Shown here: piece by piece, positions 1 through 64,000 of the stretch
Position numbering within the stretch: the stretch's first letter is position 1
How the letters are laid out: the number at the start of each line of letters is the position of its first letter
Assembly: GCA_965208575.1 (NCBI GenBank)
Contig: CBDBOV010000002.1
Span: forward strand, 256,001-320,000
DNA length: 64,000 bases
From: Spirochaetia bacterium
Lineage (GTDB): Bacteria > Spirochaetota > Spirochaetia > SZUA-6 > Bin103
Reading direction: 5' to 3'
Notes under the pieces: generated by a model
Database searches by the model: none
What the model saw: the letters and a program-made list of their open reading frames with translations, nothing else
What the model was told of the DNA's origin: nothing
Made by a program: the position numbers and the translations under genes

Positions 1-630
1 GTCCACCTTGTCGACCCGGTACCGAAGCTCGTCGAGCAGGCGAGTGCTGCGTCGGCGGCACAGCCGGGCTGTCCGCTGGCGAGCGCCGCCGTGGGCGATG
101 CGCGTTCGCTGCGCTACGGTCCGGCGAGCGCCGATGCCGTGCTGCTGATGGGGCCGCTCTACCACCTTACCGACCACGCGCAGCGGCTGGCGGCACTGCG
201 CGAGGCGTACCGCGTGCTGAAACCAGGTGGCGTCCTGGTCGCCAAGGCGATCAACCGGCTGGCGTCGCTGCTGGACGGATTCTGCCGCGGCTTCATCGAC
301 GATCCGGAGTTCGTGGATATCATCCGCCGCGACCTTGCGGAGGGACAGCACCGTGGCGTGCCCGGCACCACGCGGTACTTCACCTCCGCGTTCTTCCACC
401 GCCCGGACCAACTCGCCGCCGAGGTCCGCGAGTCTGGCTTTCGCGGCAAGGGGCTGTTCACGGTTCAGGGGCCGGCTCAGTTCGCGCCGGACCTCGACGC
501 GCGCATGGCGGACCCCGCCCGCCGGGCCCAACTGCTCGACCTGATTCGGCTCGTGGAAGAGGAGCAAACGCTGCTTGGCGCCGCCTCCCACATCGCCTGC
601 GTCGCAGAGAAGCCGCCACAATCGGCGTGA
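1..630 (+). CDS. Class I SAM-dependent methyltransferase (5' end outside window)
   Basis: Frame is open from base 1 (VHLVDPVPKLVEQA...). It carries GDARSL, DAVLLMGPLYHL and LREAYRVLKPGG, typical of Methyltransf_11/25 proteins. Confidence 0.85.
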   Translation, partial: VHLVDPVPKLVEQASAASAAQPGCPLASAAVGDARSLRYGPASADAVLLMGPLYHLTDHAQRLAALREAYRVLKPGGVLVAKAINRLASLLDGFCRGFIDDPEFVDIIRRDLAEGQHRGVPGTTRYFTSAFFHRPDQLAAEVRESGFRGKGLFTVQGPAQFAPDLDARMADPARRAQLLDLIRLVEEEQTLLGAASHIACVAEKPPQSA

Positions 631-679
631 GCGGGTAGCTCACTGAACGGGCGCGCCCAGTCCCCGGCGCTCCTGAGCG

Positions 680-1525
680 CTACAATGCTGCCTCGTCCGC
701 CTCGAGCAGGCGCAGGCTTCGTTCCAGCGTGGGCACCAGCTCGGCGCGGGTGAGCGCGGCGAGATCGGGTGCGAACGGCTCCAGGGAAACGGGCCCGGCG
801 TAGCCGAGGCGGCGCAGCCGGGCAATCTGCTCGCGGTTGCCGATCGCGTCGTGGTGATCGACCAGGCCACGGTGTTCGTCCCTGAGGCCGGGCTTCAATA
901 GGTCGCGGCGCACCCCGGAGGCGTGCACCATGCCTACCAGCGAGATGTCCAGGTCGCGCTCTATCGCGCGTGCGTCGTCCGGCCCCAGGTAGTGATGGAA
1001 GGTGTCGTACACGAGCCTGAAGGTGGCGCCCGAATCGGCGATCGCGCGCTGCGCGGTGAGCAGCGAGTCGAGTGACGACTCGGGAAAGCCAAGCGGCTCG
1101 ACCAGGCCGGTGACGCCGCCGGCCGCGAATATCGGGCCCAACACGCGCAGCGACTGCACGGTGTCGGAATAGGTCCGCGAGGCGGTACGGCCGTCGGCGG
1201 GGTCGTTGTTGGGACACAGGACCACCGCGTCGCAGCCGATCGCGCGCGCCAGCGCAACGAGCCGGGCGCTCTCCGCCGCCGCGGACTCGCGGTGTGCCGG
1301 GGAGTTGAACTTCTGCACCGCGTTGATGGTGGCGACCCGCACCCCGAGGCGCTCGGCGAGGAGGCGAAACTGCTTGGCGCCGAGCTGGTCGATCTCTCCC
1401 CGCTGCGGAAGGTCGTTGCGCAACTCCACCTGCTCCAGCCCGGCGGCGGCGGCTACCTGCAGGAACTCGGCGACCTCCAGCCGGGGGCAGAGCATGCGAT
1501 TGATCGCGAACTGCTTGCGGCCCAT
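680..1525 (-). CDS. Sugar phosphate isomerase/epimerase, TIM barrel (AP_endonuc_2, IolI-like)
   Basis: 281 aa with VELRND, LVEPLGF, YDTFHH, MVHASG and SLEPF metal-ligand motifs of the xylose isomerase-like family. Confidence 0.85.
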   Translation of the reverse strand: MGRKQFAINRMLCPRLEVAEFLQVAAAAGLEQVELRNDLPQRGEIDQLGAKQFRLLAERLGVRVATINAVQKFNSPAHRESAAAESARLVALARAIGCDAVVLCPNNDPADGRTASRTYSDTVQSLRVLGPIFAAGGVTGLVEPLGFPESSLDSLLTAQRAIADSGATFRLVYDTFHHYLGPDDARAIERDLDISLVGMVHASGVRRDLLKPGLRDEHRGLVDHHDAIGNREQIARLRRLGYAGPVSLEPFAPDLAALTRAELVPTLERSLRLLEADEAAL

Positions 1526-1646
1526 TGGCGGGCAAGGTAACCGTGCCGCGCGCCGACCATCAATGGCCTCAGCGGCCCAAGGCCCGCATCAGTCGCCCGG
1601 ATTCGCCGCAAGGTGATGACAGGCGCGCCGCATAGGGCGACAATGG

Positions 1647-1671
1647 GGCCGTGCGCACGTTCAACACCGCC
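1647..1671 (+). repeat. 25-bp direct repeat over the AAA gene start; exact copy at 10738-10762, one-mismatch copy at 10825-10849
   Basis: GGCCGTGCGCACGTTCAACACCGCC read directly at all three positions. Confidence 0.9.
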
Positions 1672-3243
1672 GGGCCGGTGCGGGCGCACCGGCACTACCA
1701 GATCGCGCCGCTGTCGCGGATCGACCTCGAGGACGTGCTCGGCCTGGTCCGCGACGAGAAGTACTTCGTGCTGCACGCGCCGCGGCAGACCGGCAAGACC
1801 TCGGCGCTGCTGGCGCTGCGCGACCTGCTGAATGCCGGCGAGGTCGGCGACTTCGGCTGCGTGTATGCGAACGTCGAGAACGGTCAGGCGATGCGCGAGA
1901 ACGTGGCCGAGGCGATGCGCACCGTGCTTGCCGAGCTGGCGTACCAGGCGAGCGTGACGCTGGGCGACGAGACCCTGGAGGAGTTGTGGCCCGCGCTCCT
2001 GGAACGGGTCGGACCGGCACAGGCGCTTCGCCAGCCGCTGGCGCGCTGGTGCATGGCAGCCCCGCGACCGCTGGTGATCCTGATCGATGAGATCGACGCG
2101 CTCGTGGGCGACACCCTGTTGTCGGTGCTGCGGCAACTGCGCACCGGGTATGCTGACCGACCGGAACGCTTTCCGCACAGCATCGTCCTGTGCGGGCTGC
2201 GCGACGTGCGCGACTACCGTATCCATTCGTCGGCGGAGGATCGCCTGGTGCTCGGCGGCAGCGCGTTCAACATCAAGTCGGAGTCGTTGCGGCTCGGCGA
2301 CTTCAGCGAGCAGGAGATCCATGCGCTGACCGCGCAGAACACGGAACAGACCGGCCAGGCGTTCACCGAAGATGCGCTGGAGTTGGTCTGGGAGCGCACC
2401 GCCGGCCAGCCGTGGCTGGTGAACGCGCTGTGCTACGACGCCTGCTTTCGCCACAAGCCGGGCCGCGACCGCACGCGCCCGATCACCGCGGACGCCATCC
2501 TGGAGGCGCAGGAGCGGTTGATCCTGCGCCATGACACCCACATCGACGATCTGGCGAACAAGCTGCGCGAGGAGCGCGTGCGGCGCGTGGTGGAGCCGAT
2601 CTTGGCCGGAACCGACGAGATCAGGGGCTCTGAGGAGGATCTCGCTTATGTCCGCGACCTGGGACTGGTGGCACGGGCCGCCGACGGACCGCCGCGCATT
2701 GCCAACCCTATCTACGCCGAGGTGGTGCCGCGCCACCTGAACAACCTGGTGCAGGAGACGCTTCCGCAACAGATGGCGTGGTACGTGGATGCTGCCGGCG
2801 CCCTGGACGTGGAGGGGCTGGTCGCGGCGTTCCAGGCGTTCTTCCGGGAGCACTCCGAGCACTGGGTGCAGCGCTTCGAGCAGTACCACGAGGCGGGGCC
2901 GCAGTTGTTGCTGCAGGCGCACCTGCAGCGCGTCGTCAACGGCGGCGGGCGGATCGAGCGGGAATACGCGCTGGGGCGGGGCAGGACCGACCTGCTGATC
3001 GTGTGGCCGCAGGGCGGGCGCGAGCGGCGCTGGGTGGTGGAGTGCAAGGTGCGCCGCGGGAACCTGGAGCGGACCATCGCGGAGGGCGTGGCGCAGACGC
3101 GCGCCTACGCGGACCGGTGCGCCGCGGAGGCGGGCCACCTGATCGTGTTCGACCGCTCGCCGGAGCGGACCTGGGAGCAGAAGATCTTCCGCCGCGCGGC
3201 GCCGCCCGGCAAGAGTGCCCCGGTCACGGTATGGGGCATGTAG
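1651..3243 (+). CDS. AAA-family ATPase with C-terminal PD-(D/E)XK nuclease-like domain, copy 1
   Basis: 530 aa. Walker A APRQTGKTS, Walker B ILIDEID, C-terminal REY...GRTDLL...VVECK. Confidence 0.85.
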   Translation: MRTFNTAGPVRAHRHYQIAPLSRIDLEDVLGLVRDEKYFVLHAPRQTGKTSALLALRDLLNAGEVGDFGCVYANVENGQAMRENVAEAMRTVLAELAYQASVTLGDETLEELWPALLERVGPAQALRQPLARWCMAAPRPLVILIDEIDALVGDTLLSVLRQLRTGYADRPERFPHSIVLCGLRDVRDYRIHSSAEDRLVLGGSAFNIKSESLRLGDFSEQEIHALTAQNTEQTGQAFTEDALELVWERTAGQPWLVNALCYDACFRHKPGRDRTRPITADAILEAQERLILRHDTHIDDLANKLREERVRRVVEPILAGTDEIRGSEEDLAYVRDLGLVARAADGPPRIANPIYAEVVPRHLNNLVQETLPQQMAWYVDAAGALDVEGLVAAFQAFFREHSEHWVQRFEQYHEAGPQLLLQAHLQRVVNGGGRIEREYALGRGRTDLLIVWPQGGRERRWVVECKVRRGNLERTIAEGVAQTRAYADRCAAEAGHLIVFDRSPERTWEQKIFRRAAPPGKSAPVTVWGM

Positions 3244-3303
3244 CGCCATCGCGGTTTGCGCGTTGACCAATCGCGCGCAGCGTCTTTAGCCTGGACGGGA
3301 GTC

Positions 3304-6300
3304 ATGGTGGAAATGGAACGGACCGGGTACGGTTCTCCAACGGGCGACATGCCGCATGTTCGTCATCCGATCCATCGCCGTTTCGACGCCGAGGACCTGG
3401 TGCGGCTGCGCAGGTCGTCCGAGCGGCGGCGCTTCGCGGCTTCGCAACGGCTCGGGCGCATCGACCCCAACCCGCACCAGATCGACGCGGTGATGTTCGC
3501 CCTGCGCCGCATCCCCGAGGGCGGCTGTATCCTGGCCGACGAGGTAGGGCTCGGCAAGACCATCGAGGCCGGTCTCGTGATTGCCCAGGTGATGGCCGAG
3601 GGCACCGAGCGGATCCTCATCGTCGTCCCCAAGCCGCTCCTGGGACAGTGGCAGGACGAACTGTACACCCTGTTCGGCATTTCCGCGGTGGAGGCCGCCG
3701 ACGCCGGTTGCGAGATCACTGCCCCCGGCGTTTTTCTGGTCGGGCGCGAGTACGCGGGCAGCGCATCGGGTTCGCAACGGCTGATGGCTGCGCCGCCATT
3801 CGACCTGTGCGTGATCGACGAGGCGCACGAGATGTTTGCCGGCATCTACAAACGCTTCGACCGCTTCGGCGGGTACGATGAGAGCGGCGGCTCGGCGCAG
3901 ACGGCACACCGGGTTCGCAAGCTGATCGGTCCGGCGCCGGTCCTGCTCCTGACGGCCACGCCGATTCAGAACTCACTCGACGAACTGTGGGGGCTGCTGC
4001 ACTACGTGGAGCGCACCGGGACGCTGGTGGGCTCGTTGCCGACCTTCAAGGCGTTGTTCTGTGCCGGGCAGGACGGCCGGCGGCTGGTTCCCGAGCAGGC
4101 GCCGGAACTGCGGCGGCGGCTGACCGAGGTGGTGCAGCGGACGCTGCGCCACCAGGCGCAGGAGTTCCTGGATCAGCCGTTCGTCGGCCGCCGTGCCAAA
4201 CTCTACGAGTACTCGATGAGTGCCGAGGAGAAGCAGCTCTACGACGACGTGACCAACTACCTTCTGTCCCCGAGCCTGAACGCGTTTCAGGGTCGTTCGC
4301 GGCAACTGCTGCTGATCGGTTTTCATCGCATCATGGCGTCGTCGACGGCGGCGCTGGCGAGGAGTCTCGGACGGGTGGCGGAGCGGCTGCGGCGCATGCG
4401 TCAAGGTTCGTCCGAGGCCAACGGCGCCGGCGTCATCGAATCGCTCACCGGCGACCTCGATGACAATGATCTTCCGGAGGTCGAATTTCTTCCGGAGGTC
4501 GAAGGTGTTCCGGAGATCGAGGATGAACCGGGCGTCGAGCGTTCGTCGACGATCGACGACGAGCTGGCACGGGTCGAGGAGTTCGTTCGCCGTGCCCGCT
4601 CCCTCCCGCACGACAGCAAGGCGCTCAGCCTGGTCCAGGTCGTGCGCTCCATCGGCGAGCGGCGCGGCGGCAACGGCAAGCTCGTGGTGTTCACCGAGTC
4701 GTTGACAACGCAAGAGTTTCTTCGCGATCTCCTGATCGAACACGCCGGCCTCGAGGAATCCGGGATCACCCTGTTCCGCGGCCACAACGACTCGCCGCGG
4801 GCGCGGCAGGCACTGCGGCGCTGGCAGGACGAGGTGGGCCGTCACCTTCCGGCGCACGGTCAGCCGAGTCCGGACATCGCCGCACGGCTGGCGCTGGTGC
4901 ACGAGTTCAAGACCCGTTCGCGTGTGTTCATCGCCACCGAAGCGGGCGCCAAGGGCCTCAACCTGCAGTTCTGCGACACGGTCGTCAACTACGATCTGCC
5001 CTGGAATCCGCAGCGCATCGAACAACGCATCGGCCGCTGCCATCGCTACGGGCAGAAGCGCGACGTGACGGTGGTCAATTTCCTGGCCAAGGACAATGAG
5101 ACACAACGGCTGACGCTGGAGATACTGACGCAGAAGCTGGACCTGTTCGGCGACGTGCTGGACATGTCCGATTCGGTGCTGCATGAGGCACGTTCGAAAC
5201 GGTCGGAGGAATTGACCACCGCCCTCGGCCCGGACTTCGAGCAGCAGCTCAACCGAATTTGGGAACGCGCCCGTTCGATTGACGAGGTCGAGGAAGAACT
5301 GCGCCGCTTGCGGGAAACCATGGAGGACCGCCGCCGCGAACTGGACCGGATCCGGGAGCATACGACCGGCCTCATAGAGACACGTTTCGATGACTCCGTG
5401 CAGCAGGTGTTCCGGAGCATCGCCGACGAGCTGCCCGCTACGCTCGCCGCACTGGATGCCGACCTTGAACGGGTCGTTACCGACTACCTGCGGGCCAACG
5501 GAATCGACCATGCGAGCGAGGTTCACAAACGCCGCCGGCTGATCCGCATCCCCGCTTGCGAGCGGCTTCCCGGTGCGCTGTCGGAAGGGCTCTCGGTCGC
5601 GGCAGGGCATGCGGATGCGTTGGAAGAGTTCGATGCCCTGCACGTCGCCCATCCGCTGGTGCGGGCCGCGGTTGACGATGCCCGGCGGACAGGATCGGGG
5701 ACCTTTTCGGTGCGGTTCCGGCTCACGGAGCAGGCGCCGGAGGTGCTGGAGCGGCGCCGCGGGTCACGCGGCCGCCTGGCACTGAGCCTCATCTCCTATC
5801 GCGGATTCGAACGCGAGGATCGGCTGGTAGCGACCGCTGTTTTCGAAGATTCCGAAGTCCTGCAGCCTGCCGAAGCAGCGCTGGAACTGCTCGGCATGCC
5901 GTGCGAAGACCTGCCGGCTCCACTCGGCGACCTTGCCGTGACCCCCGCCGACCTGGACGAGGTGGTGGACGAAGAACTGTTCTTCGACCAGACCCATGCC
6001 GCCGGCGAGGAAGCCGAGGCCTTCTCCCGCGCCCTGGACCAGCTCGACCAGTACGTCGAAGATCGACTCCTGGTGCAGCGGCGCCGGCAGCGGGAAATCT
6101 CGGATCAGTTGGGGCAGGCCGAGGAACGGCGTGACGCCGCGTTGGGCGCCGATGCCCGCGGCCGGGCCGAAGAGCGCATCCGGCGCTTGGAGCGTGAGCT
6201 GAGCGACGCCGACGACCGGATCGAACGGCTCGCGGCGCGCGACGACGACGACTACGAGCGCTGGCGGTCGGATGCTCACCGCCGCCGGTACGAACCGCCG

Positions 6301-6342
6301 CGGGCTGCGCGGCTGTTCGACCTGGAGTTCGTCATCGCATGA
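3304..6342 (+). CDS. SNF2/RapA-family helicase-like ATPase with C-terminal coiled coil (start uncertain, 3304-3349)
   Basis: LADEVGLGKT, DEAH, LTATP, TEAGAKGLNLQ, NYDLPWNP and EQRIGRCHRYGQ motifs. Confidence 0.9.
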   Translation: MVEMERTGYGSPTGDMPHVRHPIHRRFDAEDLVRLRRSSERRRFAASQRLGRIDPNPHQIDAVMFALRRIPEGGCILADEVGLGKTIEAGLVIAQVMAEGTERILIVVPKPLLGQWQDELYTLFGISAVEAADAGCEITAPGVFLVGREYAGSASGSQRLMAAPPFDLCVIDEAHEMFAGIYKRFDRFGGYDESGGSAQTAHRVRKLIGPAPVLLLTATPIQNSLDELWGLLHYVERTGTLVGSLPTFKALFCAGQDGRRLVPEQAPELRRRLTEVVQRTLRHQAQEFLDQPFVGRRAKLYEYSMSAEEKQLYDDVTNYLLSPSLNAFQGRSRQLLLIGFHRIMASSTAALARSLGRVAERLRRMRQGSSEANGAGVIESLTGDLDDNDLPEVEFLPEVEGVPEIEDEPGVERSSTIDDELARVEEFVRRARSLPHDSKALSLVQVVRSIGERRGGNGKLVVFTESLTTQEFLRDLLIEHAGLEESGITLFRGHNDSPRARQALRRWQDEVGRHLPAHGQPSPDIAARLALVHEFKTRSRVFIATEAGAKGLNLQFCDTVVNYDLPWNPQRIEQRIGRCHRYGQKRDVTVVNFLAKDNETQRLTLEILTQKLDLFGDVLDMSDSVLHEARSKRSEELTTALGPDFEQQLNRIWERARSIDEVEEELRRLRETMEDRRRELDRIREHTTGLIETRFDDSVQQVFRSIADELPATLAALDADLERVVTDYLRANGIDHASEVHKRRRLIRIPACERLPGALSEGLSVAAGHADALEEFDALHVAHPLVRAAVDDARRTGSGTFSVRFRLTEQAPEVLERRRGSRGRLALSLISYRGFEREDRLVATAVFEDSEVLQPAEAALELLGMPCEDLPAPLGDLAVTPADLDEVVDEELFFDQTHAAGEEAEAFSRALDQLDQYVEDRLLVQRRRQREISDQLGQAEERRDAALGADARGRAEERIRRLERELSDADDRIERLAARDDDDYERWRSDAHRRRYEPPRAARLFDLEFVIA

Positions 6343-6370
6343 CCGGACCAACGTGAACGAGCACGGGATA

Positions 6371-7504
6371 GTGAACGTGGCACTCAAGATACTGCACACC
6401 GCCGACTGGCATCTCGGCCTGCGATTCCCCGCGGTGGCTCCCGAGCAGGAGAAACGATTGACGCGGGCTCGCCTGGAAGTGGTGGGGCGGATTCTCGACC
6501 TCGCCGAGAGCCGTGGAGTAGACGCGGTGCTGTGCGCAGGCGACCTGTTCGACGAGCCGCAGCCGGACCAGGAGTGGTGGCAGGGACTGCTGTCCGAGTT
6601 CGGGCGCAGGTCGTGGACGCGGCCGGTCGTCCTGCTGCCGGGTAACCACGACCCGTTGACGCCGAACTCGATCTATGCACCGGGAACTCCGTTCCGGCGC
6701 GGACTGCCACGCTACGTTCACGTGGTCGATTCCGATGAGTTCGAGCTGACGCTTGGGTCTGCCGCGGTCGTGTATGCGAGGCCGTGTCGGTCGCGTGCGG
6801 GTCAGACCGGTTTGGCGGCCAGCCTTCCGGCGCGTGCCGCCGGCGACGAGCGGATTCGCATCGGGCTCATTCACGGCCAGACCTTCGACCTCCGGGATCA
6901 TCAGACCACGTTCCCGATAGAACGAAACGCGGCGGAAGCGCGTGGACTCGACTATCTAGCGATCGGCGACACGCACGGTTATCGCGACGTGGAGCCGGAT
7001 GCCAAGGCTCCGACCATCTACCCGGGAGCGCCCGAAGCAACGAAGTTCGGGGAGGACGACTCCGGCCACGTCGCCGTGGTCTTCTTTCCGCGCGACCGGG
7101 CGCGACGCGCTCTGGTCAACCGGGAAGCGGTTGCAACCTGGTCGTGGCGGGAACAGACCTGCCGTTCGCTCGCGGAGCTGCGCCGATTGCGGGACGAGAA
7201 CATGAGAAAGACCGTGCTCAGGCTCACGCTGGAGATGCGGCTGCCACTGCACGAATACGACGAGGCCGTTCGTGTGCTGACGGAGTTGGAGGGGTCGCTG
7301 TCGTCCCATCCCAAGGTCGGCGTGCTGATCGCCGACCGGAGTGGGCTGCGACTCGACGCGGCGGCCGACTCGTCGCAGTTTACGAACGACTTGCCCGAGG
7401 TGCTCCGGTCGGTCGTCCGGCGGCTGAACGAGCGTGCCGCGGACGATCCGGAAACCGCGGAGCGCGCCCTCCATCATCTCTACGGATTGGTCCGGGAGCG
7501 GTAG
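6371..7504 (+). CDS. Mre11/SbcD-like metallophosphoesterase nuclease (YhaO/Rv1277-like); start uncertain
   Basis: HTADWHLG, AGDLFD, PGNHD, HG, DYLAIGDTH and YPGAPE calcineurin-like motifs. Confidence 0.9.
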   Translation: MNVALKILHTADWHLGLRFPAVAPEQEKRLTRARLEVVGRILDLAESRGVDAVLCAGDLFDEPQPDQEWWQGLLSEFGRRSWTRPVVLLPGNHDPLTPNSIYAPGTPFRRGLPRYVHVVDSDEFELTLGSAAVVYARPCRSRAGQTGLAASLPARAAGDERIRIGLIHGQTFDLRDHQTTFPIERNAAEARGLDYLAIGDTHGYRDVEPDAKAPTIYPGAPEATKFGEDDSGHVAVVFFPRDRARRALVNREAVATWSWREQTCRSLAELRRLRDENMRKTVLRLTLEMRLPLHEYDEAVRVLTELEGSLSSHPKVGVLIADRSGLRLDAAADSSQFTNDLPEVLRSVVRRLNERAADDPETAERALHHLYGLVRER

Positions 7505-7509
7505 CGGCG

Positions 7510-10500
7510 ATGTGGATCAGGCAGATCTCCGTCCGGCACTTCGCCGGAATACGCTCCGCAGAAGTCTCGTTCGGGCACGGTCTCAACGTCCTGTACGGAC
7601 CGAACGAGATCGGCAAGTCGACGCTCGTGGACGCCATGCGTGCCGGCCTGCTGCTGCTGCACGGCGCAACGGCCGCCCGCGACTTCGAGGATTGGCATAC
7701 CGATCAACCGCCGCGGGTGGAACTGACGTTCGAAACCGAGCCACAGCGTATCTGGCGCGTGCGCAAGAGCTTCGGCAAGGGGGCGGATGGCTCGAGCTAC
7801 CTGGAGTTCTCGCGCGACGGCAAGACATTCACCCAGGAGGCCAAGGGGCGCCAGGTAGACGGCCGGATTCGAGAGCTGCTGCGCTGGGGCCTGCAGCCAC
7901 CAGGCGGAAAGGGGAGCAAGAAGGGGTTCTCGGAGTCGTTCCTGGCGACCACCCTGCTGGCCGACCAGCGCGAAGTCGCCGCCGTGCTCGACCGGAGTCT
8001 CGACGAAGACTCCGACGAGTCGGGAAAAGGACAGCTTACCGCGGCGCTGCAGGCGCTGGTCCAGGATCCCGTGTTCCGAACCGTCGTCGCCCGCACCCAG
8101 GAGCGCGTGGACGAGGCGTTCACGGGGACCGGGCAACGGAGCCGGCGGCGGGGATCGCCATGGATCAACCTTCGCGACCAGCGGCAGGCCGCCGACCAGC
8201 GCCGAACCGAGATGCGCCGCCGCGTTACCGAGAGTGACGATGCGCGAACACGGGTCAAGAGATTCAGCGACGAACTCGACGAAGCCCGCAGCCAACTCGA
8301 CAACGCGCGCCGGCATCGCAAGCGCATCGACATGGCCTGGATTCGACAGCAGGCGAGAGACACCGCCGGTGCCGAAATCGCCGAGGCAGAGCGCGAACGA
8401 GGCCGCATCCATGGTCTTCATGCCGACCTGGACCAGGCCAATCGGGAACTGTCGGCTGCCAAGGAAGCGGTCAGCGCCGCCGACAAGGGCATGGAACAGG
8501 CAGCCGAAACGGAACGGCGCGCACGCGACGGCCTCCAAACCGCCCGCGATCGCCTGGCCGAGTTGGAGAGTGGCGACGCCCGGCAGAAGCGAACCATCCG
8601 CACGCAGGAGATCGAGAATCTCCGGCTCAAGAACAGGAACCGGCGAACGGAGGCCGAGCGGGTCAGGGCGGACGCCTCCGCCGTTCGAGTACTGGAGGCC
8701 GCGGCGCAACGGCTGCGCGCGGACCTGGCGTCCAGGTCACGGGAATTAACCGCCACCAGATCCCGCGTGCAGCAGGCGCAACAGCAGGACCGCAAGGACG
8801 CCGCTGAGATCAGTCGCGTTACCGAACGTACCCTGGCTCTGAAGCTGCTGGCGTCGCGCAGGCAGCTCGCCGAGATCGACGAGTCCGTCCAGCGCGCCAG
8901 GAAATTGCGTGCGGCGGCGCAGGCGAAAACAGAGCGTGCGAAAGCGCTGCGCGCGGCGATCGAGGGCCTCTCCTTGCCGGATTCCGAACAGTTGGAAAAA
9001 CTGCGCACGTTGCAGACCGAGCTCCGGGTTGCGGAAGAAACCTTGCAGGTGGGGGTATCGGTCGAGATCACACCTGCCCGCGCGCTGTCAGTCACCACCC
9101 GCGCCGACGACGGACCGCCCCGGACGGACGACGTGACTCGGCCAGTTTCGGTCGAAGCGGCCGCGCGTCTCCGCCTGGAGCTGGAGGGGGTCGGCCAGAT
9201 CGAGATTCAGGGCGGGCGCCGCGATTCCCGACAGCGAGCTTCGCGGCTGCGAACACAGTGGGCCGACGCGACCACCGCGCTGTTCCAACGCCTTGAGGTC
9301 GACGACCTGGACGAGGTTTTCGCGATGTGCCGCACCGGCGAGAACAAGCTGGCCGAGGCTGACCGACTGGCCCGCGAAGCGGAGCAGGAGTGCGAGCGGG
9401 CCGCCGCCGCCGCGTATGAAGACGCATTCACAACCGAGCGCGAGCGGGAGCGGGACCGGCTCGAACGCCAACTTGGCGCCAGTCTTGGCGAGCGGGATCT
9501 TGAGGAGTTCGTTCGTCGGTGCGCGTCCGGCGACGGCGCCGACACGGCCGCGCTGGACGACCAGCTCGAATCCATTCGCGCCGATCGTGATCGCAGAACC
9601 GGACTGATCGCCGACCTCGGGCGGCAAGTCTCCAGGGCCGAGGGCAGCATCGAGTCCAGCCGGCAGGAGCTGGACAAGCAGGAAGCCGCGCTCGAAGACC
9701 AACGCAAGGCGCTCGACGACTGCTGGGAGGCGGCTCTGGCACAGGCGGAAGCGGAACTCAATGCCCTGGGGGAAGAGGACCGGAACCTGGGGAAGGAGCT
9801 CGAAACGCTGCAGACCGGGGCGGGCAACGAAATCGAACAAGCCCGAACCAGGGTGCGGGAGCGCACGCAGCGGCTGGCGGTTGCCGAGTCGCGCAGCACC
9901 GCGCGGAGAGAGACGGTCGAATCGGCGCGGGAGGCACGCGACCGGCTGACGGGAAGGGTCGATGAGCGCGCCGCCCTGGTGCAGCGCGAGGATCTCGCCG
10001 CGGCACGCGCGCACCTCGAGGCGCTCCGCGCCAGGTTCGCGGAACTGCCCGTACCGGAGAAGGGAGTCACCGAACGGGACCGCGAGCGGGCAGAGGAAGC
10101 CGTACGGCTCCTGGCCGACGAATGCAACGCCAGGCAGGCCGAGCTGCAGAAGGCGGAAGGCGCGCTGCAACAGGTTGGGGGGCACTCCGTCCAGGAGCAG
10201 CTCGAACAGGCGGACGAGGCCGTGAAGGCGATCGATCGCCGCGAGGGCGAGGTGGAAATCGAATATGGCGCCTGGAAGCTGCTGCTCGAAACGCTTCGGG
10301 AGGCCGAGGCCGAAGACGCCGTGCACCTCGGCAAGGCGCTCGTCGAGCCGGTATCGCGGCGCGTCTCCGAACTGACCGGTGGCGCGTACGGCGAGGTGTC
10401 GATCGCGCCGACGCTGTCGACCGAGCATATCGAGGCCGCCGGCAGCAAGCGGGAGCTGTCGAGGTTGTCGGTCGGGACCCGCGATCAGCTTGCCACCGTG

Positions 10501-10728
10501 CTGCGGCTCACCATCGCCGAGAAGCTCGGCAGCACCGTCGTTCTGGACGACCAGCTCGTGCAGAGCGACCCATCACGCATGCGGTGGCTGTACGAGTTCA
10601 TGGTGCAGTGCGCCAGGGAGTTTCAGATTCTCGTGCTCACCTGCCACCCCGACCGGTACGATCCCGCCGATGGACCCACCGTGCGCTCGATCGACCTCAC
10701 CAAACACGTCGCGCGTACCCGATCGTAG
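7510..10728 (+). CDS. Rad50/SbcC-like SMC ABC ATPase (YhaN/Rv1278-like)
   Basis: ATG at 7510 gives MWIRQISVRHFAG. Walker A GPNEIGKST, long coiled coil, signature LSVGTRDQL, Walker B VVLDD, H-loop LTCH. Confidence 0.9.
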   Translation: MWIRQISVRHFAGIRSAEVSFGHGLNVLYGPNEIGKSTLVDAMRAGLLLLHGATAARDFEDWHTDQPPRVELTFETEPQRIWRVRKSFGKGADGSSYLEFSRDGKTFTQEAKGRQVDGRIRELLRWGLQPPGGKGSKKGFSESFLATTLLADQREVAAVLDRSLDEDSDESGKGQLTAALQALVQDPVFRTVVARTQERVDEAFTGTGQRSRRRGSPWINLRDQRQAADQRRTEMRRRVTESDDARTRVKRFSDELDEARSQLDNARRHRKRIDMAWIRQQARDTAGAEIAEAERERGRIHGLHADLDQANRELSAAKEAVSAADKGMEQAAETERRARDGLQTARDRLAELESGDARQKRTIRTQEIENLRLKNRNRRTEAERVRADASAVRVLEAAAQRLRADLASRSRELTATRSRVQQAQQQDRKDAAEISRVTERTLALKLLASRRQLAEIDESVQRARKLRAAAQAKTERAKALRAAIEGLSLPDSEQLEKLRTLQTELRVAEETLQVGVSVEITPARALSVTTRADDGPPRTDDVTRPVSVEAAARLRLELEGVGQIEIQGGRRDSRQRASRLRTQWADATTALFQRLEVDDLDEVFAMCRTGENKLAEADRLAREAEQECERAAAAAYEDAFTTERERERDRLERQLGASLGERDLEEFVRRCASGDGADTAALDDQLESIRADRDRRTGLIADLGRQVSRAEGSIESSRQELDKQEAALEDQRKALDDCWEAALAQAEAELNALGEEDRNLGKELETLQTGAGNEIEQARTRVRERTQRLAVAESRSTARRETVESAREARDRLTGRVDERAALVQREDLAAARAHLEALRARFAELPVPEKGVTERDRERAEEAVRLLADECNARQAELQKAEGALQQVGGHSVQEQLEQADEAVKAIDRREGEVEIEYGAWKLLLETLREAEAEDAVHLGKALVEPVSRRVSELTGGAYGEVSIAPTLSTEHIEAAGSKRELSRLSVGTRDQLATVLRLTIAEKLGSTVVLDDQLVQSDPSRMRWLYEFMVQCAREFQILVLTCHPDRYDPADGPTVRSIDLTKHVARTRS

Positions 10729-10819
10729 CACCTCGACGGCCGTGCGCACGTTCAACACCGCCACGCCGGTGCACACAGCGGCGTCGGTGGTGGTGACAGG
10801 CGAGCCGCATGGCGCGACA

Positions 10820-12421
10820 ATGGCGGCCGTGCGCACGTTCAATACCGCCGGTCCGATCGATCCGGAGGATCACTACCACATCCCGCCACTGGAGCGGATC
10901 GACCTCGACGCCGTGCTCGGCTTGGTGGCAGACAAGAAGTACTTCGTGCTGCACGCGCCGCGGCAGACCGGCAAGACGTCGGCGCTGCTGGCGCTGCGCG
11001 ACCTGCTGAACGGCGGGCAGGCGGGCGATTATCGCTGCCTGTATGCCAACGTCGAGAACGCTCAGGCGGTGCGCGAGAACGTGGCCGAAGCGATGCGCAC
11101 CGTACTTGCCGAGTTGGCATTCCAGGCGAGCGTGACGCTGGGCGACGAGACCCTGGAGGAGTTGTGGCCGGCGCTACTGGAACGGGTCGGGCCGGCCCAG
11201 GCGTTGCGCCAGGCACTGGCGCGCTGGTGCATGGCGGATCCGCGTCCGCTGGTGCTCCTGATCGACGAGATCGACGCCCTGGTGGGCGACAGCCTGCTGT
11301 CGGTGCTGCGCCAATTGCGCACCGGGTACGTCGACCGCCCACGGCGCTTTCCGCACAGCATCGTCCTGTGCGGGCTGCGCGACGTGCGCGACTACCGCAT
11401 CCACTCGTCGGCAGAGGATCGCCTGGTGCTCGGTGGCAGCGCGTTCAACATCAAGTCGGAGTCGTTGCGGCTCGGCGACTTCAGCGAGCGGGAGATCCGC
11501 GCGCTGACCGCGCAGCACACGCAACAGACCGGGCAGGCGTTCACGGAAGATGCGCTGGAGCTGATCGGGGAGCGCACCGCCGGCCAGCCGTGGCTGGTGA
11601 ACGCGCTGTGCTACGACGCCTGCTTCCGCCACAGGCCGGGCCGCGACCGTACGCGCCCGATCACCGCGGCCGCCATCCTGGAGGCACAGGAGCGGTTGAT
11701 CCTGCGCCGCGACACTCACGTAGACGACCTGGCGAACAAGCTGCGCGAGGAGCGCGTCCGGCGCGTGATCGAGCCGATCCTGGCCGGCGCCGACGAGATC
11801 GGATGCTCCGAGGAAGATCTCGCGTACGTCCTCGATCTCGGGCTGGTGGCACGGGGTGCCGACGGGCCGCCGCGCATCGCCAACCCGATCTACGCCGAGG
11901 TAGTGCCGCGCCATCTGAACTACGTGGTCCAGGAGACACTGCCGCAACGAATGGCGTGGTACGTGGGTGCAGACGGCGCCCTGGACGTGGACGGGCTGAT
12001 CGCGGCGTTCCAGGCGTTCTTCCGGGAGCACTCCGAGCACTGGGTGCAGCGCATTGAGCAGTACCACGAGGCGGGGCCGCAGTTGCTTCTGCAGGCGCAC
12101 CTGCAGCGGGTGGTGAACGGCGGCGGGCGCATCGAGCGGGAGTACGCGCTGGGGCGGGGCAGGACCGACCTGCTCATCGGGTGGCCGCAGCGCGGACGCG
12201 AGCGGCGCTGGGTAGTGGAGTGCAAGGTGCGCCGCGGCGACCTGGAGCGCACCGTCGCGGAGGGGCTGGCGCAGACGCGCGCCTACCTGGACCGGTGCGG
12301 CGCCGAGGCGGGCCACCTGATCGTGTTCGACCGCTCACCGGAGCGCACCTGGGAGCAGAAGATCTTCCGCCGCCCGCCGCCGCCCGGCGTGGGTATCCCG
12401 GTAACGGTGTGGGGCATGTAG
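10820..12421 (+). CDS. AAA-family ATPase with PD-(D/E)XK domain, copy 2 (paralogue of 1651-3243)
   Basis: Colinear and highly similar to copy 1 over its whole length, including about 40 bp of upstream leader. Confidence 0.85.
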   Translation: MAAVRTFNTAGPIDPEDHYHIPPLERIDLDAVLGLVADKKYFVLHAPRQTGKTSALLALRDLLNGGQAGDYRCLYANVENAQAVRENVAEAMRTVLAELAFQASVTLGDETLEELWPALLERVGPAQALRQALARWCMADPRPLVLLIDEIDALVGDSLLSVLRQLRTGYVDRPRRFPHSIVLCGLRDVRDYRIHSSAEDRLVLGGSAFNIKSESLRLGDFSEREIRALTAQHTQQTGQAFTEDALELIGERTAGQPWLVNALCYDACFRHRPGRDRTRPITAAAILEAQERLILRRDTHVDDLANKLREERVRRVIEPILAGADEIGCSEEDLAYVLDLGLVARGADGPPRIANPIYAEVVPRHLNYVVQETLPQRMAWYVGADGALDVDGLIAAFQAFFREHSEHWVQRIEQYHEAGPQLLLQAHLQRVVNGGGRIEREYALGRGRTDLLIGWPQRGRERRWVVECKVRRGDLERTVAEGLAQTRAYLDRCGAEAGHLIVFDRSPERTWEQKIFRRPPPPGVGIPVTVWGM

Positions 12422-12461
12422 ATTCCGCCGTACAGCCGCCCGCGGCGGTTACGGCAGCGCT

Positions 12462-12688
12462 ATAGTCGGCGAAGTCTTCCAACGGCGCGTCGAAGTCCGG
12501 CGCGATGTAGGTAACGTCCCCTTGGCGAAACCTGCCCGGCGCGAGAGGCTGGGCGGCGCGACCGGCCTGAGCTCCGCGATCCGCTTCCCGCGCCGCGTCA
12601 GGTAGAAGCTCTTACCTTCAAGAACCTGGTCCAACAGCGCTGACAGGTTGGTCTTCGCCTCCAACGTGCCGATCTCTCTCATTTCCAT
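12462..12688 (-). pseudogene. Phd/YefM-family antitoxin, frameshifted near 12513
   Basis: IGTLEAKTNLSALLDQV..G...YLTRRGKRIAEL. Relative to the copy at 54600-54841 it lacks one base (gtaacg vs gtgaacg) before the APDFDAPL tail. Confidence 0.75.
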
Positions 12689-12749
12689 CGGAACCCAATG
12701 TAGTCAGACTAGTCAGATCATGCATCAGCTCCGGCTGGCTCAGTGGGTG

Positions 12750-13190
12750 CTACGCCTGGGCGGCGAGGTGGGGGGCGATGCGCTCTTCGTTGAGTTCGTA
12801 GCCGAGGCCGGGGGCGGTCGGGGGGATGATGTGGCCGTCCTGCCAGGCGATCGGCTCGGTGAGGATGTCGCGGTGGAACTCGGAGAAGGTTTCGATGCCC
12901 TCCTGGATGAGGAAGTTGGGCGAGCACACGTCGACGTGGATCGCCGCGGCGGCGGCGAACGGGCCGCCCCACACGTGCGGGGCGATGTGCGCGTAGTGGG
13001 TCTCGGCCATGGTGGCGATCTTGCGGGTTTCCGAGATGCCGCCGGTGATCGACAGGTCCATCTGGATGATCGAGGCGGCCTGCTTCTGCAGCAGCGGCAG
13101 GAACTCCCAGCGGGTCATGAGCCGTTCGCCGGTGGCCACCGGGATCGAGGTGGCCTGCGCCACGCGCGCCATCTCGTCGACGTTGCCGGA
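12750..13190 (-). pseudogene. 3' fragment of mandelate racemase/galactonate dehydratase-family enolase
   Basis: Near-identical in nucleotide sequence to 55535-55963 of the intact gene; the 5' half is missing. Confidence 0.9.
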
Positions 13191-13191
13191 A

Positions 13192-13290
13192 CCCGCCACC
13201 CGGTGGGCAGCCGCACTAGGGATCGACGGGTCGGATCTGCTGCTGGAGGTGCTGCATCCACCGCCACTTGGTGCGTCTGGCTGCCGAATC
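13192..13290 (+). pseudogene. Fragment of RHH antitoxin (homologue of 61702-61974)
   Basis: ATRWAAALGIDGSDLLLEVL...RHLVRLAAE aligns with ATHWAAALGVDRSDLLREALRRHLVSLAAA. Confidence 0.7.
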
Positions 13291-13332
13291 GATGAGGGTC
13301 TGTTGTGTCCCCATCTGATACAACGGAGGTGT

Positions 13333-13863
13333 TCAGCCCAGATCGCCGATCGAGCTCAGTCGAAAGCGCATAGCAGCATCGCTCACCCGAAAGCGCTTGG
13401 CCAATGCTGAGACGGCCGGGTCATCCTCCAGGTCAACGGATCGACCTTGCACGGCAGAAATTAGAAGCGACCTCGGCATAAGCAACTCGGCTGCGAACGC
13501 GTTTGCCTCAATCTCGATAGGGTCCACGCCTGCCGCGGCGAGCGCGTCACGCCGCAGTGATCCCCGATCTACGTGTACGACGCGTTCAAGCTCCTCGCGG
13601 TGGAGTTGAATGTGTGCTAGTTCATGGGCGAGCGTGAAGCGCTGACGATTGGGAGCGTGCTGGGTGTTGATGGCAATGATTGACACGCCGGCCCGAATGT
13701 GGGCGAGACCGGACAACTCATCATTAAGAGGCGCGTACTCCAACCGCACTCCAAGCGACCTGGCAATACGCTCGACAGGTACCGGTGGCCCTTTGACACC
13801 ATGTTGCGCCAGCAGCTCGCGTGCGGCCTTCCGAGCTCTGCCTCTGTGAGCGCGTCGTGTCAT
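13333..13863 (-). CDS. ImmA/IrrE-family Zn metallopeptidase (CapP-like)
   Basis: RQRFTLAHELAH (HExxH) and EIEANAFAAELLMP; overlaps the HTH gene by 1 nt. Confidence 0.9.
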   Translation of the reverse strand: MTRRAHRGRARKAARELLAQHGVKGPPVPVERIARSLGVRLEYAPLNDELSGLAHIRAGVSIIAINTQHAPNRQRFTLAHELAHIQLHREELERVVHVDRGSLRRDALAAAGVDPIEIEANAFAAELLMPRSLLISAVQGRSVDLEDDPAVSALAKRFRVSDAAMRFRLSSIGDLG

Positions 13864-14216
13864 TACGAGTTCTTTCTCGGAAGACTACCGGCGAAGGCCG
13901 AGGCAAGCACGCCCTGTACCGCCGATCGCTCCTGAGAGCTCAAGGTCGAACCACTGACTTTGATTCTCGGCAGAGGCTCGCCGGATACCCATATATCGGG
14001 CACTAGATCCAAAACTGACCTGAGCTTCAGCGCGTTCACGAGCGCGAAGAGTTGATGAACCATAATACGCTGCCGGCCGTTTTCGAGGTTGGCGAGCGAC
14101 GCCCTGGAGAGCCCTATCCTCTCTGCGACGTCGCCTTGGGTGAAGCCAAGCTCTCCGCGTCGCTCGGCAACAGCCCGTCCAAGCCGTCGATAGAGTTCCA
14201 TATCCGCCATCACCAT
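13863..14216 (-). CDS. XRE-family HTH regulator (CapH-like)
   Basis: FTQGDVAERIGLSRASLANLENGRQR. Paired with the peptidase and divergent from the bil operon. Confidence 0.85.
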   Translation of the reverse strand: MVMADMELYRRLGRAVAERRGELGFTQGDVAERIGLSRASLANLENGRQRIMVHQLFALVNALKLRSVLDLVPDIWVSGEPLPRIKVSGSTLSSQERSAVQGVLASAFAGSLPRKNS

Positions 14217-14379
14217 AAACTGCCCGGTTCGCCGGTGGGCGTCAAGCTGACGCTCAAGTAAGTCGGGTGCGAACGATAAAACGGACGGTGATCATAATAA
14301 AGGTGTACCGGCCCGAGGACGCGGAGGCGAACATCCTGGAGCTGGATCGGCGAGGCGACAGTGCGCGGCTTCACATCGA

Positions 14380-15610
14380 CCGCCGGTAGTCGGGAGCGCG
14401 GGTTCCATGGCGCAGTCACAGCCCAGCCCGATCGATTGCCGCATGCGATCCGCCGGTCCGCCCGCGTTCCTTGGGTTCGACCGTGGCGACCGGAGCGCGC
14501 CGCCGCCCGCGACGCGTTGCGCCGCTCAGCTTCGAACCGCCGTCCGGCCGCGAGAGTTGCACGGTGTGGGACACCGGCCACCCCCGCGTCCCGGCCATCG
14601 CCGGCGAAGCGGCCCGACCGCCGCTGCCACGCATCGCCCTCGGTTGCGGCATGGGTGATCCGCCTCGCGATGGCGTCCCGGCGCCGAAGCGGGGGCGCCA
14701 CGAATGCGTTGCGCTTCCTCGACATGCGCAGGCTGCTTTGGCGCCCAAGGACGGGGAGTGCCACTCCATCTGCCGCCAACGATGTGTCAGCCCGCTCGAT
14801 CTCGCTCTGCGGCCCGACATCCGTCCCTTTCGCGTGCGCCACGTTCCACTGCACGGTCTCCGTGGCGAGTTTACCGTCAATGTCGAGGAGTATGTCGCGA
14901 AATCGCGCCGTGCCGCATGGCTGAGCGTTCGCGCGCCGTGGACCGAGGCGTTCCCACCCGGACGGCGCGACTACCATGGCCGTGCCGGGTCGTAGCGGTC
15001 CAGGCCGTCCCGCACCAGCCGCGCCTCCAGCCCGCCCAGCGCCAGGTGCGGGTCCTGGTGCGACAGCAACACCTTTTTCCAGCCCATGCCGGCACTCCGC
15101 GTCGACCACCGCATTCAACTCCCAGCGCCCGCCCGCGACGCGCGCATCCGGTTGCTCGGCTGCGCCAACTTCGGGTCCACCTCCGCCTGCATCTGCTGCC
15201 CTTCGCGGGTGCTCTTGCCTGTCGCCTGCTTTACGAGCTTCTCGCGCGCGGCCGCGTCCAAACACCGGCACGGCTGCGGGTGCCGGGCCGCGCTCGCCGC
15301 CGCGCACTGGTGCGGCCGGCAGCGGTTCCACTGGTGCGCCGTCACTCCGCCGCGCACCGCCAAGGTCGCAACTGCTGGCGCCGCCGGCGGATGGCCCTGG
15401 TTGCGTTCATTTGCGTCGCGTTGCTCAGTTCAGCGAACCGTCGCGCAGCGGTTCGCGCGCCCCGCCGGTCTGGCTGCAAAGCCGCATCGCCTTGACGCAC
15501 CGCCAGGCGGCGGGCCGCGGGTGTAATCCAGTTCGTGCACGACGTAGCCGAACAGGCTGCCGTATCCGCGGGTCAGGTGGAGCCGGCGCGCCTTGATCTC
15601 GCGCGGGTGG
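14380..15610 (-). pseudogene. Degenerate multi-copy HNH-endonuclease-type gene remnant
   Basis: Pieces across frames: REIKARRLHLTRGYGSLFGYVVHELDY / AAWRCVKAMRLC / LVKQATGKSTRE / RWELNAVVDAECRHGLEK / LLSHQDPHLALGGLEARLVRDGLDRYDP. These match the N-terminal part of this family as I recall it. The HNH motif itself is not recognisable. Confidence 0.6.
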
Positions 15611-15663
15611 CGAGCGAAATCCGTGTGTAGTGCAAACATTTCAAAGAATCGGCGTCGGTGTGA

Positions 15664-15692
15664 TTGACAACTTTGTAAGATGCGATTATTGT
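15664..15692 (+). promoter_or_regulatory. Sigma70-like promoter for bilABCD, overlapping an ACAA-N2-TTGT palindrome (candidate operator)
   Basis: TTGACA (15664-69), 17-nt spacer, TATTGT (15687-92). AGGAG RBS precedes the ATG at 15758. Confidence 0.65.
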
Positions 15693-15757
15693 GTGAGTCA
15701 CGACGGTGGGGACGGCCCATCGGACGATCTCCGCATCTGCGGACGAAGGAGACTAGA

Positions 15758-16306
15758 ATGACTGAGAGCGTTGACGAGCGCGGTAACCACACCAGCGACG
15801 AGTGCACACAGGCCCCCGGCAAGGTCGTAGTACCGGTGAAGTGGGATCTCGGCGACGAGCGAGTCGTCGAAATAGAACTGGGCAGTCCGGTCACCGTTAT
15901 CCTCGGACTCATCGCCGCCGAACGCAGCTGCTTGGCCGAGGAGTTAGTGTTGGTTCGCGAAGGGGCGGACGAACCACTTTCGTCCGCCATCGCAATCGAC
16001 GAGAACTACCCCTACGACCGTCGCCACCACGTTCATCACTCAGGAGAGGTGGCCGTGACGGTGTTCTATCAGGCGGACCGACAATGTCAGGCGTTCAAGC
16101 GGTTTGAGGCTGTCAAGGATGTTCTTGCGTGGGCGATCCACGTGTTCAACGTCGACTTGAGTTTGGCAGCGGAGTTCGAACTAACGCGCCATGGCCAGAA
16201 GGAAGAACTCCGCTCACATGAACACATCGGCCACTTGGCCGGAAAGGAGTGCGAGCTTGCGCTTGACCTCGTGCGTGGCGACATCGCTAACGGAAGCGGG
16301 TCGTGA
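15758..16306 (+). CDS. bilA: ISG15-like tandem ubiquitin-like protein
   Basis: Two putative beta-grasp units joined by HHVHH; ends LDLVRGDIANG-SGS (Gly plus short extension); first gene of a Ubl-E2-JAB-E1 operon. Confidence 0.75.
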   Translation: MTESVDERGNHTSDECTQAPGKVVVPVKWDLGDERVVEIELGSPVTVILGLIAAERSCLAEELVLVREGADEPLSSAIAIDENYPYDRRHHVHHSGEVAVTVFYQADRQCQAFKRFEAVKDVLAWAIHVFNVDLSLAAEFELTRHGQKEELRSHEHIGHLAGKECELALDLVRGDIANGSGS

Positions 16307-16779
16307 TCGCCGATCCTAGCATTGCCCGTGTCGAAGCCGATCTCCAGGAGGGCGATTTTCTCAGCGGCCGCGATGCAGGTCGTTGGCACGTGATCTCATT
16401 CGAGTTCCCGAACTTGAATTTTATTGTGTCCGCGACCGAGCCGGACGGCACTGCCAGCGAGTACGGATTCCGGGCCGAGTTATCGAGCTTTCCGGGCCAG
16501 CCTCCAATGGTCAGGATCTGGGACCACGAGCAGAACAGTCCCCTTGATTTGGACTATCGCCCAAAGGGAGGTCCAAGAGTCCAGACGACCTTCCAGTGTT
16601 GGGGATCTGATACCGTGTACCGCCCGTGGGACCGCCTCACCGGTCCCCACAATGGCAACGCCACACGGTTTCCACATCTTGCATGGCATCCAGAGCGTCG
16701 TCTCGTTTTTGTTTTTGAGGACCTCCATGGGATACTTAATAGCAACGCTCGCGCGCAGAGTCTTCGGGCCTCAGCCTGA
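16303..16779 (+). CDS. bilB: E2-like conjugating enzyme of the Bil system
   Basis: F.SG...GRW, SFPGQPP..RIWD and VYRPWDR motifs; GTGA overlap with bilA; operon position. Confidence 0.75.
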   Translation: MIADPSIARVEADLQEGDFLSGRDAGRWHVISFEFPNLNFIVSATEPDGTASEYGFRAELSSFPGQPPMVRIWDHEQNSPLDLDYRPKGGPRVQTTFQCWGSDTVYRPWDRLTGPHNGNATRFPHLAWHPERRLVFVFEDLHGILNSNARAQSLRASA

Positions 16780-17248
16780 GATCCTCTGCAGCTCATCGGT
16801 TTGGCATGCCGGTGTCGCAGAGCTCAGGCGACGTGCTGGCGGTTTTCGCGAGAGTGGAGCTTTTCTGCTAGGATCGAAGCGTGAGGCGCGGCGGGTTGAG
16901 GAGTTTGTGTTCTACGACGACATAGATCCGAACGCGCTGAACAATGGAGTTGTCGAAATCGACGGACGTCGACTAGGCGACCTCTGGATGCGCTGTCGGG
17001 AGACAGGGCGGGCTGTCGTAGCCGACGTCCATGTTCATCCTGGTCATTTCCGGCAGAGCGAGTCGGATCGCGCCAATCCCATAATTGCGGAGGTTGGCCA
17101 CATCGCGATTATCCTCCCGGATTTTGTCAAGCGGGAGACTCGCCCCGGTGGAATCGGCGTGTATGAGTACCTTGGCTCGCGCAGTTGGAAGGATCGAAGT
17201 TCCGATCTCCCGTCGCCGTTTCACGTTGGGTGGTGGCCATGGCGCTAG
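16727..17248 (+). CDS. bilC: JAB/MPN metallopeptidase (DUB)
   Basis: RESGAFLLG (catalytic Glu) and ADVHVHP...QSESD (HxH-x7-S-x2-D type). Confidence 0.85.
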   Translation: MGYLIATLARRVFGPQPEILCSSSVWHAGVAELRRRAGGFRESGAFLLGSKREARRVEEFVFYDDIDPNALNNGVVEIDGRRLGDLWMRCRETGRAVVADVHVHPGHFRQSESDRANPIIAEVGHIAIILPDFVKRETRPGGIGVYEYLGSRSWKDRSSDLPSPFHVGWWPWR

Positions 17249-18576
17249 AAAAGCAGATCGCACGTCTCGCAAGAATACTGGTCGACAATGAGAACATCTC
17301 TTTTGATGAGGCTCAGGGTAGGCTACGGGCGCTTACCCTCGAGATCGTTGTTGGGCCCGAGGCCGTGACACCCGCCGCCCACGCGGCCGTGCTAACGGCG
17401 ATATCGGTGGCGAGTAGAACGTTCGTAGGCGGAGTGCGGGTAATAGGGGCAGTAGACGGCCCCCTCGCGTCAGCCCTTCCAATCAGAGCAGATAGTCTTG
17501 CCAGCGCTGCGACGTTAGTAGGCGCCTCAGTGTTCAAAGGCGCACCCTCGCGCCGGATTCTCGTCTGTCCGAGTAGAGAGTTGTCCGACTCCTGCGACAC
17601 TTCGCCGTGGTGGAACGGCTGGAGGGCGGGTACGGCTAGGCCCGGACAAGCGAGGTGGGATGATGGACACAATCCGCTGCCCGGTGTCGCTGCCGGTGCA
17701 CTGGCTGTAGGTGCAGCCTTCGAGGTTGAGCGGGTAGGCAGCCGCCACGTCGGAACTGCGGTCAACCTCTGGCCTACCGAGCCCGGGACCCTGGCGCCGC
17801 GCTTCACGGAGGTGTTTCTCCCTGGAGCACTCTGGATCATTGGCGTCGGTAACTTGGGACAGGCATTCCTCTGGGCTCTCGCGGCGCTGCCTTACCGTGA
17901 TCCCACGAGTGTCTCGGTCGTCCTTCAAGATCACGACAAGATTACCGAGGAGAATTGGGGTACGTCAGTGTTAGTCGACGGCGAGTCCTACGGGATGCTA
18001 AAGACTAAGCTCGCTGAGCAGTGGGTGCTGGACAAAGGCTTCGAGGTTCGAAGAATCGATCGTCGTCTTATTGCAAGTGACCGCCTCGACAACAACGATC
18101 CACGCCTCGCGTTCTCGGGAGTAGATAAGGTCGAACCGCGTAAGCTCATGGCGAAGGTGGGTTACGACTGTATAGTCGATGCTGGGCTTGGGCGCACCTC
18201 CTCCGATTTCGACCGATATCGGGTCACCGTGTGCGATCGCACTCGCCCAATAGACAGACACTTCGACGGGCAACACGATGAGCCTGTGAGAGCGGAGATC
18301 CCGGCGGGCGATGCGTATCAACGCCTCGAGGCGGAGATCGGGCGTTGTGGGGCAGTGGAGATCGGTGGAGCTAGTGTTGCGGCTCCACATGTGAGCGCTG
18401 TTGCGGCGGCTTTGGCAGTTTCTCGCACGATTGCTATCGCTTCCGGCTGTAAGTGCCCCGCGAACGAGGTTGGAAAGCTTTCGTTATCGGAAGTTGCGAA
18501 GATTGCACCGTTGACTACGGTAGAGGGTCGAGGCATCTTCCACGCCGGGACACCGAACCCTAGCGCATACCAATAG
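17239..18576 (+). CDS. bilD: E1-like ThiF adenylating enzyme
   Basis: IIGVGNLGQA Rossmann motif, QDHDKI..ENWGTS, GVD, DAGLG and GRCG (candidate catalytic Cys); N-terminal inactive-adenylation-like half. Confidence 0.85.
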   Translation: MALEKQIARLARILVDNENISFDEAQGRLRALTLEIVVGPEAVTPAAHAAVLTAISVASRTFVGGVRVIGAVDGPLASALPIRADSLASAATLVGASVFKGAPSRRILVCPSRELSDSCDTSPWWNGWRAGTARPGQARWDDGHNPLPGVAAGALAVGAAFEVERVGSRHVGTAVNLWPTEPGTLAPRFTEVFLPGALWIIGVGNLGQAFLWALAALPYRDPTSVSVVLQDHDKITEENWGTSVLVDGESYGMLKTKLAEQWVLDKGFEVRRIDRRLIASDRLDNNDPRLAFSGVDKVEPRKLMAKVGYDCIVDAGLGRTSSDFDRYRVTVCDRTRPIDRHFDGQHDEPVRAEIPAGDAYQRLEAEIGRCGAVEIGGASVAAPHVSAVAAALAVSRTIAIASGCKCPANEVGKLSLSEVAKIAPLTTVEGRGIFHAGTPNPSAYQ

Positions 18577-18697
18577 ATACTTGAAGACGTCATCCAGACG
18601 CATGGGCAAGCAGCACCACTGCCGTTGTGCGTGCATCTACGGTACTACCATCAAGCGTGCGATCAGCTCTTTCTCGGCTATGCTGACGGCTGTTTCC

Positions 18698-19101
18698 CTA
18701 CGTATGGATCTCTCCAAGCCAGGCGAAGTCGAGGTGCCGCCGAGTAAGCGAAATGACGTATGGCCCGGGCATGTAGTGAGCGAGGGCAAGGACCGAATTC
18801 CGATGATAGTCGATCACATGTGCGGCCTCGTCCTCGGTTGACAGGCGGGTGACGAAGACCACCAGCCCCAACCGCGCATTCTGTATTGCTTGCAGCTCTA
18901 CTAGCCTGCGCCGGAGTCTTTTGTCGCCGGTCACGGCAATTCAGCGCCGCGCCGCCACGTTCGGGATCCAGTCTACGTCGCGATCACGGGAGTCGATACC
19001 TCGCACGTCGCGGTGCGTGACCGCGTGCAGGTTCATCTCCCGCAGTAAGCCGACGAGTCGAGGACCGTAAGTCTCGGCCACGAGAAGGTGGGAGGCGTCA
19101 C
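18698..19101 (-). pseudogene. VapC45-like PIN toxin, disrupted
   Basis: Manual translation: ...DVDWIPNVAARR*IAVTGDKRLRRRLVELQAIQNARL. Internal stop plus an early frameshift. Confidence 0.65.
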
Positions 19102-19790
19102 GCCGCGCGGCTCGATTCCTTGTAGCTTATTGCGCTGGTCACTTCTGCGACAGGGCGTTCGTATACCGTGGTGAGTTGCGCTGCCGCTTCGCCGGCGCGC
19201 CAGCGTTAGTAGATTATCGCCGTGGGGGTGCCGGTGCCCGGGATGCGGGGCTGCCCGAACCTGATCTCCGGATCCACTTCCGCCGCGACGACAAATCCGT
19301 TCTTGGGTCAAGGAGCCGGAGGCGGTCAGGGGAGTCTGTCTACCCGCCCCCCGGTCGACCTGCCTCATGCACTGAAACAATCGCGCCTTCATTTCGAGTT
19401 GCCCGGCTCGGTTGATGTTGAGGTACTCGCACGTCTGTTCGACCAACAGGTCCGAACGGTCGGTGAGAAGCTCGCAGTCGTCGAGTGGATGCCGGTTTCC
19501 GCGCTGTCTCGGAGATAGGCGATGGCGCGAAGCACGTTCTTGAGCGGTACGGAGTGAAGCCGGCCAAGCGACGAGAGCACGTACAACTCGACCAGGTTCT
19601 GAACGACAGGCTCGGTGGGCGGGCCGGTACGATCGGCGTTCAGCATCGCTCGCCGGCGGGGTGGTGTAGCGGAGCCCGCGTGTGGAGGAACGCCCCCCAC
19701 GAGACCGGACGCCTGATGGTCCAGGCGGCTTCGGTTGGCGTGTATGCGGGACTCCGCGGAGCGCATGCCGCCGTGGATGTCATCCTACAT
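19098..19790 (-). pseudogene. DUF433 antitoxin (VapB45-like), disrupted
   Basis: PAYTPTEAA..., NLVELYVLSSL, RAGQLEMK and DPEIRFGQPRIPGTGTPTAIIY*RWRAGE across several frames; GTGA overlap with the PIN gene. Confidence 0.7.
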
Positions 19791-19857
19791 GGTGGAACAT
19801 GAGTAAGTGCTGAGCATCTGTCCAGCCACCCCGCCAGTCCCGTCGGCCGGTCTGGTA

Positions 19858-20305
19858 CGGCTGGGCGGCGAGGCCGGGGCGGTCGGGGGATTATGTGGCC
19901 GTCCTGCCGGACGATCGGCTCGGTGAGGATCATCCACGTCTGGCTGACCGACACGACCGTCGACGCGCACGGAATCGGCAACCAGGTTGGCTCCCTCGAA
20001 CAGCGCCGTTGCGGTTGCAGTGCCGGCGTCGTAGCGAATTCGCGCCGACACCGGGGCGCCGGCATACCGCAGCGTGCCGGATGTCGCGGTGGAACTCGGA
20101 GAAGGTCTTGATGCCCTCCTGAATGAGGAAGTTGGGCGAGCACACGTCGACGTGGATCGCCGCGGCGGCCCGCGAACGGGCGCCCCACACGTGCGGGGCG
20201 ATGTGCGCGTAGCGGGTCTCCGCCATGGTTGCGATCTTCCTGGTCTCCGAGATGCCGCCGGTGACCGACAGGTCCATCCGGATTATGGAGGCGGCCTGCT
20301 TCTGC
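19858..20305 (-). pseudogene. Third, more decayed 3' fragment of the enolase-superfamily gene, containing a 148-bp insertion
   Basis: QKQAASIIRMDLSVTGGISETRKIATMAETRYAHIAPHVWG...SPNFLIQEGI matches 55525-56646. Confidence 0.85.
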
Positions 20306-20627
20306 GCCGACGCTGTCGACTCGCAACATCGAGGCCGCCGGCGGGAAGCGGATTCTCCCACGGTTGTCGGTCGGGACCCGTGACCAGCTTGCCACCGTGG
20401 TGCGCCTCACCATCGCCGAGAAGCTTGGCACCACCGTCGTCCTCGACGACGGGCTCGTGCACCGCGACGTATCCCGCATGAGCCGGCTGTACGCCCTCAT
20501 GCGCGAGTGCGCAGTGGAGCTCCCGATTGTCGTGCTCACCTGCCGCCCCGAACGATACGATCCCGCGGACGGACAAACGGTGCACTCGATCAACCTCACC
20601 AAGCACATCAAGCGCAAGTGCTCGTAG
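20304..20627 (+). pseudogene. Duplicated 3' end of the Rad50-like ATPase gene
   Basis: LSVGTRDQLATVVRLTIAEKLGTTVVLDD...LTC aligns with about 10405-10728; both copies end in TAGCACC. Confidence 0.9.
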
Positions 20628-20642
20628 CACCGCAGTCGTCTC

Positions 20643-20848
20643 CATAAGCGTCGTCCCGGTAACGACTCTGTTCCATTCTGTCTTATTCCGGCTCATTGTA
20701 TGGGTAGAACTGCCGTAACCATCGGCCCTGTAAAGATTTGTTCTATTCCGTTCTATTCTGTCTATTACCGGCTCATTGTACGGAGGGTCTAGCGTAAACG
20801 TCCTTCCAGCAAGGATTTGTTTCATTCCGTCTTATTCCAACTCATTGT
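20643..20848 (+). repeat. Array of phased 10-bp direct repeats (consensus about GTYYYATTCY) in three clusters, 70-80 bp period
   Basis: Units start at 20670/20680/20690, 20740/20750/20760/20770 and 20819/20829/20839; each cluster ends in CTCATTGT. Confidence 0.8.
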
Positions 20849-20951
20849 GCCGGCCCGGATTTGGGCATGTGGTCCAACTTGACCGCACACGGCTCTCTCG
20901 TGATGATGCCGCCATGGCCGCAACCCGCCGTCCCGCCGTCGGAGGCGTGAG

Positions 20952-23900
20952 ATGAACGTCTTTGAACTCCGGGACCGGCTCGTCGACGACTATCGAAAAT
21001 ACACGCGCAGCTTCATCAAGATCAGAGATCCGCGGATAGAGGAGTTCGTCGATGGCCACCTCGGTGCGGAGGGTTTCTGGCCGGAGCCGCTGCTGCAACT
21101 GAACCCGGCATTCCATCCGGGCGGCACGATTGACGATCTGGTCGCAGAGGGGATTCTGTCGGATGAGTGCTTGCGGATATTCCGCTACCGCGAGTCCTCT
21201 GAGGACCACCGTGGCGGCCGGCTCCTCCTCCACCGCCACCAGCGCGAAGCGATTCTCAAGGCTCACGAGGGGAAGCATTACGTGCTCACGACGGGCACCG
21301 GCTCGGGCAAGAGCTTGGCGTACATTGTGCCGATCGTGGATCGCGTCCTGCGGTCGGGCTCCGGTCGCGGTGTCCAGGCCATCATCGTCTACCCGATGAA
21401 TGCCCTCGCCAACAGCCAGCACGAGGAGCTTGCCAAGTTCATCGACGCCGCCTATCCGCAAGGCGAGGCACCGGTTCGCTTTGCCCGCTACACGGGGCAG
21501 GAGAGGGGCGAGTCACGCGAGACCCTCCGGAGTTCTCCGCCGGACGTGCTCCTGACCAACTACATGATGCTGGAACTGTTGCTCACCCGCCGCGAGGACC
21601 GCGAGCTTGTGCGAGCGGCACAGGGGCTCCAGTACCTCGTGTTCGACGAACTGCATACCTACCGGGGCCGTCAGGGAGCCGATGTCGCGATGTTGATCCG
21701 CCGATGCCGCCACGCCTTCGGCAACCGTGTAATCTGTGTCGGGACCTCGGCCACCATGGCCAGCGACGGTACTACCGACGATCAGCGCCGTGACGTTGCG
21801 GCGGTGTCGCAGTCGCTGTTCGGGGTGGACTTCACGCCGGAACAGGTTATAGGTGAGACGTTGAAGCGGGCGACTCCCGAGGTCGACTTCGACGACGACG
21901 CGGTACGAGCCCCTCTCCGGGCCGCTGTCGTCGGCGATGAGCACCCGCCGGAGGACTACCAACTGTTTCGGCGCCATCCGCTCACCTCTTGGATTGAATC
22001 TACGTTCGGTGTCCACGAAGAGCCCGAAACTGGCGAACTGTTGCGTCAGACACCGCGGAGGCTTCAGGGCAGCGAACTCGACGGACTCCCGAGCGCGGCG
22101 GCGGAGCTCGCACAACAGACGGGAACCGAACCCGACCAGTGTGCGGAGATCCTGCGACGCTGGCTGCTCATGGGGTCGACACTTCGCGAGGATCAGTCGA
22201 GCCGGTTCCCCATCTTTGCCTTCCGGTTCCACCAGTTCCTGACCCGTGGAGACACGGTGTGGGCATCGCTCGAATCGGAGCGACAACGCCATCTGGAGAT
22301 CTCCAAGAAGGCCGCCAAGCCCGGCGAGCCCGACAAACCCCTGTATCCGCTGGTGTTCTGCCGTCACTGCGGAACCGCCTACTACCGCGTCCGTGTCGAA
22401 GCTGACGAGCAGGGCATGATCGCGCTTCCGCGCGACGATGGCGGTGAACATGGTGACGAATTCGTGCAGGACGGATATCTGTACGTTTCCGATGAGTCGC
22501 CGTGGCCCCGGACCGGGGATCCTGCGGAACTCCAACGGTTGCCCGACATGCTCAAAGAAATGACCGCTCGTCACGGAGAACGGATACGCCCCGAGGCCCG
22601 CAAAGATGTTCCGAAGCCATTGTTCGTCGATTCCACCGGCCGCTTCGTTGCAGAGGGGGGAGGCATACCGGCAGCACTGATCCGAGATCCGTTCCTGTTC
22701 TGCCTGGAGCCATCGTGCGGCGTAACGTACACGCGGAGTCAGCGATCGGAGCGGTTCAAGTTGGCAACCCTCGGCGTGGATAATCGGAGCACTGCCACCA
22801 CCATTCTTGCGATGAGGTCGCTCATCCAATTGCAAACCGACCGGGAGCTCGACACTGAAGCACGCAAGCTGTTGAGCTTTACCGACAACAGGCAGGATGC
22901 CTCCCTCCAGGCCGGCCACTTCAATGACTTCGTGCAGGTCGCGCTACTGCGCTCGGCACTCCACCACGCGTGTGTACAAGGCCCGTCCGCAGGTCTCCGG
23001 CATGGCGACTTGTCGCGTTCCGTCGTCAGTGCAATGGAGTTGCCGTTCGAGGAATACGCTGCTGATCCGGAGGTGCGTGGAACCGCGCGCCATCGCACGC
23101 GCGACGCCCTATCCCGGGTGATAGAGTATCTCGTGTATCGCGACCTTGAACGCGGATGGCGCGTGACGGCGCCCAACCTGGAAGATTGCGGCCTGCTCCG
23201 GTTCGACTACGAGGGGCTTGCCGGCGAAGACGGGCTCCTCGGTGAAACGGAGTTGTGGGAGACGGGATTCGGGAACAACGAGGTTCCGCCGCTGCTCCGC
23301 ATGGCGCCCCGGCACGTGCGCGAAGAATTCGTCCGCACGCTGCTCGATCTGCTGCGTCGGCAGCTTGCCGTAAAGGTCGATGTGCTCGACCCGGGCAAGC
23401 AACATGAATTGGTGGAACAAACGAAATTACGCCTCCAGGAAGGCACAGCCTGGTATCTGGACGACGAGCGGGAGTTGACCAACGCAGTCGTCGCTTGGCC
23501 GCGCTCCAGGAGAAAGCGGGAGCGACACGGATTGTTCGTCTCCTCTTACAGCGCCTACGGACAGTACCTCAGGCGTGAGCTTGCCCCTCACCTGGCGCCG
23601 AACCAGCGAGTCAGTCGTGCGGAAACCGACCAAATCATCCGCTTTCTGCTTCTGGCGCTCAAGCGCTATGGCATCGTGGAGCAGGTCAGAGGCGGGAGCG
23701 GCAACGATGGTCCGGGCTATCAGCTCAACGCCGATGCGCTGCGCTGGTTGCCCGGTGCCGGTAAGGATCGCCCGTTCGACCGCACTCGCCTTGCGGACGA
23801 AGGCGGGTTGCCGCTTGAGGTGAACCGCTACTTCGTGGAGTGCTACCGCAGCTTCGTAGACCTCAAGTGCGTCCTCGAAGCACGCGAGCACACTGCGCAG

Positions 23901-26198
23901 GTCACCACGGAGGACCGGCAGGAACGGGAGCAACGGTTTCGGAGAGGAGCCCTGCCGCTCATGTTTTGTTCGCCGACCATGGAATTGGGCGTCGACATCA
24001 AGCAACTGAACCTCGTCAATCTCCGAAACGTGCCGCCTACTCCGGCAAACTACGCGCAACGCAGCGGCCGCGCCGGCCGGAGCGGCCAGCCGGCGCTGGT
24101 GTTTACCTACTGCGCCGGCCGCAGTCCCCACGATCAATACTTCTACCGCGAGCCCGTCAAGATGGTAGCCGGGACGGTGACGCCGCCCCGTATCGACCTG
24201 CGCAACCGCGACCTGATCCGTTCTCACATCCAGGCCATCTGGATGCAGACTGCGAAGCCCGATCTCGGGAAGACGTTGACGAAGGTCCTTGAATTGGCCC
24301 CGGATAGCGGCCTCCTTCCGCTCCCGGTCGCCGACGCGATCAAGGAGGTTCTACGCGATCCGTACCGGCGAGAGGAAGCGCGGTCGCGAGCAGCTCCGGT
24401 GATTGACGAAATCCGCTCGGAGCTCGCCCAGACGAGTTGGTTCCACGACGATTGGGTGGACGATGTGCTCGGTCAGATCGACCTCAACTTCGATGCTGCG
24501 TGCGAGCGCTGGCGCAATCTCTACCGGGCGGCCCGACGGCAACGCAAGCTGCACCACGACATCATCGGCGATCATTCCAGGCCTGAGGCCGAACGTAACC
24601 ACTCCCGCAGATTGCGTGCACAGGCCGAGGCGCAGATTCGCCTCCTTACGGAAGCCGAGGGAATCTACGAGGGCGACTTCTACTCCTACCGCTACTTTGC
24701 CACCGAGGGATTCCTGCCTGGCTACAACTTTCCGCGGCTGCCGGTCTCCGCGTTTGTGCCCGGGCGGCGTGGGAGCAAGGGACGCGACGAATTCATCTCG
24801 CGGCCACGGTTCCTCGCCGTCTCCGAGTTTGGCCCGCGTGCGTTGATCTATCACGAAGGGGCGCGGTATCGCGTCTACAAGGCCAACCTCGACTTCGGAT
24901 CTGATGCGGCCGAGGACACCCGCGACCTCAGCACCGACACGATGAAACGGTGTCCGAGATGCGGATACGCTCATCTTGAGGCGGGCGCCACCAATCTGAG
25001 CGAGGTTTGCGATCGCTGCGGCGCATACCTCGACGATCGGATCGACGGTCTCGTCCAGATGCAGAATGTGAGCCTCAAGCTGGCGCAGCGTATCACGTGC
25101 GACGAGGAAGAACGGCAACGGTTTGGCTACCGGCTGTACACCGCTTACCGGTTCCCGGAAGTCAATGGTCAACTCGATCACAAGGATGCCGAGGTCTACT
25201 GCGACGACTCCTGCATACTCAAGCTCAGCTACGGCGACGCCACAGATCTCTACCGTATCAACCTGGGATGGGCCAACCAGGATGGCTCGCAACCGCCCGG
25301 CTTCAAGCTGGATCTGGAGCGCGGTTATTGGGCGCGCAACCAGGCAGACACGGGCGACCAGGACGACGCGGCCACCCTGACGCACATGCGGCGGGTAGTT
25401 CCCTACGTGCGGGACACGAAGAATGTCCTTGTCATGAAGTTCGATCAGCCTCGCTCCGGCCCGGAGATGGCCGGCCTGCAGGCAGCCTTCAAGCAGGCAA
25501 TCCAGTTGCACTTCCAGATCGAACCGCGCGAGCTCGCCTGCGAAGCGTTGCCCGACACGCGTGACCGACGGGAGATACTGTTCTACGAGGCCGCCGAGGG
25601 CGGCGCTGGCGTCCTCCGCCAGTTGGCCGAAGATCCGTCCGTGCTGCCGGCGCTCGCACGCCGCGCGTTGGAAATCTGTCACTACTCCCCGGACTCACTG
25701 GAAGATCAGGCTGCCGATTGGTGCGGCAAGGCGTGCTACCAGTGCCTGCTCGACTATGGGAACCAGCCGGACCACAAGGATCTGGATCGGGCGCTGATCC
25801 GCGACCTCCTTGCGGCCTTGGGGCGGTCGGAGTGTCGCCCAGCCGGAGGCACCGGTACGCGCAGCGACCGCTTGAACGAGTTACGAAAACGCTGCGACAG
25901 CAAACTTGAACAGCGCTGGCTCGACTGCGCCGACAGGCTCGACGTTCGTCTTCCCAGTGACGCGCAGTATGACCTCCCGAGCCACTTTACGCGCCCTGAT
26001 TTCTTCTACCGCGACGTCAACGCGGCGATCTACGTCGACGGCCCGCCTCATGATGCCGCACACCAGATCCGGGACGACGACATCACCACCCAGGCACTTA
26101 TCGAATTAGGCTACATCGTCATCCGCTTCCATCACACAGACGACTGGGAAACGATATTCCGCCGGCATCCCGATGTGTTCGGAGCGCCGAGCGTATGA
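20952..26198 (+). CDS. Large SF2 DEAD/DEAH helicase with DUF1998 Zn domain and C-terminal Vsr/DUF559-like nuclease (DrmA+DrmB-like fusion)
   Basis: 1748 aa. TTGTGSGKS, YPMNAL, DELH, SAT, MELGVDI, QRSGRAGR, EAAEGGAG, CGKACYQCL and PDFFY...YVDGPPH. GGAGG RBS. Confidence 0.9.
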   Translation: MNVFELRDRLVDDYRKYTRSFIKIRDPRIEEFVDGHLGAEGFWPEPLLQLNPAFHPGGTIDDLVAEGILSDECLRIFRYRESSEDHRGGRLLLHRHQREAILKAHEGKHYVLTTGTGSGKSLAYIVPIVDRVLRSGSGRGVQAIIVYPMNALANSQHEELAKFIDAAYPQGEAPVRFARYTGQERGESRETLRSSPPDVLLTNYMMLELLLTRREDRELVRAAQGLQYLVFDELHTYRGRQGADVAMLIRRCRHAFGNRVICVGTSATMASDGTTDDQRRDVAAVSQSLFGVDFTPEQVIGETLKRATPEVDFDDDAVRAPLRAAVVGDEHPPEDYQLFRRHPLTSWIESTFGVHEEPETGELLRQTPRRLQGSELDGLPSAAAELAQQTGTEPDQCAEILRRWLLMGSTLREDQSSRFPIFAFRFHQFLTRGDTVWASLESERQRHLEISKKAAKPGEPDKPLYPLVFCRHCGTAYYRVRVEADEQGMIALPRDDGGEHGDEFVQDGYLYVSDESPWPRTGDPAELQRLPDMLKEMTARHGERIRPEARKDVPKPLFVDSTGRFVAEGGGIPAALIRDPFLFCLEPSCGVTYTRSQRSERFKLATLGVDNRSTATTILAMRSLIQLQTDRELDTEARKLLSFTDNRQDASLQAGHFNDFVQVALLRSALHHACVQGPSAGLRHGDLSRSVVSAMELPFEEYAADPEVRGTARHRTRDALSRVIEYLVYRDLERGWRVTAPNLEDCGLLRFDYEGLAGEDGLLGETELWETGFGNNEVPPLLRMAPRHVREEFVRTLLDLLRRQLAVKVDVLDPGKQHELVEQTKLRLQEGTAWYLDDERELTNAVVAWPRSRRKRERHGLFVSSYSAYGQYLRRELAPHLAPNQRVSRAETDQIIRFLLLALKRYGIVEQVRGGSGNDGPGYQLNADALRWLPGAGKDRPFDRTRLADEGGLPLEVNRYFVECYRSFVDLKCVLEAREHTAQVTTEDRQEREQRFRRGALPLMFCSPTMELGVDIKQLNLVNLRNVPPTPANYAQRSGRAGRSGQPALVFTYCAGRSPHDQYFYREPVKMVAGTVTPPRIDLRNRDLIRSHIQAIWMQTAKPDLGKTLTKVLELAPDSGLLPLPVADAIKEVLRDPYRREEARSRAAPVIDEIRSELAQTSWFHDDWVDDVLGQIDLNFDAACERWRNLYRAARRQRKLHHDIIGDHSRPEAERNHSRRLRAQAEAQIRLLTEAEGIYEGDFYSYRYFATEGFLPGYNFPRLPVSAFVPGRRGSKGRDEFISRPRFLAVSEFGPRALIYHEGARYRVYKANLDFGSDAAEDTRDLSTDTMKRCPRCGYAHLEAGATNLSEVCDRCGAYLDDRIDGLVQMQNVSLKLAQRITCDEEERQRFGYRLYTAYRFPEVNGQLDHKDAEVYCDDSCILKLSYGDATDLYRINLGWANQDGSQPPGFKLDLERGYWARNQADTGDQDDAATLTHMRRVVPYVRDTKNVLVMKFDQPRSGPEMAGLQAAFKQAIQLHFQIEPRELACEALPDTRDRREILFYEAAEGGAGVLRQLAEDPSVLPALARRALEICHYSPDSLEDQAADWCGKACYQCLLDYGNQPDHKDLDRALIRDLLAALGRSECRPAGGTGTRSDRLNELRKRCDSKLEQRWLDCADRLDVRLPSDAQYDLPSHFTRPDFFYRDVNAAIYVDGPPHDAAHQIRDDDITTQALIELGYIVIRFHHTDDWETIFRRHPDVFGAPSV

Positions 26199-27597
26199 CA
26201 CTCGCCGACATCGAATCCCTGGTTTCGAACGGCGAGTCCGAGCGCCTCGAATTGAAGGCTTCTACTGGCGAACTGCGTACCGGCGTGAGATCGGTGTGTG
26301 CGATGCTCAACCACCGTGGCGGTACTGTGCTGTTCGGCGTCGATCGAAATGGACGGATAGTCGGTCAGTTGGTGAGCGACCAGACCCTTGAGAGCATGGC
26401 GGCGGAGCTAAGCGCGTTGGAACCTCCAGCCTATCCGTCCGTCAGTCGTGTGCCCGTTCAGGCAGGGCGAGAAGTCTTGGTGATCAGCGTGTCGAGAGGA
26501 CAGAATCAGCCTTACAGTCATCGCGGAAGGGCATGGCGGCGGGTAGCCAACGTCAACCAGGGGATGACTCGTGAGGAGTACAACCGAGTACTTATCGAAC
26601 GGCTGCACAGCGATCGCCGGTGGGAAAACGAACCTGCCTCTGGATGGACGGTAGCTGACCTCGATCAGGAAGAGATCCTTCGCACTCTCGACGAAGCTGT
26701 CCGCCGTGGCCGCGCGGACGATCCGGGGACCCGAGATCCTTCGGAAGTGTTACGTGGGTTGGGCCTGATCCGTGGGAGTGATCTGCTTCGAGCGGCGGTC
26801 GTACTGTTCGGCTCGCCTGACCGCGTCGAGAGAGAGTACACCCAGTGCCTGTTGCGGGTGGCGAAGTTCCGAGGAACGGATCGCACCGAGTTTCTGGACA
26901 ACCGGCAGTTTCGAGGCAACGCCTTTGATCTCCTGAGCCGGGCGGAGCGCTTCTACCGGGACAACCTGCCCATAGCAGGACGTGTCGAGCCGGACCTGTT
27001 CCGACGGGTGGACACCCCGCTCTATCCGCCGGAGGCGCTTCGTGAGGCCCTTGCGAATGCTTTCTGCCACCGGGACTACTCGATCGGCGGCGGTTCGGTG
27101 GCGGTTCGGTGGCGGCGGCGATTTATGACGATCGCCTTGAAGTGACCTCTTCCGGCACGCTCCATTTCGGGCTCACCGCCGAAGCGTTGTTTGAGCCCCA
27201 CGAGTCCCTGCCCTGGAACCCATTGATAGCTCAAGTCTTTTATCGTCGGGGAATTATCGAACAGTGGGGTCGAGGAACCATCAAGATGAGGGAACTCGTC
27301 ACAGACGCCGGACTGCCGGCGCCGGAGATCGAGGATGTGGGCGGATGCGTGACCGTACGCTTCAGAACTGGGACGTACGTGCCTACGCACGTGGAGAGAG
27401 AGGTGACCGATCGCCAGAGGGCCATTCTCACCCTGCTCGCGGGAGTACGCGGCGGTCTCGCCCTACGCGAGATCATCCCAGAACTGGAGAAATCTCCCAC
27501 GCCGCGACAGGTGCAAGATGATCTACGCATCTTGCGAACGCTTGGCTTGGCGATGAGCACAGGTCATGGCCGTGGCGCGAGGTGGAAACGCCAATAG
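26195..27597 (+). pseudogene. AlbA_2/Schlafen-like + HATPase_c_4 + wHTH ('RecG-like' regulator), split by an 11-bp tandem duplication
   Basis: GESERLELKAS...CAMLN..GG.VLFGV, YPPEALREALANAFCHRDY, then IYDDRLEVTSSG...NP.IA...IEQWGRG in another frame. GGCGGTTCGGT is repeated at 27089-27110. Confidence 0.85.
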
Positions 27598-27815
27598 TCC
27601 CATTCGTCGGGGGTGGTTGTCTTATTCCGGCCCATTCTGTCTTATTCTCTGAATATATCCTACTAACTTCATATCTATAAATGAATTAGCGCGCATGTTC
27701 TATTCTGTTCTATTTTCTGTCTTATTCCCTATCGAGTGAAATTGAAAATGGGTTATTATCTTCTACGAAATGATTTACGTCATTTGTCTAATTCCGTTCT
27801 ATTCTGTCTTATTTT
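27597..27815 (+). repeat. Second array of the same 10-bp repeats, three clusters separated by AT-rich imperfect palindromes
   Basis: Units start at 27619/27629/27639, 27697/27707/27719 and 27786/27796/27806. Spacer CTAACTTCAT-ATCTATA-AATGAATTAG at 27663-27689. Confidence 0.8.
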
Positions 27816-27965
27816 AGCGATTCTCACACAAGCGAACAGCTATTTCGTAGTCCTCGCAGCTACACGAGCTATTGCCGAACACCCGCTCCGCTGGTCCCGA
27901 GGTTAGCGTAATCCGAATCGCTACAGGGTGTCAGCGTTACGGGCGGGCGGGCCGATATTTGGAAC

Positions 27966-30785
27966 GTGAGTGCAACAAGCCTCTCCGAGGCCGGCACCCT
28001 CGTTCGGGCGCGAGCGCGCGAATGGGTGGTGCTGCCCGACTCGACCGACGAACTGCTGATGCTCCGGCCCGTGGGCGGGCTCGACGAGGAGATTACCGGA
28101 GTCCTGCCGGCGGTGGAACCGGTCGAGTCGGCTACGTTCCGGCTCCCGAGCCGGGAGGACCTCGGCGACTTCACCTCGGGCCGCCTGCTGCGCGACGCGG
28201 CCCGCCTGTCCACCCGCGCCGCCGCCGGACCGTTTCGCAGCTTCGGGCGCATCGCCGTGGAGCCCCGGCCTTATCAACTGGTGCCCCTGATGATGGCGCT
28301 GCGGCTCGACCCGGTGCGCATGCTGATCGCCGACGACGTAGGCATCGGCAAGACCATCGAAGCGTGTCTCATCGCCCGCGAGCTGCTCGACCGGGGCGAA
28401 ATCCGCCGCCTGACGGTGCTCTGTCCCCCGCCCCTTGCCGAGCAGTGGCAGCGGGAGCTGGCGGAGAAGTTCCACATCGAGGCGGAGCTGGTCCTGTCGA
28501 GCACCATCCAGCGTCTGGAGCGCGACCTGAACATCGACGAGTCGGTCTTCGAGCGGCATGCCTTCACCGTCGTTTCGACCGACTTCATCAAGCAGCCCCG
28601 GCGTGCCGAGGACTTCGCGCATCGCTGTCCCGAGTTTGTCATCGTTGACGAGGCCCACGGCTGCACACTGGCTGCCGGCGCGGGCCGCGGCCGCCAACAG
28701 CGACATGACCTGTTGCGCCGCGTGACCGCGGACCCCGAGCGCCACGTCCTGCTGGTCACGGCAACGCCGCACAGCGGCAACGAGGACGCGTTTCGCTCCC
28801 TGCTGAGTCTGCTTGACGAGGAGTTCGCCGGCCTGCCGGCAGACCTGGACCGCACCGGGCGCGAGGGCGTCCGCCGCCGGCTCGCGCGTCACCTCGTGCA
28901 GCGCCGCCGCGCCGACATTCGTCGCTACCTCGAGACCGACACGGAGTTCCCGAAGCGCAGGGACAAGGAGGCTACCTACGGTTTCAGTCCGACGTATCGG
29001 AAGCTGTTCGACGACATCCTGGCCTTTGCGCGGGAGTACGTGGCGGTGGACGGCGAACAGCGTCGGCGGCGGGTGCGCTACTGGTCGGCGTTGGCCCTGC
29101 TGCGGTGCGTGTCATCCAGTCCTGCCGCCGCCGCGGCGACCCTGCGCAGCCGCACGGCTGCCGAGGGGGCCGACGAGGCCGACGTGGATGAGGTAGGCCG
29201 CCGCACGGTGCTCGACCAGTCCGACGACGATGACGCGGTGGCGCCGGACTTCAGCCCCGGCTCGGACACCGAACACAGTCCGCAAACGATGCGCCGCCGC
29301 CTGCTGGAGTTCGCGCGTCGCGCGGAGGCCATCGACCATGCCGCGGATCGTAAGCTGCAAGGTGCTGTCCGCGAGATCAAGGCGCTCCTGAAGGATGGGT
29401 TTCATCCGGTCGTTTTTTGCCGCTTCATCGATACGGCGGAGTACGTCGCCCGTCATCTGCGCGAAGTGCTCTCCCGCACGACGGTGCAAGCGGTGACCGG
29501 CTTGCTCCCCCCTGCCGAGCGTGAGGCCCGCATCCAGTCACTCGTCGACGAGGGAGGGCGGTTCGTCCTGGTCTGCACCGACTGCCTCTCCGAGGGCATC
29601 AATCTGCAAGAACACTTCGATGCCGTCCTCCATTACGACTTGGCGTGGAACCCCACTCGCCACGAGCAGCGCGAAGGCCGGGTGGATCGGTTCGGGCAAC
29701 GCGCGCCCGAGGTGCGCGTGGTTACCTACTTCGGCACCGACAACCCGATCGACGGCGTGATCCTCGATGTCCTGATCCGCAAACACAAGAGCATCAAGAG
29801 CGATCTCGGGGTGACCGTGGCGGTTCCCGGCTCCAGCGAGCGGATCGCGGAGGCGCTGTTCGAAGGGGCGCTGTTCCGCGATCAGGAAGGCGCGCAGCAG
29901 CTCACTCTCGATTTCATTGACGAGTACGATGCGCAAAAGCAGAAGCTGCACGACGAGTGGGAGGACGCCCGCGACCGCGAGCGGGAGAGCCGCTCCCGCT
30001 TTGCCCACCACACGATCAATCCTCAGGCGGTAGCCGACGAGCTGGCCGACGTGCGCGAGGCTATCGGCGGTAGCGCGGACGTGACCCGATTCTTTGCCGA
30101 TGTGCTTCGGACGGCCAACGTGCCGATCCAGCTCAACGGGAAGGCAGAGGTCCACATCAGCAACGAAACGCCGCGTACGCTACGCCAGGCGATCGGTCGC
30201 GACGAGCCGTTTGCGGGGCGCTTCGACCTGCCGCTCCAGGAGGACGAGATTTACCTCGGACGTACGAGCCCGATGATCGAAGGCTTGGCGAGTTGGACGC
30301 TCGATCAGGCGCTCGACCCGGAGTCTCGCGATATCGGGCCCGTGGCAGCGCGCTGCGGGGCGACCTTCACCTCTGCAGTGGACACGCGTACTACGCTGCT
30401 GGTCACGCGCTTCCGTTACCACCTGAGAACCGGTGGAACCGGCGGCGAGACGATTCTGTGCGAAGAGATCGTACCGCTGGCGTGCACCGGTCCGTCGGCG
30501 GCGCCGGACTGGCTGGCGCCGGATGACAGCGAGCGCCTCATGGCTGCCCGGCCAGAACGCAATCTCCTCCGGACGGCAATCGATCAGCAACTCAACGTGT
30601 TGCTACCTTCGCTGCCGACCTTTCAGGAGCGTCTGGAGAACATCGCGACCCAACGTGCGAACGCGCAACTGGACGCGCACCGGCGCGTACGCACGGCGAG
30701 CAGGACGCGAGGCCGCATCGCCATCGAGCCGGCGCTCCCGGTGGATATCCTTGCCGCCTACGTTCTGTTGCCGAGGTTGGACTGA
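27966..30785 (+). CDS. SNF2-family helicase (DrmD-like)
   Basis: GTLVRARAREWVV N-terminus, LIADDVGIGKT, DEAH, TATPHSG, SEGINLQ, WNPTRHEQREGRVDRFGQ. Confidence 0.9.
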   Translation: MSATSLSEAGTLVRARAREWVVLPDSTDELLMLRPVGGLDEEITGVLPAVEPVESATFRLPSREDLGDFTSGRLLRDAARLSTRAAAGPFRSFGRIAVEPRPYQLVPLMMALRLDPVRMLIADDVGIGKTIEACLIARELLDRGEIRRLTVLCPPPLAEQWQRELAEKFHIEAELVLSSTIQRLERDLNIDESVFERHAFTVVSTDFIKQPRRAEDFAHRCPEFVIVDEAHGCTLAAGAGRGRQQRHDLLRRVTADPERHVLLVTATPHSGNEDAFRSLLSLLDEEFAGLPADLDRTGREGVRRRLARHLVQRRRADIRRYLETDTEFPKRRDKEATYGFSPTYRKLFDDILAFAREYVAVDGEQRRRRVRYWSALALLRCVSSSPAAAAATLRSRTAAEGADEADVDEVGRRTVLDQSDDDDAVAPDFSPGSDTEHSPQTMRRRLLEFARRAEAIDHAADRKLQGAVREIKALLKDGFHPVVFCRFIDTAEYVARHLREVLSRTTVQAVTGLLPPAEREARIQSLVDEGGRFVLVCTDCLSEGINLQEHFDAVLHYDLAWNPTRHEQREGRVDRFGQRAPEVRVVTYFGTDNPIDGVILDVLIRKHKSIKSDLGVTVAVPGSSERIAEALFEGALFRDQEGAQQLTLDFIDEYDAQKQKLHDEWEDARDRERESRSRFAHHTINPQAVADELADVREAIGGSADVTRFFADVLRTANVPIQLNGKAEVHISNETPRTLRQAIGRDEPFAGRFDLPLQEDEIYLGRTSPMIEGLASWTLDQALDPESRDIGPVAARCGATFTSAVDTRTTLLVTRFRYHLRTGGTGGETILCEEIVPLACTGPSAAPDWLAPDDSERLMAARPERNLLRTAIDQQLNVLLPSLPTFQERLENIATQRANAQLDAHRRVRTASRTRGRIAIEPALPVDILAAYVLLPRLD

Positions 30786-30786
30786 C

Positions 30787-33700
30787 GTGGCGCGGCGCAC
30801 GCAAGACTTCCAGACCATCCGCTCCGAGGGCGGCCTGCTGCCACTGGACCTGTTGCGGCGAGTGCTGGACCCGCATTCCGGCTTGCCGGGGACCATGGCG
30901 GAAGACTACCACCTGGCTCCTGGGGAACGGCTGAACGAGATCATCACCCAATCCTGGAACCGCCTTGCGAAGCATTGGGACGAGTTTCGCCAGGCTACGG
31001 CGAATCTGCCCACGGGTGCCGCGGGGACTGGCCTTACCAACGACAAGTGGAGTCTGCCACTGCTGCGCGAGTTGGGATTCGGTTTCCTGCCGGTGACCGC
31101 CGGGCCCGAGCTGGATGGCCGCACCTTTCCCATCGGACGTTTCTCCGGTCCGGTCCCGATTCATCTGGTAGGCTGCGGTCTGTCGCTTGATCGCCGAGCC
31201 GCCGGGCAACGCGGTGCGGCGGCGGCAAACCCGCACGGCCTCGTACAGGAGTTCCTCAACCGCAGCGACGCGCACCTGTGGGCGATCGTGTCGAACGGGC
31301 TGCGCCTGCGCGTGTTGCGCGACAACCAGGCGCTCTCGCGGCAATCGTTTCTCGACTTCGATCTCGAAGCGATGTTCTCGGGCGAGGTCTATTCCGACTT
31401 CGTGCTCTTGTGGTTGGTGGCGCATGCAACCCGCTTCATGCCCCGCGACGGCGATCGTCCGGAGACCTGCCGGCTGGAGCAATGGACTCAAGAGGCGGAG
31501 AGGATCGGAACTCGTGCTCTCGAGGGGTTGCGCGGCGGGGTCGAGCGCGCACTTGCCCATCTCGGCGCCGGCTTCACCAGCCATCCCAATAACGAGGTTC
31601 TGCGCGAAGCGTTGCGCACCGGATCGCTCACCCCGACCGGCCTCCACGAGCAGCTCCTGCGGGTCGTATACCGGCTGATCTTCCTGTTTGTGGCGGAGGA
31701 CCGCACCCTCGACGGGCGGTCGCTGCTGCATCCGCCGGACGACTCCGCCGCGGCACGGATCGCACGCGAGCGCTACGCCGAGCATTACGGCACCGCCCGG
31801 CTGCGGCGACTGGCGGGACGGATCAAGGGCTCGCGTCACGGCGACCTCTGGCGCCAATTCCGGTCTCTCGTCGCACCGCTCTCGGGGGATCGGAGGTCGG
31901 CGACGATCCGCCGGCGCTTGGCGCTCCCCGAACTGGGCAGCTTTCTCTGGGATCCGGCATCGACTGCCGCGTTGAACGACACCGAGCTGACCAACTACGA
32001 CTTTCTCGAAACTCTGCGGCACCTCGCCTATACCCGGCAGGACAAGATGCTCCGTCCGGTGGACTACCACAATCTCGGCGCCGAGGAACTGGGCGGCGTG
32101 TACGAGAGCCTGCTCGCGCTCACGCCGCAAGTGAACGGAGGCGGCGGACACTTCTCCTTCGCCGAGTTCACCGGCAACCGGCGCAAGACGTCAGGTTCCT
32201 ATTACACCCCTGATGCGCTGGTGCAGTGCCTGCTGGACTCCGCTCTCGATCCGGTAGTCGAGGCTGCCGTGGCGGGCAGGACCGGTGCCGAAGCGGAACA
32301 GGCGATACTCGACCTAAAGGTATGCGATCCGGCGGTGGGGTCAGGTCACTTCCTGGTTGGCGCCGCGCACCGGCTTGCCCGCCACCTGGCCCGCATCCGC
32401 GCCTACGCGGCCGGCGAGAGCGAGCCGTCGCCGCTGCTCTACCAGCGCGCGTTGCGCGACGTGATCGGGCGCTGCCTGTACGGCGTGGACGTGAACCCGA
32501 TGGCCGCCGAGCTGTGCCGCGTGGGCCTGTGGCTCGAAGCGCTGGAGCCGGGCAAGCCGCTGTCCTTCCTCGACCGCCACATCCGCGTCGGCAACAGCCT
32601 GCTCGGGGCCACGCCGGAGTTGATCGCCGCCGGCCTGCCAGACGCGGCGTTCAAGCCGATCCAGGGGGACGACAAGAACGTCTGCTCAGCATTTAGGAAA
32701 CGGAACAAGACCGAACGCGAGCACGGCCAACACGACCTGGGCTTCATTGCCGAGTCTGGCGAGGAGTACGACTCGCTGGTCTCGCGCAGCCGCAGCATCG
32801 ACCACGGGCCCGATGAAATCCTGGAGGAAGTACACACCAAGGAGGCTCAGTTCCGGCGCCTGCAAGAGTCCGTGGACTACCGGGACGCTCAACAGATTGC
32901 GGATGTATGGTGCGCGGCATTCGTCTGGCCCAAGCGACCGGGCGTGGTCGACGCACCGACTACGGACACGCTACGCCGCCTCCGCGAAGGTGCCGAGGCG
33001 TTGGCCCCAGCACAACGTGAAGAGATGGAACGGATCGTGGGCCGCTACCAGTTCTTCCACTGGGATCTCGCATTCCCCGAGGTGTTCGCCGCCGGCGGCT
33101 TCGACTGCGTGCTCGGCAACCCACCGTGGGAGCGGGTGAAACTCGTGGAGAAGGAGTGGTTCGCAGAACGCAACTCCGAGATCGCGAATGCCCCGAACGC
33201 CGCCGCGCGCAAGCGGATGATCGGTGACCTGCAACACCAGTTCCCGGAGCTGCACGCCGGCTTCGCGGCAGCACTGCGCGAGAGCAATGGGACCAGCCGC
33301 CTGCTACGCGACAGCGGCCGTTATCCATTCTGCGGACGCGGTGACATCAACCTCTACGCGGTGTTCGCCGAGGCGATGCGGAGCATCGTAAACGAGCGCG
33401 GTCGCGCTGGCTGCGTACTCCCGACTGGGGTCGCCACCGACGATACTACCAAGTTCTTCTTCCAGGACGTCGTAGAAAAGCGGTCGCTGGTTAGTCTCTT
33501 CGATTTCGAGAACAGGAGAGGATTGTTTCCTGACGTGGACAGCCGGATGAAGTTCTGTCTCTTCACCGCTGGAAGCGGAGCCACGCCGACAAGTGAACGC
33601 GCAGAGTTCGTGTTCTTCGCCCATGCCGTCGACGAGTTATTCGACTCTGAACGCCGGTTCACGCTCTCCCCGGATGAGATCACTCTGCTCAACCCCAACA

Positions 33701-35909
33701 CCCATACCTGTCCTATCTTCCGGTCGCGCAAGGACGCCGAGCTGACCAAGGCGATCTACCGCCGCGTTCCGGTGCTCGTTCGCAATGCCCGAGACGCTCG
33801 ACCAGAACGGAATCCCTGGGGCATACGGTTCAACCGGATGTTTGACATGTCCAACGACTCGAGCATTTTAAGAAGAGGGAGGAACTTGAAGCCGACGGCT
33901 GGAGCCTCGAAGGAAGCGTATTCCACAGGGACGGGGAGGAATGCCTGCCGCTGTACGAAGCAAAGATGGTCCATCACTTCGATCATCGCTGGGCAAGCTT
34001 CGACGCGTCCGCAAGCGAGGAGGTTGTCGCCGACGTACCACTGGAGCACAAGCGGGACCCTGATTTCAAGGCGATGCCAAGGTATTGGGTGGACGCACGC
34101 GAGGTCTACCTCCGCAGCGCTGACTTGCCGAGGGGCTTGCTGACCGCGCTCCGCAACCGCGATACCTCCATGATAGTGTTGGGCGTCGCCCACCTGCTGT
34201 TCGCTCACCGGTTACGGCAGCCGTTCGACGATCAGGGAAGCGCATCGGAGGGACTATTCGCCGAGTGGATCAGGTTCGCAGAGAACTATCCCTTCGCTCG
34301 CGGTCTGAGACCGACGCAGATGGGATTGTGCGGGAACAATCCCGGCACAATGCCCGCCAACTGGATGGAGTTGGCTGCCGACTCCGGGCGGCAACGGCCG
34401 ACACCGCGTTCTCTTGAGCGTATCGCGCCGGGACCGGAGTTCTTACCGGCGGCACCGCTGGACGAGGTGAATACTGATCCACGCAACATCACACTTTGGT
34501 ACGCAGCCGACGAAGCAGCAGTGTCCGGGACGCTGCAGTACGCCGCTCGGTATCGACATTTGTTCGAACCTATGCCCAAACTGGAGAATGAGGACGACGT
34601 GCTGACCTGCGCCGAGCAGTGGTTGAGACAGACCACCCCGCGCTGGTTGATGGGCGTCCGAGACATCGCCCGGAGCACGGATGAGCGAACCGTCGTTGGC
34701 GGGGTGTTCCCGCTCGCGGCTGTTGGAAACAATCTTCCAGTGTGGAAGGCATCGACGAGCTCTTCGGTGGCTGTGCCCGCGTTGCTGTCGAGTCTTGCTT
34801 GTGACTACGCTGCTCGGCTCAAGGTGGGTGGCACGCACCTGAATTTCTTCATCGCCAAGCAGATCCCAGTCCTTACTCCCTACCTACTCGAACAGCCGGC
34901 ACCTTGGAGCCGCACCGCCGAAACTGTCCGCGACTGGCTGCTTCCCCACATTCTGGAGTTGACGTACACGACCTGGAGCCTCGAACCGTTCGCCTCCGAC
35001 TGTCGATGGAACGGTCCGCCGTTCCGCTGGGATGGGGAGCGCCGCTTCCTGCTGCGCTGCGAGTTGGATGCCGCCTTCTTTCACCTGTACCTGCCGGCGG
35101 ATGAGGACGGTGACTGGCAGCCGCCACGCCAAGTCGGCGGTCATCGTCACACTGAGACGGCCGAGCAACGAGCCGAGCTCACGCGCCACTTCCCCACGCC
35201 GCGGGACGCGGTCGACTACATCATGGACACCTTCCCGATCATCCGCCGCAAGGACGAGTCGCGATACGGGGAGTACCGCACGAAACGTGTCATCCTCGGC
35301 ATCTACGACGCGATGCAGACCGCCGCCGCAACCGGCGAGCCCTACCGAACCGTCCTCGATCCACCGCCCGCCGATCGGAGCTGTTGTCACCCGCCTCGCA
35401 TCGCGGTGCTCGATCTTGCGTCGCTGGCCGATGGCGAGTGGACTAGGCCGGAAGGCGATCGGACTGGTACTGAGGCCGCCGTTCTCGCAGCGGTGTTGAA
35501 AGCGAACGGCGGCCCTGCTCCGATACGTACGGTGCGCCTCACCGCCTTGCTGGCGCTCGAACCGCGGCTGCTCACACCCTCCCTCCCGTCGGAGGATGCG
35601 ATTCACTGGAGACGGTTGATTGGACCCGAGGCAACGGCGCTCGACTCGACCTCGGTGCCACTCCAGCCGCCGGCCAACCATCCGTGGGGCAGCGCCGTGC
35701 AGCAGCTTCGGGGAACGGGACGTCTGATTGAGGACTTGGCGGCCGGAACGTGGGCGCCGGGATCCGGTCTGAACGCGATCCGCACCGATGGATGGCCTGA
35801 CGGACGCGTGAACATGGTGCTGCAAACCCTGCTCCGTCGCGACGCCGAGCAGATCGTTCGCACGCTTCCCGCGAACGTTCGCAACTGGGTCAATGCCGAA
35901 GCAGCTTGA
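30787..35909 (+). CDS. Type IIG/Eco57I-like N6-adenine DNA methyltransferase-(endonuclease), DrmMI-like; apparent 1-nt frameshift near 33862-33870
   Basis: RRKTSGSYYTP, DPAVGSGHFL (motif I), GNPPW (motif IV), CPIFRS. After NDS the expected FKKREELEADGW...LPLYEAKMVHHFDHRW continues in another frame into ORF 33966-35909 (STDERT, ELDAAFFHLY, GEYRTKRVIL). Confidence 0.85.
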
Positions 35910-37863
35910 ACTGCTGGAGCGCCCGGGTCTGGAAATCCGACCGGGGACGGGCCGCTCCGAGCCACGACTGTGGGTACGCCGTCTCGTCATCTGGAGCGAG
36001 CCGGGCGTCGTGCTCCGCGAGATCCGTCTGCGCCCCGGCCTCAACATCATCTGGGCGCCCGACCTCGCCGACCGCCCCGGTGGGTTGGAGGAACACGCTC
36101 CACCGGGGCACGGGAGTGGTAAGACACTGTTCTGTCGCCTGCTCCGTTACTGCCTCGGCGAGCACCGAGTCGCTCCTGACGATCAGCGTGAGAAGATCGT
36201 CGCTGCGTTCCCCAACGGGCTGGTCGGTGCCGAGATCATGGTCGACGGTACGCAGTGGGCCGTAGTGCGCCCTATCGGATCCACCAGGAAGCACTTTGCC
36301 GTCCGGGACTCCGCGGTCGATGCGATAAACACGGACGCCATCCCGACGGGCATGGATCCATTTCTTGAGGCCGTAACGACCGGTTTTCTGTCGAACGACA
36401 TAGCGGGGCTGGTTCCGGTCGGCGACCGGCAGAGTGCATGGCTGGTCGCGCTCGCCTGGCTTGCTCGTGATCAGGAATGCCGCTTCGACAAGCCCCTGGA
36501 TTGGCGCTCGGCGGACTCCGACTCCGGCTCTCCCACACGCGGGCTCTCGGTCCAGCAACATCTGGATGCCATGCGTGCATTGGTCGGCGCGCTCGATCCC
36601 GAAGAGACCAGGCTCAACGCGGAAATACGCAGAATTGCGACCCAACGGGACCAGGCTGATCGAGAAGCGACCCAACGAACGAGAGAAGCCGAGCGGCTGC
36701 GGACACGCCTCACCACGGAACTTGGCCAAGGAGCGGATGATCTGCCACCGGCCCGAATGGCCATCGAGCCGCTTCGGAAGGAGGCGATCCACCAGTTGGC
36801 CAAGGTGTCTCAGGTTGATTCCACGGACAGTCTCTTGGACATTGAGCGATTGAGATCGGAGGCCGATGAAGCCGGCGTGCGTGTGGAGGATCTGAAAAGG
36901 AGACTGGCCGTGCTCGACGCACGTATCCCGGAGATGGAGAGGCTCATCGCTCTCATCAAGGGAGAATTCCCCGTAGCCTCATTTCGCACAGTGGCGGCGG
37001 AGCAACCGGTATGTGAGATCTGCGAAGTGCCGATAGACCGCGTGCTTGCCGAGGGCTGCAGACTGTCCCACAAGCTCCCTGATCTCGACGCAGCGAAGCG
37101 TCGGATGGAGCAACTGGAGAAAGCACTCGCCGCAGAATCGAATCGACTCCGGCAATCTTTGGATGAACGAGAAGGGCTCGTCAACGAACTTCATCCGGCG
37201 GAGCAGGATCAAGTGTCTTTGGCCAGAGACCTGCAGGCAGCAGAGCGTGTGCGCGATGCCAGAACTGAGGCATGGTACGAATCGCGGAGACTGATTGACG
37301 ACGTCGACCTACTCGAGAGATTGCTTGTCGAGCGAGAACAGCTCCAGTCCCGGCTCGCGGACCTGGAGCAGATGATCCACGAAAAACGAACCCAAAAGGG
37401 CTCCTTCCGCGACGCGCATACGACAACGTTCAACCGCCTTTCCCGATTCTTCGATGCGATCCTCCGCGAACTGCTCGGGCCGGATGCGAGAGGTCGGATG
37501 TTCCTCGACGGAAACGGCCTCGGACTGTCGGTCGAGTTGGGTGGCGAGCGATCCACCGCCGCCATCGACTCACTCAATGTCATCGCCTTCGACCTCGCCG
37601 CGATGTGCATGAGCATCGAAGGTCGGGCTCACCAACCAGCATTTCTCATCCACGACAGCCCACGCGAAGCCGACCTCGGAATCAGCATCTTCCAACGCCT
37701 GTTCAACGTGGTGCGTAGATTGGAGCTCGAAGGAGAGCAACCTCTATTCCAGTACATCATCACTACCACGACTAGTCCTCCGCAGGGGTTGCAGAAGGAG
37801 CCCTGGACTGCCGCCATTCTCGGCGGAAGTACCCACGAACGGCTGCTTCAGAGAGACCTTTGA
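35893..37863 (+). CDS. SMC/Rad50-like ABC ATPase with central CxxC zinc hook (ABC three-component/Lamassu LmuB-like)
   Basis: GLNIIWA...GHGSGKT Walker A, WLARDQE Q-loop region, coiled coils with CEIC at the apex, FLIHDSPRE Walker B, FQYIITTT. Overlaps the MTase stop by 17 nt. Confidence 0.75.
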   Translation: MPKQLELLERPGLEIRPGTGRSEPRLWVRRLVIWSEPGVVLREIRLRPGLNIIWAPDLADRPGGLEEHAPPGHGSGKTLFCRLLRYCLGEHRVAPDDQREKIVAAFPNGLVGAEIMVDGTQWAVVRPIGSTRKHFAVRDSAVDAINTDAIPTGMDPFLEAVTTGFLSNDIAGLVPVGDRQSAWLVALAWLARDQECRFDKPLDWRSADSDSGSPTRGLSVQQHLDAMRALVGALDPEETRLNAEIRRIATQRDQADREATQRTREAERLRTRLTTELGQGADDLPPARMAIEPLRKEAIHQLAKVSQVDSTDSLLDIERLRSEADEAGVRVEDLKRRLAVLDARIPEMERLIALIKGEFPVASFRTVAAEQPVCEICEVPIDRVLAEGCRLSHKLPDLDAAKRRMEQLEKALAAESNRLRQSLDEREGLVNELHPAEQDQVSLARDLQAAERVRDARTEAWYESRRLIDDVDLLERLLVEREQLQSRLADLEQMIHEKRTQKGSFRDAHTTTFNRLSRFFDAILRELLGPDARGRMFLDGNGLGLSVELGGERSTAAIDSLNVIAFDLAAMCMSIEGRAHQPAFLIHDSPREADLGISIFQRLFNVVRRLELEGEQPLFQYIITTTTSPPQGLQKEPWTAAILGGSTHERLLQRDL

Positions 37864-37978
37864 CGTTCGTGGCAGGATTACATTTGGCGCCGCACACGGC
37901 CGCTCGTCCTCGTATGAAGATCGCGATACCTGCTGAGTCCTGTTGCCGAGCTGATGGAGACACGTCGCCCCACGGCCG

Positions 37979-38725
37979 ATGACTTCCCCGTCCACACACG
38001 AGTTGCAGCGTTCAGCAGCAGGAATGAAAGGGTTCGATGCCGAAGAATTCCATCAAGGTGACCAGGTGCACTTGACGGACAATCAGTCGAAGAATCTCAA
38101 GCGGGCAATTTGCTGTTACAGCTTTCCGTTTGTGACATGCGACTTCAAGAACGGCCAGGAGCGTGTTCACGACAGCATGAACGGTGTCGAGAAAGTGATA
38201 CATGAGCAGTTGACGTCGGGAGACTCAACGATTGTCAAGGACGGGCTCTCGAATGTCCTGTACTGGGGTTACGCCACTGCCGGATACAGACATAACCGTG
38301 TGAGCAAGTTCAGACACGAGGTGTCGGCAACACAATTGAACGCAGTCATCCACCTATTCCACGAACCAATGTCCCTGTGTCCCTCGAAGGTAGCATGCTG
38401 CGGTCTTCCACAATTCTCTAGAGTCTCGTTCATTTCGAAAACGCTGATGTTTCTTGATCCTCGGCGATTTGTGGTTCTTGACACCAAGATCGCATCACTT
38501 CGAAATGTGAGAAGAGGGACGCTATTCGACGACCTGAAGGCATCAACAACCATTCGAGCAACCGGGGGCAACGACTCGGTGTATGAGGCGTGGTGTTGTT
38601 TCTGCGTGCAAGTCGGTGAGGAACTCGGAGTGAGAGCCGTCGATGTCGAGCGTGGGATATTCCAGATGGTGCAATGGGGAATGCGTAAACACGCTGCCGA
38701 CATCTGCACCCGCCACCCGGATTAG
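37979..38725 (+). CDS. Putative HhH/OGG-fold DNA glycosylase-like protein
   Basis: VLYWG, GLPQFSRVSFISKTLMF, VVLD and Y..WC...AVDVERGIF pattern resembles OGG-like HhH proteins; lower GC than the flanks. Confidence 0.5.
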   Translation: MTSPSTHELQRSAAGMKGFDAEEFHQGDQVHLTDNQSKNLKRAICCYSFPFVTCDFKNGQERVHDSMNGVEKVIHEQLTSGDSTIVKDGLSNVLYWGYATAGYRHNRVSKFRHEVSATQLNAVIHLFHEPMSLCPSKVACCGLPQFSRVSFISKTLMFLDPRRFVVLDTKIASLRNVRRGTLFDDLKASTTIRATGGNDSVYEAWCCFCVQVGEELGVRAVDVERGIFQMVQWGMRKHAADICTRHPD

Positions 38726-38826
38726 TTGCCGCGAGGCGCCGCCCGGCATTGACAACCCGGCTTCGGTGTGGGGCATGTAGATTCGCTCCGCTGCGCAAGG
38801 CGGCGTATTACGATTGTCCGGAGAGT

Positions 38827-39070
38827 ATGACGATGTTGAGCTTCGGGTGCCAGAAGCTGGCACAAGCGGCTACCCGCTGGGCGACCGCCCCCGGGCATCG
38901 ACCGTTCGGACCTGTTGCGGGAGGCGCTCCATCGCCATCTGGTCAGCTTCGCGGCAGCGGCGGGAAGTGAGCGCGTACGCCCGGTCGCCGCTCGATGCCG
39001 GCGAGTTCTCGCTGTCCGCAATCGCCGACTGGGGCCCGCCGAGGAGTGGTCCGACTGGGCGGAGGCCACG
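38827..39070 (+). pseudogene. Frameshifted RHH antitoxin (paralogue of 61702-61974)
   Basis: ATGACGATGTTGAGCTT..., GACCTGTTGCGGGAGGCGCTCC and ...AIADWGP-EEWSDW align with 61702-61945, with several indels. Confidence 0.8.
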
Positions 39071-39094
39071 GACCCCACAGAGCAGGACAACGCA

Positions 39095-39293
39095 GCTGCA
39101 CGGCATTCCGCAGGATGAGCAGCCGCGGCGTGAGGCGGTTGTCGGCGTAGAAGCTGTCCACCTCGTTCTTCAACTCGCGCAGCAGGTTGGTGGCGCGGTC
39201 CGGCCGCTTGCCGGTACGCACGCGCCACGCCGCCGTAGTTCCACATAGCGTTGCGGATCAGGCTGAGGCCCTGGGTGATCAGCTCGTTTGTCG
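39095..39293 (-). pseudogene. nadB: nadB 3' remnant, interrupted by the group II intron (continues at about 41293-41395)
   Basis: RTGKRPDRATNLLRELKNEVDSFYADNRLTPRLL aligns with 49035-49230. Sequence after the intron (catctcccagg...ggcaggtggaagtcgg) aligns with about 49245-49360. Confidence 0.8.
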
Positions 39294-41292
39294 TCGCGCC
39301 AGGCCAAGCCTGGGGAAGGAGGAAGATGAAATAGACATCAGAAACCTTTCTTAGCCACCCCGTGGGTAGCCAATCCCATCCGGTAAAGCATAGCAAGCAG
39401 CCGGAAGCGAGTCTTGCGTCGGCAGGGGCGACCCTGAGGGCGAAGCGTAGACAGCGACCGCAGAAGCCGTGTGATTGAGCCTCGAAAGGAGAATGCTCGC
39501 TGGGGCCTTCGTAGTCGACAAATGCGGGGGCAGCACCGTACGTGCCGAAATGGCGAGGCACGGCGGCCCGGTCGGGGTCGGAGAGCAGGGCAGATGCGGA
39601 GCGGGTGGCCCAGGAACCTGGGAGAGCTCGATGTCTCCATGACGGGAGAGCCGGAGGGACGCCGGCACACCAACGTCCGGGCCTGCACGGGAGAGCGCCC
39701 GTGAACGTGCAGGAGCGAAGCAGCGGGTGCGGTCGTGGTACCGCCAAGCGAAGGCAACGAAGCGCGGCGGGAAGGGCAACGAGCAGTCTTAGCGCCCCCA
39801 TAGTACCGAGGAAGCGGGGGAACGGTCGCCGCACCGGACCCGGCGGAGGGAAGGAGGGCGTCAAGTCGTAGAACTGGTGCGGGGAAACATGGAGGATGCG
39901 ATGGAATCCGGGAACGTGTTAACGAAACAGCAGCAGATAGCAGAGAACGCGAGAATCCACGCCGGCGTGGCATTCACGTCGCTGGCGTATCACATGGATC
40001 TGGAGTGGCTGTACGAAGCCTACCGGCGTACCCGGAAGGATGGTGCAGTTGGAGTTGACGAACAGACTGCCGAGCAGTACGGGGAGAACCTGGAGCAGAA
40101 TTTGAAATCACTGCTGGAGCGGGCGAAGGCGGGAACGTACCGCGCGCCGCCGGTAAGGCGGGCGCACATTCCGAAAGGGAAGGGCGGAGAAACCCGCCCG
40201 ATCGGGATACCGACCTTCGAGGACAAGGTACTTCAGCGGGCGGTACAGATGCTGCTTGAGCCCCTGTACGAGCGAGACTTTCTAAGCTGTGCACACGGCT
40301 TTCGCCCGAAGCGATCGCCGCACACGGCGCTGCAAGCACTCTGGGACCAGATGATGGGTCAAGGGGGCGGTTGGGTGATAGACCTGGACATACGAAAGTA
40401 TTTCGACACGCTGTCACACGCTACCATGCGCACGATTCTGGCACAGCGGATGCGAGATGGAGTGATCACACGATTGATCGGAAAATGGCTAAAGGCAGGG
40501 GTCATGGAAGATGGCTCAGTGACCTACCCGGAGCAGGGGACACCGCAAGGTGGCGTACTATCGCCGTTGCTCAGCAATGTTTATCTGCACGAGGTACTCG
40601 ACCGATGGTTCTATGAGGTGGTCCGACCGCGCCTGCGGGGGCGGGCGTTCCTGGTGCGTTTTGCGGACGATGCGGTACTGACGTTCAGCGACCGGCGCGA
40701 TGCCGAGAACGTGCTGCGCGTGTTACCAAAGCGCTTCGCGAAGTACGGGTTGACCGTGCACGAGGAAAAGACACGGATGCTTCAGTTTCGACCGCCGGGA
40801 GGGAACGCGACAGCCCACCACGGGGCGAGTTTTCCATTCTTGGGATTCACGCACTATTGGGGGCGCTCGCGCAACGGGAAGTGGATCGTGAAGCGGAAAA
40901 CCGCCTCCGACCGGCTGACCCGTGCGTTACGAGCACTCGCCGTGTGGTGTAAGCGCCATCGGCACGAGCCTCTGCGGGCGCAGCAAGCGGCCCTCCGGCG
41001 CAAGCTGCTGGGCCACTATGGGTATTACGGCATTACCGGCAATGGGCGCTCGTTGGGGTACTTCCACGACGCCGCCAAGCGCCTCTGGTTGAAGTGGCTG
41101 AACCGGCGCGGTGGACGACGCCTCACGTGGGCCTGCTTTGCGCGGTTGCTGGCCCGATATCCGCTGCCGGCCGTTCGTGTCGTCCAGTCCATCTATGCAG
41201 CGAACTCTACGACCTGAGGAACCGTGTGCGTCAATCGCGCTCGCACGGGACTGTGGGGGCCTGGGGCGGGCAACCGCCCTGGGCTACCCGGA
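39294..41292 (+). mobile_element. Group II intron (boundaries +/- a few nt)
   Basis: About 600-nt structured 5' region, RT ORF, domain V GAGGAACCGTGTGCGTCAATCGCGCTCGCACGGGACTGTGGGG (41216-41258), domain VI hairpin ending CTACCCGGA. It splits a nadB remnant cleanly. Confidence 0.9.
39877..41217 (+). CDS. ltrA: Group II intron reverse transcriptase/maturase without En domain (start 39877-39901)
   Basis: GAVGVD, IPKGKG.TRPIGIP, GFRP, DIRKYFD, GTPQGGVLSPLLSN, RFADD, FLGF and X-domain GHYGYYG. Confidence 0.92.
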   Translation: MRGNMEDAMESGNVLTKQQQIAENARIHAGVAFTSLAYHMDLEWLYEAYRRTRKDGAVGVDEQTAEQYGENLEQNLKSLLERAKAGTYRAPPVRRAHIPKGKGGETRPIGIPTFEDKVLQRAVQMLLEPLYERDFLSCAHGFRPKRSPHTALQALWDQMMGQGGGWVIDLDIRKYFDTLSHATMRTILAQRMRDGVITRLIGKWLKAGVMEDGSVTYPEQGTPQGGVLSPLLSNVYLHEVLDRWFYEVVRPRLRGRAFLVRFADDAVLTFSDRRDAENVLRVLPKRFAKYGLTVHEEKTRMLQFRPPGGNATAHHGASFPFLGFTHYWGRSRNGKWIVKRKTASDRLTRALRALAVWCKRHRHEPLRAQQAALRRKLLGHYGYYGITGNGRSLGYFHDAAKRLWLKWLNRRGGRRLTWACFARLLARYPLPAVRVVQSIYAANSTT

Positions 41293-41737
41293 GCCATCTC
41301 CCAGGTGCGTACCTACGGCAGGTGGAAGTCGGCGCGCCACCGTCGATCTCCGCAATGTGCTGCCGGGCGGCCTGGACGCCTATCACCACGCACTCCGGCA
41401 GCCAGGTGCTGGCCACGCGCGGCCCGTCCGCATCGGCTGCGTGGAACAGGGGAACATGGGGAAGTGATACCTTGGAGCTGCCTCGCACTTCGCTGTGTCG
41501 GCCGCAAGTGACGGGCATGTCCACGCGATCGACGCTACTCGGTCAGCGCCGGTCCCGCCGACTTTGTCTTCTCTCCACTGGACCTCGCGGATTGTGATCG
41601 AACGCCCGGCGGGATTCGCTCGCCCGACACCCGCGTATCTTAGCGCGGATCAAACTTGACCCTGCGCACCGTCTCTACTGATCATGGTGCCATGGCCATC
41701 CGTTGCAGCGGCGCCTCCGGCAAGAGGACAACTACCC

Positions 41738-44700
41738 GTGCCAGATCTGGTTAGACCGAGTCGCGACGGGGACCAGTTTCACTATCTCTGGGCCGCCCGA
41801 CGTTGCTTGCGTCTGCTTTCCTCGCAGGAAGACCTCGTTGGAATCGCTATAGAGGGGTCTTCTCCGCATGAGCTACCACCCGAATCAGCGAAACTAGCCG
41901 GAGAAGAAGCAATTGATGTCGTCGAGTACTATGGCGCGGAAGACCTGCGTAGAGCGCGTCTCGTACGATACATTCAACTTAAGCACTCTACGCGTCACTC
42001 CGCCAAGCCCTGGACGGCAAGCGGTCTGAAGAAGACCTTGAATCGCTTCTCAGTGCGGTACCAAGAGCTCCTACAGGCCCTTGACGTCGATGATGTGGAA
42101 AGCAGGTTCGAGTTCTGGTTCGTCACCAACCGTCCTATCAGTACTACATTCTTGGAAGCGGTACGCGACGTGGCTCAGGAGTTGGTACCTTGTAGTGCCG
42201 CCGAACTACAGAAGCTGGAACGTACTACGGGCCTTGAAGGAACGCAACTCACGCAGTTTTGTCGCCTTCTACGTTTCGAGGATCGGCAAGACGACTATTG
42301 GGATCAGCGGAATATCCTATTTCAGGACGTTGCCGGTTACCTGCCAGACCTCGATGCGGATGCGCCAGTTCAACTAAAAGAGCTCGTGACACGCAGGGCA
42401 CTCTCGGAGTCCGAACACAATCCGGTCATCACTAAGTTGGATGTTTTGCGGGCGCTGAACACCGACGAGGGTCGTCTCTATCCAGCGCCATGCTTGATCA
42501 AGGCTATCGACAACACCGTCTATCGCGGACAGGAAGCCGGCCTTGTACGGTCGATAGTCGAGGCGGGCGGACGACCGGTTATAATACACGCGGTCAGCGG
42601 CGTCGGTAAATCGGTGCTTTCCGCGCGTATCGGGCAGAGGTTGCCACCAGGATCAGAGTCGATACTCTACGACTGCTTTGGCAACGGTCAGTACCGTAGT
42701 GCCACCGGATTGCGTCACCGTCATCGAGAGGCACTTGTTCAGATTGCCAACGAACTCGCGGCACGCGGGTACTGCCACCCGCTGCTCCCTTCGCTCCACG
42801 CCGACCCATCCGCATACCTTCGGGCGTTCGCTCACCGGATTCAACAAGCTGCGGCGGTCATTCGGACCGCCGGTCCACAGGCACTCCTCTGCATTGTGAT
42901 CGATGCTGCTGACAACGCACAGATGGCTGCCGAAGCGATTGGGGAGTCATCTTCGTTCGTACGTGATCTGCTTCGGGAGCCACTGCCAGACAGGGTTCGC
43001 CTCGTAGTTCTGTGCCGCAGCCATAGGAAGAGTATCCTTGATCCACCTCGGGACGCTCTACGACTCAGGTTAGAGCCGTTCACTGAATCCGAGACTGCGG
43101 AACATCTCCGTCAGGTCTACCCTGCTGCCTTCGACCGTGACGTAGCGGAATTTCACCGTCTCAGTTCGCAGAACCCGCGTGTTCAGGCCCTTGCGCTTTC
43201 CGCCAGAGTGTCGTTGGCACAGACCCTTCGGCGCCTTGGTCCTAATCCGACAACGGTAGAAGACTCAATCGAGAGTATGCTAAGCGACGCCATCGCGACA
43301 CTTCGGGATGGCATAAGCCAGATTGACCGAGAGGACATCGATAAGGTGTGTGCGGCTCTGGCAGCGTTACGTCCCCTCGTTCCGATCTCGATTCTGTCGA
43401 GTATATCAGGGATTTCAGAGGACTCGATCCGGAGTTTAGTTCTGGATATTGGCCGGCCACTGCTTCTCTTGAACGATAGTGTGCAGTTTCTCGACGAGCC
43501 GGTCGAAACGTGGTTCCGGGAGATCTTCAAGCCGAAGAAAGACGAGCTGGACCAGTTTATACGCGATCTGACGCCACTCGCGGGAGCGAGTGCGTATGTC
43601 GCATCGACGCTGCCTCAACTCATGCTGGAGGCTGGTCAGCTCTCTCAATTGGTGGACTGGGCACTACATTCGACTGCACTTCCGGAAACGACCGAACTCG
43701 AGAAGTACGACGTCGAGGTACAGCGTCTTCAGTTCGCATTGAAGGCGAGTCTACGTGAGGCCCGATACCTTGATGCCACGAAACTGGCGCTAAAGGCGGG
43801 AAGCGTAGCCGCTGGAGATGACCGGCAGCGAGCACTGATTCAGGCGCATACAGACCTTGCTGCCCGGTTTCTCGGTCCCAAGAGGATTCAGGAGCTCGTG
43901 TCCCGGCGCACCTTTGGATCAGACTGGAGAGGCTCACACCATGCCTATGAAGCCGGCCTGTTGTCCGGTTGTGACGTACTGATCAGTGATGCGCGCAGTC
44001 GCCTTAGGATGGCGTACGAGTGGCTCGGGAATTGGACCCGATTGACGCCCAAAGAGCGAGAGGAAGAGAGGGTTGAACTCGCGGACGTTGCTGAGCTGAC
44101 GATGGCGGAGCTTAACATTCATGGGCCGAGGGCCGCTATAGACAGCCTGAGGAGTTGGAGACCGCGAGAGATGACGTTCCGTGCCGCCCAGATGGTCGCA
44201 GAGCGACTCATAGACCACGGACGCATCGCCGACCTGAACGATCTTGCCGAGGAAACAGGAGATGATCTCTGCCTTACGATAGCGATCATCGCTGAGCTTC
44301 GCAGGATTCAGTACACACCACCGGAGCCGATTGTTAACCGCGCCTTCAAGTGGGTCTCAAGTCTGTCTGGAGAGTCGAGGTTGGAAGCCATCCAGTTGGG
44401 AGAAGTGTTGGACGTGGTGGAGGCGGCACTACGCCTCGGCGTATGCTCGCACAAAGAAGCCGCAGCATTGCTTGTGCAGCATCTACCGATGGCGCCGCCG
44501 AGAGGCTTAGCGTCTCGACCTTCGCGTGACTATACTCTGTTGCGCGTGTACTGTCTGCAAGCTGCAGCAGAGAGTCGGACACTACGCATGAGTGATCTAG
44601 CTCATCCGAAGCTGAGACCTGAGCTTGAAAAGAAGTCAGAGTACCATCTGTCGCAAGAGGCACGAGAGTTCAAGGAGGACGTCGGCGGACTGTTGCCTTG

Positions 44701-47700
44701 GTATAGAGTCTGGAACGACGCGCTGCTCGGCAAGGTGACCAAGGACACGTTGTCGGATCGATTGAGTCAGGCTCGACGTGCTTCAGTAGCAGCCAGAACG
44801 CCATTCCATGACAGACTTCCAATAGCGGATGAGATCGCAATTGTCTGGTTTGAGATCTTGCACCATTTAGATGCTACAGAACCACGATTTGTCGATGATT
44901 TGGCTTCTTGGATCGGGAACTTGACGATGCCTCTGTACACCCGGACTCTCACGAGGCTCGCACGGCAAGCGTCCTGGAAGGAAGAAACGAGATCATTCTC
45001 GCTTGATTTGGCGGAACAGGCGTTCACGCTGACGCGAGACGAGCGGATTGATGCGGAGACGAAGTCGAGCACGTACATCGATATCGCACGTTCGGTGCTT
45101 TATTTTAGTGAGCACGAGGCGAAGGGGTATTTTGATGAGGCAGTGGCGGTTGCCGGCAAGCTGGGCGAGGAGTTTCTGTGGCGCTGGGGAGCGATGCTAG
45201 ATCTCGCGGATCGGGCGGGTGAACGGGACCGGTCGGCTCCTGAGGTTGCGTATCAGTTTGCTCGATGCGGAGAGCTTACCTGGGACTACGTCGTACGAGA
45301 CAAACACTTCGACTGGCGTTCCACCGTGGTGGCGTTGTCCTCACTTTGCCCGCGTTCATGCTTAGCTATTCTCAGTCGCTGGCGAGATCGTGGCTTTGGG
45401 TCGACGATGAGAACTCTTCCGGTCGCCGTGCAATCGATGGTCGAGCGTAGCTACATTGATCCGCGGGACGCACTTGGGCTGATTGGAGTCAAGGCTGAGT
45501 GGGATCATCCATGGCTGTTGAGCAGTGCCCTCGAGAAGTGTACGAGTCGGAGAGAGAAGCAAGCCGCGGTCTCCTTTCTTCTTCGACATCTGGAGGAAGT
45601 GGAGCGGGATTCTTCGGTTTGGGACGCCTTGAAGAGAGTCACGGCTAAGCATGGCCTTTCTGTTCCGACGATAGACAACTCTCGCGCTCTTTCCGCGCGA
45701 CACGACAGTGCGACCAGGGTACGTTCGACAGGGAACGCGAAGGAATCGAGAAAAGACGGCCCGGCAAAGCGTCAATGGGACGACTTCTTCTCAGAGATTG
45801 ATCTCACAACGGTGGATGGGATTTCTCGGTCACATACAGCGTTCAGTGACTCGTGCGGAGCATCGGGTCGAGAAGAGTTCTTCTCCGAAGCAATTCGTCG
45901 CGTTCCAGCTGGTGGCGAAGCGAAGTTTATTTTGAGTATTGGGAGTACCACGGCGTTGGGATTCTACGACATACGCACTTTCTTGGAGAGAATTCCCGAC
46001 CGGTGGAAGAGACGACCAGCCATCAGGCACGCACTGTCGGTAACTCTCAAGAACTATTGTCGCCGGTACTGCATGGATATCGACAGGAACCGATACTACG
46101 AGGTTCTCCCATTTGACTTGGCCTGCGAACTCACCGGACTCAGTGAAGGCGACATTGTGGAGATAGTGCTCGACGCCATAAGCGAGTCACCGGCCCTTGT
46201 GGACTCACAGCGTCTTTTCTCCACGGTCGGGTTACTCAAGTCGGCGATCGATTCTGGTGAGGCACTTGAAGCGCTGACATTCGGTCTAAGTCTCTACGAT
46301 GAGGCGCTGGAGGACAGGGACGGCGATGGCCCATGGTCACAGAATCTGTCGCCTCCGGCCTCAATAGGCGAGTCGATCGCTGGCTATGTCTATTCTGCGC
46401 TGGGCGCACCGACTGCTGTGGTTCGTTGGCAGGCGGCGCATGTCGTTCTTGGGCTTTGCGCACTTGGAAGGAGGGTAGTCCTCCGACACCTCGTGAACCT
46501 TGAGGAACGTGACTCTGCAGGACCCTTCGCCGACGCCCGGCTACCCTTCTATCGACTTCACGCTCGGCAATGGCTCCTTATCGCTTTCGCGAGGGCGGCG
46601 GCTGAGTTTCCCGACTCCATTGCACCGTTCGCCCATCGTCTCGTTGAAATAGCACTCGACAGTCAACCGCATGTCGTCATCAGAATGTTCGCGGCACGGG
46701 CTACCCTGGCGCTCATCGAGAACGGAGTGTTGCCCGATAGCGACTTGATAGAACGCCTGTCGCGCGTGAATAACAGCACACTTCCCGCTGTGAAGTCCAC
46801 GTCTTACGAGCGCGCTCAGCACCAATCCAAGGACCCTGTTGCAGTGAGAGACGAAGATAGGTTCTACTTCGGTCTTGACATCGGTCGCTATTGGTACGAG
46901 CCCTTGGGCAGTGTGTTCGCGCTGTCGCAGAGCGACATTGAGAGGGAGGCGCTTCGAGTCATCCGAGGTGAGCTGAACTATAGTGCCACTAGTCCACAGA
47001 AGGAGGATCCACGGGCACGCCGTCGGATCTATGATCATCGAGATACCTACGCATCGCACGGTTCCTATCCGGACACGGACGACCTCCAGTTCTATCTCTC
47101 CTATCACGCAATGATGATTGTGGCAGGAAGGCTCCTTGCTCGCACACCGACCCACCGCGAGGCGGATGACCACGACGAGTTTGCCGACTGGCTGTCATGG
47201 CATGATTTGACACGGAAAGATGGCCGTTGGCTTGCTGACCGCCGCGATCCTGTACCTTTGGGACCACCTGCATGGTGCGAGCGCGAGAAGACCGACCCAA
47301 AGTATGGAGTCATAACGTCGACAGACTTCGAGCAAGCGCTGGTAGAAGGGGATCACATCACGGTTTGGGGGTACTGGTCTGCGGTAGACTCGACGCGCGT
47401 ACAAAGGGCTCACGTCTGGAGTGCCCTGGTGTCTGCTGACAAGTCGATGGCTTTACTGAGGGCGCTGAGTACGGCCAAAGATAACCGTGCCTACGTGATT
47501 CCAAGTGCCGGCGGTACACATCAAATTGACCGTCACGGTTTTCTCTTGAAAGGATGGATTGAAGATCGCGATCCTCAGAGCGGACTCGATGAGAAGGACA
47601 TATGGTCTGGCGGCGTAAGTTTTCCACCTCGCACCCCAGCGAAGGAGATAGCCGACCTGATGTCCCTCGAGACCGACTCCGACAAGCGAATCTGGTATGA

Positions 47701-47977
47701 TGAAGTGAGTCGTCCGGTGATGCTCTCTCAGCTTTGGGGCCAGCTACAAGTAGGCAACGAGAACTACGACTTCGATCATGGCCAGAGGCTCCAGGCATCA
47801 CGCGGCTTCATCGATACGATGCTGAGGAAGCTTGGTCAAGATCTGATCGTCGAAGTCCGAATAGAACGAAGGGGGCGTCGTTGGAGCTACGAATCCCGAG
47901 AGGACGATAATGAACGAATCTCAGAAACGACCAAACTCTATGTGTTTGAGAGCGGCGGAAGAGTCACCACGCTTTGA
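41738..47977 (+). CDS. avs3a: AVAST type 3 STAND ATPase with N-terminal nuclease
   Basis: About 2080 aa. N-terminus LVRPSRDGDQFHYLWAARR is characteristic of Avs3a; YIQLKHS nuclease motif, Walker A SGVGKS, Walker B IVIDAAD. GTG at 41738 follows an AGAGGA RBS. Confidence 0.9.
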   Translation: MPDLVRPSRDGDQFHYLWAARRCLRLLSSQEDLVGIAIEGSSPHELPPESAKLAGEEAIDVVEYYGAEDLRRARLVRYIQLKHSTRHSAKPWTASGLKKTLNRFSVRYQELLQALDVDDVESRFEFWFVTNRPISTTFLEAVRDVAQELVPCSAAELQKLERTTGLEGTQLTQFCRLLRFEDRQDDYWDQRNILFQDVAGYLPDLDADAPVQLKELVTRRALSESEHNPVITKLDVLRALNTDEGRLYPAPCLIKAIDNTVYRGQEAGLVRSIVEAGGRPVIIHAVSGVGKSVLSARIGQRLPPGSESILYDCFGNGQYRSATGLRHRHREALVQIANELAARGYCHPLLPSLHADPSAYLRAFAHRIQQAAAVIRTAGPQALLCIVIDAADNAQMAAEAIGESSSFVRDLLREPLPDRVRLVVLCRSHRKSILDPPRDALRLRLEPFTESETAEHLRQVYPAAFDRDVAEFHRLSSQNPRVQALALSARVSLAQTLRRLGPNPTTVEDSIESMLSDAIATLRDGISQIDREDIDKVCAALAALRPLVPISILSSISGISEDSIRSLVLDIGRPLLLLNDSVQFLDEPVETWFREIFKPKKDELDQFIRDLTPLAGASAYVASTLPQLMLEAGQLSQLVDWALHSTALPETTELEKYDVEVQRLQFALKASLREARYLDATKLALKAGSVAAGDDRQRALIQAHTDLAARFLGPKRIQELVSRRTFGSDWRGSHHAYEAGLLSGCDVLISDARSRLRMAYEWLGNWTRLTPKEREEERVELADVAELTMAELNIHGPRAAIDSLRSWRPREMTFRAAQMVAERLIDHGRIADLNDLAEETGDDLCLTIAIIAELRRIQYTPPEPIVNRAFKWVSSLSGESRLEAIQLGEVLDVVEAALRLGVCSHKEAAALLVQHLPMAPPRGLASRPSRDYTLLRVYCLQAAAESRTLRMSDLAHPKLRPELEKKSEYHLSQEAREFKEDVGGLLPWYRVWNDALLGKVTKDTLSDRLSQARRASVAARTPFHDRLPIADEIAIVWFEILHHLDATEPRFVDDLASWIGNLTMPLYTRTLTRLARQASWKEETRSFSLDLAEQAFTLTRDERIDAETKSSTYIDIARSVLYFSEHEAKGYFDEAVAVAGKLGEEFLWRWGAMLDLADRAGERDRSAPEVAYQFARCGELTWDYVVRDKHFDWRSTVVALSSLCPRSCLAILSRWRDRGFGSTMRTLPVAVQSMVERSYIDPRDALGLIGVKAEWDHPWLLSSALEKCTSRREKQAAVSFLLRHLEEVERDSSVWDALKRVTAKHGLSVPTIDNSRALSARHDSATRVRSTGNAKESRKDGPAKRQWDDFFSEIDLTTVDGISRSHTAFSDSCGASGREEFFSEAIRRVPAGGEAKFILSIGSTTALGFYDIRTFLERIPDRWKRRPAIRHALSVTLKNYCRRYCMDIDRNRYYEVLPFDLACELTGLSEGDIVEIVLDAISESPALVDSQRLFSTVGLLKSAIDSGEALEALTFGLSLYDEALEDRDGDGPWSQNLSPPASIGESIAGYVYSALGAPTAVVRWQAAHVVLGLCALGRRVVLRHLVNLEERDSAGPFADARLPFYRLHARQWLLIAFARAAAEFPDSIAPFAHRLVEIALDSQPHVVIRMFAARATLALIENGVLPDSDLIERLSRVNNSTLPAVKSTSYERAQHQSKDPVAVRDEDRFYFGLDIGRYWYEPLGSVFALSQSDIEREALRVIRGELNYSATSPQKEDPRARRRIYDHRDTYASHGSYPDTDDLQFYLSYHAMMIVAGRLLARTPTHREADDHDEFADWLSWHDLTRKDGRWLADRRDPVPLGPPAWCEREKTDPKYGVITSTDFEQALVEGDHITVWGYWSAVDSTRVQRAHVWSALVSADKSMALLRALSTAKDNRAYVIPSAGGTHQIDRHGFLLKGWIEDRDPQSGLDEKDIWSGGVSFPPRTPAKEIADLMSLETDSDKRIWYDEVSRPVMLSQLWGQLQVGNENYDFDHGQRLQASRGFIDTMLRKLGQDLIVEVRIERRGRRWSYESREDDNERISETTKLYVFESGGRVTTL

Positions 47978-48626
47978 CCAAGTACTGGCGTTAGGCCGCA
48001 AACTGGTCGATGAACTTGACTTGGAGTCGTCAACGGACACACTTGGCCGCTGGATGGCACATTATATCGCCGACCTCATGGATCACGTTGACAGTGCGCC
48101 AATCGAAGAACGTGCCGCATCAAAGAAGAGATGTTTCGAAGCGATTCTGGAACTATGGAGTCATCGAGCTGAGTTGCCGAATGGCAAACGTCCGTTCGAG
48201 GATCTGGAGCCGATCATGAGAGCGATCGAGAGCCTGGATCCGGAGAACGACGCGTTCCGGTACTTTCCTTTTGAAATAAGTGCGGCTGACGAAGCCGAAG
48301 AGGATTCACGAACACAGACACTGATACAGGTCGCTCGCAATATCGATTACACTGCGAGAATCCTGATTGTACAAACATTAGTAGATGCCGCTATTTCTGC
48401 TGAAAATCAGTCGAAAAAGTGGATCACACTGGCTCAGAAAGCTGGGTTCGAAATAGGGGCAGAGGACATTGTTATCCGTCTTACATCTACTGAAACGGAT
48501 GTCGATACAAACTCCGATCCAAACGCACACGAGCGGGATCGTGTAAAGAAACGTATCGATCGTCTTGAGGCGTTCATAGAAATGGCGAAGCTGGTAGTCG
48601 AAGAGCTAGAAGAGAAACTGAAGTAG
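47910..48626 (+). CDS. avs3b: AVAST type 3 accessory protein
   Basis: LGRKLVDEL...DTLGRWMAHYIA...ILELWSHR.ELPNGKRPF; overlaps the 3' end of avs3a. Confidence 0.85.
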   Translation: MNESQKRPNSMCLRAAEESPRFDQVLALGRKLVDELDLESSTDTLGRWMAHYIADLMDHVDSAPIEERAASKKRCFEAILELWSHRAELPNGKRPFEDLEPIMRAIESLDPENDAFRYFPFEISAADEAEEDSRTQTLIQVARNIDYTARILIVQTLVDAAISAENQSKKWITLAQKAGFEIGAEDIVIRLTSTETDVDTNSDPNAHERDRVKKRIDRLEAFIEMAKLVVEELEEKLK

Positions 48627-48911
48627 GTTGGTCGAACTCGCCAAAGCCGCGATCCACATCAGATATCGAGTCGGCTCGATGCGACCGCTTAGGATGGGAT
48701 TGTTGATGCTTTGTAGGCATGCGGCCATGGTTGTCCCTCACGTTTGGATCTTGCAAAGCCAAGTGAAGTCGCGGTGTTGGCGAGTGCGCGAAACGCCGTC
48801 ACGGCCCGTGCATGTGGTGAGGAGGGCAAGGTCGTCTGATGTGGGTGTTGATCCGCGCCGCCCCAGTTGGTGCGTATGTGCGAACTCGGCGTGCGCATTC
48901 CGCCCTCGGTG

Positions 48912-50544
48912 TCAACACACTGCATCTGCTTTGGGCGTCGACGCCGTGCCGTAGGGGCGGTCGAGGGAGTCGTTGCGATAGTGGCTGCCGAGGCTGTGCG
49001 GGTTGCGCAGCGCGGCATAGGTCACCAGCAGCGCGGTCTGCACGGCGTTGCGCAGGGTGAGCAGGCGCGGGGTGAGGCGGTTATCGGCATAGAAGCTGTC
49101 GACCTCGTTCTTCAGCTCGCGCAGCAGGTTGGTGGCGCGGTCCAGCCGCTTGCCGGTGCGCACCAGCCCCACGTAGTTCCACATGGTGTTGCGGATCAGG
49201 CTGAGGTCCTGGGTGACCAGCTCGTCGTCGGGCTCGGCGCCGGGCATTTCCCAAGGCCGCACCTCGGGCAGGTGGAAGTCGGTCCCGTCGGCGATCTCGG
49301 CCGCGTGCTGCCGCGCGGCCCGGGCGCCCATCACCACGCATTCCAGCAGCGAGGTGCTGGCCAGCCGGTTGGCGCCGTGCAGCCCGGTGCAGGCGGTCTC
49401 GCCGATGGCCTGAGGTGGGCGATGTTGGTGTTGCCGGCCATGTCGGTGTGGATGCCGCCGCAGGCGTAGTGGGCCGCGGGCACCACCGGGATCGGCTCCC
49501 GCGTCATGTCCACCCCGGCGGCCAGCAGGCGCTCGTTGATGGTGGGAAAGCGACCGCGCGCGTACTCCGCATCCACCTTCGACAGGTCGATGTAGACCGA
49601 GTGGCTGGCGCGGCGCAGCAGCTCGGTGTGGATCGAGCGCGCGATCACGTCGCGCGGCGCCAGCGATCCCTGCGGGTGGTAGCGCTCCATGAACGCCGTG
49701 CCCTCGTGGTTGATCAGCACCCCGCCCTCGCCGCGCACCGCCTCCGACACCAGGAACGGGCGCTCTCCCGGGCGGTGGAACACGGTGGGATGGAACTGCA
49801 CGTACTCCAGGTCGATCACCCGCGCGCCCACGCGGTAGGCCATGGCGATGCCGTGGCCGAAGGCGCCGCCGTCGTTGGTGCTGTGCAGGTAGATCTGGCC
49901 GAGCCCGCCGGTGGCCAGCACCGTCTTCCCGGCTACGATGGCGCGTACCTGCCCCCGCGCCACGTCCAGCACGTAGGCGCCGATGCAACTCAAGGGCCGG
50001 TAGCGGTCGAGGAAGTCCACCGAGCTGTGCGAGAGGGTGAGCAGATCCACCGCGAAGGCCCCGGTGGCCAGCGTCAGACTGCCGCCGCCGGGCAGCGCGC
50101 CGGCGGCCGCCAGCTCGGTCAGGCGGGCGTGCAGGGCGCCGAGGATGGCGCGGCCGGTATGGTCCTTGGCGTAGATGATGCGGTGGCGCGAGTGGACCCC
50201 TCGCGGGTGAACCGGAGCTCACCGTCGCCATCGCGGTCGAAGGCGACCTGAAGGTCGTCGATCAGCAGCTCGCGCACCACGCGCGGGCCATCTTCGATCA
50301 CGGCGTCCACCGCCGCCGGATTGGCCGAGTGGGCGCTGGCGGCGTCGATGTCGGCGCGCAGCAGGTCGCCGTCCACCTCGTCGAAGATGATGCCCCCCTG
50401 CGCCCACACGCTGTTGCTGGCCTGCAACTCCTCGGCGCCGGTGATCAGGGTGACCTGGAGGCCCGCGCGCGCCGCCTGCAGCGCGTAGACCGCGCCCGCA
50501 AGGCCGGCACCGATCACCAGGCAGTCGGCGCGGGTGGTGGTCAC
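48912..50544 (-). pseudogene. nadB: L-aspartate oxidase, multiple frameshifts
   Basis: LVIGAGLAG, SVWAQGGI, LATGGLG, QFHPT, SEAVRGEG, LAPRD, AAHYACGGI and GETACTGLHGANRLASTSL split over frames (near 50200, 50070 and 49412). Confidence 0.9.
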
Positions 50545-51380
50545 CGGCGGCCCAGGAAGTCGAGCCCGAGATCGGGCCGGCGCGCCGCGGCGGTGATGGC
50601 GCTGGTGGAGATCACCTGGGCCCCGGCGGCGGCGTAGTCGGCGATCGTTTCCAGGGTCACGCCGCCAGACACCTCGACAATCGCCCGCCCCGCCACCGTG
50701 GCGACCGCCTCCCACACCGTCGCCGGGCTCATGTTGTCGAGCAGGATGACGTCGGCGCCCGCCGCCACCGCCTACTGGACCTGAGTCAGGGTGTCGGTCT
50801 CCACCTCGATGCGCGCGACGTGGGGTGCCCGCGCCCGCGCCTGGCGCACCGCGGCGGTAATGCCGCCCGCCACCGCGATGTGGTTGTCCTTGATCAGCAC
50901 GCAGTCGGCCAGCGAGGCGCGGTGGTTGCTCCCGCCGCCGCAGCGCACCGCGTACTTCTCCAGCTCGCGCAGCCCGGGCGTGGTCTTGCGCGTCTCGCAC
51001 ACCACCGCCGCCGTACCGCGCAGCCGTTCCACGTAGCTGCGGGTGGCGGTGGCGATACCCGACAGGTGCTGCAGCAGGTTGAGCGCGGTGCGCTCGGCGG
51101 CCAGGATCGGCTGCGCCTGGCCGGCCACGTACAGCACCCGCTGCCCCGCCTCCACGGCGGCGCCGTCGGCCAGCGCCAGCTCCACGTCGAGGTCGGGATC
51201 GAGGCGCCAGAACACGTGCGCCGCCACCTCACCGCCGCTCACCACCAGCGGCTCGCGCGCCACCACCGCCGCCCGGCACTCGGCCCGTTCGGGTATGACC
51301 GCGGAGCCGGTCACGTCGCCCAGCCCCAGGTCCTCCTCCAGGGCGGCTTCGATGACGCGCCGCGCAGAGAATGGAATCAC
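50541..51380 (-). pseudogene. nadC: Quinolinate phosphoribosyltransferase with an in-frame TAG at 50772-50774
   Basis: AERTALN, TRKTTPG, NHR, IKDNH, IEVE then QVQ*AVAAGADVILLDNM...EVSGG in the same frame. Confidence 0.9.
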
Positions 51381-51396
51381 CTTTCCGCGTTCCTCT

Positions 51397-52200
51397 TCAG
51401 TCGGTGAGCTCGAACATGCGCTCGATGCAGCGCAGCGCCGCCACCCGCACCGTCTCGTCCAGCTCGATGATCTGGTGCGGCTGCGGAGCGACCAGCACGT
51501 CGCGGATTTTCCTGAGGCTGTTCAACTTCATATAGGGGCACAAGCGGCAGGAGCCGATGAACTGCTTGCCCGGATTCTCAACCTCGACTCGGCTCACCAG
51601 CCCGCACTCGGTGAGCAGCATGAAGTAGGTGGCGTCGGTGGCGCGCACGTACTCCATCATCTTGCCGGTGCTGCCCACGAAGTCGCTGGCGGCGGTGACG
51701 TCGGTGGGACACTCGGGGTGGCTCACCACCTTGACCCCGGGGTACCGGGCACGAGCCTGCTCGATTGCCTCCACCGTGAACTGGTCGTGCACCAGGCAGG
51801 TGCCGTCGGAGCTGTGGATCACCTTGTCGCTACCGCGCGCCGCCATCTCGCGGCTGATGTTGGCCGCCATCAGGCGGTCGGGCACGAACAGGATCTCGCG
51901 CTGCGGCAGGCGCTCGATGATCGGGTAGACGTTGCCGGAGGTGACGCACACGTCGCTGGCCGCTTTCACCTCGGCGGAGCTGTTGATGTAGCACACCACC
52001 GCCGCCTCCGGGTGGCGCGCCTTCAACTCGCGCAGCTCGGCGCCGGTGAGGGAGTCGGCCAGGGAGCAGCCGGAGGCGATGTCGGGCACCACCACCAGCG
52101 CGTCGGGGCACAGGATCTTGGCGGTCTCGGCCATGAACACCACGCCCGCGAACACGATCACGTCGGCGGCGGAGTTTCGCGCTTCCAGGCTCAGCGCCGC
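51397..52200 (-). pseudogene. nadA: Quinolinate synthase, 5'-truncated
   Basis: GVVFMAETAKIL, GCSLA, YINSS, CVTSGN, PD, C.VH, HPEC, GST, TE and CPYMK. The N-terminal HxY...GDS segment is absent. Confidence 0.85.
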
Positions 52201-52894
52201 GGCGGTTCCTGACATAGGCGTCCCAATCGCGCTGTACCGCGTGGGCGCGAGCGAGGTGGACCTGGGCCGGTCTGGCGATTCCAGGGGCCAGCGCCCCCGC
52301 GGTGCGGATCACCATTTCCGACGTCCTCCTGCGCCCCTGGCGTGGTATGGTGTCGCCGGATGATGAACTGTCGTGTCTTCGCCATCCGGGCACTCACAAG
52401 CGGCTTCTTAATGGCAGAATCCCCCGCGTCAGTCGACTCAAGCGTGCCACTGGTCGGAATCAACACCGGAGACGAGAGTGAAGTAGTCCACGGTTGCCGC
52501 GCTACTGGCATTGCAATCCGCGGATCCAGGCATTGGCTCGACCACTTCAAGGGGGTATACGTGTCGACCGGGATGGTGCCCGATCTGCCGGAAGTAGCAT
52601 GCGACGAACCGCCTGCCAAAATTGTGGAACGCTCCTTGTGGAACGCTCCATAGGGTGGAGTCCGGTGAGCCGCTACCGCCCTTACCACATCCTGTTTTCG
52701 GTCAGAGTCAACACCGAAGGGATCGGACGCATTGACGTCGGCGGTGCGGGTGGCGGACTGACTTGGCGGGACTTGACCTCAGTGGTGCCACCATAGAGTG
52801 GAGACCCGGCGGAGAGGTAGATGATGACGCCGATCTCACCTGCATCGCCGATTGACGCGGGCTATGGAAACGGAGAGATTGAGTAGGTTCCCTC

Positions 52895-53893
52895 ATGCAA
52901 CTCCTATATCGAATAGTTGTTCAGTTGGAGGAGGCAAAGCGCTTCATCCTCGATGGAGACGATGAACGTCTTCGTCTGGCCTTAATATTGCTTGATAACG
53001 CCGCCGAAGTGATAATGAATCGTTTTATCGATGGCGAGGTTAGTCACGCGCGGACGTACGCTAAATTGCTGAAGATGTTTCCCAAGGGTCCGCTCGATGT
53101 CAAGAGTAAGGCCCTGAAACGAGAATTCGAAGAAAAGATCATCCCGTCGCGCCGCCAAAGGAAGATCGAGCACAACTTCAACGAGAAGCTGATGTATCTG
53201 AGCAACGACTGCCAGTGTATGCCTACTCCGACCGCGTGTGCCCTACGACGTTTGCACAAGTATCGGAACGAGACACAGCATCACGACCTGATCCGAGAGG
53301 GATCAATACGTCCAGCCGTATTGGTACTCTTTGACATCGCCGTGGACCTCCTCGTGAGCCTCCATACAGGAGTGGTCTGGACTTCCAACGAAGACTATGG
53401 ATGGCTACTGAGGTACGGGTTCTCAGATGCCTTCACTCGCTTCCCCTGGCGAGGCACCGACGGAGACGACTTACTATCACGCATCGCCACGGGGCTCCGT
53501 TCTGGCCTCCAATTGGACACCATGGGGATACGGAGAGCTCTTGTTGCGCACTTGACTGACCGGCTCGACGCGATGAACAATGATCTGATGTTCGTGGCGG
53601 ACAATTGGTTCGTCGGGCCCGATCCGGCACGCACACTAAAAGCCATCCAATTCTGTCATCCCCAGGGTCCCGAATGTGAGTGGCAGGAATTCGAACCGAC
53701 CTACGATCTCGATTCGTTCACGGAGTGGCGAGGCGCTATCACGAAGATGAACTCGGCGGACAAGCTCCTGATGTTTGGTGAGTTTGCCACCATCGAAGAT
53801 GGGTTTGAGCCACTTGAGGCGATGATCGGAGACGCAGCATCAGAGATTGATCGACGAATTCAGGAGAAAATTGATTTGATGCGGGGGAAGTGA
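52895..53893 (+). CDS. Hypothetical protein with putative HEPN domain
   Basis: LALILLDNAAE helix and LHKYRNETQH (R-x4-H); lower GC; isolated gene. Confidence 0.55.
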   Translation: MQLLYRIVVQLEEAKRFILDGDDERLRLALILLDNAAEVIMNRFIDGEVSHARTYAKLLKMFPKGPLDVKSKALKREFEEKIIPSRRQRKIEHNFNEKLMYLSNDCQCMPTPTACALRRLHKYRNETQHHDLIREGSIRPAVLVLFDIAVDLLVSLHTGVVWTSNEDYGWLLRYGFSDAFTRFPWRGTDGDDLLSRIATGLRSGLQLDTMGIRRALVAHLTDRLDAMNNDLMFVADNWFVGPDPARTLKAIQFCHPQGPECEWQEFEPTYDLDSFTEWRGAITKMNSADKLLMFGEFATIEDGFEPLEAMIGDAASEIDRRIQEKIDLMRGK

Positions 53894-54267
53894 TCGGTGG
53901 ATTTCCTATAGTGGGGTGCTCTGGGCTTGCTAGGTGACGACGGCGCGTACAGCCTGGTCGGCAGACTGACATCCTGCCGGCCCCCATCAGCATCCCTTCG
54001 GTGGTGTTGCAGCCTGAGACCGACTCACATGAGTCGCTCAACCATCTCCGTGTACGGGCACTGGATGTTGAAATCGGGCGAGCCGCGGCGATTGAGCGGG
54101 AGTACGACCGGAGCGTGGCGTTCGCCGTTGGCTTCCGATAACTGTCGCCCTCGGGATCGCCAACTACCGAGACTCATGCTTGACGCTGCGGCGCCAGTTG
54201 AGGATAATGACGCGGCGAGTGCCGGGGCACCTCGCCGTCGGTGTTACCTACAATCTCTCGTGGAGCA

Positions 54268-54603
54268 ATGTCGGCTATGCACAGCGTGATCAAGGATGTC
54301 ATCGAGAACCGCAGGATGCTGCGGTTCTCCGGTACGGACCGTTACCTCTATCTCGATAAGAGCAACAGCAACTACATGATCCTGGACTGCCAGAGGCCAT
54401 CCGGAAAGAGCGTCGCTGAGTCGGGGGCCTGGAAGGAGGGGCCGGGAGGCGGGGTGGTCTTCTCTGGAGAAGGATTGTTGCAGAAGCACTCCCTCACAGC
54501 AAATACGGATGGGGCACTGACTGTCGACGGGGATCCGGTGATGATCGAGGACCCTCCTTGGGAATGCGTGAAGGAGCTTCGTTATTGGCGTGCTGGGTCT
54601 TAG
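54268..54603 (+). CDS. Small hypothetical protein
   Basis: GGAG RBS before ATG; globular-looking 111-aa sequence; no motif recognised. Confidence 0.45.
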   Translation: MSAMHSVIKDVIENRRMLRFSGTDRYLYLDKSNSNYMILDCQRPSGKSVAESGAWKEGPGGGVVFSGEGLLQKHSLTANTDGALTVDGDPVMIEDPPWECVKELRYWRAGS

Positions 54604-54841
54604 CGGATGTCGAAGTATCGGCGAAGTCGTCCAGCGGCGCGTCGAAGTCCGGGGCGATGTAGGTGAACGTCCCCTTGGCGAAACCGGCCCGACGCGCCCT
54701 GCTCGGCGGCGTGACCGGCCTGAGTTCCGCAATCCGTTTGCCGCGGCAGGTCAGGTAGAAGCTCTTTCCTTCGAGCACCTGATTCAACAACTCCGAAAGC
54801 TTGGTCTTCGCATCCAACGTACCGATCTCTTCAATCTGCAA
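54600..54841 (-). pseudogene. Phd/YefM-family antitoxin with degraded ends and no toxin partner
   Basis: IGTLDAKTKLSELLNQV..GKSFYLTCRGKRIAEL...IAPDFDAPLDDFAD; reads through without the expected stop. Confidence 0.7.
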
Positions 54842-54884
54842 GTCAACTGACTCCCCTGGTGAGCGATGCGGGCTAGGTGGTCAG

Positions 54885-55110
54885 CAGCACGGTGGTGCCA
54901 CGAGATCGCGGATCAGCGCCCATACCTCCAGGCGGCTGCGCGGGTCGATGCCGGTGTTCGGCTCGTCCAGGAGCAGCACGTCGGGGCGCCCCACCAGCGA
55001 GGCGGCCAGGTCGAGGCGCCGCTTCATGCCGCCGGAGTAGGTGCGCACCAGGCGGTCGGCGTCACTTCCCAGCGAGAACCGCCCCAGCACCTCCGCGGCG
55101 CACTCACGGG
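54885..55110 (-). pseudogene. Internal fragment of DrrA-type ABC exporter ATPase
   Basis: [13 protein letters not shown]...[12 protein letters not shown], with no Walker A. Confidence 0.75.
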
Positions 55111-55189
55111 CGGACCAAGATACCCATTCCGACGCGGGCGAGGAGATGAACTCAAAGTGAACGAGTAGTACGATGGAATGCATGAGACT

Positions 55190-55320
55190 CGCTCCACCGC
55201 GTTGCGGGCGGCGCTGACCGCGACGCAGGACTTCCGGGGCATCACCGGCGTCCTCTCTTGCGACCCCTTCGGCGACTGGGGCACGGGGCGCATCAACATC
55301 TGTCACCACCGCGACCGCCG
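55190..55320 (+). pseudogene. C-terminal fragment of branched-chain amino-acid ABC SBP
   Basis: [26 protein letters not shown] resembles the LivK-type C-terminus. Confidence 0.5.
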
Positions 55321-55524
55321 CACCCCGGCGGTGGGGAATCGTAATGACCCTGCCCCTGGGGAATGAGATGACCCTTGACAAGTCGATGCGCAGGTCGTAG
55401 AGCAGGCGCCGGCCCAAGTACTCCGCCGTGCGAGATGAGGGAGACACCAATCACTCTGGTTCATGTCAAATCACTCGTCAACCAAACGCAATCGCGCCGG
55501 TCGCGCCCGCCGGTTGCTACGAAG

Positions 55525-56646
55525 CTACGAATGTGCGGCGAGGTGGGGGGCGATGCGGTCTTCGTTGAGTTCGTAGCCGAGGCCGGGGGCGGTCGGGGGG
55601 ATGATGTGGCCGTCCTGCCAGGCGATCGGCTCGGTGAGGATGTCGCGGTGGAACTCGGAGAAGGTCTCGATGCCCTCCTGGATGAGGAAGTTGGGCGAGC
55701 ACACGTCGACGTGGATCGCCGCGGCGGCGGCGAACGGGCCGCCCCATACGTGCGGGGCGATGTGCGCGTAGTGGGTCTCGGCCATGGTGGCGATCTTCCG
55801 GGTCTCCGAGATGCCGCCGGTGATCGACAGGTCCATCTGGATGATCGAGGCGGCCTGCTTGTGCAGCAGCGGCAGGAACTCCCAGCGGGTCATGAGCCGT
55901 TCGCCGGTGGCCACCGGGATCGAGGTGGCCTGCGCCACGCGCGCCATCTCGTCGACGTTGCCGGGCGCGACGGGCTCCTCGAACCACAGCGGCTCGTAGG
56001 GTTCGAGGCGCCTGGCGAGGCGGATGGCGGCGTGGGTGGTCAACTGGCCGTGGGTGCCGATGAGGATGTCGCAGCGGTCGCCGGCCGCCTCGCGCATCGC
56101 CTTCACCACCGCTTCGACGTAGGAGAGGGTCTCCAGGCGGTGCGGCTCCAGGCCGCCCACCGGGTCCAGCTTGACGGCCGTGAACCCGCGCTCCATGTAG
56201 CGCAGCATGTCGTCCGCCGCCTTCTCGGGGGGATCGCCCATCTTCCAGCCGTACAGGTAGGTGTAGGCGCGCAGCTTGTCGTGGAACAGGCCGCCGAGCA
56301 GGTTGTACACCGGCTCGCCGAGCGCCTTGCCGGCGATGTCCCAGCACGCCATGTCGATGGCGCTCAGCACCGGGGTGGCGATGGGGCCGGGGTGCAGCAC
56401 CGCGTGGCGCCGGAACACGTCCCACCAGATGCGCTCCCGGCGCATCGGATCGGCCCCCTTCAGGATCGACTCGAAGATCTCCTGCGCCACCTGCAGCGCC
56501 GAACGCCGGTGGGTGCCGTGCCAGGTGCACTCGCCGGTGCCCTCGATGCCGTCGTCGGTGATGAGCTTGATGAACAGCCAGTATTTGCCGCCCTTGCCGG
56601 GCGGCGGCACCGGCACGAAGTACCCCTCGAACCGCTCGATCTTCAT
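55525..56646 (-). CDS. Mandelate racemase/muconate lactonizing enzyme family (galactonate dehydratase-like)
   Basis: G.GE, SAIDMACWDIAGK, LLGG, KLD, WFEEP, ATGER, GGISE and APH motifs; ATG at 56646. Confidence 0.9.
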   Translation of the reverse strand: MKIERFEGYFVPVPPPGKGGKYWLFIKLITDDGIEGTGECTWHGTHRRSALQVAQEIFESILKGADPMRRERIWWDVFRRHAVLHPGPIATPVLSAIDMACWDIAGKALGEPVYNLLGGLFHDKLRAYTYLYGWKMGDPPEKAADDMLRYMERGFTAVKLDPVGGLEPHRLETLSYVEAVVKAMREAAGDRCDILIGTHGQLTTHAAIRLARRLEPYEPLWFEEPVAPGNVDEMARVAQATSIPVATGERLMTRWEFLPLLHKQAASIIQMDLSITGGISETRKIATMAETHYAHIAPHVWGGPFAAAAAIHVDVCSPNFLIQEGIETFSEFHRDILTEPIAWQDGHIIPPTAPGLGYELNEDRIAPHLAAHS

Positions 56647-56749
56647 GGCACCTGAAGGTAGTGATGATTGTCCGTCGGCGCAATCAAGCTCGAAAGACGC
56701 GCACTCCGTCGCGCTTGACGGAGCGTTCCGATTAGCGTTACGCTGAGCC

Positions 56750-57031
56750 GTGATAAGGAGCTTCGCGGACAAGACCACCGCGGCGATCTTTCTTGGTCGC
56801 GGCGTGCGAGGCTTGCCGACGCAGATCCAGCCACGGGCGCGCGCAAAGCTCCTGGTGATCGATGCAGCCCGCAGGCTCAGCGATCTGCGCTCGCCACCGG
56901 GCAATCGGCTCGAAGCTCTGCAGCACGACCGTCGCGGCCAACACAGTATCCGCATCAACGAGCGATGGCGCATCTGCTTTGCGTGGCGCGATGACGACGC
57001 GTGGGACGTGGAGATCGTCGACTACCACTAA
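56750..57031 (+). CDS. higB: HigB (RelE-family) toxin
   Basis: MIRSF.DK, PPGNRLEAL..DR.GQHSIRINERWRICF, VEIVDYH. Confidence 0.92.
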   Translation: MIRSFADKTTAAIFLGRGVRGLPTQIQPRARAKLLVIDAARRLSDLRSPPGNRLEALQHDRRGQHSIRINERWRICFAWRDDDAWDVEIVDYH

Positions 57032-57044
57032 CGGGAGGGAAGGC

Positions 57045-57398
57045 ATGGCCATCAAGCGTGAGGAACTGGACCGGCGGGAAGTAGACCTGTCGGACGTGGT
57101 GTCGGAACAGCGGCTCCCCCCGGTGCACCCCGGCCAGATTCTGCGCGACGACTACCTGGTGCCGATGGGGATGAGCGTGTACCGGCTCGCGCAGGAGCTC
57201 AGGATGCCGCGCCCCAGGTTGAATGACGTCGTGCTCGGGCGCCGCGCAGTGACGGTCGATACCGCGCTGCGCCTCGGCTACTACTTGGGAACCACCCCGG
57301 AGTTCTGGATCAATCTTCAGACCCGCTATGACCTCGACGTGGCCGACCGTACCGTCCGGCGCCGGATCGAGCAGGAAATCAAGCCGTACGCCGCATAA
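57045..57398 (+). CDS. higA: HigA antitoxin
   Basis: PVHPGQIL, TALRL...GTTPEFWINLQ..YDL; GGAGG RBS. Confidence 0.92.
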   Translation: MAIKREELDRREVDLSDVVSEQRLPPVHPGQILRDDYLVPMGMSVYRLAQELRMPRPRLNDVVLGRRAVTVDTALRLGYYLGTTPEFWINLQTRYDLDVADRTVRRRIEQEIKPYAA

Positions 57399-57454
57399 CT
57401 CTCCCGCTCCGGGATGGGCCAAGAGCGGCGCCGGTAGGCGGCGGTTTTGGGGCG

Positions 57455-58333
57455 CTATGGGACTGACCCGGCGGCGCCGGCGTCGAGACCGCCGGCACCG
57501 CCCCTGAGCCGGGGGTCGAGCAGGTCGCGGACGGCGTCGCCGAACATGTTGAGACAGTAAACGGTAATGGTCAGGGCGAGACCCGGCCAGAGAGCCAGCC
57601 GCGGCGCTATCTCCATGAACTCGCGTCCTTCCCGGCTGAGCAGGCCTCCCCACTCCGGAATCGTGAATGGCAGGCCGTATCCGAGGAAGCCCAGAGAAGC
57701 GATACTCAGGATCACGCCCCCGATGTTGATGCTGAACCCGATGATTATCACCGGCATGATATTGGGTACGACATGGCGGAAAAATGCCCTCCATTTCGAG
57801 CTGCCGAGCGCCTCTGCCGACTCGAAATACACATTCTCCTTGATGTCGATAACCGCGCCTCGCAACACTCTCGAGCCGCCGATGCCTCCGGCTATCCCCA
57901 GGACCAGGATTATCTGCGGCACACCGCGCCCGACGATCGACATCATCGTCAACAACAGGAGCAGTGCCGGAAACGACATCCAGGCGTCGACAAATCGCTG
58001 CACGCCGAGGTCCAGTTTGCCGCCCAGGAACCCCGACGTGCCACCGATCAGGGTACTGACCACGACACCAAGCGCGGTCGTGGCCAGACCGACCAGCAAC
58101 GAGGTGCGGGCCCCGTGGATGATGCGGCTCAACGAGTCTCGTCCCAACTGGTCGGTACCGAGGAGATACTGGGCCGAGGGACCCTTCATCATGTCACGAA
58201 TGTGTGGCTCATCATATGGATAGGGGGCCAGCACATCGGCAAAGATACCCACCAGAACCAGAATCACTATGACAACCCCGCTGGCAGCACCGAGCGGCTT
58301 TTCGGTCACCAGTCTGACCAGGAAATCAGCCAT
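57455..58333 (-). CDS. Peptide/nickel ABC transporter permease (DppC/OppC-like)
   Basis: LGTDQLGRD...GARTSL, EAA-loop ESAEALG, LGFLGYG..PEWG. Confidence 0.92.
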   Translation of the reverse strand: MADFLVRLVTEKPLGAASGVVIVILVLVGIFADVLAPYPYDEPHIRDMMKGPSAQYLLGTDQLGRDSLSRIIHGARTSLLVGLATTALGVVVSTLIGGTSGFLGGKLDLGVQRFVDAWMSFPALLLLLTMMSIVGRGVPQIILVLGIAGGIGGSRVLRGAVIDIKENVYFESAEALGSSKWRAFFRHVVPNIMPVIIIGFSINIGGVILSIASLGFLGYGLPFTIPEWGGLLSREGREFMEIAPRLALWPGLALTITVYCLNMFGDAVRDLLDPRLRGGAGGLDAGAAGSVP

Positions 58334-59333
58334 AACGGACCCTCGGATCGAGGTAGGGATAGGTCAGGTCGATGATGAGATTACCCCCTACCACGGCGCC
58401 GGCGAACACCAGGTTTACCGCGGACACCACCGGGTAGTCTCTGCCTTCGAGTGAATTCAGAAAGAGACGACCCAACCCCGGCAGGTTGAATATGTTCTCC
58501 ATGATGACGGAGCCGCCTACCAGCAGGGGCAACTGCATGCCCATCAGGGTAACTACCGGGATGAGGGCATTCTTGGTGGCGTGCCTTACAACGACCACCC
58601 GCTCACTGAGGCCCTTCGACCAGGCAGTCCTGATATAGTCTTGCCTGAGCACCCCCAGCATCATGGTGCGCGTCAACCGCATCGTGCCTGCCGCCATGGC
58701 CGTCCCCAGAATCAGGCTGGGAATGATGAGTACCGCGAGATTCCCCAGCGGATCTTCGGTGAAAGGAACCCAGTCCATCGGCGGCGCCCAGCCCCACCAG
58801 ATGGCCGGGTAGATCATGACCATCAGGGCCAGCCAGAAGTTGGGCGTTGCCAGGCCGATGATGGCGATGGTGCGGCCCGCGTAGTCGGCAGCCGTATCCT
58901 GGCGCATCGCCGAGTAGATGCCGACCGGCAGCGCTATCAGGAGCCCGATAACGATTGCCATGGCGCCGAGCTCGATGGTGAGCGGCAATCTACCGAGTAT
59001 CCTCTCCTCTATCGAGAAACCGCCAAACATCCATGATTCGCCAAGCGTGCCTTGCAGAACCCCTCTGAAGTGGGACTCACCGGTAACCGGGTCAGGGGTC
59101 GGCAACACGCCCATCCAGCGTCCGTACTGCACGTGGACCGGCACGTCCAGGCCCAGATAACGCTCAATAGCTTCACGGTCAATCTCGATGGCCGAACCAT
59201 AGGACTGCATCCTGTTCTCCATCGCGTCTATGATGTCGCCGGGGAGGAAGCGGACCGCGAGAAAGACCAGAATCGTCAATATGAACAAGGTGGGGATCGC
59301 CAGCAACAACCGCCTGATGATATAGGCTCTCAA
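58326..59333 (-). CDS. Peptide/nickel ABC transporter permease (DppB/OppB-like)
   Basis: YIIRRLL, PGD, QDYIRTAWSKGL, NALIP, E.IF.LPGLG, RDYP, DPRV. Confidence 0.92.
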   Translation of the reverse strand: MRAYIIRRLLLAIPTLFILTILVFLAVRFLPGDIIDAMENRMQSYGSAIEIDREAIERYLGLDVPVHVQYGRWMGVLPTPDPVTGESHFRGVLQGTLGESWMFGGFSIEERILGRLPLTIELGAMAIVIGLLIALPVGIYSAMRQDTAADYAGRTIAIIGLATPNFWLALMVMIYPAIWWGWAPPMDWVPFTEDPLGNLAVLIIPSLILGTAMAAGTMRLTRTMMLGVLRQDYIRTAWSKGLSERVVVVRHATKNALIPVVTLMGMQLPLLVGGSVIMENIFNLPGLGRLFLNSLEGRDYPVVSAVNLVFAGAVVGGNLIIDLTYPYLDPRVRYG

Positions 59334-59407
59334 GTCGCCGACCTCATTCGGGAGCTGGGAAGTGCGCTCGGACGCGACGACCTCCCAACTCCGTTCTTCT
59401 TCAAACC

Positions 59408-61240
59408 CTAAAAGCCCATCGACTCCTTCAACTCCTGGTCGATCCAGAAGCGGGCGCCAAAGGTGTATTCGAATTGATTACCTCCCAGTATCAATTCTCC
59501 GCTATAGCCTTTGACCCACGGCTGGGTCACGCTCGTCCATGGTATTACATTACCGGCAAATACGGCCCAGTGCCGCTCTATCGCGTACATATTCAACTCT
59601 CGCGCCAACAGGTCTTGCTGTTCTTCCGTGCTTACCTTCTCGGCGGCTGCCAACATGGCGTCAAAAACCGGATCGTTCACATTGGCGGCGTTCCAACCAC
59701 CATCAGTCCCGTACGCGGCCATGGTCCCCCAAGGCGGTTTCGTCCCCGTGGCGGCCATTGTGTTATTGAACATGTCCCAATCTCTCGCTTCCACTCTAGG
59801 CCGCATCTCCGCACCTGGCACTGGTTCAATCTCTACCTCGACGCCAATGTCGCGATAGTATGTAGCGGCTAACAATTCTATGTAGCTCAGGTCTTGCGCA
59901 TCATGCCAAGCCAAGTGGGCCTTGAACCTGATGCCGTCGGCATCGCGCGGATACCCCGCCTCGTCAAGGAGCTCCTCGGCACCTTCCGGGTCATACACAT
60001 AGCTTTTCTTGACCTCTTCTGGCCACTCTTCAAATGGGATGCCAGCCACTGGGACATCGTTGGCAACCAGTCCCTGAGGCCCCCACGTTCCCCACCCCTT
60101 GAAGTAGGTGTCGTGCAGTGTCTCAAGGTCCAGTGCCATCTGCATTGCCTTGCGCACCCGGATGTCATCAAAGGGCGCCCTTTGCGTGTTCATGCCAAAA
60201 CTATTGTTCGTCCTTACCAAGTGCTCCCATACCACGATTTCGGGGTTGGTCCGCTGCAGGCTTTCCACCTTATCGATGCTGTTGAGCGGCGGCGGATAGG
60301 ACAGCGGGGCACCGGAGTAATCGATCTGACCCGTGCGCAGTGCCGCAATCCGTGTTGCCGGTTCTGGCATCACCTTGACCCTGAACTCGTCGACATACGG
60401 CAACCGGTTACCCGGAAACTTTTCGTCATGTCCCCAGTAGTTTGGATTCTTGGTAAGGGTCATCGAGCTGCCCTCGACAAGGTCAGTCAGCATCCAGGGT
60501 CCAGTGCCGACCACGTTCCTCCAATCCTTCATATCCCCGTATTCATCGATGACCTCCCGTGCAACAATAAAGTGCACTACAGGGGAGATGATACTACGTA
60601 GCGCACGGGCGTCTGGCCGCGTCAGCTTGAAGACGACCGTCCACTCGTCGGTTGCCGTTATCGATTCGATCGGCATCGTGTTCCACCCATCCCAATGCAG
60701 GCCGGGGTGGGGTTCGGCTTCCGAGAATTCGCCCATGGCAAGATTGCGGTGAAAGGTATACTCCACGTCATCGGCAGTCATCTCTCGGCCATTCACCGGT
60801 GGCTTATCGTGCCAATGAACGCCCGGGCGGATGTGGATGGTGTAGGTGAGGCCGTCCTCGGAAATTTCCCAGCTCTCCGCCAGCGCCCCTCTTAAGGCAA
60901 ACAAAGGAATAGCATAGCTTGACCAGTCGAATACGTCCCTGTCTATTGCCCAGTCGCCAATGCTCAGCGGCTCCAGAGTACCATGGAGCAGGCTGTGGGT
61001 GGCCCAGGCCGTGGAATAATACGGGTCAGCGGTCGGAGGAAAGCCACCCGACTTGGACATGGTCAATGTCCCGCCATACTCCGGCGCCGTCACCATCTTG
61101 CCGGTGGCCGGGTCGAGCACCATCTCTTTCTCGGCGGCTGCGGCCGGCTCCTCTTCCGCCGCCGCGGCCCAGAGGCCGGTTGCGGTCAGAACGAGGACCA
61201 GCCCAACCGCGAGGGTCCTTGTAATGTGTACGATGTGCAT
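59408..61240 (-). CDS. Family 5 ABC solute-binding protein, copy 1
   Basis: Signal peptide, LAESWE.S.DG, GTGPW, NPNYW, PFDDIRVRKA, LLDEAGY. Confidence 0.92.
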   Translation of the reverse strand: MHIVHITRTLAVGLVLVLTATGLWAAAAEEEPAAAAEKEMVLDPATGKMVTAPEYGGTLTMSKSGGFPPTADPYYSTAWATHSLLHGTLEPLSIGDWAIDRDVFDWSSYAIPLFALRGALAESWEISEDGLTYTIHIRPGVHWHDKPPVNGREMTADDVEYTFHRNLAMGEFSEAEPHPGLHWDGWNTMPIESITATDEWTVVFKLTRPDARALRSIISPVVHFIVAREVIDEYGDMKDWRNVVGTGPWMLTDLVEGSSMTLTKNPNYWGHDEKFPGNRLPYVDEFRVKVMPEPATRIAALRTGQIDYSGAPLSYPPPLNSIDKVESLQRTNPEIVVWEHLVRTNNSFGMNTQRAPFDDIRVRKAMQMALDLETLHDTYFKGWGTWGPQGLVANDVPVAGIPFEEWPEEVKKSYVYDPEGAEELLDEAGYPRDADGIRFKAHLAWHDAQDLSYIELLAATYYRDIGVEVEIEPVPGAEMRPRVEARDWDMFNNTMAATGTKPPWGTMAAYGTDGGWNAANVNDPVFDAMLAAAEKVSTEEQQDLLARELNMYAIERHWAVFAGNVIPWTSVTQPWVKGYSGELILGGNQFEYTFGARFWIDQELKESMGF

Positions 61241-61701
61241 ACGTAACTCCAGTTGTTGATGTGTGAGAGTATTGCGCAGCCAATTGCTGCGTTTTCGCCA
61301 CTCTCGCGCCCGCACCGCAGGCGCCCGGACGGAGTCGAATTCACTTGCCAGCGCGCGGCGTGCGACTCAAGGGCCCACGCCCTTCACGCCGCGCGCGAGT
61401 GCGGTTCCTTGAGTATCATTCTGCGCCTCCGATGCACCGGCAAGAGCCGGCGGGGTTGTGGTGAATGAAGGAGTGATACGACCGAAGAGTGAGGGACCCA
61501 TAACTTCGCGGTGCCGGACGGCGGCGCCACACATGGCGTGCCGCTACCTCGGCGCTGAAGGCGCCCGCGGTGTGATGGTGGCGTCTCATCCCAATCCGCC
61601 GTTCTCTGAATGCCCGAATCGTCGCACGCGGGCGGCAGCCTGTCAACCTCCCGTTGGAGCGATACTTGCGCCGGCGTGTGTATTACCGTCATTCTTGACG
61701 T

Positions 61702-61974
61702 ATGACGATGTTGAGCTTTCGGGTGCAGGAAGCGGACGCGCAAGCGGCCACCCATTGGGCAGCCGCACTGGGCGTTGACCGGTCGGACCTGTTGCGGGAG
61801 GCGCTCCGCCGCCACCTGGTCAGTCTGGCGGCGGCGAAAGAAGTGGCCGCGTACACCCGGTCGCCGCTCGATGCCGGCGAGCGGTCGCTGTCGGCAATCG
61901 CCGATTGGGGGCCGGCCGAGGAGTGGTCCGACTGGTCCGATGCCGCGGCCACTGGCGAGCATGAGACGCGGTGA
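61702..61974 (+). CDS. Ribbon-helix-helix antitoxin
   Basis: MLSFRV...RSDLLREALRRHL...DWGPAEEWSDW; overlaps a PemK/MazF start. Confidence 0.75.
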   Translation: MTMLSFRVQEADAQAATHWAAALGVDRSDLLREALRRHLVSLAAAKEVAAYTRSPLDAGERSLSAIADWGPAEEWSDWSDAAATGEHETR

Positions 61975-62046
61975 AGTCTCGTTCGCGGCCACGCCGGGTG
62001 GGGACCGCCCCGTGCTGGTGCTGACCCGCGACCCGGTCGCCGGCCG
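61961..62046 (+). pseudogene. PemK/MazF toxin 5' fragment truncated by the SBP cassette
   Basis: MRRGEV..A...GDRPVLVLTRD, then runs into CGCGACGACCTCCCA..., which also follows SBP copy 1 (from about 59374). Confidence 0.75.
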
Positions 62047-62079
62047 CGACGACCTCCCAGCTCCGTTCTTCTTCAAACC

Positions 62080-63915
62080 CTAAAAGCCCATCGACTCCTT
62101 CAGCTCCTGGTCGATCCAGAGGCGGGCGGCGATGGTATATTCAAATTCGCGACTTGCCAGTTTCAATTCTCCGTTATAACCTTTGACCCACGGCTGGGTC
62201 ACACTCGTCCACGGTATTACAGTACCAGCGAATACGGTCCAGTGCCTCTCTATTGCGTACATATTCAGCTCTTTCACCAAATGCAGTTGCTCTTCTTCCG
62301 TGCTTACCTTTTCGGCAGCTGCCAACATGGCGTCATAAGCCGGATCGTTCACATTGGCCGAGTTGCCAGTAGCACCAGTCTTGTACTGAGCCATGGCGTT
62401 CCAAGGCAGCCACGACCCCGTGTCGGCCATTATGGCAAGCATCATGTCCCAATCTCTAGCGTTCCTTCTAGGCGTCAACTCCGGACCTGGCACTGGCTCA
62501 ATCTCTATATCAACGCCAATCTCGCGATAATATGTAGCGGCTAGTAATTCTATATGGCTCAGATCTTGCTGGTCAAACCAGACCAAATGGGCCTTGAACC
62601 TGGTGCCGTCGGCGCCGCGCGGATACCCCGCCTCATCAAGGAGCTTCTCGGCCCCGGCCGGGTCATACATATAGCCTTTCTTGACCTCTTCGGGCCACTC
62701 TTCAAATGGGGTACCAGCCACTGGGACATCGTTGGCAATCAGTCCCTGAGGTCCCCACGTTCCCCACCCTTTGAAGTAGGTATCGTGAAGTGTCTCAAGG
62801 TCCAGTGCCATCTGCATGGCCTTGCGCACCCGGATGTCATCAAAGGGCGCCCTCTGGGTGTTCATGCCAAAATTAGAGTCCGTCCGTACGTAATGCTCGA
62901 ATATCGCGATTTCGGGGTTGGTCCGCTTCAAGCTCTCCACCTTGTCGATACTGTTGAGCGTCGGAGGATGGTTGAGCACGGCGCCGGCGTAATCGATCTG
63001 ACCGGTGCGCAGTGCCGCAATTCGTGTTGCCGGATCCGGCATAACCTTGACGCTAAGCTCGTCAACATAGGGCAAACGGTTCCCTGGGTACTTTTCGTCA
63101 TAACCCCAGTAGTTGGGATTCTTGGTAAGGGTTAGAGAGCTGCCCTCGACAAGGTCAGTCAGCATCCAGGGTCCGGTGCCGACCACGTTCCTCCAATCCT
63201 TCATGTCTCCGTATTCCTCGATTACCTCCCGGGCAATAATATAGTGAACTACGGGGGAGATGATACCCCGCAGCGCACGGGGGTCTGGCTGCGTCAGCTT
63301 AAAAACAACCGTCCATTTGTCGGTTGCTGTTATCGATTCAATCGGCATCGTATCGAACCCATCCCAAGCGAGGACGCCGGGGGTAGGTTCGGTTTCGGAG
63401 AATTCGCCCATAGCAAGATTGCGGTGAAAGGTATATTCTACATCCTTGGCAGTTAGCTCGCGCCCAGATACCGGTGGCTTATCGTGGAAGTGAACGCCCG
63501 GGCGGATGTGGATGGTGTAGGTGAGGCCGTCCTCGGAAATTTCCCAGCTTTCCGCCAGCGCCCCTCTTTTGCCAAATAGAGGATCGGCATAACTTGACCA
63601 GTCAAATTCGTCCCTGTCTATTGCCCAGTTGCCAATGCTTAGCGACTCTAGAACACCGTGGAGCAGGCTGTGGAGGGCCCACGACGTGGAAAAATACGGG
63701 TCAGCAGTCGGAGGAAAGACACCTGACTTGGACATGGTCAATGTCCCGCCATACTCCGGCGCCGTCACCATCTTGCCGGTGGCCGGGTCGAGCACCATCT
63801 CTTTCTCGGCGGCTGCGCCCGGCTCCTCTTCCGCCGCCGCGGCCCAGAGGCCGGTTGCGGTCAGAATGAGGACCAGCCCAACCGCGAGGGTCCTTGTAAT
63901 GTGTACGATGTGCAT
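62080..63915 (-). CDS. Family 5 ABC solute-binding protein, copy 2
   Basis: Colinear paralogue of 59408-61240 with near-identical 5' and 3' ends. Confidence 0.92.
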   Translation of the reverse strand: MHIVHITRTLAVGLVLILTATGLWAAAAEEEPGAAAEKEMVLDPATGKMVTAPEYGGTLTMSKSGVFPPTADPYFSTSWALHSLLHGVLESLSIGNWAIDRDEFDWSSYADPLFGKRGALAESWEISEDGLTYTIHIRPGVHFHDKPPVSGRELTAKDVEYTFHRNLAMGEFSETEPTPGVLAWDGFDTMPIESITATDKWTVVFKLTQPDPRALRGIISPVVHYIIAREVIEEYGDMKDWRNVVGTGPWMLTDLVEGSSLTLTKNPNYWGYDEKYPGNRLPYVDELSVKVMPDPATRIAALRTGQIDYAGAVLNHPPTLNSIDKVESLKRTNPEIAIFEHYVRTDSNFGMNTQRAPFDDIRVRKAMQMALDLETLHDTYFKGWGTWGPQGLIANDVPVAGTPFEEWPEEVKKGYMYDPAGAEKLLDEAGYPRGADGTRFKAHLVWFDQQDLSHIELLAATYYREIGVDIEIEPVPGPELTPRRNARDWDMMLAIMADTGSWLPWNAMAQYKTGATGNSANVNDPAYDAMLAAAEKVSTEEEQLHLVKELNMYAIERHWTVFAGTVIPWTSVTQPWVKGYNGELKLASREFEYTIAARLWIDQELKESMGF

Positions 63916-64000
63916 ACGTAACTCCAGTTGTTGATGTGTGAGAGTATTGCGCAGCGAATTGCCGCTCTCTGGCTACTCTCGCGCCCGCAACGCAGGCGGC

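Follow-up and report, generated by a model that had tools for sequence, protein, structure and literature searches.

A C-terminal add-on domain paired with an LmuB-like ATPase in three kinds of methylation-based defence system

The window, that is, the whole stretch of 64,000 nucleotides that was analysed, carries a defence operon on its forward strand. The operon opens with a YprA/DruE-like DExH helicase (20952..26198; Pfam DEAD 3.9e-27, Helicase_C 3.6e-12 and MZB (DUF1998) 2.5e-11; PADLOC DruE 2.5e-112) and contains a second, SNF2 (BrxHII/DrmD-like) helicase (27966..30785; Pfam Helicase_C and SNF2-rel_dom). The latter is matched by the PADLOC models 'DpdE' (PDLC02853, 1.4e-240) and DrmD (7.3e-82), and reaches 299 bits with NCBIfam DrmD, below the 610-bit cut-off. 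A Schlafen/AlbA_2 gene (26195..27145; Pfam SLFN_AlbA_2 2.7e-16) lies between the two helicase genes and was not found at that spot in plasmid relatives. Next comes a methyltransferase (30787-35909), and the last gene of interest encodes an ABC ATPase. ARMADA Type I is defined by a YprA-like helicase followed by a BrxHII-like helicase and a PglX-like methyltransferase (10.1101/2025.09.15.676423, section 5), and the genes at 20952-26198, 27966-30785 and 30787-35909 carry the defining domains in this sequence. Judged from predicted domains and gene order, the host operon is an ARMADA Type I operon. The enzyme had been taken in the original prediction for a restriction-modification (R-M) enzyme; it is instead the PglX-like methyltransferase of this operon type and not a classical R-M enzyme.

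The methyltransferase is read in two parts. The part with the GTG start (30787..33865) is a PglX/DrmMI-like N6-adenine methyltransferase (Pfam Eco57I 1.4e-16 and N6_Mtase 1.6e-07; PADLOC DrmMI 6.5e-60), and a 1-nt frameshift within 33860..33870 (...GAGCATTTTAAG...) then carries the reading over from the 33751 frame into that of 33750. No break exists at this site in an intact relative of 1689 aa (P0003). The letters near 33865 are identical in Logan contigs from 4 runs of one sample (depth 8.5-34, 0 differences). With the methyltransferase frameshifted in this genome, the local copy may be inactive. Because the frame is broken near 33865, the C-terminal extension discussed below belongs to the open reading frame 33966-35909, whose first part (33966..35396) is the C-terminal core of the enzyme; this core aligns with the methyltransferases of relatives and matched no Pfam or PADLOC family.

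An extension of the enzyme past its usual end, followed by an overlapping ATPase gene, had been predicted, and both are found. After ...GEPYRTVLDPPPADRSCCHPP the reading frame 33966-35909 holds 170 further residues (35397-35906), hereafter the add-on, and the ATG of the ATPase gene at 35893 lies 14 nt ahead of the methyltransferase TGA (35907-35909), so that the two genes overlap by 17 nt. In the AF2 model of the add-on (pLDDT 90.1, pTM 0.84) a Pro-rich linker leads into a two-lobed winged-helix domain, which structure matches place as LmuC-like by fold, and the wHTH-like pattern expected at its end is seen as helix 111-122 followed by a beta-hairpin with strands 126-129 and 134-137. The boundary of the add-on is marked by relatives: in a plain ARMADA I methyltransferase, encoded on a Rhodococcus plasmid, only 23 residues follow the core match, and in the MmeI-TRD-type methyltransferase of locus L021 the PADLOC DrmMI match reaches profile position 1327 of 1347 at residue 1250 of 1439, leaving about 189 residues unmatched. 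These two ends indicate that the tail is an addition to the methyltransferase. At E<=1e-3 the add-on has homologues in 182 cluster representatives, and in 119 of the 150 listed among them the match stops at most 12 aa from the protein end.

The ATPase (35893..37863, 656 aa; AF2 pLDDT 86.6) is LmuB-like. PADLOC assigns it to LmuB (PDLC03859 3.7e-19, PDLC03863 2.4e-18), and in Foldseek an integrative model of YydD-YydB (9a6c_A, E 5.3e-16) takes rank 1 and LmuB chains take ranks 2-7 (E 4.7e-15 to 1.8e-11); a profile search of PDB sequences returned no solved LmuB at E<=1. In 24 aligned ATPases G72, H73, G76 and K77 of the Walker A motif GHGSGKT (residues 72-78, 36106..36126) are invariant, as are H587 to L595 at the Walker B-like motif FLIHDSPRE (residues 584-592, 37642..37668), which is shared with a Priestia DUF2326 ATPase. 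A putative zinc hook, CEIC-x11-C-x3-H (residues 374-393, 37012..37071), sits at the apex of the model between the long helices 311-370 and 398-528; C374, C377 and C389 are invariant in the same number of sequences, H393 is present in the window's ATPase, and zinc may be bound here. The model consists of two head halves and a coiled coil only, with no toxin domain.

The association of the add-on with the ATPase was followed in several collections. A metagenome scan with the add-on alone as query returned 80 loci, and 75 of these have an ATPase homologue whose start lies at the stop codon of the carrier or overlaps it. In one more locus (L044) the first 31 ATPase residues are present at the contig end; of the other four, two contigs stop 21 nt beyond the carrier, and in two loci the add-on is truncated. 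In a set of 72,556 plasmids the full-length ATPase occurs in 8 records and the add-on in the same 8; the methyltransferase core is matched in 73 records, so that at least 65 have neither add-on nor ATPase. The add-on lies upstream of the ATPase in 4/4 ATPase loci of genome contigs, and seven distant methyltransferases of the same phylum have neither. The fusion is kept over ATPase identities of 28-73%; at locus L102, where the ATPase has diverged to 28% identity, it still comes after an SNF2 helicase and a methyltransferase whose tail, about 150 aa long, is a different one. The pairing is wide, extending over the 182 cluster representatives, over several bacterial phyla and to large plasmids. 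Add-on and ATPase therefore form an obligate pair, and the proposal of a distinct domain that goes together with the ATPase, with the extension occurring only where this ATPase follows, has held: related methyltransferases that lack the ATPase also lack the add-on.

The add-on is carried by three kinds of protein, namely PglX/DrmMI-like methyltransferases, MmeI-TRD methyltransferases and Type I HsdS. A Pfam scan covered 45 of the 74 representatives with a length of at least 300 aa, and 31 of these 45 hold R-M families (13 Eco57I/N6_Mtase, 2 MmeI_TRD only and 16 Methylase_S); the other 14 comprise 12 with no Pfam match, one ABC_tran and one weak HicB-like match. The shorter representatives look by eye like fragments, and a free form of the add-on may exist among them. 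An SNF2 helicase homologue lies upstream of the methyltransferase in 46/80 metagenome loci, and five HsdS loci have complete operons in which hsdR, hsdM and an hsdS with the tail precede the ATPase.

The original prediction likened the module to Lamassu and ABC-3C systems, and for the ATPase this stands with respect to LmuB, whereas the add-on matches neither LmuC nor the middle components of ABC-3C by sequence, Pfam or PADLOC. It belongs to no family that Pfam, PADLOC or NCBIfam could assign; it has no PADLOC match (LmuC included) at E<=10, 18 add-on sequences compared with Pfam at E<=10 gave only chance or other-domain matches, and no profile match was obtained to the middle-component-like protein beside the Priestia DUF2326 ATPase. 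In the structural comparison that had been suggested as a check, Foldseek returned no match at E<=0.001; VIA aligned LmuC chains over the full add-on (9ny5_C, Z 5.6, 129 aligned; 9hqx_d, Z 5.4, 129; 9uxh_D, Z 5.7, 131; rmsd 4.7-5.1 A, spanning model residues 34-183). Among the matches listed, only these three LmuC chains from three entries cover the whole add-on (about 130 residues), at Z values that are level with those of single winged helices such as the cullin WHB and below a Z of about 8, which the tool describes as common. The likeness to LmuC, which is one of fold alone, is accordingly modest.

A predicted complex of the add-on with the ATPase, another of the checks proposed, gave an interface with ipSAE 0.50 (runs 0.50, 0.53 and 0.44) against 0.00 for the best control; the runs share at least 90% of contacts and partner pLDDT is at least 74. 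In the calibration of the tool the mark is reached by 116/157 solved complexes and 2/215 mismatched pairs, and only 18 of the 157, together with both passing mismatches, reach it at a score of 0.60 or less. As LmuB-LmuC complexes are already solved, the pass may come from this likeness, and the prediction lends weak support to an add-on/ATPase interface.

We consider it probable that the add-on is a winged-helix docking subunit for the LmuB-like ATPase, the counterpart of LmuC, and that the two form a portable two-part module on a polypeptide that reads the DNA target. In Lamassu (PMC12663957), LmuC is encoded just before LmuB, binds it and touches DNA. For binding, trigger and output of the module we infer the following working. 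The add-on, on its flexible linker, would dock the ATPase encoded by the overlapping next gene and would probably also touch DNA, the module being plugged onto the C-terminus of the target-reading polypeptide in three kinds of methylation-based defence. An ATPase dimer would be carried on the specificity subunit; once this subunit sits on foreign DNA that lacks the modification, or the ATPase encounters a DNA end, the heads would engage, driven by ATP, and clamp the DNA, and clamping would turn on a nuclease, in most relatives the HNH protein encoded beside the ATPase and in versions with no HNH gene, such as that of the window, the host system's own nuclease. A more far-reaching and tentative reading is that a portable LmuB/LmuC-type SMC sensor has become a fixed part of the subunit that confers DNA specificity, in at least three methylation-based defences (those of ARMADA I, of MmeI-TRD-type methyltransferases and of Type I R-M), where reading of the methylation state would license, or be guarded by, an SMC-type DNA clamp in control of a nuclease, for example HNH. 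Counted against the proposed working were the lack of an LmuA-like effector, the frameshifted local methyltransferase, the fold-only likeness to LmuC, the weak complex score, the missing family match for the add-on and, for the ATPase, the absence of solved LmuB from the profile matches at E<=1 and a DUF2326 score under the Pfam cut-off. According to the abstract of the ARMADA preprint, ARMADA Type II acts directly, without abortive infection (10.1101/2025.09.15.676423), which leaves no call for an extra sensor and also counts against it.

The nuclease neighbours bear on an alternative in which the tethered ATPase does not assist the specificity subunit but watches its state, so that a phage anti-restriction protein that blocks or removes the R-M-type complex would free the ATPase to fire, as a second line of defence, the HNH nuclease or one encoded by another neighbour. 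The absence of a free effector, as originally noted, is true of the window, where no HNH gene is found and the LmuA model has no PADLOC match among 13 window proteins, but does not extend to the relatives, since an HNH nuclease (HNH_2) gene adjoins the ATPase in 50/65 related loci with enough downstream DNA. In HsdS loci a PDC-S18 protein (NucS_C and DUF5655) follows the ATPase; PDC-S18 is a PADLOC single-gene candidate, and its gene may be there independently of the ATPase. A guard relation of the kind proposed, towards Type I enzymes, is ascribed to the anticodon nucleases PrrC and RloC. A nuclease gene after the ATPase in most relatives would suit such guarding, as would a tether that is always on the subunit expected to be the target of DNA mimics (a TRD-bearing methyltransferase or HsdS), and the Lamassu paper describes an effector that stays inactive until the sensor fires (PMC12663957). 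Guarding is nevertheless unlikely, as the window lacks the HNH gene, the ATPase model offers heads and coiled coil with no toxin domain, PADLOC gives no PrrC/RloC match, the PDC-S18 gene may be unrelated, and no anti-restriction sensor surface is known.

It could also be that the add-on gives the methyltransferase or HsdS no more than an extra winged helix for DNA binding or autoregulation, with the ATPase inherited alongside it in the operon but not bound to it. The fold matches of the add-on are indeed mostly to DNA-binding winged helices such as MarR, PadR, F-93 and ORC, and the predicted interface is weak; yet this reading, which we regard as improbable, does not sit well with an add-on that accompanies the ATPase on three unrelated carriers, is absent from related ATPase-less methyltransferases, overlaps the ATPase start with its stop and, where the ATPase has diverged (L102), is replaced by a diverged tail. 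Most improbable is an independent Lamassu-like system inside R-M-type operons whose LmuC gene was fused to the gene upstream by a meaningless accident: the gene order is that of Lamassu, and BREX, DISARM and Type I operons often harbour further defence genes (10.1101/2024.01.29.577857), but three carrier classes show the fusion, which persists through 28-73% ATPase identity, R-M families are present in most scanned carriers, and no LmuA-like gene was found; the short representatives, which look like fragments, may include a free form.

Lamassu sensors are known to act on effectors that are free proteins, and the usual view of R-M-type systems is that they operate by themselves. Our results suggest that add-on and ATPase together make up a portable sensor module attached to systems of the restriction type, and a fusion that recurs with such strict pairing would demonstrate that a physical link between SMC-type sensing and methylation-based reading of self and non-self is possible. 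ARMADA Type I would gain an accessory module that is so far undescribed, and under the far-reaching reading given above R-M-type and Lamassu-type immunity would be one hybrid machine and not two neighbours. The add-on can moreover be deleted or transplanted, which would give a simple handle on what LmuB-like ATPases sense.

In comparison with known systems, the window has the same gene content and order as ARMADA Type I (Bell et al., 10.1101/2025.09.15.676423), a further criterion of which is a YprA homologue in the ARMADA I clade with a C-terminal Vsr-type nuclease; in the window's YprA/DruE-like helicase Pfam gives no Vsr domain at E<=0.001. Plain ARMADA I methyltransferases, unlike that of the window, have neither add-on nor ATPase. 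The main text of the preprint does not mention ATPase, SMC, HNH or Lamassu, and in the searchable content of four supplement files 'ATPase' and 'Lamassu' occur 0 times and 'SMC' only in locus tags or strain names. DISARM class 1 (separate DrmA and DrmB, the PLD nuclease DrmC, DrmD and DrmMI) was rejected, since helicase and DUF1998/MZB are one protein here, no PLD gene was seen in the operon, and the SNF2 helicase stays under the NCBIfam DrmD cut-off. Hma (PMC8565338) is likewise a three-part operon of helicase, methylase and ATPase, and the window's helicase matches HmaA (5.2e-54); it was rejected because HmaB is an m5C methyltransferase (PMC8565338) and the window's enzyme is of the Eco57I N6A type (Eco57I/N6_Mtase). 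The HmaB and HmaC models gave no PADLOC match for the window's methyltransferase or ATPase.

With ABC-3C, which Krishnan et al. reportedly described in 2020 as a DUF2326 ATPase with a middle component and a CTD-effector, the homology lies in the C-terminal ATPase head, aligned to the Priestia DUF2326 ATPase (which has a small upstream gene) with hhalign probability 99. Some relatives of the ATPase are annotated by NCBI as DUF2326 proteins; the window's ATPase scores under the Pfam DUF2326 cut-off (E 0.0013, 18.9 against 28.7 bits), no CTD-effector is present, and the add-on has no Pfam match at E<=10. PrrC/RloC also link an ABC ATPase, which in RloC bears a zinc hook, to a Type I enzyme both genetically and functionally. 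These systems were rejected, as the ATPase model has no anticodon-nuclease domain and PADLOC no PrrC/RloC match; the tie to an R-M-type enzyme is here a fused adaptor domain on HsdS or methyltransferase. Lamassu (LmuA-LmuC-LmuB; DdmABC in V. cholerae, LmuACB in S. enterica) differs in several respects. Its LmuA, an effector with a conserved C-terminal LmuB-binding domain, is absent from the window, and its effector gene precedes the ATPase, whereas the HNH gene of the window's relatives follows it. Neither the add-on nor the ATPase matches LmuC or solved LmuB in sequence, and LmuB of V. cholerae is described as having no CxxC hook (PMC12663957), whereas the window's ATPase keeps the CxxC. What is shared is an SMC/Rad50-like ABC ATPase with a coiled coil, a small winged-helix unit directly before it in the same order as LmuC and LmuB (PMC12663957) and, in most relatives, a nuclease partner; the LmuC of Lamassu is free, whereas the LmuC-like unit described here is fused to a methyltransferase or HsdS.

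The open reading frame that encodes the C-terminal part of the methyltransferase (33966-35909) runs past the end point of related enzymes. The plain ARMADA I methyltransferase of a Rhodococcus plasmid stops 23 residues beyond its match to the core query, while the MmeI-TRD-type methyltransferase of the related locus L021 has reached position 1327 of the 1347 in the PADLOC DrmMI profile at residue 1250 of its 1439. The added tail of 170 residues (35397-35906) comprises a Pro-rich linker together with a domain that was modelled with confidence (pLDDT 90.1, pTM 0.84), in which three helices are followed by a helix and beta-hairpin forming a winged-helix unit at WGSAVQQLRGTGRLIEDLAAGTWAPG, and then by three more helices. 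The boundary relative to related enzymes and the winged-helix unit in the model are in line with the original prediction of an extra domain of about 170 residues with a wHTH-like pattern. The overlap with the following ATPase gene (35893-37863) was also correctly noticed, the ATG of that gene overlapping the final methyltransferase codons by 17 nt.

The original prediction proposed to ask if methyltransferases carry the tail only when this ATPase follows, and this is what we found in 75 of 80 metagenome loci and in all 8 plasmid records. The metagenome loci were returned by a scan with a tail-only alignment and the pattern T[AET][GS]WP[DE]GRA, and in those 75 an ATPase homologue starts at or over the stop codon of the tail-bearing protein (phmmer E 1e-18 to 1e-225). 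At L044 the contig end holds the first 31 ATPase residues, at L014 and L060 the contig ends 21 nt past the carrier, and at L047 and L075 the tail is truncated. In the plasmid collection 8 records have a full-length ATPase, and these 8 and no others have the tail; since the methyltransferase core matched 73 plasmid records, a related methyltransferase stands without tail or ATPase in at least 65. The tail lies upstream of all four ATPase relatives on genome contigs, and seven distant methyltransferases of the window's own phylum have neither tail nor ATPase. An exhaustive phmmer search with a 186-aa tail query gave 182 cluster representatives at E ≤1e-3; among the 150 listed, the match ends within 12 residues of the protein end in 119, the others being partial or visibly truncated matches.

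Scanning viral contigs with the ATPase gave four loci, one of which (L099) has the tail. In another, L102 (2460-8965), the ATPase has 28% identity and its gene comes after those of an SNF2 helicase and an Eco57I/MmeI-type methyltransferase. This methyltransferase bears a tail of another kind (about 150 aa), which is unrecognised by the tail profiles and gave no match in hhalign (probability <1). Judged from sequence, this locus would fit co-divergence of tail and ATPase, and its tail may represent a second adaptor family. Damage by mobile elements was seen in two relatives: an inserted unrelated ORF cuts the tail of L003 (56-1096) and replaces its first half, and a DDE_3 transposase (4098-4754) lies inside the methyltransferase of L009.

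The tail is not confined to one kind of protein. PglX/DrmMI-like methyltransferases make up the majority of carriers, 46 of the 80 metagenome loci have an SNF2 helicase upstream, and MmeI_TRD-type methyltransferases occur in eight loci. A Pfam scan of 45 of the 74 carriers of at least 300 aa gave Methylase_S (Type I HsdS) in 16, Eco57I/N6_Mtase in 13, MmeI_TRD only in two, ABC_tran in one, a weak HicB-like match in one and no Pfam family in 12. In five loci a complete Type I operon is present, made up of hsdR, hsdM, a YhcG nuclease gene embedded in it, the tail-bearing hsdS and the ATPase. Among the related loci, L097 on the Mesorhizobium plasmid NZ_CP080527.1 has an intact operon of five genes.

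The ATPase has the Walker A motif GHGSGKT, an invariant Walker B-like motif, HDSPREADL, and three invariant cysteines, C374, C377 and C389, which lie together with H393 of the window's own ATPase at the apex of the antiparallel coiled coil in the model. It matches the PADLOC models for LmuB, the SMC-like ATPase of Lamassu, at 3.7e-19 and 2.4e-18; the score for Pfam DUF2326 lies under the cut-off. With the AF2 model (pLDDT 86.6) the top Foldseek match was an integrative YydD-YydB model, followed by six LmuB chains (E 4.7e-15 to 1.8e-11) that come from four entries. Rank 11 is taken by one more chain, of LmuAB-DNA; SMC, Rad50, JetC and MukB rank only below the six LmuB chains. The relation to LmuB is a distant one, since the sequence profile alone finds no solved LmuB.

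For the tail itself, the proposed resemblance to a Lamassu component was sought by structure and by sequence. Foldseek against the PDB gave nothing at E ≤0.001 (top rows MarR and MukE, E 0.6-1.4), the tail profile gave only chance rows against PDB sequences (E ≥0.22), no family was found in PADLOC, Pfam or NCBIfam, and ESM Atlas was uninformative, with beta-lactamase and transpeptidase fragments at scores of 0.87 or less. With the tail profile, hhalign likewise gave no match (probability <1) to the 160-aa protein encoded ahead of a Priestia DUF2326 ATPase. VIA-align, run against 48,161 representative chains and then in a second look at 521 chains, reached a top Z of only 5.8. Among the chains listed from both runs, whole-domain alignment was obtained only for chains of the small Lamassu subunit LmuC, from three entries and taken as LmuC from their size and entry titles: 9uxh_D (Z 5.7, 131 residues aligned of a 170-residue chain, rmsd 5.1 A), 9ny5_C (Z 5.6, 129 of 171, 4.7 A) and 9hqx_d (Z 5.4, 129 of 164, 5.0 A). 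The remaining rows listed cover one winged helix (60-105 residues). These alignments agree with an LmuC-like two-lobed unit, and fall short of proof because the tool warns that Z values below 8 are common.

Binding of the tail to the ATPase was predicted by ESMFold2 from the two alignments with an ipSAE of 0.50 (runs 0.50, 0.53 and 0.44) against 0.00 for the best control, with at least 90% of the contacts agreeing between runs and a partner pLDDT of at least 74. This is graded as weak support. Of 157 solved complexes 116 reach the mark, as do 2 of 215 mismatched pairs; passes at 0.60 or less include only 18 of the 157 complexes and both mismatches that passed. LmuB-LmuC complexes are solved, and the pass may therefore reflect likeness to them.

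It is probable, and the best reading of our data, that the tail is an adaptor tethering a Lamassu-type ATPase to the polypeptide that reads the DNA target, given that tail and ATPase are strictly paired on three unrelated carriers, that their genes overlap and that they show likeness to LmuC and LmuB. That the ATPase instead guards an R-M-type complex and fires when the complex is attacked seems unlikely. We consider it more doubtful still that the tail binds DNA and makes no contact with the ATPase. The least credible reading is that an embedded Lamassu-like system became fused by chance, set beside the recurrence of the fusion on three unrelated carriers.

The original prediction also stated that no free effector is present, which holds for the window, where tblastn found no HNH homologue, but not for the family. 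In 50 of the 65 loci with at least 800 nt past the ATPase, a protein of about 255 aa, whose N-terminal domain is conserved and whose C-terminal domain is HNH_2, is encoded after the ATPase (L010-L084; e.g. L042 8457-9233 and L097 12974-13750), its ORF starting within 32 nt of the last ATPase codon in 45 of the 50. This protein may be the nuclease of the module. The 15 loci lacking it include the closest relatives of the window's ATPase, which have an HTH and Peptidase_M78 gene instead, and the HsdS loci, where a PDC-S18 (NucS_C and DUF5655) gene follows the ATPase in two of three examined (L080 8446-9408; L083 8446-9375, PADLOC PDC-S18 1.1e-136); in the third, L081, that strand holds no ORF of this kind. 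Directly past the window's ATPase lies an OGG-like ORF of 248 aa (37979-38725) with a weak glycosylase match (PF21790, 26.9 bits; cut-off 27 bits). This ORF was rejected as the local effector and is treated as a neighbour, since it has no homologue at E ≤1e-5 in 84 related loci (L001-L004, L006-L085). In the model we favour for the adaptor, engagement of the target or of a DNA end would drive ATP-dependent clamping, which would then license a nuclease, the HNH protein if present and otherwise that of the host system.

The methyltransferase and ATPase genes belong to a single co-directional operon (20952-37863). Its first gene encodes a DExH helicase of 1748 aa (DEAD, Helicase_C, MZB/DUF1998; top PADLOC match DruE, 2.5e-112), and a small Schlafen/AlbA_2 gene (26195-27145) is embedded between it and the gene for an SNF2 helicase of 939 aa (PADLOC DrmD 7.3e-82; 'DpdE' model 1.4e-240). 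The Eco57I-type N6A methyltransferase (GTG start at 30787; PADLOC DrmMI 6.5e-60) and the 656-aa ATPase follow. A separate Schlafen/AlbA_2 gene (8953-10293) was also observed after the ATPase in the viral-contig locus L099. The original prediction overlooked a frameshift of 1 nt near 33865 (33860-33870), at ...GAGCATTTTAAG..., that splits the methyltransferase. Logan contigs from four runs of one sample, possibly the source sample, have identical letters at a depth of 8.5-34, and the break is therefore present in the reads of that sample. A programmed frameshift seems unlikely, as by eye ATTTTAAG does not follow the X XXY YYZ heptamer pattern, and the local system may be inactive. Bil-type ubiquitin-like defence genes (15680-18576; PADLOC BilA 1.8e-34, BilC 1.6e-60, BilD 1.9e-115) lie upstream of the operon, and a group II intron-type reverse transcriptase (39877-41217; RVT_1 8.4e-32) lies between the operon and Avs3a, a 2097-aa protein (41684-47977) with a full-length PADLOC match of 2785 bits. 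Avs3a and the other defence systems identify the region as a defence island.

The gene content and order of the operon are those of the helicase-helicase-methyltransferase system ARMADA Type I, as given in section 5 of the preprint by Bell et al. (10.1101/2025.09.15.676423). Identity with Hma was rejected since HmaB is an m5C methyltransferase, and DISARM class 1 since the operon lacks a PLD gene, has DrmA and DrmB in fused form and gives a DrmD score under the cut-off. Among the papers listed on Lamassu, ARMADA, DISARM and DUF2326, titles and abstract openings gave no pointer to a tail-ATPase fusion to a methyltransferase or HsdS, although the 2020 ABC ATPase classification may bear on it. 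The words ATPase, SMC, HNH and Lamassu are absent from the main text of the ARMADA preprint, 'ATPase' and 'Lamassu' from the searched text of its four supplement files, and 'methyltransferase', 'HsdS' and 'fused' from the PNAS Lamassu paper. In Lamassu (PMC12663957), the LmuC gene directly precedes that of LmuB, LmuC binds to the coiled coils of LmuB and also touches DNA, and DNA ends are sensed by LmuA1B2C1, in which LmuA is the effector.
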